DNA of 64,000 bases from Lingula anatina (Eukaryota > Animalia > Brachiopoda), in the NCBI GenBank assembly GCA_051362555.1, contig CM120645.1, positions 10,106,001-10,170,000 on the forward strand, written 5' to 3'. Position numbers and translations under genes: made by a program. A model generated the notes under the pieces. That model was not told the origin of the DNA and did not search any database. It worked only from the letters and a program-made list of their open reading frames with translations. The number at the start of each line of letters is the position of its first letter. The stretch's first letter is position 1. Positions 1 to 64,000 of this stretch are shown one piece after another.

Positions 1-189
1 ATCTCTGTTGCAATTTTTTCAATACACTACATGTTTTTTCATATCTGTAGACAGAGTATAAACCACATGATATACGACTTTTTTGCAAAGAAACAGTCAG
101 GGGTAATCCTAGAGAGGGGTAAGAAACGTCCATTGTTCTCGTCAGTAAGGCTAACCGAATTCAGGGTATGTACGCACAGACAGAAAACC

Positions 190-1385
190 ATGTATTTATT
201 AGTTCAATAATGAGACTGTTAACATGCCTAAGAGTTGAATCCGAGGAAATGTGAAAAAAAAGCATAACTTCTAAAATAATGCCCCGATTATGCTGATTTT
301 CGAACTCAACCTGTGTTTTATGAATATTCATCAGCTCTGTAAATATACAGCCAAAAAGTAAAACTGCCTTCCACTTATCGTGTTTACAATGAAAGTGCAC
401 GGCCCCGGCGGCGGCGACAGCGACAGTGACGGCAAAGACAGACGCAGGTGATGGCAATATGTACAGACATATCTATATATATATATATTTACTGTACTGT
501 TTGAGAACAGTAAGTGACATGGTTTTTCTTAAATGGTCATCATGGGAGCAGTGCCCAAAATAGGTTTTTTTCAAATTTTGATGCAATATTACATAATGTT
601 AAACAGCATAATGACCATAAATTTTTAATAATAAAATATTAGTATCATGGATATTCAGAAAATGTGACAAGCAAAGGTCTTCAGGACCATGGAACTTCAA
701 AGTCACAACTTGAAAATGCCAAAATGTAAACAAGACAGCACTGTTCTGAAATGTTTTTTTTTCCCATTTTTAACAATTTTTTTAACATAAAACAAAATTA
801 ACAGGTTACTGCCATTTTTATACGATCAACTAAGAAAATTGATGAGATAGGAAAAATATCAATACAACAGTGTTAAATGTCCAATTTCCTCCATTCTGAG
901 ATTCTGAACATAGTGAATGATTGAATCTGACAAACTACAATGATATGAGTTTATTTCCATTTTTGACACTTTATTACACAATACACGATAACAAGTTTAC
1001 CATCATTTTTACATAATCAACTAACAATGTTCTTAAGATGCAGGAAATGTCAAACAAACACTTTTAATATCTTATTAATTAAATAATGAAACTGTTAACA
1101 TGCCTAAGAATTGAATCTGAGGAAATGTGAAAAATATGCTGAAAAGTGAAAAAACAGCATAACTTCTACAATAATGGCCCGATCATGCTGATTTTCGAAC
1201 TTGACCTGCATTTTATGAATATTCATCAGCTCTGTAAATATAAAGCCAAAAAGTAAAACTGCCCTCCACTTATCGTGTTTACAAGGAAAGTGCACGGCGC
1301 CGGCATCGGCATCGGCATCGCCATCGGCGACGACAGACGCAGGTGATGGCAATATGTACAGACACATCTGTGTCTGTACATAAAA
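190..1385 (-). repeat. Family-B non-autonomous Helentron/DINE-like repeat units (about 0.9-1 kb), two partial copies
   Basis: Palindrome TATGTACAGACACA-TC-TGTGTCTGTACATA (~1353-1382) next to a (CGGCAT)n/(CGA)n microsatellite; the same blocks recur many times at 15870-26400. Confidence 0.7.
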
Positions 1386-2010
1386 ACGGAGACCACCCCC
1401 AGTGTTGGGCTCGACATGCTCTACAAAATGCAAAAAAAGGATAGGTCTCTAACATTAACAGTTTCCGAATTGGAGACAGTTTTCAGTTTTGTATCTTATG
1501 GCCACTACTCCCGTGAAAAAGTACCGATGAAAAATGACCTGAAGGGTAACACCTTCCAATAACATTATAGATTAGGTCTGAGTAGTTTCTAAATATCAGC
1601 GCAAATATTTTTTTCGTAAAAAAATTCTTTTTTTATAATTTTGGCCTGTTCCACCTTGAAATAAACACATATGACTTTCGGTCAGCCATCTGTAGAAATT
1701 TTTCCCATAATTTCTTCGGTAAGGTAGATAATTAGCATTTTATTTTGCCATTTTTGGACAAGGGTGCATTGCAATGAGCACCATACCCAGACCCCAGCAC
1801 TGACGAAGCCCAATTTTTTTGTGGAACGAGTTGAGATTATAGGTGACCTAAATCCAAGAGATGGGTACGTAGGTCCTATTAGTCTAGGAGGAGAAGCGGT
1901 AACGGTAACTTGGCGGCGGAGCCGCAGGAGCCGGCGGAACATATGGGCGGAACATACGACCAAAACCATGTGTACCGCCAGCGCCTACGCTGGTGGTACA
2001 ATAAAAAAAA
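1386..2010 (+). mobile_element. 3' fragment of Family-A non-autonomous Helentron-like element
   Basis: Ends in the hairpin GTACCGCCAGCG-CCTA-CGCTGGTGGTAC-AATAA, also seen at ~3907-3940, ~13372-13403 and ~13844-13880. Confidence 0.7.
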
Positions 2011-2047
2011 TCTACATGCACACTATATAATAAAATGCAATACTCAC

Positions 2048-2451
2048 CTCCAAGTGAAAAAAACAGCTTCTTCACAAAATCAGTGTCATCAGGTCTGATA
2101 TGAGTTAAGTGCCGCATACTAAGGGGTAAATCTTCGAGGGACACATCCAACAGGATAGGAAGAATGATGTCTTCTCCCGTCTCTGTGGCCTTATTCAGTG
2201 CCATACCTCTTTCAAAATTGCACCAAGGACTTGTAAGAAAGTCTTTGGAAAGAAATAAAATGAAGTACGTGCACTTTTCAAGGGCTTCTTCGATACAAGT
2301 CACTGTTGAATTACCTGGGCGGAAATCTTTTTTTGAGTAGCAGCAGCTGATGCCCCTTTCCTCCAATATATCCATGACACTTTCCACAAATGCAGCATCA
2401 ACATTACTGTGAACCAAAAATGCATCATACTTGTCTTTTTCAAGCACTGGC
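2048..2451 (-). CDS. Exon encoding a canonical TIR domain (C-terminal TIR of the TIR-linker-TIR gene)
   Basis: Translation KYDAFLVHS...KDFRPG...FILFLSKDFLTSPWCNFE...ILPILL shows TIR box1, BB loop and WCxxE; acceptor ttccag|G at 2452-2453 and donor G|gtgagta at 2047. Confidence 0.9.
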
Positions 2452-2767
2452 CTGGAATGAGAAATATCACTTCTTTATTCTGATTTTTAATGTAGTGTGT
2501 CTAAATAAATTTATCACATACGGTTAAATTGATAGAAAAGATATAAATAATAAGAGAATTGAATAAAATTAATTTGATATTAATTCATCAAAAATATGAA
2601 TATAGTAAAATACAGAAAATATAAAAATCCAGCTAACATGAAATAAATAAACTAATGAACAAAAATAAAATAATAATGAATGAAAAATATCAAAGTAAAT
2701 AAAAACTTATATAAGCTATGATATTAGTACAATTAGATTACGAACAGGTAGTTATAATAATAATAAT

Positions 2768-3940
2768 AACTAGAGGATCAGAGAGGCCATACCGCCTCCG
2801 GATATTGTACCACAAGCTAGAGTAAGCGCATTCGTATGGACCCCCCACCCAAAAAAAGGGACACCACCACCAGTCTTTTGCTTGACAAGCTCTATAAAAT
2901 GCAATCAACAAGAATTCTCAAAATATGCAAAAAAAAAAAAAAAAAAAAAAAAAAATGGTACAATCAAAGTTCAATTCATCGAAAAGTAAGTCAGAGGTCA
3001 ATTTTAATTGTAAATTGCCTCTAATGACTTTCTATTCAAATTCAACAGTAACTATGGGCCTATCTCTGCCAGTTTTGGAGATATAAGGGACTAAATGTTA
3101 TAATTTTGGAGTTACAATAATGTGCCTTAAATTTCATACAGAAAAAATTAATTAAAATAAAGAAAAGGTCATTTTGGTTGAAATTCTTGAAATGGGAGGT
3201 GCTCAGAAGTTCCAGATGTTCAAATTTCATGAAATAATGTCATTTTTGACCAAAAGTTTTCTGCCTCGCCAAGCCTTATGTTTTATTTTCCCGGGGTTCA
3301 AAATTTATTACCATACTGCACATTTTGCTTTCACCAACACAATGTACTTTTTGATACAACTCGAAAACCATATGGAATACAAAAAAAAAAAACAGAGACC
3401 ACACCAAATGTTGGGCTTTACATGCTCTACAAAATGCAAAACAGAATGGGTCTCTAGCATTAACGGTTCCCGAATTAGAGACAGTTTTCAGTTTCGGTAT
3501 CTTATGGCCGCTACTCCCATGAAAATGAACCGATGGAGCCCAAATTCACGGAGATGAAAGTGACCCGAAGGGTAACACTTTCCAATAATATTATTGGTTA
3601 AGTTTGATTAGTTTCTGAATATCAGCGCAAATATTTTTTTCGTAGAAATTTTTCCCATAATTTCTTCCGTAGGGTAGATAACTAGCATTTAACTTTGCCA
3701 TTTTTGGACAAGGGTGCATTGCAATGAGTGACACACCTAGACCCCAGCACCGACAAAGCCCACATTTTACGTGGAAGGAGTTGAGATTATATGCGACCTA
3801 AATCCAAGAGATGGGTACGCAGGCCCTTGTAGTCTAGGAGGAGAAGCGGTAACGGTAACATGGTTACGGAGCCGGCAGAACGGACCAGAGGGGACTAAAA
3901 CCATGTGTACCGCCAGTGCTTACGCTGGTGGTACAATAAA
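2768..3940 (+). mobile_element. Family-A non-autonomous Helentron-like element (HINE/DINE-1-type), short copy
   Basis: 5' AACTAGAGGATCAG; subterminal inverted repeat TATTGTACCAC / GTGGTACAATA; 3' hairpin; about one unit of the 146-bp internal repeat. Confidence 0.75.
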
Positions 3941-4322
3941 CAATTGACTTTCATTGATTTTTAATGAAATATTTAGTGAAATATTGGCATTTGTCATCAT
4001 TACTATCTACTGATTTGATTATTTCCAAGTTTTTTCATTTACTTCTTTAAAACTACAACAAGAAAACAGGAAGACAATTAAACCTAGAATTAAAGAACTT
4101 TTTTATCTTTTTTTCTCATGTAATGCACCACCAGAATACTTATTGGACAAGGCAGCAAAGCTGTCAAATTCACAACTAAAAGCAAAAAATAACTGATGCA
4201 CAAAAAGGTTATTTGGTCAATTTTAATACAATATTACATAATGCTTAACAACAAAAACCAAAACCAAATTCTAAATACCAGCACCCACAACAGGTAATGT
4301 GGACATTAAGAATAAATATGTA

Positions 4323-5171
4323 TACTTAACAAAAATATAAACACACAAAAGAATTTGTTGATTTATTTTCATGTATGGAACTAGAGTATATTATATAGCC
4401 AACAATAACAACATATTTTTCCTCAACAAATAAACATTCATTTGAGTGCATTACAGGAAGTTTAAATGGATAGTCTGAGTTAGGGCATCAACTATACACT
4501 ATGGGGGTCAACATCCTGAGTTCACAGACAAATAATGAGTATGGCCACCATTAGCTTCACGCAGAGCAGTATACCGACAGTGCATGGACATCATTAAGTT
4601 GTCAATAGTGGCCGCAGGGATATTAGCCCATTCCTTCTGGAGTGCTGCTCGCAGTTGGTGAACATTCTCTGGAGCAGGAACATGATGGCCAAAATGCTGA
4701 TCCAGAACATCCCACAGGTGTTCGATGGGTGACATAGCGGGTGTGGTAACATGTGGTCAGCAGGCATGTGGGCGATTCCTAGTGCTACCATGCAGTGTCT
4801 CTGAAGCGTGTTCCCAGGCGGATGACAGTGGAATGAAGCACATTCTCGATGGCATGCTCCCTCATGATTTCAGACATCTGTGGCATGTTGACATGTGACA
4901 GAAATGCACATTTTATTGCCTAGACTGTAAGGAGTGTCTGTGTATTGTTCATGCAGATTGACATCCACTCCTTCATGCTCCATTAGTCTTATGAGTGGAA
5001 AAACTGAACCTTTGAATATACTTACGGGGAGCGACCAAGTGAAACCAGACCACTATACTTGATCAAAACAAATCCATCAAAGCACAAATAAACCATCAAC
5101 CTGGGCATATTTCATAATAATCTGTTTCAACTGATCATTTTAGTTTCGTGCATTTATATTTTGGTTCAGTA
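4323..5171 (-). mobile_element. Deleted Tc1/mariner element with a transposase C-terminal remnant (4508-4735)
   Basis: TIRs TACTTAACAAAAATATAAA / TTTATATTTTGGTTCAGTA flanked by TA; peptide SPIEHLWDVLDQ...LQKEWANIP...NGGHTHY is a typical Tc1 C-terminus. Confidence 0.85.
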
Positions 5172-6432
5172 TAACTACCGTCATAATCACACTTTGAAAA
5201 TGCCAGTATAAGAAAAAAAAAACTAAAAAAAAAACAAGAGGATCAGAGATGCAATACCAACTCCTGGTATTGTACCACCAGTGAGATTGAGCACATTCAA
5301 GTTCAAGGTAAGGTATGGGTGTATGTGTGTTAGTTGTGGAGAAGTAGGGTTGGGTAAATGTGGAGAGAGTATTTGTGTGGGGAAGACAGGCTTTGATGGG
5401 ATTTCAAAATAACCACTGTTTTTAGTTTTGTTCTTCCTATTTCAACATCCGGGCACACAACAAAAATGTGTGCCCCCCACCCCTCATCAAACACAGTCTA
5501 ACAATGCGGAAGGTGGGTCTGCTGCCCCATCAAGTGGCGCCACAAGCAGGAAAAGTTCTCACTAAAAATTGGCACCTGGTACACCAAAAAGGTCAATGAG
5601 AACAGTTTCAACGGGTTATTGGCACCCAGCTTGGGTTTGCTGATCTGTTGTGAATGTTCCTACTTTTTTGGATTGTGCACATGCTTCTAGCTGGCTTGAA
5701 AACATTATTGATTCTGCTCAACTTATCACATATTCTTGTATTCTTTTCTAGGAGATCTACCTATCCTTACAAATCAAGTAATCATATCTTCAGAATAAAG
5801 TAAGGACGTTATGGCACCACAAAGGCCCAATACTGCACCCGTGCGTATCTTGGAAAGATCAGCTAATCTCTTTTGTATCATGAGTCACGAAATGATATAT
5901 AGTTTAACAACCAGGTATGTTTCTTATCTCTCATTGTTGCTATTTTTAAAGGACCAAAGAAATATATATATGAGTGAGAAAATGGTGATTTTCTAGACTA
6001 AGTTAGTTGGAGAAGTTAAATCAAAATGGTGGCACCTCGCTACAGCAGGGGCATGCAAATGGATACTGTTATTGAAATGATTGAAAAATTTCAAATATTT
6101 AAATAGGGAAATAATATTATATTTTAACAATAATAGTAAACATGCTTCTTTTTATGCAGTATGAAATTGATGGTGTTGAAATTTGACTTTTAAGCCAGTA
6201 ATGCAACCTGGCCAACAACATTCAGGTGAGCTGAAAAACTGACTTAAGTATATCTGGTACCAAAACAAGCATAATTGGGAACTAATGGAAGTAACTTGCT
6301 GAAATATCCTGGACTGAAAGTTAATGTAATTGGCATAATCCCTGTGGATTTTCAGGCAAATGTGTGGAGAAATGAAAAAAAAAATGTGCATAAGATAAAA
6401 CCACTTTCAATTGTTTTTTTTTTCACCCATTA

Positions 6433-7482
6433 GGCCACACTTTTTTATTTTTATGGATGACATCCTGCGCGCGCACCGATTTTCGTCCGTTCCCAAAAAA
6501 AAAAAAAAAAAAAAAAAACACCCCGTCGTTATTGAATTTGACGGGAAATGCAATCAGCAAACTTCGGCTTATTCCGCAAGCTCCATACTGTCATTGTCCA
6601 TTGCGGAGACATCCGAGTAGTTCCGAGTGCGAAAATGCGCTTCCTGCACATGCGTATTATCACCACGTGGAAATATGGCCGCTTTGCCGTCAAATTCATT
6701 TCTAGCATTAATTTCAAAATACACGACAATTAAAGTCATAAAGAGAACGGGGGCCGTCGTTTTGGATTGGTTTGCCATTGATATTGGACATGGAGATATC
6801 ACCTTTTTACAATTATACGAAAGGCTGTCCGCGGCCAGCAATCATCGCCCGGAAAATGTCAGTGACATTCTGTCCAAAGCAGCACATACCAGGTTTTTTT
6901 TGTAGCGAAAAAAGGGTCGACAAGAGCGTTGTGGTATTTGGTGGACTGAAGGTCGGACAGGCCACCCGATAGTTGGCTGCTACGTGTGAGTCGAAGTAGT
7001 CAAAATGGCATCGACCGAAATTACCTTTTTTAGATTTGGTAATAGGAAGCATATGCCCATCTTTGCTTCATTTTTTTAACAATTCTGTGAAGTGTTCACA
7101 ATGCTTTAATTTTCTGAGAGTACAAATAAAGACACGCTGTTTATTTGATATTTGTTTTATTGATTGCTATACCAACAGAATGCATGAAATAACCTTAAAT
7201 AGATTTGGTAATATGCAGCATTTATATTCATGACTTTTTACCTTTCTACGAAGTAGGCCCTATTCACAATGCTTTAATATTTTGAGAGCATGGATAAAGG
7301 CATATTGTAAATTTGATACGTGTTTCTGTGGTAAATTAGTGTTTCCAGCTGTGTACTGAGAACATAACTTTTCTTAAGCAGTTTTTTTTTTTTTTTGGAC
7401 TGTTTTTTTTTTTTTTTCGCCCGCTCGCACCAATTTTGGGGTCCCCAGAGGATGTCATCCATAAAAATAAAAAAGTGTGGCC
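6433..7482. mobile_element. Non-autonomous TIR element, PIF/Harbinger-like
   Basis: About 34-bp TIR GGCCACACTTTTTTATTTTTATGGATGACATCCT at both ends; TTA duplication at 6430-6432 and 7483-7485. Confidence 0.8.
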
Positions 7483-8135
7483 TTACCAAATGAGAATGAA
7501 GTTTGTAGTTGGCCATAACTCTTGACACTGCCAGTGTATGAAATGGCTGAGGCTGGTTACATTCACGCCAGGTGGGTAAGATTTACAAATTACCCGTCCG
7601 ATGGGCTGGCTATTTTTGCAGCCTATTTTAACCTTTTATTTTGCCCATTTTCACAAGTGATTTTTCCAATATATCAAATCAACTCACTGTTTTCCCTGCT
7701 TTCATAGAAGCAAAGAACTAACCATCATGTAATTGAATGCTTGAAAATGTAACCATCAGTCCCCCCCTCAATTGCAAAGTTCCGTCTGTGTGATATGAAG
7801 TTGAAAGAGACTTAAGAATGAGACATATTGTTCTTAAACCAGCTCCAGTGCACAGATAACAGTACGTCATTGTTTTGAGTAGAGGAGATACTGGGAGTAG
7901 CAATTTGTAGGTTGAGAGTAATAAAAATGTGAAAGTATGAAAAAAGTTATGATATTGATTAGTTAAAGATATACTGGTACATGCAGTGCTTATGATTAAC
8001 AGTACTAAAGGCAATGGAAGCAATTTAAGGAGAATTTTCAGTCTGTGCCAAAAACTTTTTAGACTACTATCCCTTCGGGCTAGCAGACTCTCAAACTTTA
8101 CTAGCCCGAACCAAAAAACACTAGCCCACAATTGA

Positions 8136-11100
8136 AACTAGAGGATCAGACAGGCGATACCGCCTCCAGATATTGTACCACCAGCTGGAGCAAGCACATT
8201 CGTATGAACCCCCCCCCCAAAAAAAAAAAAGGGACACCACCGCCAGTCTTATGCTTGACAAGCTCTATAAAATACATTCAACAAGAATTCACAAAATATG
8301 CAAAAAAAATGTAACTAACAAGAAAATATGCAAAGGTCAATGCATGTTGAAAAGTAGGTCAAAGGTCAATTTCAGTTTATGACTTCATATTCAAATTCAA
8401 AAGTAACTATATATGGGCATTTCTTTGCCAATTTTGGAGATATAAAGATGAGAAAACATGCAAAGTACAGTTCATCATAAAAAGTAGGTCAAACATCAAT
8501 TTCAAGGTCACAGATTGCCAGTGTATTACTTCCTATTCAAGTTCAATAGTAACTATGGACCTATCTCTGCCAGTTTTGGAGATGAAAGGGAAGATATTTG
8601 CAAAGTTCAATTCATGATGAAAAGTAGGTCAAAAGTCAATTTAAAGGTCACACTTAGATTGCCAGTATATGACTTCCTATTCAAGTTCAATAGTAACTGT
8701 GGACCTATCTCTGCCAGTTTTGGAGATGAAAGGGAAGATATTTGCAAAGTTCAATTCATGATGAAAAGTAGGTCAAAGGTCAATTTCAAGGTCACACTTA
8801 GATGGTCAAAGGTCAATTTTAAATTGCCTCTAATGACTTTCTCTTCAAATTCAATAGTAAATATGGGCGTTATCTTTGACAGTTTTGAAAGTTTAATCAT
8901 TAAAAAAGTTGCAAAGTTCAGTTTATCGTGTAAAGTAGGTCAAAGCTCAATTTCAAGGTCAGAGTAAGATTACCAGTATATGACTTCCTATTCAACTTCA
9001 ATAGTAAGTATGGACCTATCTCTGCCAGGTTTGGAGTTAAAAGGGAAAGAAATTAGCAAAGTTCAGTTCATGGTGAAAAGTAGGCCAAAGGTCAATTTAA
9101 AGGTCACAGTAAATTGCCTCTAATGACTTTCTATTCAAATTCAATAGAAACTATGGGCGTATCTTTGCCATTTTTGGAGATTAAAGGGAATGAAAATTTG
9201 CAAAGTTCAGTTATTGGTAAAAAGTAGGTCAAAGGTCCATTTAAGGTCAGAGTAAATTGGCAGTATATGACTTCCTATTCAAGTTCAATAGTAACTACGG
9301 ACCCATCTCTGCCAGTTTTGGAGATAAAAGGGAATGGAAATTTGCAAAGTTCAATTCATGATGAAAAGTAGGTCAAAGGTCAATTTAAAGATCACACTTA
9401 GATTGCTAGTATATGACTTCCTATTCAAGTTCAATAGTAATTGTGGACCTATCTCTGCCAGTTTTGGAGATAAAAGGGAACGAAAATTTGCAAAGTTCTG
9501 TTCATGGTGAAAAGTAGGTCAAAGGTCAATTTAAAGGTCACAGTTAAATTGCCAGTATGTGACTTCTTATTCAAGTTCAATAGTAACTATGGACCTATCT
9601 CTGCCAGTTTTGGAGATATAAGGGACTAATTGTTACCATTTCGGAGTTACAATAATGTGCCATAAATTTCCTACAGAAAAAAATTAATTAAAATAAAGAA
9701 AAGGTCATTTTGGTTGAAATTCTTGAAATGGGAGGTGCTCAGAAGTTCCAGATGTTCAAATTTCATGAAATAATGTCATTTTTGACCAGAAGCTGTCTGC
9801 CTCGCCAAACCTTGTTTTATTTTCCCAGAGTTCAATATTTGTTATCCATTACCGTACTGCACATTTTGCTTTCACCATCACAATGTACTTTTTGATACAG
9901 CATAACTCGAAAACTGTATGATATACAAAAAAACAACACCCCCATTGTTGGGCTGTACATGCTCTACAAAATGCAAAAAAGAATGGGTCTCTAGCATTAA
10001 CGGTTCCCAAATTAGAGAAAGTTTTCAGTTTCGGTATCTTATGGCCTCTACTCCTGTGAAAATGCACCGATTGACCCCAAATTCACGGATATGAAAGATG
10101 ACCTGAAGGGTAACACTATCCAACTAGAGGATCAGAGAGGCGATACCGCCTCCGAATATTGTACCACCAGCTGGAGCAAGCGCATTCGTATAGACCCCCA
10201 CATACACAAAAGAAGGGACACAGCCACCAGTCTTATGCTTGACAAGCTGTAAAAATGCAATCAACAAGAATTTTCAAAATATGCAAAAAATATATATAAC
10301 TTAAAATGGTACAATCAAAATTAAGTTCATCGTAAGGTAGGTCAAAGGTCAATTTCAAGGTCACAGTAAATTGCCAGTATATGACTTCCTATTCAACTTT
10401 AATGGTAACTATGGACCTATCTCTGCCAGGTTTGGAGATAAAAGAGAAAGAAATTTGCAAAGTTCAGTTCATAGTGAAAAGTAGGTCAAAGGTCAATTTC
10501 AAGGTCACATTTAGATTGCCAGTATATGACTTTCCATGCAAGTTCAATAGAAACTATGGACCTATCTCTGCCAGTTTTGGAGATAAAAGGGAACCAAAAT
10601 TTGCAAAGTTCAATTCATGATAAAAAGTAGGTCAAAGGTCAATTTCAAGGTCACACTTAGATTGCCAGTATATGACTTTCCATGCAAGTTCAATAGAAAC
10701 TATGGACCTATCTCTGACTTCCTATTCAAGTTCAATAGTAACTATGGACCTATCTCTGCCAGTTTTGTAGATAAAAGGGAAGAAAAATATGCAAAGTTCA
10801 GTTCATGGTGAAAAGTAGGTCAAAGGTCAATTTCAAGGTCACAGTAAAATTGCCAGTATATGACTTCCTATTCAACTTCAATAGTAACTATGGACCTATC
10901 TCTGCCAGTTTTGGAGATATAAGGGACTAAATGTTTTAATTTTGGAGTTACCATAACGTGTCATAAATTTCCTACAGAAAAAATTAATTAAAATAAAGAC
11001 AAGGTCATTTTGGTCAAAATTCTTGAAATAAGAGGTGTTCTGAAGTTCCAGATGTTCAAATTTGATGAAATAATGTCATTTTTGACCACAAGTTGTCTGC

Positions 11101-13880
11101 TTTGCCAAGCCTTATGTTTTATATTTCCGGAGTTCAAAATTTATTATCCATTACAGTACTGCACATTTTGCTTTCACCACCAATATGTGCCAGTATATGA
11201 CTTCCTATTCAAGTTCAATAAAAACTATGGACCTATCTCTGCCAGTTTTGGAGATAAAAGGGAAGCAAAATTTGCAAAGTTCAGTTCATGGTGAAAAGTA
11301 GGTCAAAGGTCAATTTCAAGGTCACAGTAAGATTGCCAGTATATGACTTCCTATTCAAGTTCAATAGTAATTATGAACCTATCTCTGCCAGTTTTGGAGA
11401 TAAAAGGGAACCAAAATTTGCAAAGTTCAATTCATGATAAAAAGTAGGTCAAAGGTCAATTTCAAGGTCACATTTAGATTGCCAGTATATGACTTCCTAT
11501 TCAACTTCAATAGTAACTATGGACCTATCTCTGCCAGGTTTGGAGTTAAAAGAGAAAGAAATTAGCAGAGTTCAGTTCATGGTGAAAAGTAGGTCAAAGG
11601 TCAATTTCAAGGTCACATTTAGATTGCCAGTATATGACTTCCTATTCAACTTCAATAGTAACTATGGACCTATCTCTGCCAGTTTTGGAGATAAAAGGGA
11701 AGCAAAATTTGCAAAGTTCAGTTCATGGTGAAAAGTAGGTCAAAGGTCAATTTCAAGGTCACATTTAGATTGCCAGTATATGCCTTTATATTCAAGTTCA
11801 ATAAAAACTATGGACCTATCTCTGCCAGTTTTGGAGATAAAAGGGAAGCAAAATTTGCAAAGTTTAATTCATGGTGAAAAGTAGGTCAAAGGTCAATTTC
11901 AAGGTCACATTTAGATTGCCAGTATATGACTTCCTATTCAAGTTCAATAGTAACTATGGACCTATCTCTGCCAGGTTTGGAGTTAAAAGAGAAAGAAATT
12001 AGCAGAGTTCAGTTCATGGTGAAAAGTAGGTCAAAGGTCAATTTCAAGGTCACATTTAGATTGCCAGTATATGACTTCCTATTCAACTTCAATAGTAACT
12101 ATGGACCTATCTCTGCCAGTTTTGGAGATAAAAGGGAAGCAAAATTTGCAAAGTTCAATTCATGGTGAAAAGTAGGTCAAAGGTCAATTTCAAGGTCACA
12201 TTTAGATTGCCAGTATATGACTTTCCATGCAAGTTCAATAGAAACTATGGACCTATCTCTGCCAGTTTTGGAGATAAAAGGGAACCAAAATTTGCAAAGT
12301 TCAATTTATGATAAAAAGTAGGTCAAAGGTCAATTTCAAGGTCACACTTAGATTGCCAGTATATGACTTCCTATTCAAGTTCAATAGTAACTATGGACCT
12401 ATCTCTGCCAGTTTTGGAGATATAAGGGACTAAGTGTTATAATTTTGGAGTTACCTTAATGTGCCATAAATTTCCTACAGAAAAAATTAATTAAAATAAA
12501 GAAAAGGTCATTTTGGTCAAAATTCTTGAAATGGGAGGTGCTCTGAAGTTGCAGAAGTTCAAATTTGATAAAATAATGTCATTTTTGACCACAAGTTGTC
12601 TGCTTTGCCAAGCCTTATGTTTTATTTTTCCAGAGTTCAAAATTTATTATCCATTACCGTACTGCACATTTTGCTTTCACCACCAATATGTACTTTTTGA
12701 TACAGCGTAGCTCGAAAACTGTATGGAATACAAAAAAACGGAGACCACCTCCAGTGTTGGGCTTTACATGCTCTACAAAATGCAAAAAAGAATGGGTCTC
12801 TAGCATTAACGGTTCCCGAATTAGAGACAGTTTTCAGTTTCGGTATCTTATGGCCGCTACTCCCGTTAAAATGCACTGATTGACCCCAAATTCACGGAGA
12901 TGAAAGATGACCTGAAGGGTATCATTTTCCAATAATATTATTGGTTTAGTCTGTGTGGTGTCTGAATAACAGCGCAAATAATTTTTTTTTTGTAAAAAAA
13001 TTCATTTTTTTGAAAAATTTGGCCTGTTTGACCTTGAAATTAAGGTCAAAGGTCAAATCCAAGGGCATATTTGAAATCTACACATATGACTTTTGGAAAG
13101 CCGTCTGTAGAAATTTTTCCCATAATTCCTTCCGTAGGGTAGATAATTAGCATTTAATTTTGCCATTTTTGGACAAGGGTGCATTGCAATGAATGCCACA
13201 CCTAGACCCCAATACCGACAAAGCCCAAATTTTACGTGGAACGAGTTGAGATTATAGGTGACCTAAATCCAAGAGATGGGTATAGGGGGCCTTATCGTCT
13301 AGGAGGAGAAGCGGTAACGATGACATGGCGGCGGAGCCGGCGGAACGGACCGGACGGGACTAAAACCATGTGTACCGCCAGCGCTAACGCTGGTGGTACA
13401 ATAATATTATTGGTTAGGTCTGTGTAGTTTCTGAATATCAGCGCAAATAATTTTTTTTCGCAAAAAAATTCATTTTTTTTTTTTAATCTTGGCCCGTTTG
13501 ACCTTGAAATAAAGGTCAAAGGTCAAATCCAAGGGCATATTTGAAATCTCCACATATGACTTTCGCTCAGCCGTCTGTTGGAAATTTTCCCATAATTCCT
13601 TCCGTAGGGTAGATAATTAGTATTTAATTTTGCCATTTTTGGACAAGGGTGCATTGATGCAATTAGTGCCACACCTAGACCCCAGCACCGACAAAGCTCA
13701 TATTTTATGTGGAACGAGTTGAGACTATAGGTGACCTAAATCCAAGAGATGGGTATGGAGGCCCTTACCGTCTAGGAGGAGAAGCGGTAACGGTGAGATG
13801 GCGGTGGAGCCGGCAGAACATGGGGGTCGGGACTAAAACCATGTGTACCGCCAGTGCCTACGCTGGTGGTAAAAATATAA
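8136..13880 (+). mobile_element. Family-A Helentron-like element carrying a nested copy of itself (10122-13403)
   Basis: The outer copy is interrupted after ...TAACACTATCC and resumes at TAATATTATTGGTTAG (~13404); these are contiguous in the copy at ~3575-3600. Both copies have the 5' AACTAGAGGATCAG start and the 3' hairpin. Confidence 0.75.
8330..12425 (+). repeat. Tandem arrays of a ~146-bp unit (AAAAGTAGGTCAAAGGTCAATTTCAAGGTCAC...) inside the Family-A elements
   Basis: The motif recurs at about 11294, 11440, 11586, 11732 and 11878; further arrays at ~8330-9620 and ~10330-10920. Confidence 0.9.
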
Positions 13881-15319
13881 ACAAAAAGGGAAATAGAATA
13901 CTCCACCCCTCAGTGTGCTAAGTCGTCCTAACCCAAATGTTCTATAAGATAACGCGTACATTACACTTGCTTCGGAGACAGTGTTGTTTTGACAAAGAAC
14001 CTGTTGCTAGTATCAAGGAATTCTGGTCTGATCCAGTTTCTTGATTGGCAGCAATTTGTAGTCATGACAACAAACTGGTCAAATAAAAAGATGCCAACAG
14101 GCTGATCAGATAGACTGCTGCTATTAATAACTACGGTGAAGTTATTTATAGAAACTAATCAATATTCAGTAGTTAGAGCTAGGTGTGAGTTTTTTCAACT
14201 GAGAGGCATATCATACTATCTAGAAACGTCAAATCAGAGGCAGGGACAAAGAAGACTGGCGAATTATATTTATGAAATCTTACTGAGTGTTAAAATAAGT
14301 TCAAAATTACAACTAGCCCGTTCAGGCTAGTGCTTTATAAATTTTCAACTTTTTTACTAGCCCGGTGCCACTTTAGGTGGGCAACGTCCCACACTGAATT
14401 TTACATAAATTTTGAATCCCAAAGTTCTGAGTGAACATACAAGTTTACGTCGTGCATCAGATGTAGTTTTTTTCCCCCACATGCTTTCATCTTGGGCTGT
14501 GAAAAATGAAAAAATCCAACAGAGAAGTTAACAAAAGAAAAACAAGAAATCGAAATAAGATTACGACCAAACCAAACAAAAGAGAACAATTCAGGACTCA
14601 TAGGAAGGTGACTTCGAATGGCTGATTTACAACGAGTTGAGCAGCAACATTTTTTGTAAAACCTGTGTGCAGGACCGTTCCTGACCGCTTTAAGAGATTT
14701 TATGTGCTGAATTCTTTCTTCTTTATTGCCAGCACAGAGGTCTATTTATTTGACTTGAGTATATACAATCTATAAATACACCACTGACAAAGTATAATTC
14801 GGTAGAAATTCCAACCAATTTCTAAATTTCCACAAATGTGGCATGATATTTTCCTTTCATTTCCAAATCACACTCCCAAGAATGCATTCTAGACCCCCTA
14901 AAAGCCTCAGCATACCTCTCTTAATACTCTAGGCGTTATAATTAACCTTTCAGAGTTACCTGCCCGACATTCTGGCTACTAATTTCCTTGAATTTCATAC
15001 ACTGAATTACTGTATGTAACATTTAAATGTAATTCCATTTTCATTTAGCTTGAAGTCTTGGGTTTTCAAAGATGTATACTTTATATGGGTAATAAAGGCA
15101 CACAAATAAATTATGGACAATTTACTGAAGTGACCCCACTTCTCATTGGGCCCAGCAGAAGTTTATGGGTCAGCATTAACTGGGGTTAAATAATTGACTG
15201 CGGAAAGCTGGCTATTAAAGTAGAGACTATAGATGCCTCTTTGTGGAAAGCCTGTAACACAATACTGTTTTTATTTTCCAGTAGCTTTTGTGCATGTGTG
15301 TTTCTTGCAAATACTTTAC

Positions 15320-15365
15320 CCTCTAAAAGAACTCTTTTCTTGTGTCTCTATGCTGCTGCTGTCAT
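15320..15365 (-). CDS. 46-nt micro-exon joining the linker exons to the C-terminal TIR exon
   Basis: tttcttatag|AT GAC AGC...AGA GG|gtaaag encodes DDSSSIETQEKSSFRG; phase 1 in and phase 2 out, which matches both the exon ending at 27744 and the TIR exon starting at 2451. Confidence 0.6.
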
Positions 15366-16848
15366 CTATAAGAAAATTAAAGACAAACTACAGTTAGACA
15401 ATCCACGTGTAATGAGTGTTAACATAGTATGTACTTACAGCTCTGTAGAAAAAGTGTCTTTTGTCTAAACAAGATGGACAAAACACAGTAACAAGGCCAT
15501 AAAGCTGCCAAAAGTACAGACAAAAAGCAGTTCTAAAAAAATGATGCACAAATTGGCTAACTGTCAACAGCTGAATAAATCCATCAATCAGCCATAAAAG
15601 AGCTTAAGACAGCTTTCTTTAAATTTTTGGTCAGAAATTTAACCGACTTATGGGACCTACTTTTCTTCCCCATGTATATACAGTATAAAAAGCTAGCAGA
15701 ACTATTCAGTTCTTTGTGAAATGTTTATTTTTCACATTTTGGCATTTTCATTGTGAGACTTAGAACTCCAACAGGCATAAAGCTAAATGGTAAATATATT
15801 TTCTGAATGTCAGTGTTATATATAGTAGGTAATTAAAGCTGGTATTGATTATGCTGTCAATCATTATTTTAAACAAGGCAGCAAAGCTGTCAAATGTACA
15901 GACAAAAAACAGGAAATAACTATGCACAAAATAGGCTACTGTCAATTCTGATGCAAAAGTACATTATGTTAAACTGCAAATTCAACATCAAATTTTAATT
16001 ATGCTCAACAGGTAATACCAATGTAAGTAAAATGTGTAACAAGTTCACACTTTGAAAATGTATAACTTCCAGAAAAAGAAGCCAATTAGACTGTTTTTCC
16101 AACTCAGGCTGCATTTTAGTCCTGTATTTCTTTTTTGAAAGTTTGGCAATCATAAGTAACATGGTTTTCCCATAATGGTCATCATGGCAGCAGTGCCCAA
16201 AATTGTGTTTTCTTCTATTCTGATGCCATATTACATAATGGTTAACAGCATAATGACCGTCAATTTTTAATAATAAAATATATGTATCAAGAATTTTCAG
16301 AAAATGTGACTAGCATGGGTCTTCAAGCCCGTGGAACTTCAAAGTCACACCTTGAAAATGCCAATATGTGAAAAATTAAATTTTCACAAAAAAAAAATGT
16401 TTAACTGGCAGTAAGAATTACCAAACAGACTGCATTGCCTACTGAAGCTGTATTTTAGTCCCATGTTTCTTGCCTGTAAGTTTGAGAACAGTAAGTGACA
16501 TGGTTTTTCTTAAATGGTCATCATGGGAGCAAATCCCAAAATAGTTTTTTTTTTCAAATTTTGATGCAATATTACATAATGTTTAACAGCATAATGACCA
16601 TCAATTTTAATAATAAAATATTAGTATTATGGATATTCAGAAAATAAGACTAGCAAAGGTCTTCAGGCCCATGGAACTTCAAAGTCACAACTTGAAAATG
16701 CCAAAATGTAAACAAGACAGCAATGTTCTGAAATTTTTTTTTTTCCAGTTTTAACAATTTCTAACATAAAACAAAATTAACAGTTTACTACCGTTTTTAT
16801 ATGATCAACTAAGAAAATTGATGAGATGGGAAAAATATTAATAGAGCA

Positions 16849-19401
16849 TGCAGTCAGATTTCATCAGGGAATGAGGTTGTGACAGGTATGACAACCTGTC
16901 ACCCCCTCTGGTGTGCTATTTGGTCAGATCCCCCCCCCCCCCTTGCCTGCCCCTCCCTTAGGAGTGGTAGGTAGAGGTTGGGTAGCTCAGTCCCATCATT
17001 CCGATTCAACTTGGCCCCATGTAAGCGGATGTTAATTGCTTCAAGAACTTTCCGGTGTAGATCTCGTGTCTCTCTTTCCAAGATTATTATGTCTTCTATG
17101 GTTGTTGATGTTATACAATGCCCTGTCTGTTCCTGGTGTTGGCTGAGGGCAGATTTTTTATCATGTTTTTTGATCGATTTTTGATGTTCAGCGATTCTTT
17201 CAGTTAAGGAACGTCCTGTCTCTCTGATGTATTTCTCTCCACACACCTGACACTCACACTGGTATACAACTCCACACTGTTCTCCTGGGTCTAATTTGTC
17301 CTTTGGGGATACTAGGATGCCTCTTAGTGTCTGTCCTGCCTTATGGTGTAATACTACATTCCTTTTTCTGAATGCTCTTTTTAGCTTTTCACTAATCCCT
17401 TTCATGTAAGGTAGTACTGCATATCCTTTGGGTTTTTCTTTTTCAGTCATGTTCTCGGGCCTTTGTTGTTTTTCTCTTCCTTTCTTTTCCCCTTCTTTTA
17501 TAGCCCATTCCGGGTAACCACAGTTTCTAAAAGCCACTCCGATTTTTTCCTTCTCTATCTCTATCTTGGGTTTCTCTTTTATCAGTGTGTCTGCCCTATG
17601 CATCAGCGTCTTGATGATTCCTATCTTCTGTTGGACAGGGTGGTGGGATGTCCACTGAAGGTAGTGGTCTGTATGCGTAGGTTTTCTATAAATGTCTGTT
17701 GTGATGTTATCATTCTTCCTAATAAGCTGTAAGTCCAGCATGGGTAATGTCTGGTTGTCATCTTCCCTTTCTATTGTGAACTTAATGCTGTCATGTTGTG
17801 CATTGATATGTCGGAAAAGCTCCTCCTCGTGTTGTTTCTGTATTATAACCCCTGTATCATCGACGTATCTGGCCCAAAATTTTGGTGGGTGGGTGGCTGT
17901 TCTTAGTGCCTGCTCTTCAAACTCTTCCATGAATAGGTTGGCCAGGACAGGAGAGAGTGGAGAGCCCATTGCCATTCCATATACCTGTTCGTAAATACGC
18001 CCTTGGTACCGGAAGTAGGTTGTCTCAATTGTTAGCTTTAGTAAGTCCCCAAAGTCCTCTGGAGGAAGCAGTGTTCTGTTTTTCCAGGTTTTATCCTTTT
18101 TGGCCCTTTCTACTGCCATATTTGTCACTTCGTTGCCTGGTACGCTGGTGAATAGGGCTGTTACGTCGAATGAGGTTAACACCTCCCCCTCTTCCAGAGT
18201 GATCTCTTCCACTTTTTTCACCAGGTCTTGTGAGTTGTTGATATGGCTTGGTTTCTTCCCTACTAAAGGTTTCAGAAGATCTGCTAGGAATCTTGCAAGG
18301 TTGTACGTAATGGAGTTGATACCAGAGACAATAGGACGCATTTTTATGGGGTCTTTGTGGATCTTAGGTGTTGCATAAAATCTCGGAGTAGCATCCGATG
18401 TACATGTAGGGTATATTTTGTTATAGGTGATCTGGTCTAAATATCCCTTATTCTTCAGTGCCCTCAATATCCTTGTATTCTGCCCTTCATTACTTTAGTT
18501 GGATCCTCAGGTATCTCTTTGTATGTGGTGTGATCATCTAACAGGTGTTTGCATTCTTCTATATAATTGTCCCTGTCCATTACCACTACACACTTTCCTT
18601 TGTCTGCAGGTACAATCATTATCTCTTTATTGCTTTTTAGTGACTTCAGGGCTTTCCTTTCCTCATGGCTGAGGTTGTCCTTTGGAGGCTTGGTATTCTT
18701 GATGATGTTCACAACTTCATGCCTTAGGGTATCAGCTTCCTCTGGAGGGAGGTGTAGTTGTTCACAAATCACCTCTGTAGTAGCAATTATTTCTTTTGTT
18801 GGAGTTTTTCTTGGGGCAATGGCATAGTTGAGGCCTTTTTCTAATACTTTGATTTCTGTGTCTGTGGGTTGGTATTTTGACAACACTTTGACCCACTTTT
18901 TTAATTGTGTGCCAGATAGGTCAATGGACTCCTTTTTGTCTTTCAGTGATGTTCTTCCCTGTAGTCTATCAAGTTTGTTGATCTGAGTTTGTCTGCTTTT
19001 CCTGAACACGCTTTCTTCTTTGTTATGGATGTGTTCTTTGACCATATCCAATAATTCATTGTCACTGATGTTATGGTTCTCCTAACAACTTTTTACGTTG
19101 TTTTCCACATTTTCCTTGTCCCTTTTTAGTTCATTTATCCTATGTGTTGTGAGATTGATACGTTCCCTAAGCAGCTGTCTTTCAGCATTTTTTATGATTT
19201 TCTTGGCCTTCTCTGTCTTAATAGTGGTCTTAAGTTTAATACTAACTGGTGTTAAATCTTCTTCTTTGCACCGTAGGTTGAATTTTAGATGGTTCCTGTG
19301 CTTGGCTATCTGGGATGATATTGTTTCCAAATAGCACACCAGAGGGGGTGACAGGTTGTCATACCTGTCACAACCTCATTCCCTGATGAAATCTGACTGC
19401 A
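16849..19401 (-). mobile_element. Penelope-like retroelement (RT + GIY-YIG), 5'-truncated and frameshifted, with an inverted pseudo-LTR fragment
   Basis: ORF pieces 19082-19339, 18464-19051 and 16899-18467 with SFDVTALFT, GMAMGSPLSP, RYVDDT and GVVYQCECQVCGEKYIRETGR; 75-bp inverted repeat at 16849-16923 and 19327-19401. Confidence 0.92.
16899..18467 (-). pseudogene. Penelope reverse transcriptase-GIY-YIG endonuclease, main fragment (522 aa)
   Basis: RT motifs and CxCxxC...H...H in the GIY-YIG region; joined to the upstream part only through a frameshift near 18465; YIG is changed to YIR. Confidence 0.85.
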
Positions 19402-22400
19402 AGCATGGATGGTAAGATCAAACTAATACAAGGCAGCAAAGCTGTCAAATGTACAGACAAATAACAGGAAATAACTATGCACAAAATAGGCTACTGTCAA
19501 TTCTGATGCAAAAATACATTATGTTAAACTGCAAATTCAACATCAAATTTTAATTATCCTCAACAGGTAATACCAATGTAATTAAAATATGTGACAAGTT
19601 TACACTTTGAAAATGTATAACTTCCAGAAAAAGAAGTCAATTAGACTGCTTTTCCAACTCAGACTGCGTTTTAGTCCTGTATTTCTTTTTTGAAAGTTTG
19701 GCAATCATAAGTAACATGGTTTTCCCATAATGGTCATCATGGCAGCAGCACCCAAAATTGTGTTTTCTTCTATTCTGATGCCATATTACATAATGGTTAA
19801 CAGCATAATGACCGTCAATTTTTAATAATAAAATATAAGTATCATGGATTTTCAGAAAATGTGACTAGCATGGGTCTTCAAGCCCGTGGAACTTCAAAGT
19901 CACACCTTGAAAATGCCAATATGTGAAAAATTAAATTTTCACAAAAAAAACTGTTTAACTGGCAGTAAGAATTACCAAACAGACTGTATTTCCTACTGAA
20001 GCTGTATTTTGGTCCCATGTTTATTTCCTGTAAGTTTGAGAACAGTAAATGACATGGTTTTTCTTAAATGGTCATCATGGGAACAGTGCCCAAAATAGTT
20101 TTTTTTTTTTTTAAATTTTGATGCAATATTACATAATGTTTAACAGCATAATGACCATCAATTTTAATAATAAAATATTAGTATTATGGATATTCAGAAA
20201 ATGTGACTAGCAAAGGTCTTCAGGCCCATGGAACTTCAAAGTCACATCTTGAAAATACCAAAATGTAAACGAGACAGCAATGTTCTGAATTTTTTTTCCC
20301 ATTTTTAACAATTTTTAACATAAAACAAAATTAACAGTTTTCTGCCGTTTTTATATGATCAACTAAGAAAATTGATGAGATGGGAAAAATATCAACAGAG
20401 CAGTGTTAAATGTCCAATTTCTTCCATTCTGAGATTCTGAACATAGTGAATGATTGAATCTGACAAACTGCAATGATATGAGTTTATTTCCATTTTTGAC
20501 ACTTTATTACACAATACACGATAACAAGTTTACCATCATTTTTACATAATCAACTAATAATGTTGTAAAGATGCAGGAAATGCCAAACAAACACTTTTAC
20601 GTATCTTATTAGTTCAATAATGAAACTGTTTACATGCCTAAGAATTGAATCTGAGGAAATGTGAAAAAACTGCATTTTTTTAAAATAATGGCCTGATTAT
20701 GCTGATTTTTTAACTTAACCTGCGTTTTAGCAGGAATGACCACTCCTGTAAGTTTAATGACAATTGGCCTATCTGTTTTTCTTATATTGTGTTTACAGTG
20801 TTGCATATATGCTGAAAAGTGAAAAAAAAGCATAACTACTAAAATAGTGGCCCGATCCTGCCTATTTTCGAACTTGACCTGCATTTTATGAATATTCATC
20901 AGCTCTGTAAATATACAGCCAAAAAGTAAAACTTTCTTCCACTTATCGTGTTTACAATGAAAGTGCACAGCCCCGGCGACAGCGACATTGATGGCAACAA
21001 CGGCGACGACAGACGCAGGTGATGGCAATATGTACAGACACAACTGTACATATTAACTGTACTGTTTGAGAACAATAAGTGACATGGTTTTTCTTAAATG
21101 GTCATCATGGGAGCAGTGCCCAAAATAGGTTTTTTTCAAATTTTGATGCAATATTACATAATGTTTAACAGCATAATGACCATCAATTTTTAATAATAAA
21201 ATATAGGAACCATGGACAAACAGAAAACGTGACTAACAAAGGTTTTTAGGCCGATGGAACTTCAAAGTCACACCTTAAAAATGCCAAAATGTAAACAAGA
21301 CTGCACTGTTCTGAAATGGGTTTATTTCCATTTTTAACACTTTTTTAACATAAAACAAAATTAATAGGATACTGCCATTTTTTATATGATCAACTAAGAA
21401 AATTGATGAGATGTGAAAAATATCAATAGAACAGTGTTAAATGTCCAATTTCTTCCTTTCTGAGATTCTGAACATAGTGAATGATTGAATCTGACAAACT
21501 GCAATGATATGAGTTTATTTCCATTTTTGACACTTTATTACACAATACACGATAACAAGTTTACCATCATTTTTACAATGTTGTAAAGATGAAGGAAATG
21601 TCAAACAAACACTTTTACGTATCTTATTAGTTCAATAATGAGACTGTTAACATGCCTAAGAATTGAATCTGTAGAAATGTGAAACAAGACAGCACTGTTC
21701 TGAAATGGTTTTTTTCCCATTTTTAACAATTTTTTTACACAAAACAAAATTAACAGTTTACTGCCATTTTTATAAAATCAACTAAGAAAATTGTTGAGAT
21801 GGGAAAAATATCAATAGAATAGTGTAAAATGTCCAATTTCTTCCATTCTGAGATTCTGAACATACTGAATAATTGAATATGACAAACTGCAATGATATGA
21901 GTTTATTTCCATTTTTGACACTTTATTACACAATACACGATAACAAGTTTACCATCATTTTTACATAATCAAATAACAATGTTGTAAAGATGCAGGAAAT
22001 GTCAAACAAACACTTTTACGTATCTTATTAGTTAAATAATAAGACTGTTAACATCCCTAAGAACTGAATCTGAGGAAATGTGAAAAAAACAGCATAACTT
22101 CTAAAATAATGGCCCGATTATGCTGATTTTCGAACTCAACCTGCATTTTAGTAAGATTGACCACTCCTGTGAGTTTAATGACAATTGGCCGAACGGTTTT
22201 CCTTAAAATGTGTTTACAGGGTTGCATATATGCTGAAAAGTGAAAAAACAGCATAACTTCTACTATAATTGCCCGATCATGCTGATTTTCGAACTTGACC
22301 TGCGTTTTATGAATATTCATCATCTCTGTAAATATAAAAGCAAAAAATAAAATAGTGTTCCACTTATCGTGTTTACAAGGAAAGTGCACGGCATCGGCAT

Positions 22401-25400
22401 CGGCATCGGCATCGCCATCGGCGACGACGGCGACGACAGACGCAGGTGATGGCAATATGTACAGACACATCTGTGTGTGTACATAATAAATAGCTATAGA
22501 CAAAAGAATCTTCACAAGTCTATTAATAGAGCAGTGTTAAATGTCCAATTTCTTCCATTCTGAGATTCTGAACATAGTAAATGATTGAATCTGACAAACT
22601 GCAATGATATGAGTTTATTTCCATTTTTATGTACAGACACAGATGTGTCTGTACATATTGCCATCACCTGCGTCTGTCGTCGCCGATGCCGATGGCGATG
22701 GCGATGCCGATGCCGTGCACTTTCCTTGTAAACACGATAAGTGGAGGGCAGTTTTACTTTTTGGCTTTATATTTACAGAGCTGGTGAATATTCATAAAAC
22801 GCAGGTCAAGTTCGAAAATCAGCATGATCGGGCCATTATTGTAGAAGTTATGCTGATTTTTCACTTTTCAGCATATTTTTCACATTTCCTCAGATTCAAT
22901 TATTAGGCATGTTAACAGTCTCATTATTAAACTAATAAGATACGTAAAAGTTTTTGTTTGACATTTCCTGCATCTTTACAACATTGTTAGTTGATTTTGT
23001 AAAAATGATGGTAAACTTGTTATCATGTATTGTGTAATAAAGTTTCAAAAATGGAAATAAACTCATATCATTGCACTTTGTCAGATTCAATCATTCACTA
23101 TGTTCAGAATCTCAGAATGGAAGAAATTGGACATTTAACACTGCTTTATTGATATTTTTCCCATCTCATCAATTTTCTTAGTTGATCATATAAAAATGGC
23201 AGTAAACTGTTAATTTTGTTTTATGTTAAAAATTGTTAAAAATGGGAAAAAAAAACATTTCAGAACAGTGCTGTCTTGTTTACATTTTGGCATTTTCAAG
23301 TTGTGACTTTGAAGTTCCATGGGCCTGAAGACCTTTGCTAGTCACATTTTCTGAATATCCATGATACTAATATTTTATTATTAAAAATTGATGGTCATTA
23401 TGCTGCTAAACATTATGTAATATTGCATCAAAATTTGAAAAAACCTATTTTGGGCACTGCTCCCATGATGACCATTTAAGAAAAACCATGTCACTTACTG
23501 TTCTCAAACAGTACAGTAAATATACATATAGATGTGTCTGTACATATTGCCATCACCTGCGTCTGTCGTCACCGTCATCGCCGGCGCCGTGCACTTTCAT
23601 TGTAAACACGATAAGTGGAAGGCAGTTTTACATTTGGGCTTTATATTTACAGAGCTGATGAATATTCATAAAATGCAGGTCAAGTTCGAAAATCAGCATG
23701 ATCAGACTATTATTGTAGAAGTTATGCTTTTTTTTTCATTTTTCAGCATATATGCAACACTGTAAACACATTCCAAGGAAAAGCGATAGGCCTGTTGTCA
23801 TGAAACTCACAGGAGTAATCTATCTTACTAAAATGCAGGTCAAGTTCGAAAATCGGCATGATTAGGCCACTATTTTAGTAGTTATGCTTTTTTTTCACTT
23901 TTCAGCATATATGCAACACTGTAAACACAATATACGAAAAACAGATAGGCCAATTGTCATTAAACTCACAGGAGTGGTCAATCCTGCTAAAATGCAGGTT
24001 GAGTTAAAAAATCAGCATAATCAGGCCATTATTTTAGAAGTTATGTTGTTTTTTCACATTTCCTCAGATTCAATTCTTAGGCATGTTAACAGTTTCATTA
24101 TTTAATTAATAAGATATTAAAAGTGTTTGTTTGATATTTCCTGCATCTTTATAACATTGTTAGTTGATTTTGTAAAAATGATGGTTAATTTGTTATCGTG
24201 TATTGTGTAATAAAGTTTCAAAAGTGGAAATAAACTCATATCATTGCAGTTTGTCAGATTCAATCATTCACTATGTTCAGAATCTCAGAATGGAAGAAAT
24301 TGGACATTTAACACTGCTCTATTGATATTTTTCCCATCTCATCAATTTTCTTAGTTGATCATATGAAAATGGCAGTAAGCTGTTAATTTTGTTTTATGTT
24401 AAAAATTGTTAAAAATGAAAAAAAAAAAAACATTTCAGAACAGTGCTGTCTTGTTTACATTTTGGCATTTTCAAGTTGTGACTTTGAAGTTCCATGGGCC
24501 TGAAGACCTTTGCTAGTCACATTTTCTGAATATCCATGATACTAATATTTTATTATTAAAAATTGATGGTCATTATGCTATTTGTCTAAATAGGCCACTA
24601 TTTTAGTAGTTATGCTTTTTTTTCACTTTTCAGCATATATGCAACACTGTAAACACAATATACGAAAAACAGATAGGCCAATTGTCATTAAACTCACAGG
24701 AGTGGTCAATCTTACTAAAATGCAGGTTGAGTTCGAAAATCAGCATAATCGGGCCATTATTTTAGAAGTTATGCTGTTTTTTTCACATTTCCTCAGATTC
24801 AGTTCTTAGGGATGTTAACAGTCTTATTATTTAACTAATAAGATACGTAAAAGTGTTTGTTTGACATTTCCTGCATCTTTACAACATTGTTATTTGATTA
24901 TGTAAAAATGATGGTAAACTTGTTATCGTGTATTGTGTAATAAAGTGTCAAAAATGGAAATAAACTCATATCATTGCAGTTTGTCATATTCAATTATTCA
25001 GTATGTTCAGAATCTCAGAATGGAAGAAATTGGACATTTTACACTATTCTATTGATATTTTTCCCATCTCAACAATTTTCTTAGTTGATTTTATAAAAAT
25101 GGCAGTAAACTGTTAATTTTGTTTTGTGTAAAAAAATTGTTAAAAATGGGAAAAAAACCATTTCAGAACAGTGCTGTCTTGTTTCACATTTCTACAGATT
25201 CAATTCTTAGGCATGTTAACAGTCTCATTATTGAACTAATAAGATACGTAAAAGTGTTTGTTTGACATTTCCTTCATCTTTACAACATTGTAAAAATGAT
25301 GGTAAACTTGTTATCGTGTATTGTGTTTACAGTGTTGCATATATACTGAAAAATGAAAAAACAGCGTAAATACTAAAATAGTGGCCCGATCATGCCGATT

Positions 25401-27037
25401 TTCGAACTTGACCTGTGTTATAGTAAGATCGATTACTCCTGTGAGTTTCATGACAACAGGCCCATCGGTTTTCCTTGAAATGTGTTTACAGTGTTGCATA
25501 TATGCTGAAAAGTGAAAAAACAGCATAACTTCTACAATAATGGCCCGATCATGCAGAATTTAGGAGCAGTTCCCAAAATAGTTTTTTTTCAAATTTTGAT
25601 GCAATATTACATAATGTTTAACAGCATGATGACCATCAATTTTTAATAATAAAATATTAGTATCATGGATATTCAGAAAATGTGACTAGCAAAGGTCTTC
25701 AGGCCCATGGAACTTCAAAGTCACAACTTGAAAATGCCAAAATGTAAACAAGACAGCACTGTTCTGAAATGTTTTTTTTTTTCAATTTTTAACAATTTTT
25801 AACATATAACAAAATTAACAGTTTACTGCCATTTTTAAATGATCAACTAAGAAAATTGATGAGATGGGAAAAATATCAACAGAGCAGTGTTAAATGTCCA
25901 ATTTCTTCCATTATGAGATTCTGAACATAGTGGATGATTGAATCTGACAAACTGCAATGATATGTGTTTATTTCCATTTTTGACACTTAATTACACAATA
26001 CACGATAACAAGTTAACCATCATTTTTACAAAATCAACTAACAATGTTGTAAAGATGCAGGAAATGTCAAACAAAAACTTTTACGTATCTTATTAGTTTA
26101 ATAATGAGACTGTTAACATGCCTAAGAATTGAATCTGAGGAAATGTGAAAAATATGCTGAAAAGTGAAAAAACAGCATAACTTCTACAATAATGGCCCGA
26201 TCATGCTGATTTTCGAACTTGACCTGCGTTTTATGAATATTCATCAGCTCTGTAAATATAAAGCCAAAAAGTAAAACTGCCCTCCACTTATCGTGTTTAC
26301 AAGGAAAGTGCACGGCGCCGGCATCGGCATCGCCATCGGCGACGACAGACGCAGGTGATGGCAATATGTACAGACACATCTGTGTCTGTACATAAAAACT
26401 TTCAAGGGCCTGAAGCCTTATTTTAGTTACACATTTCACACACATTCAAAGTTTGATTTTGACTTTGCTGTTAATCATAATGTTTTTTTTTTTTCAGCAG
26501 AATTGACAGTTAGCTATTTTGTGCATAGTATAGTATAGAAAACTAGCAGAAAAATACTTTTCGGGGTATATTAAACGATGTGTTTTGGTAATTCTCTTAG
26601 ATATATATTATTTGAAAGTATATGCTGGCATTTGGTTGTTTTTTGTTGAAAAAAATTGACTTAATATGCATCTTCAAATGTGAATTAGTGAACATCATCA
26701 CACAAAAAAAAAGAAAAAAAAATGCACTTTATTATAAATTATAAATACCAGCATTTATATTAATAACTTGATCTTTCAATGGAATTTAAAGATACAGTAT
26801 TCACTTGAACTCCTAAATTCTTAAAATCAGAATGTTTTTTACTAGGTGGTAGCAATATTTATTAAAAGTAGGCTACCCTATCATTGTATTCTATGTTGCT
26901 ACCGCACCAGAAATGCTACACAAAAATTTAATTTTAAATGATTCCTAAAGCATGTACCTAGAAGATTCATGATAATATCCTTATTGAAAAGGAGTCAATA
27001 CCATGTACCTCAAGTTAAATGATGTGACATAAAATTA

Positions 27038-27440
27038 CCTTCAGGGATGAGATTCCAGATTTTTGCCCAATTTTTTTCATCTTTCCAATCACCTTTGTTT
27101 CTGATCTTAAGTGCTCTGTAGCCCCTTAGGGAAATTTCCTTCAATTGTGTTTGCAGGAAAATAGGCACAATGATAATTCCATCAACTTCATCAGAAATTT
27201 TGCGTTTTAGTATGTTATAATGGATTTGCTGCAACATCAAAACTGGATCATTCTGGCTATCTGGACGTTTTTTACCACACATTTTTCCTAAATAACCTTC
27301 AGTCATAACAAGTATGACATGCTTAGAATTTTGCATCACAGAATAAAATCTCTCAATTCAATTTGTCCCCCCCCCCCCCCCCCCCCCCCCCCTTTATCAT
27401 CAGGTGTGGAAGAAAGCAATGAATGCCTTGTTTTCTAGCT
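27038..27440 (-). pseudogene. Degenerate duplicate of the N-terminal TIR/SEFIR-like exon
   Basis: Aligns with 31844-32225 (HVILVMTEGYL...SQNDP..MLQQIHY); carries a 26-C run at 27367-27392, a 1-nt deletion nearby and lacks the 5' part; donor G|gtaatt is retained. Confidence 0.8.
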
Positions 27441-27562
27441 CTGTCTATGGGACCATTTCCATGACCCTATCCTATTAGGTCTTACTATTTTCTCATTGGA
27501 AGGTTACAACATGACAAAATGCATCCCTTTATCACTCATTACAACACACAAAACATATTATT

Positions 27563-27730
27563 CAGGGGCGGATTGAGGCCGTCTTCTGGGTCTTCCGGAA
27601 GACGGTCAGATTTTCAAGTTTACATTAACAGGTATCTCATTTTTTCTGTCGGAAGACGGTCAGAAATAGAGGATGGATCAACAAAGATAATTTGGAAGAC
27701 TGTCAGAAAATATCTCTGGATCCGCCCCTG
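27563..27730. mobile_element. MITE with CAGGGGCGGAT TIRs and 5-bp TSD (hAT5-like)
   Basis: TTATT duplicated at 27558-27562 and 27731-27735; the paralogous empty site CATATTGTTATAC is at ~30463-30475. Confidence 0.8.
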
Positions 27731-27743
27731 TTATTATACAAAC

Positions 27744-27914
27744 CTGATTTTGGCGATTCAAACTGCATTGAGTCCTGGGGATTTGCAGTGATTTCAGATG
27801 AAGACATTTTTGAGAAGTTTTCTGATATGCTAGACACAGCATCAGTGGCAGTCTCACTTTTAGCAGCAGTAGCAGTTTCTTGGCTTCTCACTCCCTGGTT
27901 GGAATCACTTTCAG
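27744..27914 (-). CDS. Ser/Ala/Thr/Glu-rich linker exon (171 nt, phase 1-1)
   Basis: ttttctag|CT GAA AGT...TCA G|gtttgt is open in frame; paralog of 30480-30605. Confidence 0.7.
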
Positions 27915-27967
27915 CTAGAAAATATATTTGTCGGCCATCAGATAAAGCACTATCTATGGGACCATTT

Positions 27968-28361
27968 TGTCAGAGAATTAAGCTCTCCTGGGTGTGGAGA
28001 TCGGAAATAGAGAGAGGAGAGGAGAGTCGGGCGTTACTGTTTCAGACAGAGTGTGGAAGCGTTTTAAGCGTTGGACGTTGTAGTTATGGGATTTATTGTT
28101 GGAATAGACTGTGTTGATGTTCCGTGGACTGCACTGAATGCTTTGATACCATAAATGCGCCAAGTTACGGCATAAACTAACCAAGATAGAAATCGGCGGC
28201 AAGTACACGTGCACCTCTCTGTTACATTGCATTAGTTACTGTTACGTTATGTACTGTGATAATCTGGAAACTGATCTTTATTCAGTGGAAATCTTAAAAT
28301 TTCGAAAATAATAAAGGAGACATTCAGAACATATGCAAATGCGCTGTTGTTTTTCCTGACA
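27968..28361 (-). mobile_element. Solo LTR
   Basis: TGTCAG...CTGACA termini, 5-bp TSD CATTT (27963-27967 and 28362-28366), AATAAA on the minus strand; absent from the paralogous intron at ~30640-30670. Confidence 0.8.
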
Positions 28362-28624
28362 CATTTCCATAATCCCATCCTACTAACAAGGGGTTTCTCA
28401 CTAATTGCATTAACTTTTAGCGTGCACAAAAGTTAATTACCCCCCCCCCCCAGCAGCTTCATTGGGTGTGCCAGACATTTAAGCTGCTTAAAATGAATGA
28501 ATGCAATTTGGCAAGAATCTCTTCGGATCCTGCTAGTACAATAGGTAAAGGGGAACCAAGTCATTCCTTTTGAGCTCTCAGATATTTCAGTATATCATAA
28601 TTTTATTAAACTGTTTTATTAAAA

Positions 28625-28671
<47 letters not shown>

Positions 28672-28830
28672 AAGATAAAAGAGGCATTTCCTGTCAAATA
28701 TTTTAGCTCAGCAGTACAATCATGAAATAATGTTTTACAATTGATTAACAAAGAGAACACACTGGTCATCATATGAAGCATGAAGTCCTGTATACTTATA
28801 GTCCTAAAAATGACCTATTTTTGCTGTTAC

Positions 28831-28905
28831 CTGACTCCCCAGCATCTGGCTCACTGGACCCTTGAGAAGATACTGCAGACCCAGTCAACACTGATGCCCC
28901 CAGAC
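28831..28905 (-). CDS. Linker exon (75 nt, phase 1-1)
   Basis: ttgccag|GT CTG GGG...TCA G|gtaac encodes LGASVLTGSAVSSQGSSEPDAGES; paralog of 31096-31170. Confidence 0.7.
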
Positions 28906-29102
28906 CTGGCAATATATGAAATAATGCTGAAGTATTCAACATGTACATGCAAGTCATACTACCCAGCTGTCTCTTTATCTTTTCTGAGGCATTTCTCAAA
29001 GTATAACACACACATTCACACACACACAAATAGGTTAAAAGTCATGTGAAAACCTTACAATAAATGACAGCATGCATGTAGGATGATGTATTTTTCTGTT
29101 AC

Positions 29103-29132
29103 CTGATTCCCCAGCATCTGGCTCACTGGACC
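29103..29132 (-). CDS. Possible 30-nt micro-exon (truncated duplicate of the 75-nt exon)
   Basis: taatag|GG TCC AGT GAG CCA GAT GCT GGG GAA TCA G|gtaac preserves the frame, but the acceptor is weak. Confidence 0.35.
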
Positions 29133-29211
29133 CTATTAGTATTCTACATGATAACCATATCATACCAGTCAGCTGTCTCTTAACTTTTCTGAGGCACTTC
29201 TCAAACAAATA

Positions 29212-29450
29212 TTATTACCTCTGTCAAGGAGGTTATGTTTTCACCCTTGTTTGTCTGTCTGTTTGTTTGTCTGTCATAAACATAACTCAAAAAGTTATGG
29301 ACCTATTTTGATGAAATTTTCAGGAACTGTCAGAGGTGGACCATGGAACAGATGACTAGTTTTTGGTGGTGATCTCGATCAATAATCAATAGTAATAAAA
29401 AAAATGCTGCTTTGGCAGAGGTCTGCACTCTCAGAGTGCTTTTCTTGTTA
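29212..29450 (+). mobile_element. Short DINE/Helentron-like non-autonomous element
   Basis: TTATTACCTC...GGAGGTTATGTTTT, (GTYT)n microsatellite and 3' hairpin GCACTCTCAGAGTGC; absent from the paralogous intron at ~31310; a related reverse copy lies at ~47090-47375. Confidence 0.65.
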
Positions 29451-30083
29451 TTATTTTTATTATTTCATTAAGTTTGATCCAGGATATAAGATAAATATTT
29501 TGGGTCCTAGATTTAACATATCCAGAACTTAACCCACAGAAGGGCACTGGAATTTGGGGGAGGGGCTGGCAGTGTTAATGGTATGAACTCTTCTTTTCCA
29601 ATAATTTCTACATTCAATTGCACACATTAAAACCCTAAAGGAGATTTTGTTTTGAACACCAGCTTTTATGCCAATGACTAGATCTTAATTTGCAATTAGA
29701 AAAAATTTTAAGACATAATTTCTTAAATTATAGTAACAATATTCTTATTGAGTGGTGGCACAAAATAGAAAGCAGGCTACCCTACAGTTGTATTCTATAC
29801 TGTCAAAACACCATAAATGCTGTACAGAAATTTAATTGATATGATTCCAAAATCATCTAACTAAAAGACTGATATCTTCATTGAGAAGATAGAGTCAATA
29901 CCATATATACATGTACCTCTAGTTAAATGATGTGACATAAAAATTTCCAAGGCAAATACTCTTACAGTACACAGAAACTGCTTTTAGGTAACTCTAACAC
30001 AATAACCAGGCCATTAAGATGCCAGAGACTCAAACTGTTGCAGTACAGAACACTGTACCAATCATGATGAAAAAGAACCTTAC

Positions 30084-30251
30084 TCCTTGCACCACTGGAA
30101 CTGGAATCTATGGTTACACATGGCGAAGATCCTGGATGGTGATCTTGAGAAGCTGTGCTATCATCTTCAGTTGACTCAGACCTCTGACGGGCATCTGTCT
30201 TACTATCAGCAGTTGAAGACCCTGCTGTCTCTTCGGCACTTACTCTGGCAT
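30084..30251 (-). CDS. Ser/Thr/Asp-rich linker exon (168 nt, phase 1-1)
   Basis: ttccacag|AT GCC AGA...AGG A|gtaagg encodes DARVSAEETAGSSTADSK...SSSSGAR. Confidence 0.7.
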
Positions 30252-30479
30252 CTGTGGAATTTAAAAATATCCACACTTTACACTGCATACATGTACTTAA
30301 AATGGTTACTTTCAGCATATTAAGGGACACACGTGTAACAGATTTTGAGAGAAGTATCCCTTTCCAGACTATATGTTACAGCTAATAATAATAATCATTA
30401 TTATTATTATTATTATAACATGACAAAATGTATTCTCTAATCATTCATTACAACACACAATACATATTGTTATACAAAC

Positions 30480-30605
30480 CTGATGTCAGCGATTCAAACT
30501 GCATTGACTCCTGGGGATTTTCAGCAGTTTCAGTGGCAGTCTCATTTAAAGCAGCTGCAGCAGCAGGTTCTTGGCTTCTCACTCCCTGGTTGGAATCATT
30601 TTGAG
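30480..30605 (-). CDS. Linker exon (126 nt, phase 1-1)
   Basis: ttttctag|CT CAA AAT...TCA G|gtttgt is open in frame. Confidence 0.7.
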
Positions 30606-31095
30606 CTAGAAAATATATTTGCCATCAGATGAAGCTCTGTCTATGGGATCATTTCCATGACCCTATCCTACAAGCAGGGGTTTCTCGCTAAATTGCATTC
30701 AGTTTTAGCATGCACCCCTCTATCAGCTTCCTTGGGTGTGCCAGACATTTAAGCTGCTTAAAATGAATGCAATTTGGCAAGAATCTCTACAGATCCTGGT
30801 AGTACAATTATCAATAGGTTAATGGGAACCCAGTCATTCCTTTTGAGCCCTTAGATATTGCAGTAAATCATAATTTTATTAGACAGCTTTATTAAAAATT
30901 TATATATATGAGGATTGTATTTGCATATATACAAGTAGATAAAGACAGCATTTGTTGTGAAATATTCCATCTCTGCGGTACAATTTTGAATGTTTCACAA
31001 TTGATTAAAAAGAGAGCAGATTGGACATCATTTGTATCTTGAAGTCCTGTATACATGTACTTATAGTCCTAAAAATGACCTACTTTTTCTGTTAC

Positions 31096-31170
31096 CTGAT
31101 TTCCCAGCATCTGGCACACTGGACCCTGGAGAAGATACTGCAGACCCAGTCAACACTGATGGCTGTAGAT
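31096..31170 (-). CDS. Linker exon (75 nt, phase 1-1)
   Basis: ttatcag|AT CTA CAG...TCA G|gtaac encodes DLQPSVLTGSAVSSPGSSVPDAGKS. Confidence 0.7.
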
Positions 31171-31843
31171 CTGATAATAAAATAATTCATCAAACTGAAT
31201 ATTTTGTTTTTCATCCATTTAAAATTTAAAACTAATGCAGTATTCTACACGATAAGCATATCATTCTAGTCAGCTGTCTCTTAATTTATCTGAGACACTT
31301 CTCAAACAAATATAATTATTATAATTACAGTAAGTCTAATTTAGGATAGAAGAAGAATATTTTAGGTCCTAGGTTTAACATATCCAGGATTTTACCCACA
31401 GAAGGGCACCGAAATTTGGGGGAGGGGGTGGCAGCTAGTGTTAATGGTATGAACTCTTCTTTTCCAATAATTTCTACATTCATTTGCACACATTAAAAAC
31501 TTAAATGAGATTTTGTTTTGAACTCCAGCTTTTATGGCAATTACTAAATTCTTATAATTGGAAATATTCTTAAGTCATAATTTCTCATATAGGAATATTC
31601 TTATTCAGTGGTGGCACAAAATTGAAATTTGTATTACGACCGTATATTCAGTTGTATTCTATACAGTCAAAACACCATAAATGCTGTTCAGAAATTTAAC
31701 TGACATAAATTACTCCAAAATCATGTAACTGGAAGAATGATATCAACACTGAAAAGATTGAGTCAATACCATACTAGTATATAACTCTAGTTAAATGATG
31801 TGAAATAAATTTCCATGGCAAATACTCTTACAGTATGCTGTAC

Positions 31844-32363
31844 CTTTTGGAATGAGTTTCCAGATTTTCTCCCAATTTTCTTCGTCTTCCCAATCTTCTT
31901 TTTTTCTGAACTGTATGGATCTGTAGGCACCAAGGGCAATTTCCTTCTTACGTGTTTGCAGGTAAATAGGCACTAAGATAACCCCATCAGCGTTATCAGA
32001 AATTTTGTAGTCTATTATGGTATAATGGATTTGCTGCAACATCCAATCTGGATCATTCTGGCTATCTCGTTGTTTTTTACTGCTCATTTTTCGTAAATAA
32101 CCTTCAGTCATAACAAGTATGACATGATCAGAATTTTGCACAGCAGAATAAAGTTCTCTCAATTCCACTTGCCCCTCCTTTATCATCAGGTGTGGAAGAA
32201 AGCAATGAATGCCTTGTTTTCTAGCTTTTTCTTGAAGTAATTCCACAAACTCAAAGGATAATTTGATGGAGTCAGTCTGGGCATTCCCAGATAAACATCC
32301 ATCATATACCACTGTAAAGTACCGATAGCTGTCTGGTACAGATCTAGACCTGCTGGTAGCCAT
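31844..32363 (-). CDS. First coding exon: atypical TIR/SEFIR-like domain
   Basis: Acceptor tcttcag| at 32371, ATG at 32363; YFTVVYD...GIHCFLPHLMIKEG...AVQNSDHVILVMTEGYL...ILVPIYL follows the TIR beta/alpha pattern but lacks WCxxE; donor G|gtacag at 31843. Confidence 0.75.
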
Positions 32364-32469
32364 AATTTACCTGAAGAGGAAAAGTTTGAAAAATAAATGT
32401 AAAGAATAATAAAGAAATAGACATTCATTCCAACTGATCAAATGAAATATGTTTTTAGCACATTCCATT

Positions 32470-32601
32470 CCATTCCCCCACTTTTATCATCAGGTGCAGA
32501 AGAATTCTACAAGACAGTTAAATCTTCTCCTGAAAATTAACCATCATACACTGCAGTAAAATGTCTCTTACAGGTCAACTGTGGGCCACCTGGCTCAATA
32601 C
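32470..32601 (-). pseudogene. Small decayed fragment of another TIR/SEFIR-like exon copy
   Basis: RHFTAVYDG*FSG and LHLMIKVG resemble RYFTVVYDGCLSG and PHLMIKEG of the intact exon. Confidence 0.55.
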
Positions 32602-32858
32602 CTGCAGGTGAAAAAAAAATAAAGAAATTCTAAAATTAAGTATGATTATAAAAACAGTTAGGAGCTCAATGATTTGATTAATGCTAGTTACACAACCTGT
32701 CTTGTCTTGTCTGTCTGCTGAAACAAGTCTCGTGGTTTGAAGGAATACCCTGAAGTAACTGTTCACAATGGGCTGCTTTTATTGTCACAGATAAACAATT
32801 ACCTGTTTTGATTTCTGTCAAGGGGACTTGGTACATAGGGACTTGCTACTGTACATGC

Positions 32859-33031
32859 GGGGGCGTCTCGATAGTCCGAAGGTTCACTGGTCCGAAGGTT
32901 CATTGGTCCGAAAAGTGGTAACATTTTCATCAGTTTTTAATCAAGGGTTCATTGGTCCAAAGGTTCTATAGTGAACATTCGGACCAATGAACCTTCAGAC
33001 TATTGAACCTGCGGACTATCGCTACAGCCCC
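32859..33031. mobile_element. MITE with 8-bp TSD
   Basis: GGGG...CGATAGTCCGAAGGTTC / GAACCTGCGGACTATCG...CCCC; GTACATGC duplicated at 32851-32858 and 33032-33039; a related copy lies at ~47387-47551. Confidence 0.75.
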
Positions 33032-33238
33032 GTACATGCATGTACGGTACCAGTTAGCACGAAAATGCATGCGTTAGCACTCCTACTGACGATTCTGATA
33101 TGTGCTATCTGTGTTAGCACAAATTTTTGTGCTAGGTACCGGTGTGGCATGTAGGCCTACCACTTGGAACATGAACCATCCGTTCTGCCCATGCGCTCCA
33201 AGGGCAGGGAAATCTGAGAGACCTCCGGCGTGAACATA

Positions 33239-34140
33239 CCCAAACCAAATATAGAGGTGCATTTCACATGTTATAGTGTCAAAAAAAAATAATTTTGAAT
33301 GTATTTAAAGTTGTATTCAATTTTTTAAAACATATATGTGTACAGAACAAAAATCTAACCCCAACCCCTCCATGCAGAGCAATGCTGGTAGTCAGCAGCA
33401 ATTTTCCCTACTGTAGAACTGTATTGTAGAACTCTAAGAGAGCATTCACATAGAGAAGAGCCGAGGACTAGCCAGGCTGAGACCTAAATATGGCGGACCT
33501 ACATGAAAGGTAGACCGCATAATCCTTTAAGGGGCTTTGCGTCATGGCTAACACTAGGTAACGTAGAAAATTGTTACAATGTTTCAATTTGTTTAAGTAC
33601 TTGGTGTGCATAGAAAACAATGTTTTCTTTTGCTGACTGAAAAATAAATTGTGATTCCATGATAGTTTGACATTTCTTACATAATATTTAGAGCACAAGG
33701 GAAAAATAATTTATTTTATGCTTATTTTACTGTCGGTAGGGTGCATTTTCCCCGTTTTTTCAAATTCAGTAACAAGCAAACTAAAGTAGCTCAAAGACAA
33801 TTAATTGCTCTATACAGAAAAGTATTATTATTTTTTACAATGTTATACTTGTTGGAGATAAATCAAAGAACAAAATCCAGTAATGATTGAATTTTTGAAG
33901 TGAGTAAAACTTTTCGTAGTTGAACGTTTTGCATTTGTGACAGGAAAGTATGTTCCTTTTTGGGGAAAGAAGTTGAATTACAATTATTTTTTATTAATCA
34001 TGGTTCCAGGGGAGTGAAACTTTGATATAAACTTTTTCACGTGGGACCCTAAAATAATCAGACATAGTTTGCAATCTATGCACTAAATATTTTGAAGAGC
34101 ATGCCTGTAACATCAATTGCACCTCTATATTGGGTTTGGG
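33239..34140. mobile_element. Non-autonomous TIR element, superfamily unclear
   Basis: TIR CCCAAACC(A/C)AATATAGAGGTGCA at both ends; no clean TSD. Confidence 0.65.
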
Positions 34141-34202
34141 TGGTACAGTCCGTCTCTATCGAGTCATCAATACATTCTTAGCCTTCAATAAACATGCACT
34201 GT

Positions 34203-36640
34203 TGATAAGATAAGATAAGAGTTTATTCAGCCATTAATATATAAATATAAAATTCATATAAAACGGAAATTGGACTGCTATTCGGGTTACAAATTATAAA
34301 TAAATAAATTATAAATTTCCATTTTTGTTGTTAAAATAAGACACAGCAGATGGGTAAAAACTCTTTAAAAACCTTTTAGATCCCTTAAAAGTTAAAAGCC
34401 TGCAGTTGCTCGGTAAAAATTTAAAAAGCCCATGTGCGGGGTGGGTATAGTCAGACATGATTTTCTCTGTTTTTGTTACTGATCTATTAGTATAGATGGC
34501 ACCTAGAGAGGGGAGTTCCAGACCGATGATTTTGCCGCACGTTGATGTGACCATATCTAGACGCTTGCGTTCTTCTACAGTGGCCCGCCCATACCATACT
34601 ATGATTGCAAATGTTAATATACTTTCTATAACGCATTTGTAAAAGTTTGCTAAAATCATTTCATTTGAAGTAAAATCCTTCAACTTTCTTAAAAAATATA
34701 CCCTTTGCCTCGCTTTTTTTAACTGTTTGTCTATGTGGTCCTTCCATGTAAGTGAGCTATTGAATTCTACCCCCAGCAGTCTAAAATTGGCTACTTGCTT
34801 TACTGCAGTGCCACTGATATGAATGGGTTCTTTCACATTTCTATTCTTTCTGAAGTCAACAATCATTTCCTTAGTCTTCTCTACATTCAGTAACAAATCG
34901 TTGTCTTTACACCATTGTACAACTGAGTTGACATCGTTTCTATACCAGGTCTCATCATTATCACTTATTAAGCCAATTAAAGTGGTGTCGTCTGCAAACT
35001 TCACGATGCAATTACTCTCATGAGATGAAACACAATCATACGTGAACAAGCTGTACAGACATGGTGACAGAACACAACCCTGAGGCGCACCTGTATTTAA
35101 AACCACAATATCAGAAGTACTTGTACCCACTTTCACAGCTTGTCTCCTGTCTAATAAAAAATCTAAAACCCAACTGCATAAAAATGAAGGAAATTTCAGT
35201 TCGTTTAAAAGCTTAGCATAAAGTTTTTGTGGAATAATGGTATTAAAAGCCGAGCTGTAGTCTATAAATAAGATCCTTGCGTATGTGTTTTTCTTATCTG
35301 CGTGTTCTAAAATGTTGTGTATGCACATACTAAGAGCGTCATCTACGCTTCTATTGCGTCTATATGCAAACTGAAAGGGATCAAGTGTCTCTGGTACAAT
35401 GGTTTTAATATACGACAGAACAAGTTTCTCTAGAATTTTCATTGGGACTGGGGTCAACGCAACCGGACGGAGATCGTTTAGGCAAGAAACTGTTTTGGAC
35501 TTCGGCACAGGAATGATAGTAGCTGTCTTCCATGCCCGCGGAACTCGTTGGGAAAGCAGCGATAGATTGTAAATATCCGTGAATACATGTGCCAGTTGTG
35601 GTGCACATGTCTTTAGAAGCCTTGGCGAAATACCATCTGGTCCAGATGACTTGTGTGCGTCGAGGCCCATAAAATGACACTGAACCTGCCATTTCTGAAC
35701 AGAAAGGGGCGGTGGGTCATGTGGATGTGCATTTAGTGGAGCCGATCTTAAGTCCGAGTTGTTGGCAATGTCAAACCTAGCGTAAAATTCATTCAGCTTG
35801 TCGGGAAGTGCTGTGTCGTCGTCACTCAGTACGTGTTTTGGACCTTTGTATTTAGTGAGTGATGACATGTTTGACCATAGCTGTCTTACGTTATTGGTCT
35901 CAAACTTTTCTTCGAATTTCTTTTTAAAGTCTCTCTTGGCGTTCTTGATGGCCCATCGCAGGGTTGCTTTTAACTTCCGATAGTTTTCGGGGTGTTGTTC
36001 TTTGTTACGGTAGGCTACATCTTTTTCCTTAATGAGCTTGCGGATCTTGTTGTTGCACCAGAGCTTGTTGTTAGTAAACTGCTTCACTTGCTTTCTCGGG
36101 ACACACATTTCCTCACAGAATTGGATGTAACCAGTAACGGCATCGGTGTAGTTGTTAACGTCCTCAGTATCTCTGAATACCTCCCACTCGGTGGCCTCGA
36201 GGCAATCATGGAGGGTATCTATGGCTGCTTGGTTGAAAACTTTTACTGTTTTTATGGTGGGCTTGTTTTCCTTGAATTGTTGCTTGTATGTTGGAATTAG
36301 CAAGATTATGCAGTGGTCGGAGTTTCCTAAAGAGGATCGTTTGACTGGTTGGTACGCCCCTTTAATAGGACAATAGCAGTGGTCCAAAATGTTATTGCCC
36401 CTTGTCGGAAAATTGATGACCTGGCGATAATTAGGTAGTGTCGTTTTCAAGTTGGCTTTGTTGAAATCACCAAGGACAATAGATAATGAATCAGGTTCCG
36501 AATTTTCATGGGATGTGACGACTGATGTGAGGTTTTGTATTGCTATTTTTGTATCAGCCCGGGGGTGGATGTAGACGGCTGTAATTATGACACTAGTGAA
36601 TTCACGTGGTAGATAGAATGGCCTGCACTTTAGTGTTATT
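34203..36640 (-). mobile_element. 5'-truncated Rex1/Babar-type LINE
   Basis: Starts inside the APE domain; 3' end is AATAAA followed by a (TCTTA)n tail at ~34203-34222. Confidence 0.88.
34309..36640 (-). CDS. LINE ORF2: partial apurinic endonuclease + reverse transcriptase, uninterrupted
   Basis: KCRPFYLPREF, LGDFN, SDH, FIDYSSAFNTI, GAPQGCVLSP and KFADDTT motifs are characteristic of Rex/Babar ORF2. Confidence 0.9.
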
Positions 36641-37051
36641 ATGAGAACATACTGCAATTTTTTCAAACATAATCTTTAGTGTTCATATCTTATAGATGTT
36701 CACCTCTACTGCGATTTCCCTCAGGTGGCCATATCAACACACTAGCCTAGTAAAATCAATACAAAAATAGTAGGCCAACAGCCGAAAAACGACGGCCCGT
36801 AGTTATGCAAACAACTCAGTAGTTATGCAAACAATTACCAGCCATGTAATTATTCTTGATATTTCAGCACAGGGTCGCAGTAGATTGATTAAACATCGAT
36901 TTATCCAGAGACATATTTCTGCTAATAACTAGTGAAAAATCAATCTGTGGTCCTCGCAGGTAATGGGTGAAGCTACAGTGTACAGTTGTACATATACGTA
37001 TTGATCAGCGTACATCAAAAACCGTCGGTAGGAACTCGCTAACAGAATTCG

Positions 37052-38325
37052 TGTTAAAGTCATAATAACTCTTCGTTTTGGCCAAAAATACGATTTTCCT
37101 GGAAAAAACGGCAATTTTCCCGTACTTACCAATGGTCAAAGACCCCATTCCTGCATTCAAAGTTAATCCAGGGTTTTTTTCCTAAACGTACGGTTTTTTG
37201 TTAAAATCTCTTAAGAGATTTTAAAGCAATAATAACTCTTACTTTGAGATTCAAAATTCCGCATGAAATACATTGTAAACAACGCATGGAAATATATTCC
37301 ATTGTATTTTACCACTAAAACGGCCGTTATTGTAGTATAACTAAAATCTGTGCTTGTCAATAGGGCTTTTGATGCTTTTCTTCCCGGACATCAAGGCATT
37401 CGTTGCTAATGACGTAATGGTGTCACGCGGATTCTCGCGTTCATTCGAGACCAAAATACCATATGGCGCCAAACGCATTAATGCAGACGCAGACGTAAGT
37501 TGCGAGTTTTTGTACAGTGCGTCGGATAACGAAAAGCCCAGAATGGCACACATTGTGGATATTTATGTATTTTTAACAAAAAGACGAATATATCTCATGA
37601 ATCGTTTATAGTGTTGTTGTTGTCTGCTTTTCCCGCGGTTTTAAGTAGGTCAACAGTGACTATGCGATGTCAGAGAGAGCTCCGTCAGTTAAAATCTCTT
37701 AAGAGATTTTAACAAAAATCCGTACGTTTAGGAAAAAAACCCTGGATTAACTTTGAATGCAGGAATGGGGTCGCTGACCATTGGTGAGTACGGGAAAATT
37801 GCCGTTTACTCCAGGAAAATCCAATTTTTGGCCAAAATGAAGAGTTATTATGACTTTAACTGACGGAGCCCTCTCGTATCGAGCGATAGTTTCTGGTGAC
37901 CTACTTAAAACCGCGGGAAAAGCAGACAACAACAACACTATATAACAATATTATAAGATTCATAAGATATATTCGTCTTTTTGCTCAAAATGCATTTATA
38001 TCTACAATGTGTGCAATTCTGGGCTTTTCGTTATCCGACGCACTGTACAAAAACTCGCAACTTACGTCTGAGGGTTTCCCGCCATGTTAGTTTGGTCTCG
38101 AATGAACGCGAGAATCTGCGTGACACCTAAACGTCATTGGCAACGGATGCACTTGTCAATCGCGAAGAAAGGCATCGAAAGCCCAAGTGACAAGCACAGA
38201 TTTTAGTTTTACTACAATAACAGTCGTTTTAGTGGGAAAATGCAATAGAACATATTTCCAGGCGTTGTTTACAATGTATTTCTTGCGGAATTTTGAATCT
38301 CAAAGGAAGAGTTATTATTGCTTTA
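37052..38325. mobile_element. Interleaved inverted repeats derived from TTAA-targeting (Kolobok-like) non-autonomous elements
   Basis: A (37052-37224) is inverted at 37689-37860 and B (37221-~37655) is inverted at ~37895-38325; ends read TTAA-AG(T/C)(C/A)ATAATAACTCTT. Confidence 0.65.
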
Positions 38326-38508
38326 GGGTTGAATCTGCCACTCTGTTAAAAGAAAGGGGTCCTTCATTAAAACTGTCCAATTTTAATTGTTATATCCAGA
38401 GTAAATCAGCACACTTTGTGCATGTGCGACAAAAAAAAAAGGAATAAAAGAATTAGTCCTCAAAGTGAAAGTAGATTAATTAACGCCAGCAATCACTACA
38501 CACTTTAC

Positions 38509-38950
38509 CTTCTGAATTACTTGAAGTCCCCCAAAGTTCACCACTAATCTCTGTTAACGATCGTAACATGAAAATGAAATATTCCCTCAGCAAGGAGCCC
38601 CCAAGTACAGTGTTGGGGATCAGCTATACTAATGCAGCATATTCCAGAATTCTCCTCAGTCAACAGCCCCCCTACAGAGCACACGAACAAAAAAAAAAAA
38701 AAAAAAAAAAACGTGCCTCGATATGAGAACAATATAGGCCATAATTTCTGAATGCCTGAGAGATGTTGTTCACCTCCCACATCACCCGGATAGAAGGTGA
38801 ATTCAGAACTAATATAACTGAGTAATTTGCCACCGGAATGTGCTGAGTTCCTTCCACGAAAGCTGCGCAAGAAAACGGTGTTCAGTTTCAAACAATCGCA
38901 CTAAGTAATGCAAGGATACAACGCGTAGGGTAAAACATGGCGGTGCTTAG
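38509..38950 (-). promoter_or_regulatory. Candidate promoter / non-coding first exon of the TIR-linker-TIR gene
   Basis: Non-repetitive island with a YY1-like AAACATGGCGG motif (~38933-38943) and a strong minus-strand donor AAG|gtaaag at ~38508. Inference only. Confidence 0.25.
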
Positions 38951-40199
38951 GACGCATTGTCCAATCATGGGATGGATTTACCTTTACATACAAGGTACAA
39001 TCAATGACAGAACATTTTACCATGACAAAGCACAAACAAGTAAAAAAATATGTATTTTAGGTGGACGAGTGGATAAACGCTTACGGTCGATAATAAAATC
39101 GATGGCTGCTGCACAGGGACATATGTCACATTCAGGCCATGTGTTACATACCAGTAGGCCTATTGCATCTCAGGCTACAGTTTATGTAAAATAAAACACC
39201 AGTTTCAAGTACCTTTCTTAACATAGACACCTCCGCAAGTACTTCTGAGACTTGTCATATATTCCTTGAAATTTGGGCATTAGCTTGAAGATTATGAAAT
39301 TTCTACCACTTGATCCATGCTTAGGAAATGCACATTTTTCATTCAACCTACACGCACGCACATCCTGTCTCTTTTCCTTCTGTGATCTATTTTTCTTGCT
39401 TTGGAAGTTAATGCCTCGTTTTTTCCTTTTTATGGAAGCGTATAAGTGCCACAACACACAACAAAATCGCTCAACACACAACACAATTTCAACACGACAC
39501 ATTTAACTTCTCGACACAACACCAAAGAAAATCGCAACACAACACATTAACTTCTCGACACAACGGAAATAGATGGCGCTTTCGGCGCGGACGTTTTGGA
39601 AAAGCCGCGAAAACCCACATAACGATTCTGTGATTGTTTCCTTATTTTCTCAAGGCATTTATAATAATGTGTCACTTTTGGGTCCAGGAAAAGCGCACTT
39701 TTGAAAACATTGTATTACAGAGAAGTTTTAATATCAGATAATCTGTTGTGAATGTTGCATATTCTATGCTGTGTGTGTGTGTGTGTGTGTGTATTGAGGG
39801 GGGGGGGGGGGGTATTGATGTTGAGAGTATTGAAGCCGTGGGATATATCATTATTTGTTCCTGTGCTCACATAAATTGAAATTCTAATATTGTAAATGCA
39901 ACATAAACATTTGATAATCAATGCAATGTATCTTATCTAAATAAATTAGTACAGTAAATGCATTTTAACACTTGCAATTTTGCTCCTTATGCTTGTAAGC
40001 ATGTAATCTCAAGGGGTGTTCTAAATAATTAATTTTTAATAATAGCATAAAAACATTAAAGCATTAAATACTGTTTAAAATAACATGTTGTCTACCTGGC
40101 TGTTACAATATTGGAATTTCAATTCATGTGAGCACAGGAACAAGTTTTGTTTTATTCAGTTTAATTTGGAAGTGTCAAATAGGGTATGCAGTGTTAAAT

Positions 40200-42312
40200 A
40201 GAGCGCTGAAGTTTCGTTTTTCAAAAACGATTCTAATGCCCAGAAAACAGAGTTGTTTTTCGAATAACGATTCTGGCAGCCAGAAACTAGTGTCGTTTTT
40301 TCAAAAAAGATTCTGAGAGGCCAAAATCGTTCTTGCAAAGAGAAACAGGAGCGGAGGAAGTGAGAGGCAACCTGTGATTATTTTCTACCGCGACCAGTTA
40401 AACCCTCACCGTGGAAGCCTCTCCTCACCGTGCGCTGAGACCGAGACGGTAGTCGGTTATCTCCTACGGTGTACAGGTAGCAATCACCGCTGAACTATTG
40501 TTTAGCTGGGGTTAGAGGGGGAGATGAGGGTGAAAAGCCCCACCACTCCTCGGGATCTCACTAGGTAGTTTGAACCTAGTGAAGTATAATTTTTAATTTT
40601 ATTGAATTTTTCAAAAACGATTCTGATGCCCAGAGACCAGTGTTGTTTTTCGAAAAACGATTCTGGCAGCCAGAAACTAGTGTCGTTTTTCAAAAACGAT
40701 CCTGAGAAGCCAGAATAATTTTTGCGGAGAGAAACAGGGGTGGACGAAGGGAGAAGCAAGCAGCAGTGAGCGTATACCGCGACTAGGTAACCCTCATCGC
40801 GAAAGCCGGGCAGGTTCTTACGGTATCTCTTCGACGTGCGCTGAGACCGAGACGGTCGCCGCTTATTGCCTACGGGGTACGTGCAACCCTCATCGCAGAA
40901 GCTTGCTAGGGTGTTTACAGTGTTACGGTCTTTCCTCGCCGCGCTGGGAGGCCGAGTTGACCGTCTGTACCAGTCACAGTCAGCATGCACAGCGGAAGCC
41001 GGGAGTGGAGTTTAAGTGGGGGTGGGGGTGGGGGTGGGGGAATAAGGGTGAGGTTGAAGAGGGGACTCCCTTTGTAGTTTGAAATATAATTTTTAATTTT
41101 ATTGCATTTTTGAAAAGGATTCTGATGCCGAGAACCCAGTGTCGTTTTTCGAAAAACTAGAAAGTAGTGTCGCTTTTCAAAAACGATTCTGAGAGAAGCC
41201 AGAAATCTTTTGCAAACAGGTAAGGGGTGGACAGAGGGAAAGGCAACCGGCATGCTACCGCAACCAGGTAACCCTCATCTCGGAAGCCGGGCAATATGTT
41301 ACGAACTCTCAGCGCTGTGTGCACGGTAAGGCGGAGACGCCCTCTGATAAGCGTCTACAGTGCACAAGTAGCCTTCACTGCGGAAGCCGGGCATGATGTT
41401 AAGGTTGTTGGGAGAAGGCGGGGTTGAGGGTAAGGTTGGGTTAGATGCCCAAAAATCAGTGTCGTTTTTTGAAAAACGATTCTGGCAACCAGAAACTAGT
41501 TTCGTTCTTCAAAAACGATTCTAAGAAGCCAGAATATTTTTTTACGGGGAGAAACAGGAGTGGGCAGGGGAGAGGCAACGCGCGATTATCGTCTACCGTG
41601 ACCAGGTAACCTTCACTGCGGAAGTTGGAAAGGGTGTTATACGTTTTCTTCTCGCCGTGCTCTGAGACCGAGACGGTAGCGGTCAATGAAATAGGTGTCT
41701 TTTTTAAAAAACGATTCTGGCAAGAGAAACTACTGTCCTTTTTTAAAAACGATTCTGAAAAGCCAGAATCTTTTTTATTTCAATAAAATTAAAAATTATA
41801 CCTGAAACTACAAAGGAAGAACCTGGGGGCCTTCCCCTCCTCACTCTCTCCCGCCAACCCCCAACCCCACCAAAGCACCCTTCACGGTTTTCGCTGTAAA
41901 GGCGGCCTGTGCCTCGTATAGGCGGTTATCTAGTCTTCAGCGCACGTCGAGAAAAAAAACCAAAACTCTCAAATACCCTGCCCGGCATCGGCGGTGAAAG
42001 CTGCTTGTGCGCCGTAGGCAATGATCGGCGACCGTCTCGGTCTCAACGCACGGCGAGGAGAGACCGTAACACCCTGTCCGGCTTTCATAGAGTTATTTAG
42101 TTGCGGTACACGCACACCGCTGGTTGCCTCTCCCTCTGCTCACCCCTGTTTCTCTCTGCAAAAATGGTTCTGGCTCCTCTTTTTGAAAAACGAAACTATA
42201 GTTTCTGGTTGCCAGGTTCGTTTTTGAAAAACGACACTAGTTTCTGGTTGCCAGGTTCGTTTTTGAAAAATGAAACTGGAAACTAGAAACTAGACACTAA
42301 CTTCAGCGCTCT
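40200..42312. mobile_element. Non-autonomous Mutator/foldback-like element with modular internal repeats
   Basis: TIR AGAGCGCTGAAGTT; 9-bp TSD GTGTTAAAT / GTGTCAAAT; repeated motif TCGTTTTTCAAAAACGATTCTG...CCAGAAACTAG in ~400-450-bp modules. Confidence 0.78.
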
Positions 42313-42959
42313 GTGTCAAATTTACTATGAAATGCTAGTTAATGAAGTACAGATGTGCATTGAATGTATAAATTGTCACATATGATATTGGTCGGTCTGA
42401 GTACAATTAGAAAACTAGCTATAGTCTTTAAATTGTTTTTATTATTTTTAATTTTAATTAATTATTTTTATTTTCTGTAATTTTGGGTTTATTTTTATTG
42501 TTTTAGATTCACGGTATACTATTTTTCAGGTCAGCTGATAATTTGAATGAACCTGTTATTTATTTAGATAAGATACATTGGTTATCAAATGTTTAAGTTG
42601 CATTTACAATATTAGAATTTCAATTTATGTGAGCACAGGAACAAGTAGCAATATATATCCCCCGGCTTCAATACTCTCAACATCAATACCCCCCCCCCCC
42701 CCCCCCCCAATACACACACACACACACACACACACAGCATAGAATATGTAACATTCACAACAGATTATCTGATATTAAAACTTCTCTGTAATACAATGTT
42801 TTCAAAAGTGCGCTTTTCCTGGACCCAAAAGTGACACATTATTATAAATGCCTTGAGAAAATAAGGAAACAATCACAGAATCGTTATGTGGATTTTCGCG
42901 GCTTTTCCAAGACGTCCGCGCCGAAAGCGCCATCTATTTCCGTTGTGTCGAGAAGTTAA

Positions 42960-45420
42960 AGGGTTTGCTTCATGCCGTCAGAATGGCCTGAACGGAACAT
43001 ATTCTTCAGAAAACATGCCCAACTAACGATATCTTTATCCAAATACACAAATTAAAAGCTCATTTTGTAAATTTTTGGCTTTAAAAAACGTCCTATTTGC
43101 TCGGCCTGGGAGTTAATGAGCTACGTGGTCACGTGGTCCAATGACGACAATCGAGCCACTGGAGAACAGAGCGTGCTTAGCTGTCAAACTGAGCTGCATT
43201 GTCTACCTGTAAGATGACTTCTCTGGCTTCTGATAAAAGTTTATACTCATTCAAATCTCTTACCCGAAGGGTCTAAATCCTCGTGAAGCTGTGTAAAACC
43301 ATTTCCCGTCTAGTCATTTCTTTAACAAGCATTTCATTATGGTTATCCCAAGTTGTATAAAACACTGCATTTGAATGAGTTAAGGGAAATGTTGATTATT
43401 GCATATGAGGTCCATGTTATTTGTGAAATTAAATTTATTTTATTAAACCGCTGACACTCCGTCTTGCATACTTTTATTAAACTGAGGTAAACAATGCCCG
43501 TTACCTTTACAAGTCCTATCTTAATCATCCATCTAACTGGAACTTCCTTTACCTCTTAATTAGAGGGTTAAATGGCATTCAATTTGTCTTGCTTGTACCG
43601 AACGCACTCTCTATCTAAGCTTTACTCCAGTTATCTCAGGTAAAAATCTACCTGTGCGTTAGTTTCAAAGCGCAGCTCCCGTAGACCTGGGGGTACTAGA
43701 TAAAATCTGAACACCAGGTTTATCGAGGAGCTAGAGAAAGAAAGGAAGAATTTTTCCTGCACAACTTCATAGGAATTTTAACACGGACTTGATCCAGCTT
43801 AGACCTCCAAACTAACAGGGTGACATGGGCAATTTTCACAAACAAATCATAAAACTATATTTCAGTTAACCGCCTTTAAAATAAATATACCGTTCTGGGT
43901 AAATTAAAATAGTTATTAAATCGCAAGAATATTTTTGACTTAAATGATGATTTTATTATTAATGGAAATTAAGCTACTATATGAGGTACATATGCTGTGA
44001 TTACGCTGTCCTTCATGTTTTGCGTAAGTTTACATTTTGCTGTATGTGCTTGTAATCTTTTAAAATATGTGCGTACAATTTTTGCAGGTCTGGTTACCCC
44101 CCTGTTATGTGATGAGAGTATTAATTTGGCAATTAGTTCCTTAGCTTATTTGAATAGAATGGCAGTGTAAAATTTTCAACAAGATGTTGGCGAAATAGCC
44201 CATTACTCTTTGTAGGTATTTCCCCCGTCAAAGTTTGTCTAAAATTATCTTTCAATCTTTACTCTTTCAAAGACAGTATAAAGTTACCTGACATATTTTC
44301 ATGTAAACTTAATGACAAGCCAAGTGTCTCCAGTTCATTCCGTACTCAATTTTACCCAAGCAAATTTTTTTCTTGAGTAGATCTTTATAGCACGGTGTTA
44401 TAAGCTTACAAATTTGCAAAAAAAAAAAAAATTGCGTACTGACGCAGAATTTGCGTTTCAAGTTATAAAATAATCAATCTTTTAAATTATTTAATATTTC
44501 AGATGAAATTATCTTCAGAAACAAATCCTCAAAGCATAAACGAATTAGGATAACGAACCATTTTATTATAGCAGTTCCCATTTTTTCTTTAATATAACGC
44601 TCTTTTTCCTGTTTTTCCTCAACACGTTTTCTTCCACGGAAGCTTCAAGATACCCTGAGAGCAATTTCTTTTATTAATGTTCGCGACCGTGTTTGAACTT
44701 AATTGTTTAAGTATTGATATTTAACGTCATTTACAAATACCAATAAAATAATCCCATGAAATAAATGAGATATATTGAAAAATATGAAAGCCCACCAAGA
44801 CGAGTTTCATACCTGTTATTACCTGGCTTGGGAATTGCAGCGGTGCATAATTAACAGGTTTGTTGTAAACGAGCTTTTGGTCAACTACAATGCATTTAAA
44901 ATGCATCAGCAATCAGTAAGTTTGCCAACTGATGACAGTTAATCTGAAAGACTACCAGCTCTTGATATGATCTAAACCACCTGAGGTGACCATGATCTAG
45001 AGCATCGCAACTATTGACACCGAAGTTAGTAAGTCACGGAAGACCGTCACAGACAAAGAAAGATTGTCAACGAGAGCTGCAATTTTGGTGAATCCCACGG
45101 CAACACACAGAGGCATAACGAAAATTCCTCAACTCCGTTCAACACAACTTTCCTTAACTTCTCCGTCTTTATGCACCATGCAGCTCAGTTGAGTCTCATA
45201 GACCTTTATCGTGATTGTCGTCACAGTACCACGTGACCCAGATCTGTTGCTTCATTTTTGCATATTGAGGTGAGGTTTACTAAAACGCTTTTTTTTCTAC
45301 TAACAGATTGTTTTTATAATTTTTAAATGGCGGGGATCGATTAAAACATACCTCTAGTGTATAGATTGAGTGCTGTATCTTCAAAATTCGAGAAATGGAT
45401 TTTTACATGAACATTGTCCT
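42960..45420. mobile_element. Non-autonomous Kolobok-like element inserted in the right TIR of the IS3EU-like element
   Basis: TTAA duplicated at 42956-42959 and 45421-45424; AGG...CCT ends; subterminal inverted motif GGTCACGTGGT....TGACGACAATC at ~43127 and ~45212-45238; no long ORF. Confidence 0.75.
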
Positions 45421-45589
45421 TTAATGTGTTGTGTTGCGATTTTCTTTGGTGTTGTGTCGAGAAGTTAAATGTGTCGTGTTGAAATTGTGTTGTGTGTTGA
45501 GCGATTTTGTTGTGTGTTGTGGCACTTATACGCTTCCATACCTTTTCTTTAGAAATGTGTTAGCTTAATATGATCAGGGAATTATATCC

Positions 45590-46485
45590 GAGCCCCATTC
45601 CCATACCTAATTCGATCTAACAGGATGGACCCATCTCCGAGTAGGGGGGCCCTGAAGTTACATCCCATTTCCATAGATTTTAGATCGATCTATCCCTGTG
45701 GGGAGTCTCACTAGAAGCTGTAAGGGGGTAATTTACTATGGTGCCCGCTCGGCTGACTGCAATTTAGCGTGAACCCCCAGGGAGTTAGGTCGGTCTAAAA
45801 CTTAATCTTTAGATCGATCTAAATCTCTGGGAAAGCACCCTTAGTGTCTAGGTTCCAGTATTGTAGACAAATACCCTTACGACGTACACGGAGTTTTCGG
45901 TAGTCATTCTGTGGATATAGTTGGCCTAGGCCCTCGTCCTCCTTCACTGTGTGGTTTCTTCCACCTGCCCTGAAACATGCGGTGAAAATTTTACTTTTAT
46001 TTTAAAAACGTCTATTTCCGTAAGTCACTGCGGCCCTGCGGATGAACATTTAAGCTGTATTCCCAGAGCTTTTAGATCTATCTATCCCCGCGGGGAGTCT
46101 CACTAGATTACTGTCAGATAATCCGGCTTAAATGTCCGTCCCGCATACTACAGGCTGTAAGGGGATAATTAACTTTCGTGTCCGCTCGGCTGACAGCTAT
46201 TTAGCGTGAACCCCCAGGGAGTTAGGTCGATCTAAAGTAGATCGATCTAATCTCTGGAATGGGGTCTTAAGGTGCTTTCCCAGAGATTTAAATCGATCTA
46301 AAGATTAAGTTTTAGATCGACCTAACTCCCTGGGGGTTCAGGCTAAATTGCAGTCAGCCGAGCGGACACCAGAGTTAATTACCACCTTACAGCTTTTAGT
46401 AGGCGGGACAGACGGCCAAGCTGACAGTAATCTATTGAGACTCCCCACAGGCATAGATCGATCTAAAAATCTATGGAAATGGGGT
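45590..46485. mobile_element. Cluster of ~200-bp AGATCGATCT MITEs (PIF/Harbinger-like)
   Basis: Copies at ~45665-45840, ~46055-46267 and an inverted copy at ~46271-46485; same family as 56448-56662 and ~60858-61070. Confidence 0.75.
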
Positions 46486-48289
46486 GGTAGATGCGTAGGT
46501 AAGGCCTCTATTTGTAGTTTGAGGGTGAAATGGGGTCAGTGTATAAATTATTCTGTTGACTTTATACATTGTTTTGAAGACTTCAGGTACATGTACCTTT
46601 CTGAGGCCAATATGACCCTTAAGAATTGCTATAAAATCCCTACATAATTCCCGACGATATATTTCTATTGGATTTTTGTCCCAAGGCATCCGCCGCAGAC
46701 AGTCCTGCCAACCCTGCTCCCAGTATATGATAACCCTGTTCTTGCTGACTCCAGTGGAATCCATATTTGTTGATATCGGGCAGCTCGGTTTTATGTCAAA
46801 TACTGCAGCTTATATTGGCTGGTTAAGCGGCGGTGAATGCCGCGATATACTGACTGGAGTGTATGATGAGTCATGTCAGGTCAAGAGATGGAGGATTGTG
46901 TCATCTGAGGCCAAGAGGTAGATGCCATATCAGGAAAAAAAGTACATATCTTAAAGCAGCTCCTATGAATGATGCATTGAATAACAACAGAAACACAGTG
47001 TATCAGTTATAAAATCAATCCAGATTTATTATGACTTTGAAAACGTAGTTATACAAAATTGAAAAGAGGAAAGGAATGGACACTTATTTAAAGGAAAGCA
47101 CTCAGAGAGCACAAACCTCTAGCTGCCAAGGTGATTCAATTCTCATAATTGTTATCAATTAATTAATTATTGATTTACTAATTAATTCAGGGATGGCATT
47201 GGAAATTTCATGACCTTTTGCATAATGTTGCTCACAGACATTAATTAATTTATTAATTAATGGATCATCATCAAAATCCAATAATTAATTACTGGGTCCC
47301 TCAATCCTGACAGTTTCTTAAAATTGCATCAAAATCAGTCAGACAGACAAACAGAACCAAAAGCATAACCTCCAGGTTGAAAAAGTGGGGGCATCTCAAT
47401 AATCCAAAGGTTCATTAGTCCGAAAGATCATTGGTCCGAAAAATTGTATGCATGCACCTCTGAATGAATTTAGCTTTATTGCCAGCACACTATACACTTT
47501 ATTCATGCATTAACTCAGACTATAGAACCTTTGGACTATTACTACGGCCCCGAAAAAGCAGTACTATAACAAAGTACCTTCAAGATCTGTATAAGCTGAA
47601 TACCTATAATGCCTTAAGTAACACAAAATACTGCATCAGTCTTACATGCCTATTTGTATTAATAACTGATACTGTAATAATAATATCCAGTTAGTGCTTA
47701 TTATTTCTTTGGCTTTTCATTATCCTACTAGTACCAATACTTCCACCTTCAGTGACCACACATGCAACTTTTCTCCAGCATATGCAGCATACTGAGTAAT
47801 TATCTCTATAGTTTATATCCTATCAAAGTATCTATTGATTTAACATTTCAAACCTTAAATCATAGGTTTGAATATACACCCTTTTTTGCAGGGAAAAGTC
47901 GGCTCCATGTAAAAATTTATTTAGGTACGTGTACGTATGGTAAAAGGTCCACTTTTTCAGAACTTCCCCCCTTTTGAACTACCTGGCTACAGGCCTTTTA
48001 AGAGAATTAAAATTCTTAGTCTGATGGTAACTGGAGCACCACTAGTACTTTGCAAATGAACTTATTCAGACTATATGCAGAATAATGTAAATATGTATTG
48101 TAGATATTAGTCCATGAGCCGTACACTTTGTTGGTACCAAAAAAGGGCCAAATTCTCATAGTAATTTTTAGTAAGGCCTATGTCTCTAGTGTCCAAATAT
48201 GTGTGATAGCCTTCTCAATTTGGTAGCTTTTTATGATCTATCACACATTATATAACCCCGCCCCTCCTGTAGCAAGGGCTTTTTTTCAG

Positions 48290-49330
48290 ATGGGGGTGGG
48301 GGAGAGAAAATTCTCACAATATCAATATGGTAACAGGTACATCAATAAATTATATATCATTATGTAGGCAAGGGATAGTGCAATCAACTGCTGAACTCAC
48401 TCAAGCATGACAAATAGTCATGGGTCATCGATAATGGCGCAAAGGTCAAATGAGGTCAAATTTTGGTAATTTTTTGTAAAAGTGAACATGAAAGTTTCCA
48501 ATAAAATTCCATTGGATCTCAGAAATGGGTTTTAAGCTATAATTCCAACAAATTAGGCAAAAAAGAGGTATTAGAATGATTATGGGATGTTTCTTATCAT
48601 TATTGGGAAAATTGTGGGGTTGGATGTGCAAGCATAGTGAAAATTAGCCATTTCTCAAATATGGGGGTAGGGGTGAGAAAATGCTCACTATTTCAATATG
48701 GTAACAGGTACATCAATAAATTATATATCATTATGTAGGTAAGGGATAGTGCAATTAACTGCTGAACTCATTCAAGCATGACAAATAGACATGGGTCATC
48801 GATAATGGCGCAAAGGTCAAATGAGGTCAAATTTTGGTAGTTTTTTGTAAAAGTGAACATGAAAGTTTCCAATAAAATTTCATTAATTCACAGAAATGGG
48901 TTTAAAGCTATTATTCTTCTACATTAGGTAAAGAAGAGGTATTAGAATGATTATGGGATGTTACTTATCATTAATGGGAAAATTGTGGGGTTGGATGTGC
49001 AAGCATAGTGAAAATTAGCCATTTCTCAAATATGGGGGTAGGGGTGAGAAAATGCTCACTATTTCAATATGGTAACAGGTACATCAATAAATTATATATC
49101 ATTATGTAGGCAAGGGATAGTACAATCAACTGCTGATCTCACTCAAGCATGACAATTAGTCATGGGTCATTGATAATGGCGCAAAGGTCAAAAGAGGTCA
49201 AATTTTGGTAATTATTGGAAAACCTGAACATGAAAGTTTCCAATAAAATTCTATTGAATCAACGAAATGGGTTTGAAGCTATTATTTCACCACATTAGGT
49301 AAAAAAGAGGTCTAAGTTTGATTATGGGTA
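48290..49330 (+). repeat. 371-bp tandem repeats in the left TIR of the Academ element (about 2.8 units)
   Basis: ATGGGGGT(A/G)GGG unit starts at ~48289, 48661 and 49032. Confidence 0.9.
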
Positions 49331-49638
49331 TTATTTTAATGAACGGAGAAGAATATGTATGTTTATGACGTACAAAGCCGTCATCAAATTTCACTTAATA
49401 GAATTAAGTTTAAGATTTCACCAGACATTCATTACATTGAAATTAAGCCATAAATAAAGCAGGGGATATCTGTTCATCAGTTGCAGTTTAAAATATACTG
49501 CTACTGTACTGATATTTTAGAAATTTAAACATACAAATAAATAATAATGATAATACCTTTTAGCCACTTTCAGTTAACAACATGTATACATGTACACATT
49601 TTTCATATAATCTGCAGTCCTCAAAATGCAAATGCTAC

Positions 49639-52600
49639 TTAGTCTAAGTCATCTACTTCAGTCTCATTGTCACTGTCCCATTCTTCAATACTTTGCCGCG
49701 CCATGTTCTCGCAGTTATTGTTTCTGCACATGTCCGTGCATTGGAGGCCGTTTGCCATGCACGGACAGTTAGGTGGAGCACATTCTCGGGAACAGGTACA
49801 TGCCAGCAAGTCCAATACGGCCTGAGGTGCCGGCTGACCATCCATCCAGTCAATTACTAGCCTTTGCTTGGAATCTTCTTCAATTATTTTCCATCCTCTG
49901 TCGACTGGACTTGGTATATCTGGGTCATTTTCCAGACATCTCTTCCATATTGCTGCTTGGTAGTTTGCTCGTAATGCATGTTTTGACAAGCAGTCTTTGC
50001 AAGGTGGCAGCTGATGGCTTTCTATCTCACCTTTTTTTGCACAAAAAAGGTGGTACCTAAGGGTATTTACTTGAAGAGCACAATCATTTGAACCATACAT
50101 CTGGCAAGTAAAAGCCTCTAATCCCTCCATTAAACCTGGAGCCAAATCCCACTCCTGCCCCAATGAAGTGAAGGTGGCCTGAACATCTTTGTTTTTCCTT
50201 AACATTCTCAAAGCTGCTAACTTCCCTTTCCCTGCAAATGCACTCACTGTATCACAGCCTGTATATGCGTGTAGTCCTATTAGAGATTGACACACACCGC
50301 CACCAACTGTTTCACCAATCTTCCTAATATCAAGAATCTTCCTTCTGTTCCTGTTCCCATGCACTTGAAATACCTGTGCTCTTATACGCTCATGGAAAGC
50401 TAAGCACATAATAAAGACATCTGTGTCATCTGAACGTATGAAAACTGCAGTGTATCCCTGTGCTGAGGCATGAGCTGCATGTAGTACTAGCCGGCCATCA
50501 GCTTCCTCTTGGCTACACTGAAGGGCTGCCACCTCTTGGCTTCCATCACGAGTGATTCTACAGCATTTGTCATTGTTAGTGACATAAAGTGTCTTTTCTT
50601 GAAGCTTTTGGGTGTACTCTGTTTTCTGCCATTCATTGGTAATGAAGGCAATCAAATGAGATTTGTTGTAGACATGGCTTAAGAAAGACCTCCACTTTCG
50701 TACTATCTGCGATGCTGTGATCACTCCTTCTAACCTTTGTCCTGCATCTTCCCCCCTGAGAGACCGCTCACTGTTTTTGATGGACATTTCTCTATAGGTG
50801 TCAAATACCACGTCAATCCTCCTACTCTGACCTCCTTCATTCATTGCCATGTTAAAAACTGCTCTGGATACATCTCCAAATGTTGCTGGATCCCTGATGC
50901 GCTGGACAAGACCCATACCATCTACAATTGTAGCAGAATGTTTAGGTATCTGAAGCTGCTCTACTTCTGGTACATTTTTTTGCAAAGCTGGGACCAAACT
51001 AGCCTTGTTGGTTTTTCGTAGAGATCCTTCAGGAGTTGACAGTGCCCACGGTAAGGGTCCCAGAGGATGTGTCAATATATCTGACATTTGAATGTGACGT
51101 GCCTGAGCCATTATTATGATTCTCCCGAATAGTGACCTGTCAGCTTTCAATACAATGGTTCTGCCATTAGAGCTCACTGGTTTCTTCTTATTCAAATTGC
51201 TGAATGTCTTAAGATTCAGCCTCTTCAAGGGATCATAAAACTGCTCTTCTGGTGGATCATGCTCTAGACGCTGTTTAATGAATTTTTTGTACTTATCTTC
51301 TCCATACTCGAAAGCCTTCAGTAGATCAGAGGCAATATCAGGGGTGGCAGCTTTTGCTGTAGAAATACTGATTAAACTTTGGCTCGATGAAAAAGGGTTT
51401 ACCCAGCTTCGTAGCAAACTAACCACTTCAGAAACAGCTTCTTCGTCTTTCGTAAGCCTTGATTCCTGAAAATCAGAATGACATTCCATCCTACTGATTT
51501 GGACCATATCTCTTAGTTGACCCAGGAATGCACTACGGTGTTCGGCCGTAATGTAATATCTTTTGACTGCACCCGACTTCAGACTGAACCGCGTTGTTCC
51601 TCCTGGTGTCTGGGTATCCTTATTCACTGTGACCTCTGTGGCTTGATCAACTGGTAATCTGCCAAAGGGATTGGTGCTGGACATTTGGACTGAAAAATAA
51701 CCAGACATAAAAGCTTCATACACATCAGGTTTTTCCTCTGGAAGATTAGACATCTTTGCATAATATGCTGGCAAGTACCTGGCATAATTGAGTTTATCGT
51801 AGGCAAAACACCAAGGGATCATGGATTTTATGGCCCTGAGGTGCAGCTCCCAGTTTCCCTCACGTGAAGCACGCAGAAGACCTAGCAGCACATCTTCTAC
51901 TATATCAACATAGGACATCCAAAATGCTGACAGTTGCCCATTTCTAAGTCGGAGGTGTTGCAGGAAACTATTCCAGTGGTTGTGTAGGGCCAACAGGACA
52001 GGGCTCTGTAACAGTGTTTCGAAGCTGGTTTGGGACAAATCATTAGCCAGGTCATTGACTTGATCCCACACTGTGTTGAGGTTTAAGTTATCTATGGGGT
52101 GTTGTTCAATCCAAAGAAGAAACTCTTCCCAAGCTAATCTCATAAAAGCTTCATAGATGTACTTGTGGACTCGCACAGCTCTGTTGTACATCTTCCCATC
52201 CATCACTCCATTGACAGACCCCTCTGCTACAATCCCTGATTCTATGCATATATCCCTCAGACCTGCATCTTGAAAACGCTTTCCAATAATGGACATAACA
52301 TTGCATATTGTATGGAACACTCCCAATCGCAGTACAATGTTTTCGTATTTCTGTTTCTGCTTCCACATGATTTCTGCAGCTTTGGCAAAGAGGGCTTGGT
52401 CCATGACTACAACAATGTTTGGTAGCATAAGCTCCCTCCTTATCAGCTCAGACTGATTCATAATTTCAAATACAGTAGAAATTTCAGTTGCTGGGGCATT
52501 GATGGTAGGAAGGTATCCGATGTTGTCATTCGTGATTGGTTCCAAATCTCTACACGCTATGTTAAATCCAGTCCAGCTAGGTACACTTTGCTTCTCTCTC

Positions 52601-54363
52601 TGTTCAAACCTTGCTAGTGCCCATATGAGGTTCTTCTGTCTAGCAACTTCTGACTCGGTCCTGTTCTCAACTACATCCCTATCCCTTGTGATCAGTGGCT
52701 GTGGTCCAACTCTCTTTCCAGCAATGTATACTTGAAGTTCCTGGTGTTCAGCTGACACAGAGCGTTGTTTCTGTTTTGGTATACTTGGAAGCATGGCTTT
52801 GGGCAAGTGTGGCCCATACATTTTGGGCTGAACAGCAATCCCATTCACTCTGTGAGATGTCCCTTTACCAGTGAGGGTCTCTTCTAATCTGTCTATGTTG
52901 TCCCAAGCCAGATTTGTGAACACATAAGGTTGAATGGCAGATGGAATAACTACTTGTTGGTTAGCAGCTGCGGCCAATTTTTGAAGACAGAGTGCTGTGT
53001 CATTTTCTTCCAATTGTGAATAAGAGATTCCGTGCCCAAGCCTGTTAAGGGTTTGGATGATCTCAACATTTCCAGTTAATGTTTTAACTGCATATGGTAA
53101 GAGGACATGTTTTGGGGGTTTCTGTCGTCCGCCTGTTACTGCATAGATGATGTCCTGACTAAAAGACTGGATCAAGGTTTTGATTCTTTGTGTTGGCTTT
53201 TTGTTCTCTGGGTTCCCAGTTAGTAAACCTAGAAAAAACCTGGAAAGATATTCTGGAACTAAGAATGAATCCTGTGCAGTATCAGATGGATGACATGGCC
53301 AGGGCGTAGGCTGCAGGTTTTGTTTTATTGAAGATCGAATGTTGTGAGAAGCCTGGTCAATAATTTTACTTATATTTGAAGATTTTGTTGTCCAGAATTT
53401 CAGCTTGTTCTGTAAATTTTGATTTTCTATTGCCAAATCTTGTATCTGGAGACTATTTGGAATACCGACTAGTCGTCCCCTTTCATCTTGGTAAATATGA
53501 AAAATGCCTCCAAGCTCTGATTCTATTCTCCTCCGTAAGTGCTTTTTTGTAGAGGGTTTCAGGATTGTTGCACCCTTGGACGTCATCAGAGATTCCAGCT
53601 TAGTTGACAGTGAAATAAGAGTTACAATTTGTTTTTCTGGAATAACTGTGGACCTAATGTATTCATACAGTTCTGAGTAAGCCTCTGTCTCAATCACATC
53701 ATATGATATATCAGCATCTGTTTGTTTTTCATTTTCTGGACCGCTCTCCTCCCCTTTCTGTTCCTGGATTTTCTGATTTACTTTGGTATATGCTCTGTAG
53801 CATGAATGATGATAGTGAGCCTCTGCAGCGACAATATCTCTGCTTGTTACTGCTAATATCTTCTCATCTCTGTTCCTGGTCGCACATTCCCTTAATCTCT
53901 CATCCACTCTTAATTGTGTTGCCTTTATCAGTTTTTCACGAGTCTTTGATCCTTTTATGTACTTACTCTTTTCACAGAATATGCAAATGGTTTCATAGAC
54001 CCTTGATTCATGTGAAGAAGACCTTCTTGGTAATTTCTTTGCAGTGTCACTTTCTTCATCATAGTCACCTTTGTTAATTGTTTTTCTTCGTTTCAGTGTT
54101 TCCAGATCTTTTTTCATAGTAAAGATGCATCGACATTTTCTATGATAATATATATCAGGAATTTCTTTTTCTTTTAAATTCTTGGCAATGTCTAAAAGAG
54201 GGACATGGTTCCTTACTTCAGCTGCTTTAAGTAAAGAGCACCAAGACTCGTAACTGTTGGGCTTGACTAAGCGATCACTTTCATCATCTTCATCAGTGCT
54301 TGTGCTTGTTGGTTGATGTATAATACAAATTGGAGACAAATGGTGGCGTTCTGTTTTTTCCAT
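49639..54363 (-). CDS. AcademX transposase (1574 aa): DDE-type core + XPG/FEN1-like nuclease + Cys8 zinc finger
   Basis: LAWDNID, VMDQAL, RLGVFH and DQATEVTVN motifs; IVDGM, VVFDTY, EEADGR, SDDTD and GCDTVSAFAGKGK (XPG/H3TH); C-terminal CTCSRECAPPNCPCMANGLQCTDMCRNNNC; no stops. Confidence 0.93.
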   Translation of the reverse strand: MEKTERHHLSPICIIHQPTSTSTDEDDESDRLVKPNSYESWCSLLKAAEVRNHVPLLDIAKNLKEKEIPDIYYHRKCRCIFTMKKDLETLKRRKTINKGDYDEESDTAKKLPRRSSSHESRVYETICIFCEKSKYIKGSKTREKLIKATQLRVDERLRECATRNRDEKILAVTSRDIVAAEAHYHHSCYRAYTKVNQKIQEQKGEESGPENEKQTDADISYDVIETEAYSELYEYIRSTVIPEKQIVTLISLSTKLESLMTSKGATILKPSTKKHLRRRIESELGGIFHIYQDERGRLVGIPNSLQIQDLAIENQNLQNKLKFWTTKSSNISKIIDQASHNIRSSIKQNLQPTPWPCHPSDTAQDSFLVPEYLSRFFLGLLTGNPENKKPTQRIKTLIQSFSQDIIYAVTGGRQKPPKHVLLPYAVKTLTGNVEIIQTLNRLGHGISYSQLEENDTALCLQKLAAAANQQVVIPSAIQPYVFTNLAWDNIDRLEETLTGKGTSHRVNGIAVQPKMYGPHLPKAMLPSIPKQKQRSVSAEHQELQVYIAGKRVGPQPLITRDRDVVENRTESEVARQKNLIWALARFEQREKQSVPSWTGFNIACRDLEPITNDNIGYLPTINAPATEISTVFEIMNQSELIRRELMLPNIVVVMDQALFAKAAEIMWKQKQKYENIVLRLGVFHTICNVMSIIGKRFQDAGLRDICIESGIVAEGSVNGVMDGKMYNRAVRVHKYIYEAFMRLAWEEFLLWIEQHPIDNLNLNTVWDQVNDLANDLSQTSFETLLQSPVLLALHNHWNSFLQHLRLRNGQLSAFWMSYVDIVEDVLLGLLRASREGNWELHLRAIKSMIPWCFAYDKLNYARYLPAYYAKMSNLPEEKPDVYEAFMSGYFSVQMSSTNPFGRLPVDQATEVTVNKDTQTPGGTTRFSLKSGAVKRYYITAEHRSAFLGQLRDMVQISRMECHSDFQESRLTKDEEAVSEVVSLLRSWVNPFSSSQSLISISTAKAATPDIASDLLKAFEYGEDKYKKFIKQRLEHDPPEEQFYDPLKRLNLKTFSNLNKKKPVSSNGRTIVLKADRSLFGRIIIMAQARHIQMSDILTHPLGPLPWALSTPEGSLRKTNKASLVPALQKNVPEVEQLQIPKHSATIVDGMGLVQRIRDPATFGDVSRAVFNMAMNEGGQSRRIDVVFDTYREMSIKNSERSLRGEDAGQRLEGVITASQIVRKWRSFLSHVYNKSHLIAFITNEWQKTEYTQKLQEKTLYVTNNDKCCRITRDGSQEVAALQCSQEEADGRLVLHAAHASAQGYTAVFIRSDDTDVFIMCLAFHERIRAQVFQVHGNRNRRKILDIRKIGETVGGGVCQSLIGLHAYTGCDTVSAFAGKGKLAALRMLRKNKDVQATFTSLGQEWDLAPGLMEGLEAFTCQMYGSNDCALQVNTLRYHLFCAKKGEIESHQLPPCKDCLSKHALRANYQAAIWKRCLENDPDIPSPVDRGWKIIEEDSKQRLVIDWMDGQPAPQAVLDLLACTCSRECAPPNCPCMANGLQCTDMCRNNNCENMARQSIEEWDSDNETEVDDLD

Positions 54364-54999
54364 GGCACCTGAGAACTGTTAGGTAAAATGTAAGCAGTGA
54401 GTGAAAAAAAAGAGAGAAAAAACAGTTGTTTAAATAAAATCTGTAAATTTTGATCTTTTTATCGGTCTGTTATTTGATATCTCAGTTGAAATGTATTGTA
54501 GGAATCCAATTTATCAGATAAACTAATTAATGTTTCAACATTAAAGATCACGCTATAAATGAATATGCTGTACATACCTTTTCATTTCATATAGCCTTTC
54601 TTCAGATATGTCCACCCTCCAAGAGTTGAGTCTACTACTGCTATGCAGGGAAGAGTATACTTCACTTCTCCCAGAGTTAAATTCCAAATGAACCGTTTCT
54701 TATTATATAACGGTCTGTGGGGCTCTCACTTCAGTGTCAAAGTGTTAATGACCGTAACATGCATCAAAGTGAATTTTACTGAAGATGTTTACCAAATAAT
54801 TGATGATACATCACATTTGTCTTTACATTAAGGAATTTGCAGACACCAGTATATATTTATTTGCCTTTGCTTGGCTGAATTTATTTCAGCATAAAAGGGT
54901 GTTAATCATGCGAAATTATTTTAAATTAAGACAAAAAAGTGTTTTTATTGCAATTCATTTTCAAATGTATATTTTGGCAATAAAGAAGTAGAATTTATT

Positions 55000-55800
55000 G
55001 ATGAACCTATTACCATATTGAAATTGTGAACAGTTTCTCACCCCTACCCCCATATTTGAGAAATGGCTAATTTTCACTATGCTTGCACATCCAACCCCAC
55101 AATTTCCCTAATAATGATAAGAAACATCCCATAATCATTCTAATACCTCTTCTTTACCTAATGTAGTGGAATAATAGCTTAAAACCCATTTCTGTGGTTC
55201 AATGGAATTTTATTGGAAACTTTCATGTTCACTTTTACAAAAAATTACCAAAATTTGACCTCATTTGACCTTTGCGCCATTATCAATGACCCATGGCTAA
55301 TTGTCATGCTTGAGTGAGATCAGCAGTTGATTGCACTATCCCTCGCCTACATAATGATATATAATTTATTGATGTACCTGTTACCATATTGAAATAGTGA
55401 GCATTTTCTCACCCCTACCCCCATATTTGAAAAATTGCCTAATTTCACCATGCTTGCACATCCAACCCCACAATTTCCCCAATAATGATAAGAAACATCC
55501 CATAATCATTCTAATACCTCTTTTTTGCCTAATTTGTTGAAATTATAGCTTAAACCCCATTTCTGTGATTCAATGGAATTTTATTGGAAACTTTCATGTT
55601 CACTTTTACCAAAAATTACCAAAATTTGACCTCATTTGACCTTTGCGCCATTATCAATGACCCATGACTAATTGTCATGCTTGAGTGAGATCAGCAGTTG
55701 ATTGCACTATCCCTTGCCTACATAATGATATATAATTTATTGATGTACCTGTTACCATATTGATATTGTGAGAATTTTCTTTCCCCTACCCCCATCTGAA
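55000..55800 (-). repeat. 371-bp tandem repeats in the right TIR of the Academ element (about 2.1 units)
   Basis: CCCCTACCCCCAT at 55041, 55412 and 55783; reverse complement of the left array. Confidence 0.9.
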
Positions 55801-56447
55801 AAAAAGCCCTTGCTACAGGAGGGGCGGGGTTATATATTGTGTGATAGATCATAAAAAGCTACCAAATTGAGAAGGCTATCACACATATTTGGACACTAGA
55901 GACATAGGCCTTACTAAAAATCACTATGAAAATTTGGCCCTTTTTTGGTACCGATAGGTGAAAATCATGGGCTTGGCTCATGGACTATATGTTAAAACAT
56001 GTATTTTGCATTTAATCATACTTCATCAATGTGAATATTGCAGGCATTTGTACCTACATATAACTATGACATTAGTTAAAAGTACAATTATGGTTCTTTT
56101 TACTATATGTAGTACAAGTACAGAAGGCCCCATTGGGGGGTGGTCACTGTTCACAGGAAATAAAATCATTCACAAATCACAGTAAATGAGACTTTCTTTG
56201 CATCTCATCGAAAATGCAGGAAATGTGACCTGAAAATCCCAAATCACCCAGTATAATGACTTCATTTCATGAATAATGAAGAATGAAAAGCTGTATTCAC
56301 AAGTTACGGAAAGGGGGTTCTTCATAGATTACACTGAATAATATGAGGGTTTCACCTCATGAAATATGAAGTGGCTTACTGGGTAATGCAAATACCCAAT
56401 GGAACCCTTAATTCAGTGCACACTGTGTATATGTCGCAATTCACTAA

Positions 56448-56662
56448 GGGCGTATTCCCATAGATTTTAGAAAGATCTATCCCCGTGGGGAGTCTCACTA
56501 GATTACTGTCAGATAATCCAGCTTAAATGTCCGTCCCGCCTACTACAAGCTGTAAGGGGGTAATTAACTTTCTTGCCCGCTCGGCTGACAGCTATTTAGC
56601 GTGAACCCTCTGGGAGTTAGGTCGATCTAGTTTGGATCGATCTAATCTCTGGGAATGGGGTC
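56448..56662 (+). mobile_element. AGATCGATCT-family MITE (PIF/Harbinger-like)
   Basis: GGGCGTATTCCCA...TGGGAATGGGGTC with TAA duplicated at 56445-56447 and 56663-56665. Confidence 0.8.
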
Positions 56663-57219
56663 TAAGTCTCAGCTAGAACAGTTACTGTAATACTATACAA
56701 AAGATCAAAATATGCCTGGCATACATTTTTGGTCTTAATACAGACTGGCTGTATTAATTGACTTTATCACCTAGCTACCTGGGTATAGCTTAGACAATAC
56801 CCTCTGCTGGTATTTCAGAAGAGCTATCACTTCTTAACTGTAAAATATACATATATATATACAAACCTGTTGTAGATGTAAAAATGCTCTGTACATAAAC
56901 TATAGTATCTTACAAAACACTCCTTTATAATATTTTCTAAATACCAGCAATTGATCTAATTTTACTTCTAAAATCAATGCCTTATTACAAAATTAATTAT
57001 ATACATGCATGGTTAAAAATTTTTTTCAAGAAAGCTGTTTGCACAAGTACTAGTATATACAATTCAAAATAAAAATACAAAAAAGAAAAACAGGTACATT
57101 TTATCTATTACACGTTTGATTTTCTGTAAGATTGGTCCAAATTTTTGTTCTTTTTGCTACATACTTTTGTATATTTTAACCCCTGCAAAAAACTCAGTCA
57201 AGTACTACAGCATGTGTCT

Positions 57220-57498
57220 CTAAAGGTCGACCAGTACAATCTCTGCCCAATCCAACTCTTCAGGTGTATTACCATATTTGTCCATGACTATTTTAACATG
57301 AAATGTGACCCCAGATTTCACTACCCTCATCTTGTCCTGGTCCAAGTCATGGATACTGTTAATGGCGTAGTTGATGGTGCTGATGTATGCTTTGATGACT
57401 TCATCTTGCTGGAACTGTGACGGCAACTTAATTGGATTTCCCTTATATTTTTCTGCACAAAACGTAAGGGTGTAGTGTCTGTTCACAACTTTCTCAGC
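57220..57498 (-). CDS. Terminal exon of the metacaspase-like gene (unrecognised C-terminal domain)
   Basis: (t)n-cag|GCT GAG AAA GTT...GAC CTT TAG; phase 0 matches the upstream donor. Confidence 0.8.
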   Translation of the reverse strand, partial: AEKVVNRHYTLTFCAEKYKGNPIKLPSQFQQDEVIKAYISTINYAINSIHDLDQDKMRVVKSGVTFHVKIVMDKYGNTPEELDWAEIVLVDL

Positions 57499-57749
57499 CT
57501 GAAAAAAAAAAAAAGGTAAAGTTGGCAGTCTGAATGTTACATGAGACTACATATACATTCACATCTCTTTGGTTTGAGTAAACCTATAGTTGATCCCACC
57601 TTCCCTCTCGTCACATGCCCAAACTAAGTCCTTCATTAGGCCAGCTACAGGATGACCAGTCTTCCAAACAAACAAGGACTGAATCAGAATTGGTTGCAGG
57701 CAACTTCCAATCTTAGTTGGGATGTACATAAGTCCTTAATTACATGTAC

Positions 57750-58009
57750 CTTGAAAACTAAGTCTTCTTTTCCTGTAGTTACTGTTACTAGGTGATCCAA
57801 CAATTCAATCAGCTTTCCCCTGTCAATGTGCAGAAGCACTATGGGCCCTGACAGAAGTTTGAAGTTGGTCTGTGCCGTCCTCAGGCAACAGTGCAAGGGA
57901 AAGTTACGGTCCAAAGACTGCTGAAGTTCCTTATCATCATCAATCTCTTTATGAAGTGCTTCTTCCATCAAACAGAGCTGTTCTCCCGTTACACTTGAGG
58001 GAAATAGCC
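57750..58009 (-). CDS. Penultimate exon of the metacaspase-like gene
   Basis: ttgcag|GG CTA TTT...TTC AAG|gtacat; 260 nt, phase 1 to 0, open. Confidence 0.8.
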
Positions 58010-58362
58010 CTGCAACAACAACAACATATTTAAACTAATTTCACTTAAAACCAACTGTTGTTTATGTAACATAAATTTGTTAACATATGGGAAAGTTTGC
58101 CATATAAATTTATGTCATACTAGTACAAATAGCTTTTAAATAACAAATAATGCTCTTTTCATATGCTACCCTCTGACATCGGGAGACTCTAAATTGATAT
58201 ACAAATTAAATTAAATTATAAGCAAGACAATAATTTTGTAACAGACAGACAACTAGAACACTTGACAACCCCTTTAGTTAAATATAATGCTAATAATAAA
58301 CACTGGCTGCTACATCTTACCCCCAGGATACATCTAAATTAATGGGATATCAACTCTTCATA

Positions 58363-58702
58363 CACTAGTGGGCTAGATTTGGTCTTAAAGTGCAATTTAA
58401 GTTCACAAGTGATCTTACACGATCTTAATCATTACAGCAGTAGTCTTAAAATGAACTGAATCTGCTTTTAAGATCAAAAATGATCTAACATCTACTTAAG
58501 TGGTCAAGTAGTTTCCTCCCTTCACAATGGGGGATACCTCCCCTCACAATAGAGGACACCTCTGATCACAATAGGAGAATGTGTAAGAGGAGACAACTTA
58601 ATTGGCTGTTAGACCAGAAATGGTCTTACTCTTGTTTTAAGATCGTGTAAGACTATTTGTGTACTTAAATTGCACTTTAAGACCAAATCAAGCCCACTAG
58701 TG
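58363..58702. mobile_element. EnSpm/CACTA-type MITE
   Basis: CACTAGTGGGCT...AGCCCACTAGTG with ~40-bp TIRs; 3-bp TSD ATA at 58360-58362 and 58703-58705. Confidence 0.85.
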
Positions 58703-59074
58703 ATAGGAGATTCAAAATTCCATAATAGATATATTGGAACGACACACAGAAAAATATATAAAAATTCCATTTTAACCATCAATTTGAAAATGACATCATC
58801 GCAATTATTCTGAGATCTGTGCTTGCTCTCAGACCAAATGGTCCTTCAGAGATGGCTACCCTCTGTAATAATCTCTTAAAATCAAGGTTACTTCAAAAAC
58901 AACACTAAAGAAACAATTGACAAACTTTGAATGTCAGAAAGGATTCATTTACCACTGGAACATATGAGAAAGTGCCACTTTCCCCAGGTATATCTGGTTC
59001 CCCATCAAAACGAAGAGTTGTCATCCCTTATTAGTAGTTTATCAAAAGCAACATTACTGAATAAAATGACAAAC

Positions 59075-60024
59075 CTTTTTCTTTCACTTCTCCAGCTATA
59101 TAATCTTTAATGGCTGACAGCTTTGCTTCTACTTGGTCTGTCAGTTTTATGACCAGTGTTTCTTTGGGGGTAAAAACCACTACTTCCTGACACAAGTGCC
59201 TCTTGTTGTAATATGCTATTTTCATAGGGCGTCTCTCACTAAGAGTGTTCATTGGTTGTTGGATTTTGTAATTAGCCAATTCTTTCTTGACATGTTCAAA
59301 CACATAGCTATGCAGGATTTCACGTGAAATGTATCCCTTCACTAGTGCTTCTTCTTGCAATTTTTTACATAAGTTGCATTGGTCAGTGGTGTCCTGAAGG
59401 CCACATTTGTGGCCACTTTTCAGCCCATTCACCATGTGTTTTGTGAAAACACTTAGTTCATATTTGGGATCTCCTTGAGATTTCTGATTCTCTGCACAGG
59501 ACCACCATTCATAATGGCAAAAGTTGTCAGATTCACGAGGATTGGGGCCTTTGTCAAAATACCTTTCAGTAAGTGTGTTGGGTGACCTGCTGCCAGCTGA
59601 ATCACCATCTGGATCAGTTTCTAAGTCTTTGGTTTTTGTTGGCGATTCTTCAATGCCTTTGCCAACCATCTGTGAGCTTTCATCTTTTCTTTGTGAATCT
59701 GGTGGTCTCTGAGTGGAACTTGTTTTCCCCTTTTCAAATAAGTTATTAGAAGCTGCAAAGCAACAATCCAAAATAATTAGTTTCTCTGAAGCATTAAGGT
59801 CCTCAAACATTTTCTGCAATTCCCCTTTGGTGATTTGAAATGACCCATCTCCTGGTAGATCCAAACCTTCCTTAGTTCCATGGCCTGAGTAAAAGAACAC
59901 AAAAGTGACTTCTGGAAGCCCTGATGTCTTTTCCTTAATTTTGTTTATATGATCTTCAATTTTCTGCTTAACGTTTTCACTTTCCCTTTTTTCGTCACAC
60001 AATATCATGTACACCTGGCTCTCC
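59075..60024 (-). CDS. Main exon of a caspase-fold (peptidase C14, metacaspase/prokaryotic-like) protease
   Basis: VTFVFFYSGHG (catalytic His), KLIILDCCFAA (catalytic Cys), low-complexity linker, then p10-like WWSCAENQKS...SVFTKHMVNGL; acceptor caacag|G and donor G|gtttgt. Confidence 0.88.
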
Positions 60025-60490
60025 CTGTTGAAAAAAATACTATTAATCTTTTACAAAATATCATTATAATTATTATGCTTTATAACTCTATCATTATCAT
60101 TTATAGTTATAGTAATTATTGTTACATTTTTACAGTATATAGGTTGTTTAGTTGAATTAAAACCATGCTATGCAAAGAACAGAAACTTGACATACTCAAG
60201 CTTATGCTAGGTACATGTATAGATACTGTTAGCTATTGCAGTGACAAACATACATGACATTTAACTTTACTCCATGTAATTTAGTGGGTATTATGAAATA
60301 TTTGCAGGCATTCATTTTATTTTTATTAATATATGACTGTCAAAACAGCAATTACTTTAGTAAGTAATAATAAATCAAATCAATTTTAGAGATGCTAGTC
60401 GAAACTGAAATCAAAATTTTAAAACGGCATTTAGCCAAAATGTCTACACTCACTTAAGCAAGACTGACTTTAGTACTATTACATAAATAC

Positions 60491-60611
60491 CTGAAACCCA
60501 TAATGTTGTGATTAATAAGAACTCTTTTGAACTCTAGGACATCATTTTGATATATTTCAGGATTCTTTTCATCAAACCCACCAACTAGTACAGCAAAACT
60601 GTTATCATGCC
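60491..60611 (-). CDS. Exon encoding the first strand/helix of the caspase-fold domain (not in the ORF track)
   Basis: ttttag|GG CAT GAT...TTC AG|gtattt encodes NSFAVLVGGFDEKNPEIYQNDVLEFKRVLINHNIMGFR, matching the C14 pattern ALLIG...ND...L...GF; phase 1 to 2 fits both neighbours. Confidence 0.85.
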
Positions 60612-60857
60612 CTAAAATACAGAAATCAAATATGCTTCAGATTTAAATACACTGGGGAAAAAAAAAGACATTGTTTTTTTTAAACTGATTTTAAAATAAA
60701 CATATGAACTAAAGTTAATATTATAGCCAAATATCGATGGATGTGGCACCCAACAATTATTACTTTGAAATTTTCCAAGGAAATGAATTCTGTGGTTTGA
60801 GCAAGTCTTGACAATAAACAGTGGCTGTTTCACAAGATATATATAGTACTCAATGAG

Positions 60858-61070
60858 TCCATTCCCACAGATTTAGATCTATCCATCTAGATCGATCTAA
60901 CTCACTGGGGGGTTCACGCTAAATTGCTGTCAGTTGAGTGCACACGGTAGTTAATTACCCCCTTAGAGCTTTTAGTAGGCGGGACAGACATTTAAGCCGG
61001 CTAAGCTGACAGTAATCTAGTGAGACTACCCACAGGGATAGATCCAGCTAAAATCTGTGGGATTGGGGTC
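60858..61070 (-). mobile_element. AGATCGATCT-family MITE, inverted copy in an intron
   Basis: Reverse complement of 56448-56662. Confidence 0.75.
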
Positions 61071-61461
61071 TATTTTAAGTATATTGTATACCCCCCCCAA
61101 AACGGTGCATACCATTTGCAAAAATAAGGATTTTTTAATGTCTTTTTACTGTTTATTGCCAAGACTTGCTCAAACTGCAAACTATTAACATCATTGCTCC
61201 ATTTGCATGATTTGTGAAAATGAAATTTCACGTCATATTGTCACAGAAATGACAAAGGCAATAAAGATTTTGACTGTCAAGGAAATGACAAAATATAAGC
61301 AAGTCTTGACAATAAACAGTGGAGGCTTCACATGATTCTGATGTTGAGTGTATATTAGATAAAAGTGCATAGTGGTCAGAGCATCACTAAAATGATCCTG
61401 TTTCTCCTCACTTTAAAATATTAAATGCTTTAATAAAAGAGATTCATTGTCTGTTGACTAA

Positions 61462-61753
61462 GGCCTAACTAAAAACAGAAGATCCAAGGATCTACAGATT
61501 CACAGATCCAATATAGCAGACCCTACATGAAAGAAGAGTCAATTAATCTGCTAATGGTCTCCCAGCCTCCCAATGCACCATAACATGGACTAAATCACAG
61601 CTCCAAGGTGTAATTGCTAGACCCTACCCCTGCAAGGATGACACATGGAGGTGGAAAGATCATCAGCAGGTTAATCTGCTCTTCTTTTGTGTAGGGTCCG
61701 CGATATCTGATCCGTTGATCTGTAAATCCTCGGATCTTCTGTTCTAAATGGCC
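61462..61753. mobile_element. Small MITE with GGCC ends
   Basis: AACAGAAGATCCAAGGATCTACAGAT near the left end is inverted as ATCTGTAAATCCTCGGATCTTCTGTT near the right end. Confidence 0.6.
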
Positions 61754-61799
61754 TATAAGACCAGATACAAGTAACAGATATAAACTATTAATTCCTCAC

Positions 61800-62006
61800 C
61801 AATTGGTGGCTGAGTACGGCCATGGGTTGGACAGTACAGAGGGTTGCGATAGTGATCCGTTAGGCAGCCTTGACAAAATATCGCACATTTTTCTTTTTTG
61901 ATTGGCTTGCTGCAGTTGATTCTTGGATGTAAATTCTCGGCTAAATTAAAATTAGCACAAACAACATTAATATCTCTTTGACCTACATGTAAATTAATCA
62001 CTCTAA
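61800..62006 (-). CDS. Exon with a degenerate RING-like Cys/His motif upstream of the caspase domain
   Basis: CAIFCQGCLTDHYRNPLYCPTH resembles the RING C-terminal half (CxxFCxxCL...CPx[C/H]); donor G|gtgagg is phase 1; acceptor is at 62006 or 61982. Confidence 0.6.
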
Positions 62007-62317
62007 CTTGAAAAAATACTATAAAGAACAAATGCAGTATCAAATTATGTTTAAAACTGGTTGCTGTAGTCCATGTTTATTGTAATGCCCCTCTGTCAAA
62101 AGAAATGTACTTCCACCAGCAGTGTAGCAGTTATCAATGAAAAACACTGAGTAGTGCGAAATTATTACAAGCAACATGCAATTATTGCAAAGGGGTTGGT
62201 CAAAAGCAAAGTTAAAACTTAGATATCCAAACAGTTCTCAATACTAACAGCATGGTACGAATCTCATAATGCTGACAGTTTTATGGTCTTACCATAAAGT
62301 TCACCAAAAAAAAAAAA

Positions 62318-62351
<34 letters not shown>

Positions 62352-62556
62352 TGATAATAAAATAAAATAAATAATAAAATAAAATAAATAAAAAAATATA
62401 TATGGAACAGTAAAACAAATGCTTCAGTTAAGTAAAATTTGACAATAGTGGTACATGTAGATTCTTTTTTTTTCTTTCTGTATGCAACATTGAAATATCA
62501 TTGCTGCCAATTTCTTATACAGGCCAACCCAACTACCAGACTACTAATTTGTTTTC

Positions 62557-62595
62557 GCCCCCGACGAGGCCTCAGGGCCGAAACGGCCGTAGGGC
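62557..62595 (+). ncRNA. Minimal type I hammerhead ribozyme motif (U4C core variant) in a Penelope pLTR-like fragment
   Basis: GCCC-CCGACGA-GGCC(TCAG)GGCC-GAAA-C(GGCC)G-TA-GGGC: stems I, II and III all pair, loop 3 is palindromic and the cleavage triplet is GUA. Confidence 0.7.
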
Positions 62596-62713
62596 TTTTT
62601 TTTAAATAAAATGGAGAGAGGAAGCTAAGTTATTCACATCCTTGATTATACCAGCTCCCCACGGGCCGCCGCCATGGGTGGAGCACTTTTTCACGGTGAA
62701 CTGACTTAATTCT

Positions 62714-62717
<4 letters not shown>

Positions 62718-62774
<57 letters not shown>
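62718..62774. repeat. (AT)n microsatellite
   Basis: Pure AT dinucleotide run ending the pLTR-like fragment. Confidence 0.95.
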
Positions 62775-62777
<3 letters not shown>

Positions 62778-64000
62778 ATTACAAAACAATACATAGTTTC
62801 CCTTAAAAATGTTTAAAAGATCTAAAACAGTATTATAGTCATTTGATATATGCTAATTATAAAAAACACAGTTATAGTGCTGCTAGACCTTCATTATGCA
62901 CTGAAACTGATTCTAAAAACTGAGAAGTCTGCAAAATGAATTAACTTAGAAATGGAAAATGTTGATACATGCAAACAGACCAATGCAAAAAATTGAAAAA
63001 TTGAAATTTTTAAGTTTTTCAAAAAACATTGAATTAATCTTGTTCTCAGAAGTTTGTGAGATGGGTTAATTTAATTATAATCCTTGCTAGCTTCTAGAGT
63101 GATTTATGTATGTTAAATGCATGTATAAATAAATATATATTTTAATTTACATGACTCATACAGGTTTAAATATGTATGAACAATGTTATGTAAGTACTAT
63201 ATGCAAGATACATAAAATTCAATGTCTTTGTTTACTATAGTTTCAATCAAATTTATAAAAGAAAAACTCATTGAGAAAGAACAACAAAATTGGCCCTAAA
63301 ATATAAAATATCCAACTAACATATGGCAATTAAATAAAAGCTGCTGATCTATGCATCTATATATATATACTGACTCTACCATGGGGAAAATTGTTAATTT
63401 AACTGATAGTGCTTCATCAAGCCATACATTCTTAAAATTGCCACTTTCCTGCTACATTCATGTGTATATATACGTACCATTTAAGTGCATGATAGCCATA
63501 TGCTATATAGCTGTATATATATTTGATTCTGATTCCATATACATATTTTGTTTGTTATAGTGATTTCCATTCTAATGACTCATTTCTTAGAACTTCTAGT
63601 CCATTTGTCAGTAAAGAACAACAAAAATCTCAGAACAGAACAGTCCAATTCTTCATATTCTTCATCTTGTAGCTGTTCATGAAAGCTTATAGATATATAT
63701 ATATACCTAAATTCTCAAATGTACTTTGTCAAGTTTCTCGTTGTCTTACCACTTCTAGATTCAAAGACATTTCATCACCAGTTTGTTGTTAACATACACA
63801 AATAAATTAAATGTTGAAGTACTTTGGATGATACCTTATTTTCCTGACTTTGTGGATTGTTCTTTGCAAATAAAACTAGCAGACGACCATTTTTGATGAA
63901 ATGGAACTACTTTTCACAGGAAGTAGTGTATTCATACGCAACAGTACATGTGACCTTGGGTATGGAATACAAAAAAATAGTACATGCATTCATACTGTCA

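Follow-up and report, generated by a model that had tools for sequence, protein, structure and literature searches.

A transcribed metacaspase-like C14 protease gene in Lingula anatina and its predicted place in a multidomain animal family

The minus strand of the window, by which we mean the whole 64,000-nucleotide stretch of the Lingula anatina genome analysed here, carries a five-exon gene in the region 57220-62006 (Table 1). A first-pass annotation had placed the exons at these coordinates and joined them, with consistent phases, into a single frame, and splicing and translation bear this out: the introns (1188, 466, 1065 and 251 nt) are all of the GT-AG type with phases 1, 2, 1 and 0, and the joined frame contains the reported motifs FAVLVGG...QNDV, FFYSGHG and LIILDCCFAA and runs open through 604 codons to a TAG at 57220-57222. 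The first exon in the window begins mid-codon, with no Met, and a tblastn search with six family proteins finds none of the kinase or DED exons of the Lingula relatives in the 64 kb, of which only about 2 kb is visible upstream of the gene. The gene model is thus 5'-incomplete within the window. The start of this exon had been put at 62006; its location on the minus strand stands, whereas the acceptor is probably at 61940, because the 22 codons 62006-61941 do not align with the closest Lingula protein and similarity begins at 61940, with 62006 as an in-frame alternative. MITE-like inverted repeats lie inside introns 1 and 3 and the surroundings are rich in repeats; a dispersed repeat of about 200 bp in intron 1 recurs at 46057-46485 and 56452-56663.

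Table 1. Features of the protease gene, in window positions.
Feature	Positions	Strand	Basis or remarks
Exon 1 (first in window): last six of eight Cys/His finger ligands	61800..61940	-	Stranded RNA depth 3.2 (run X6, bin 61824-62067)
Inverted-repeat elements in intron 1, arms of 28 nt and 97 nt	60795..61743	.	
Exon 2: protease strand beta1 and helix alpha1, including S1-pocket Asp	60491..60611	-	Family alignment, solved metacaspases
S1-pocket Asp of alpha1	60541-60543	-	Asp in 25/25 rows with a residue; aligns with alpha1 Asp of solved metacaspases
Exon 3: most of C14 protease domain, start of ubiquitin-like domain	59075..60024	-	Pfam PF00656; RNA joints at both ends
Catalytic His codon (SGHG)	59880..59882	-	His in 41/41 family rows with a residue there
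Asp-Cys-Cys	59760..59768	-	Second S1 Asp 59766-59768; catalytic Cys 59760-59762; both in 45/45 rows with a residue
81-residue variable linker after catalytic Cys, 12 Lys/Arg	59517..59759	-	Candidate self-cleavage region
Cys...CxxC...His insert in p10-like half	59292..59405	-	Codons 59403-05, 59376-78, 59367-69, 59292-94; predicted zinc site
Ubiquitin-like (beta-grasp) domain, split by intron 3 over exons 3 and 4	57867..59204	-	Limits approximate; model of Lingula counterpart
MITE-like element in intron 3, inverted arms of 87 nt	58342..58723	.	
Exon 4: second half of ubiquitin-like domain, then start of C-terminal domain	57750..58009	-	RNA joints at both ends
Exon 5: C-terminal alpha/beta region and stop codon	57220..57498	-	Matches Lingula P0003; RNA depth 10.8 (X6)

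RNA reads were mapped from eight of nine listed runs, chosen by species label, at 6-30% of each run. Coverage falls on the minus strand, and among the joints listed reads span intron 2 (three reads, run X7), intron 3 (three in X4, five in X6 and one in X8) and intron 4 (two in X4, three in X7), with none spanning intron 1 in this sample. Expression is low, nearly nil in two poly(A) runs, and four reads carry an internally deleted form of the transcript. Several percent divergence separates the reads from the window, and alleles or paralogues may be the source of some of them. With RNA crossing three of the four introns, the spliced transcripts that the first-pass annotation had left to be sought are present: the gene is real, spliced and transcribed.

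A match to the Pfam Peptidase_C14 profile (PF00656), which had likewise been proposed as a check, is obtained above the cut-off with exon 3 alone (E 8e-8; 32.6 bits, cut-off 21.4). The model of a Lingula homologue (pLDDT 78.6) has the caspase-haemoglobinase fold, with a best Z of 21.0 and Z of 12-21 against C14 chains, and the gene product is a member of peptidase family C14 (clan CD). In the family alignment neither the His-Cys dyad nor the two acidic S1 aspartates vary, in keeping with the earlier description of a catalytically intact caspase homologue. Beside the alpha1 Asp, the S1 pocket has an L3 Ser (38 of 40 rows) and an L4 Asp (45 of 45), aligned with residues of AtMC4, AtMC9 and a yeast Mca1. 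In TbMCA2 and MALT1 it is these S1 positions that determine Arg/Lys specificity (PMC4357240), which leads us to predict cleavage after Arg or Lys, as the first-pass annotation had suggested.

By comparison with its homologues, the window gene is the 3' part of a multidomain family and not a lone oddity. Among named proteins the nearest are those of Lingula anatina, 81-84% identical over the whole length (89% to P0003 in exon 4), and named members come from Lingula, Owenia, Haliotis, three acorn worms and amphioxus, together with the glaucophyte Cyanophora, the animal members spanning five phyla. Named animal proteins account for 12 of 30 matches looked up, most on contigs of 24-89 Mb; a search of the 3701-5000-residue length band alone found no homologues and is uninformative. 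The usual order is a variable head, a kinase, a Cys/His finger, the C14 protease and often a ubiquitin-like domain, and the heads of several members are DED, Death, TIR, ankyrin or Roc-COR-CARD domains. The kinase, Pelle/IRAK-like as read from its motifs, is present in 12 of 17 aligned members of at least 500 aa and missing from five. The Lingula relatives have DED-DED-kinase or a kinase remnant, the closest model retaining only a degenerate kinase C-lobe.

The four ligands of the Cys3-His insert are kept in 45/45, 45/45, 44/45 and 45/45 family rows, and the insert, common to the animal family and the glaucophyte protein, is likely a structural zinc site; in the 19 bacterial loci checked the pattern is absent (0/9 plasmid and 0/10 prokaryote-genome caspase loci). 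Of 25 members checked, 12 show the complete eight-ligand C7H pattern of the finger and five a partial one; the finger has no Pfam RING match, and we call it RING-like from its ligand spacing. For the ubiquitin-like domain the best structural match of the model is the PLC-epsilon RA domain (Z 9.0, rmsd 3.0, 89 aligned residues), and all 50 matches listed are RA, PB1, FERM or UBL-type chains. The C-terminal region of exon 5 has no Pfam match and a low-confidence model, and a language-model search with the C-terminal region gave no usable match; no fold could be assigned to the last ~130 residues. The linker after the catalytic Cys has a pLDDT under 50 in the homologue model and is at most 25 residues long in 15 of 40 members; a Lys-Gly/Ala site follows the Cys in 13 of 43, against a background of 13%, which lends weak support to a conserved self-cleavage site.

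Recent bacterial transfer and contamination were rejected: a prokaryote genome scan gave ten loci, only 25-34% identical and none with the insert; the first-pass annotation had argued against a bacterial contaminant from the introns and the MITEs in them. A metagenome scan gave one intronless animal-like locus, and no relative turned up when viral contigs were scanned by pattern with three single proteins. The giant-virus caspase-like proteins that Foldseek matched share 8-13% identity, and PADLOC returned only a weak generic caspase match. Plasmid relatives of the non-animal member lie beside EAD1 genes at three of nine loci and TIR genes at one of nine; a bacterial TIR-activated caspase-like protein is Arg-specific (10.1101/2024.10.24.620036). 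The NCBIfam model caspase_w_EACC1 (NF047832) matches 43 of 46 members, with a best E of 2e-19, far below its curated cut-off (51.5 against 140 bits in the first row), which leaves them outside the EACC1-associated caspases. A p20 with a His-Cys dyad and no p10 consensus agrees with the orthocaspase category, but that category is defined by absence (PMC3734836), so that agreement with it shows no common descent.

Trees were built without MALT1, type 2 paracaspase, caspase or eukaryotic metacaspase sequences and are biased by plasmid outgroups that were the top matches of one member. A branch with support of 96/97 puts EAD1-linked and cyanobacterial proteins on the same side as the family; the animal-like group has support of 83/61 with the insert and 56/83 without it, and deep nodes are weak. 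After removal of the insert and of four long rows (L009, L008, P0041, P0053), the two non-animal members take a position (81/95) beside the EAD1-linked and cyanobacterial proteins, and a clade of eukaryotes only is neither recovered nor rejected (p-AU 0.37). The kinase-finger-protease module is found in spiralians and deuterostomes, which suggests inheritance from the bilaterian ancestor, followed by patchy loss and head-domain shuffling.

The first-pass annotation had read a metacaspase/prokaryote-style signature, and the motifs and profile matches sustain that much, the sequence resembling metacaspases of plants, fungi and protists more than it does animal caspases. The family profile, run against the PDB up to an E of 10, gave 18 matches. 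Its ten top-scoring sequences are metacaspases without exception (E 2e-8 to 9e-4), and the matches also include PIGK and a bacterial protein, with no caspase or MALT1 among them; the window exon alone has no sequence match in the PDB. The best Foldseek matches are AtMC9, and the top language-model neighbours are plant metacaspases (0.89, a lead only). These matches speak for a true metacaspase, C14B(M), that animals would have kept or regained and that calcium would activate as a monomer; we nevertheless hold this reading to be highly improbable. Legumain ties with AtMC4 in fold score (Z 20.5-21.0), and MALT1 (18.5) and caspase-8 (18.1) score above the type I metacaspases Yca1 (16.2) and TbMCA2 (12.6), the lowest among C14 chains, so the modelled structure does not single out metacaspases. 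Opposite the AtMC4 calcium-site Asp-Asp, 40 family rows mostly carry Ala/Val/Ser and Ser/Ala/Arg, and the window has Lys-Gly; the four-aspartate site of TbMCA2 (D173, D189, D190, D220), on a putative mapping to TbMCA2 numbers, is not conserved. The p10 consensus SGCxDxQTSADV, for which a 75% match is required (PMC3734836), is matched at 3/10 in the window and at most 4/10 in 60 rows. No strands are predicted between beta4 and the next core strand, though the linker there has a pLDDT under 50, and many linkers are too short for the extra strand pair of the eight-stranded type I monomer. Given the calcium site and the p10 consensus, and with no extra strand pair predicted, the gene product is best described as metacaspase-like and not as a true metacaspase. 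It is also no caspase: C14A enzymes are defined by QACxG and a basic S1 (Arg, Gln, Arg) (PMC4357240), and here we find a DCC motif, Asp at alpha1 and L4, and no QACxG. Nor, despite the tie in fold score, does it belong with legumain and GPI transamidase (C13): among the best five families listed per protein, Peptidase_C13 (PF01650) has no match in insert-bearing animal members and one weak match, in P0053.

Paracaspases too have a six-stranded core and an acidic S1 (PMC4357240), MALT1 aligns over 196 residues with an rmsd of 3.0 at the Z given above, and paracaspases arose several times from metacaspase-like stock (PMC5978004), all of which would suit a fast-evolving, Arg-specific, dimer-activated offshoot of animal paracaspases (MALT1 or type 2) with no separate lineage. 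We judge this distinctly unlikely, given that the profile search retrieves metacaspases, PIGK and a bacterial protein and misses MALT1, that no Ig domain appears among the best five Pfam families listed per protein (54 matches and P0002), the domain after the protease being a beta-grasp, that type 2 paracaspases are reported to consist of the protease alone and to occur outside Bilateria (PMC5978004), and that the insert is shared with a glaucophyte protein. Somewhat less remote, yet still unlikely, is that the family is functional while the window copy is a duplicate that has lost its 5' end or is decaying, or a scaffold with no catalytic role, transcribed but yielding no regulated protease. 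Neither start codon nor upstream exon lies in the window, read depth is low, the closest Lingula model has a degenerate kinase remnant, four reads are internally deleted and the surroundings are repeat-rich; against this, 604 codons run without a stop, the splice-site pairs are intact and in frame, the catalytic, S1 and insert residues are all kept, identity to the Lingula models extends over the whole length, and the upstream sequence visible is so short. The protease might instead be active after Arg/Lys but serve housekeeping or development, in proteostasis or the processing of kinase signals, with no part in immunity or death. Proteostasis would suit the finger and ubiquitin-like domains, and many metacaspases have non-death roles (10.64898/2026.09.23.753419). 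We regard this reading as very unlikely in view of lineage-specific duplication and of the exchange of head domains (DED, Death, CARD, TIR and Roc-COR), the pattern described for marine-invertebrate conflict proteins (PMC8195603).

With moderate confidence we therefore favour a locus that holds the 3' part of a metacaspase-like C14 protease gene, with predicted Arg/Lys cleavage, whose product is likely a signal-activated effector in invertebrate immunity or cell death. The window copy would have upstream exons outside the window, as its Lingula relatives do. Recruitment to a receptor platform would be the task of the head domain, and clustering, perhaps aided by the kinase and the RING-like finger, may activate the protease without calcium. 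Activation would be by proximity or dimerisation, by analogy with caspases and MALT1: type I metacaspases are kept monomeric by a strand pair that is absent from the predicted six-stranded core. Self-cleavage in the Lys/Arg-rich linker might follow, and then cleavage of substrates. More tentatively, the family may constitute a third C14 lineage in bilaterians beside caspases and paracaspases, Arg/Lys-specific, calcium-independent, zinc-containing and of pre-animal origin, in which swappable DED/Death/CARD/TIR/Roc-COR heads and a fused kinase form a one-chain immune-death switch, ranging from brachiopods to amphioxus and unseen in vertebrates, flies and worms.

No description of the family was found in the literature searched. 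Reviews up to 2025-2026 hold metacaspases to be absent from animals (PMC4357240, Table 1; PMC12914765; 10.64898/2026.09.23.753419). The term never occurs in a 2024 survey of 60 lophotrochozoan genomes, Lingula and Owenia among them (PMC11463336). If our reading is true, the rule that animals lack metacaspases would be qualified by a metacaspase-like lineage, its catalytic residues intact, in five phyla up to invertebrate chordates, a third protease class would be added to animal death-fold signalling, and bacterial EAD- and TIR-coupled caspase-like defence proteins would be linked to an animal family missed by caspase-centred searches. The prediction is directly testable, with one domain, a clear P1 residue, two catalytic mutants and a predicted zinc site.

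The nearest precedent in the literature is the bdelloid rotifer Peptidase_C14 'putative metacaspases', which are likewise divergent animal C14 proteins resembling bacterial ones; in 10.1101/2021.09.04.458992 they receive a passing mention that calls their origin obscure, the relevant passages describe no domain architecture, and we compare them by description only. Orthocaspases (EAD1-linked, EACC1-type, and TIR-linked or type IV Thoeris) share the motifs, the lack of a p10 consensus and variable fusion partners, but have 24-34% identity, no insert in 19 of 19 loci and no finger, whereas the animal genes are intron-bearing, with animal-type heads. With metacaspases (AtMC4, AtMC9, Yca1, TbMCA2) the family has in common the SGH and D-x-C motifs, alpha1 Asp, L3 Ser and L4 Asp, and some members have the long p20-p10 linker of type II enzymes; unlike them it lacks the alpha1 Cys and has the Cys3-His insert, kinase and death-fold fusions, and animal hosts. 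MALT1 and other paracaspases resemble it in the predicted six-stranded core, the acidic S1, the predicted Arg preference and likely proximity activation, and some members have a death-fold head as MALT1 does, whereas Ser-Gly-His with Asp-Cys-Cys, the kinase, finger and ubiquitin-like domain, the lack of Ig and the failure of the profile to retrieve MALT1 set them apart. Initiator caspases (caspase-8/10 type) and IRAK/Pelle or RIPK kinases similarly place a DED-DED, Death, CARD or TIR head before the effector; the family differs from the former in lacking QACxG and the basic S1 residues, and from all of them in uniting head, kinase and protease in one chain.

The first-pass annotation had placed a protease gene on five minus-strand exons, and these lie where it put them and splice into one open frame of 604 codons, with GT-AG borders at 4/4 introns and a GC content of 0.41 in exons against 0.37 in the window. 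Exon 3 by itself scores above the Pfam cut-off for Peptidase_C14, and spliced RNA reads cross intron 2 (3 reads in run X7), intron 3 (3, 5 and 1 reads in X4, X6 and X8, respectively) and intron 4 (2 and 3 reads in X4 and X7). A joint spanning intron 1 was not among the RNA joints listed for eight runs, at 6-30% of each. The RNA data are raw reads from 8 of 9 runs under the same species label, with 6-30% of each run used; they diverge from the window sequence by several percent, so that alleles or near paralogues may add reads. In X6, exon bins reach depths of 0.2-15 when the first mate maps to the plus strand, against 0 in the opposite orientation; in most stranded libraries this arrangement denotes minus-strand RNA. 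Two poly(A) runs gave almost no signal over the gene. We conclude that the gene is real and that the first reading is supported.

The first exon starts in mid-codon and has no Met, and the gene is therefore 5'-incomplete. Judged from the alignment, its acceptor is more likely to be at 61940 than at 62006, because identity to the closest relative begins there. No kinase or DED exons were found within the window, where 2 kb of upstream sequence is in view. Four X6 reads join two places in exons 4 and 5 with 25 other letters between them, so that on balance 72 codons are lost and the frame is kept; they represent an allele, a paralogue or an odd splice form. Just upstream of the gene, reads run opposite to it in orientation (depth 13.8 in X6, 1.9 in X5, none in X8 or X9); they may come from a plus-strand transcript or a repeat.

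Features of the window by position
Feature	Position	Strand	Remark
Protease gene, exons 1 to 5	61800-62006, 60491-60611, 59075-60024, 57750-58009, 57220-57498	minus	stop at 57220-57222
Joined X6 reads	57380-57873		exons 4-5
Upstream reads	63532-64000		opposite to gene
Candidate DNA transposon	48133-55952		inverted terminal repeats ~970 bp, 95% alike; both ends GGTACC
Its stop-free frame	54378-49642	minus	1579 codons
TIR-domain exon	1887-2474	minus	
TIR-domain exons	27013-27357, 31794-32366	minus	63% identical; inside local duplication of ~3 kb
Reverse-transcriptase element	34312-36675	minus	
Reverse-transcriptase element	16902-19081	minus	ends in apparent GIY-YIG-like motif
Satellite-like repeats, tandem and inverted	8136-12430	 	units ~145 bp
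Satellite-like repeats, tandem and inverted	20000-26400		

The transposon is a candidate for an intact copy; its interior frame has a weak Pfam TCR/CXC match (E 0.31), and almost no RNA was seen over it in four runs. The reverse-transcriptase element with the apparent GIY-YIG-like motif would presumably be Penelope-like.

A word-index search matched four Lingula anatina models and nothing else. The first half of the spliced product is 81% identical to one of them (P0005) and the second half 84% identical to another (P0003); the two are on a scaffold of equal length and are probably one split gene. A third (P0002; 56% identity over 447 residues) joins DED-DED, kinase, Cys/His finger and protease. 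The matches point to a lingulid brachiopod as the probable source of the window. These three public models look faulty, and P0002 seems to run on at its end past the donor site that closes the long protease exon.

An exhaustive phmmer search with one query gave 57 matches at E up to 0.001, and the 30 looked up included one bacterium, one protein of Cyanophora paradoxa and 12 named animal proteins, two each from Owenia, Haliotis, Glandiceps, Saccoglossus, Ptychodera and Branchiostoma, most of them on contigs of 24-89 Mb. Together with Lingula, we take these genera to represent five phyla; this one-query search, with about half of the 57 matches covered, gave no named protein from a cnidarian, sponge, echinoderm, ecdysozoan or vertebrate. 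The family alignment holds 43/57 matches and three further rows, 14 bacterial-looking or unclear matches being omitted, and its conservation counts therefore describe a chosen set. A kinase is present in 12/17 members of 500 aa or more, with degenerate catalytic motifs in some, and member heads include DED, Death, TIR, ankyrin, Roc-COR-CARD and A20-like fingers. An eight-ligand finger lies N-terminal of the protease in 12/25 members checked (partial in 5) and is absent from 4/4 non-animal or unassigned members. In the model, the domain that follows the protease takes a ubiquitin-like fold of the beta-grasp type (Z 9.0, rmsd 3.0, 89 aligned); it is missing in the named deuterostome and Haliotis members. 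Several metagenome gene calls start or stop close to the borders of exon 3, an indirect hint that introns may be shared. An intronless TIR-kinase-finger-protease-UBL member of 1177 aa with degenerate kinase motifs (L010:433-3963) comes from a metagenome contig of 5 kb, whose non-coding flanks resemble those of eukaryotes.

Among rows with a residue at the position, the catalytic His (41/41) and Cys (45/45) are invariant, as are two acidic S1 candidates, the Asp two before Cys (45/45) and the alpha1 Asp (25/25); in TbMCA2 and MALT1 the equivalent positions give the S1 pocket its acidic character (PMC4357240). The p10-like half contains a Cys...CxxC...His insert, its four positions kept in 45, 45, 44 and 45 of 45 rows. 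This pattern occurs in Cyanophora and three unassigned proteins, and is missing from 9/9 plasmid and 10/10 prokaryote-genome caspase loci and from P0056, an animal-like match kept out of the alignment. A Lys-Gly/Ala site 5-18 residues past Cys, found in the window and in 13/43 members against a 13% background, is a weak hint, in related sequences, of self-cleavage. We lean slightly towards a signal-activated Arg/Lys protease acting in immunity or cell death, on the strength of the catalytic and S1 residues and the domain fusions; the protein would be recruited, activated by dimerisation, and would cleave itself and then its substrates.

Bacterial contamination is unlikely, as is recent bacterial transfer; the origin may be ancient retention or early transfer. 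In a 60-row tree, a branch (83/61) sets the 36 animal-like rows apart from the rest, and deuterostome members separate weakly from spiralian-type ones. Once the insert and four long rows are taken out, support for the animal-like group is 56/83, and the two non-animal members fall with EAD1-linked and cyanobacterial caspases (81/95); a eukaryote-only clade is not rejected in this tree (p-AU 0.37). Both trees contain no MALT1, caspase or eukaryotic metacaspase, and their plasmid outgroups are the top matches of one member. The plasmid caspase-like genes closest to the non-animal member P0019 (L001, L003, L004, L008) stand directly after EAD1-domain genes at three loci and between two TIR genes at one.

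No description of the family was found in full-text searches, a scope mostly outside subscription papers, and it is apparently a so far undescribed subfamily of metacaspase-like C14 proteases in marine bilaterians. Published accounts state that animals lack metacaspases or have lost them (PMC12914765, PMC4357240, PMC10565124, 10.64898/2026.09.23.753419), and type 2 paracaspases are described as protease-only and non-bilaterian (PMC5978004). PMC11463336 reports a flatworm kinase-caspase, among true caspases, as its sole case, and its accessible part mentions neither 'metacaspase' nor 'paracaspase'. PMC8195603 and PMC7159879 describe bacterial caspases linked to EAD or EACC1, as well as immune architectures that have been shuffled in marine invertebrates; PMC13304501, PMC11521996 and 10.1101/2024.10.24.620036 are further sources. 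The nearest precedent found is the divergent 'putative metacaspases' of bdelloids, of obscure origin (10.1101/2021.09.04.458992).

Searched against PDB, the family profile retrieved metacaspase sequences as its first ten matches, then PIGK and a Geobacter protein; 0/18 matches at E up to 10 were caspase or MALT1. For a model of the P0002 region (pLDDT 78.6, pTM 0.77, linker disordered), Foldseek places AtMC9 first and MALT1 second. In VIA-align AtMC4 (Z 21.0, rmsd 2.9, 211 aligned) ties with legumains (20.3-21.0), followed by AtMC9 (19.4), PIGK (19.2), MALT1 (18.5), caspase-8 (18.1), Yca1 (16.2) and TbMCA2 (12.6); the fold is therefore certain, but the modelled structure does not settle the subfamily. 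The sequence matches metacaspases, but three of their hallmarks fail or lack support: the calcium-site aspartates are not conserved, the window's product agrees with the p10 consensus (PMC3734836) at 3/10 positions, and an extra strand pair finds no support in the model, where the linker is disordered. The right label is 'metacaspase-like'.
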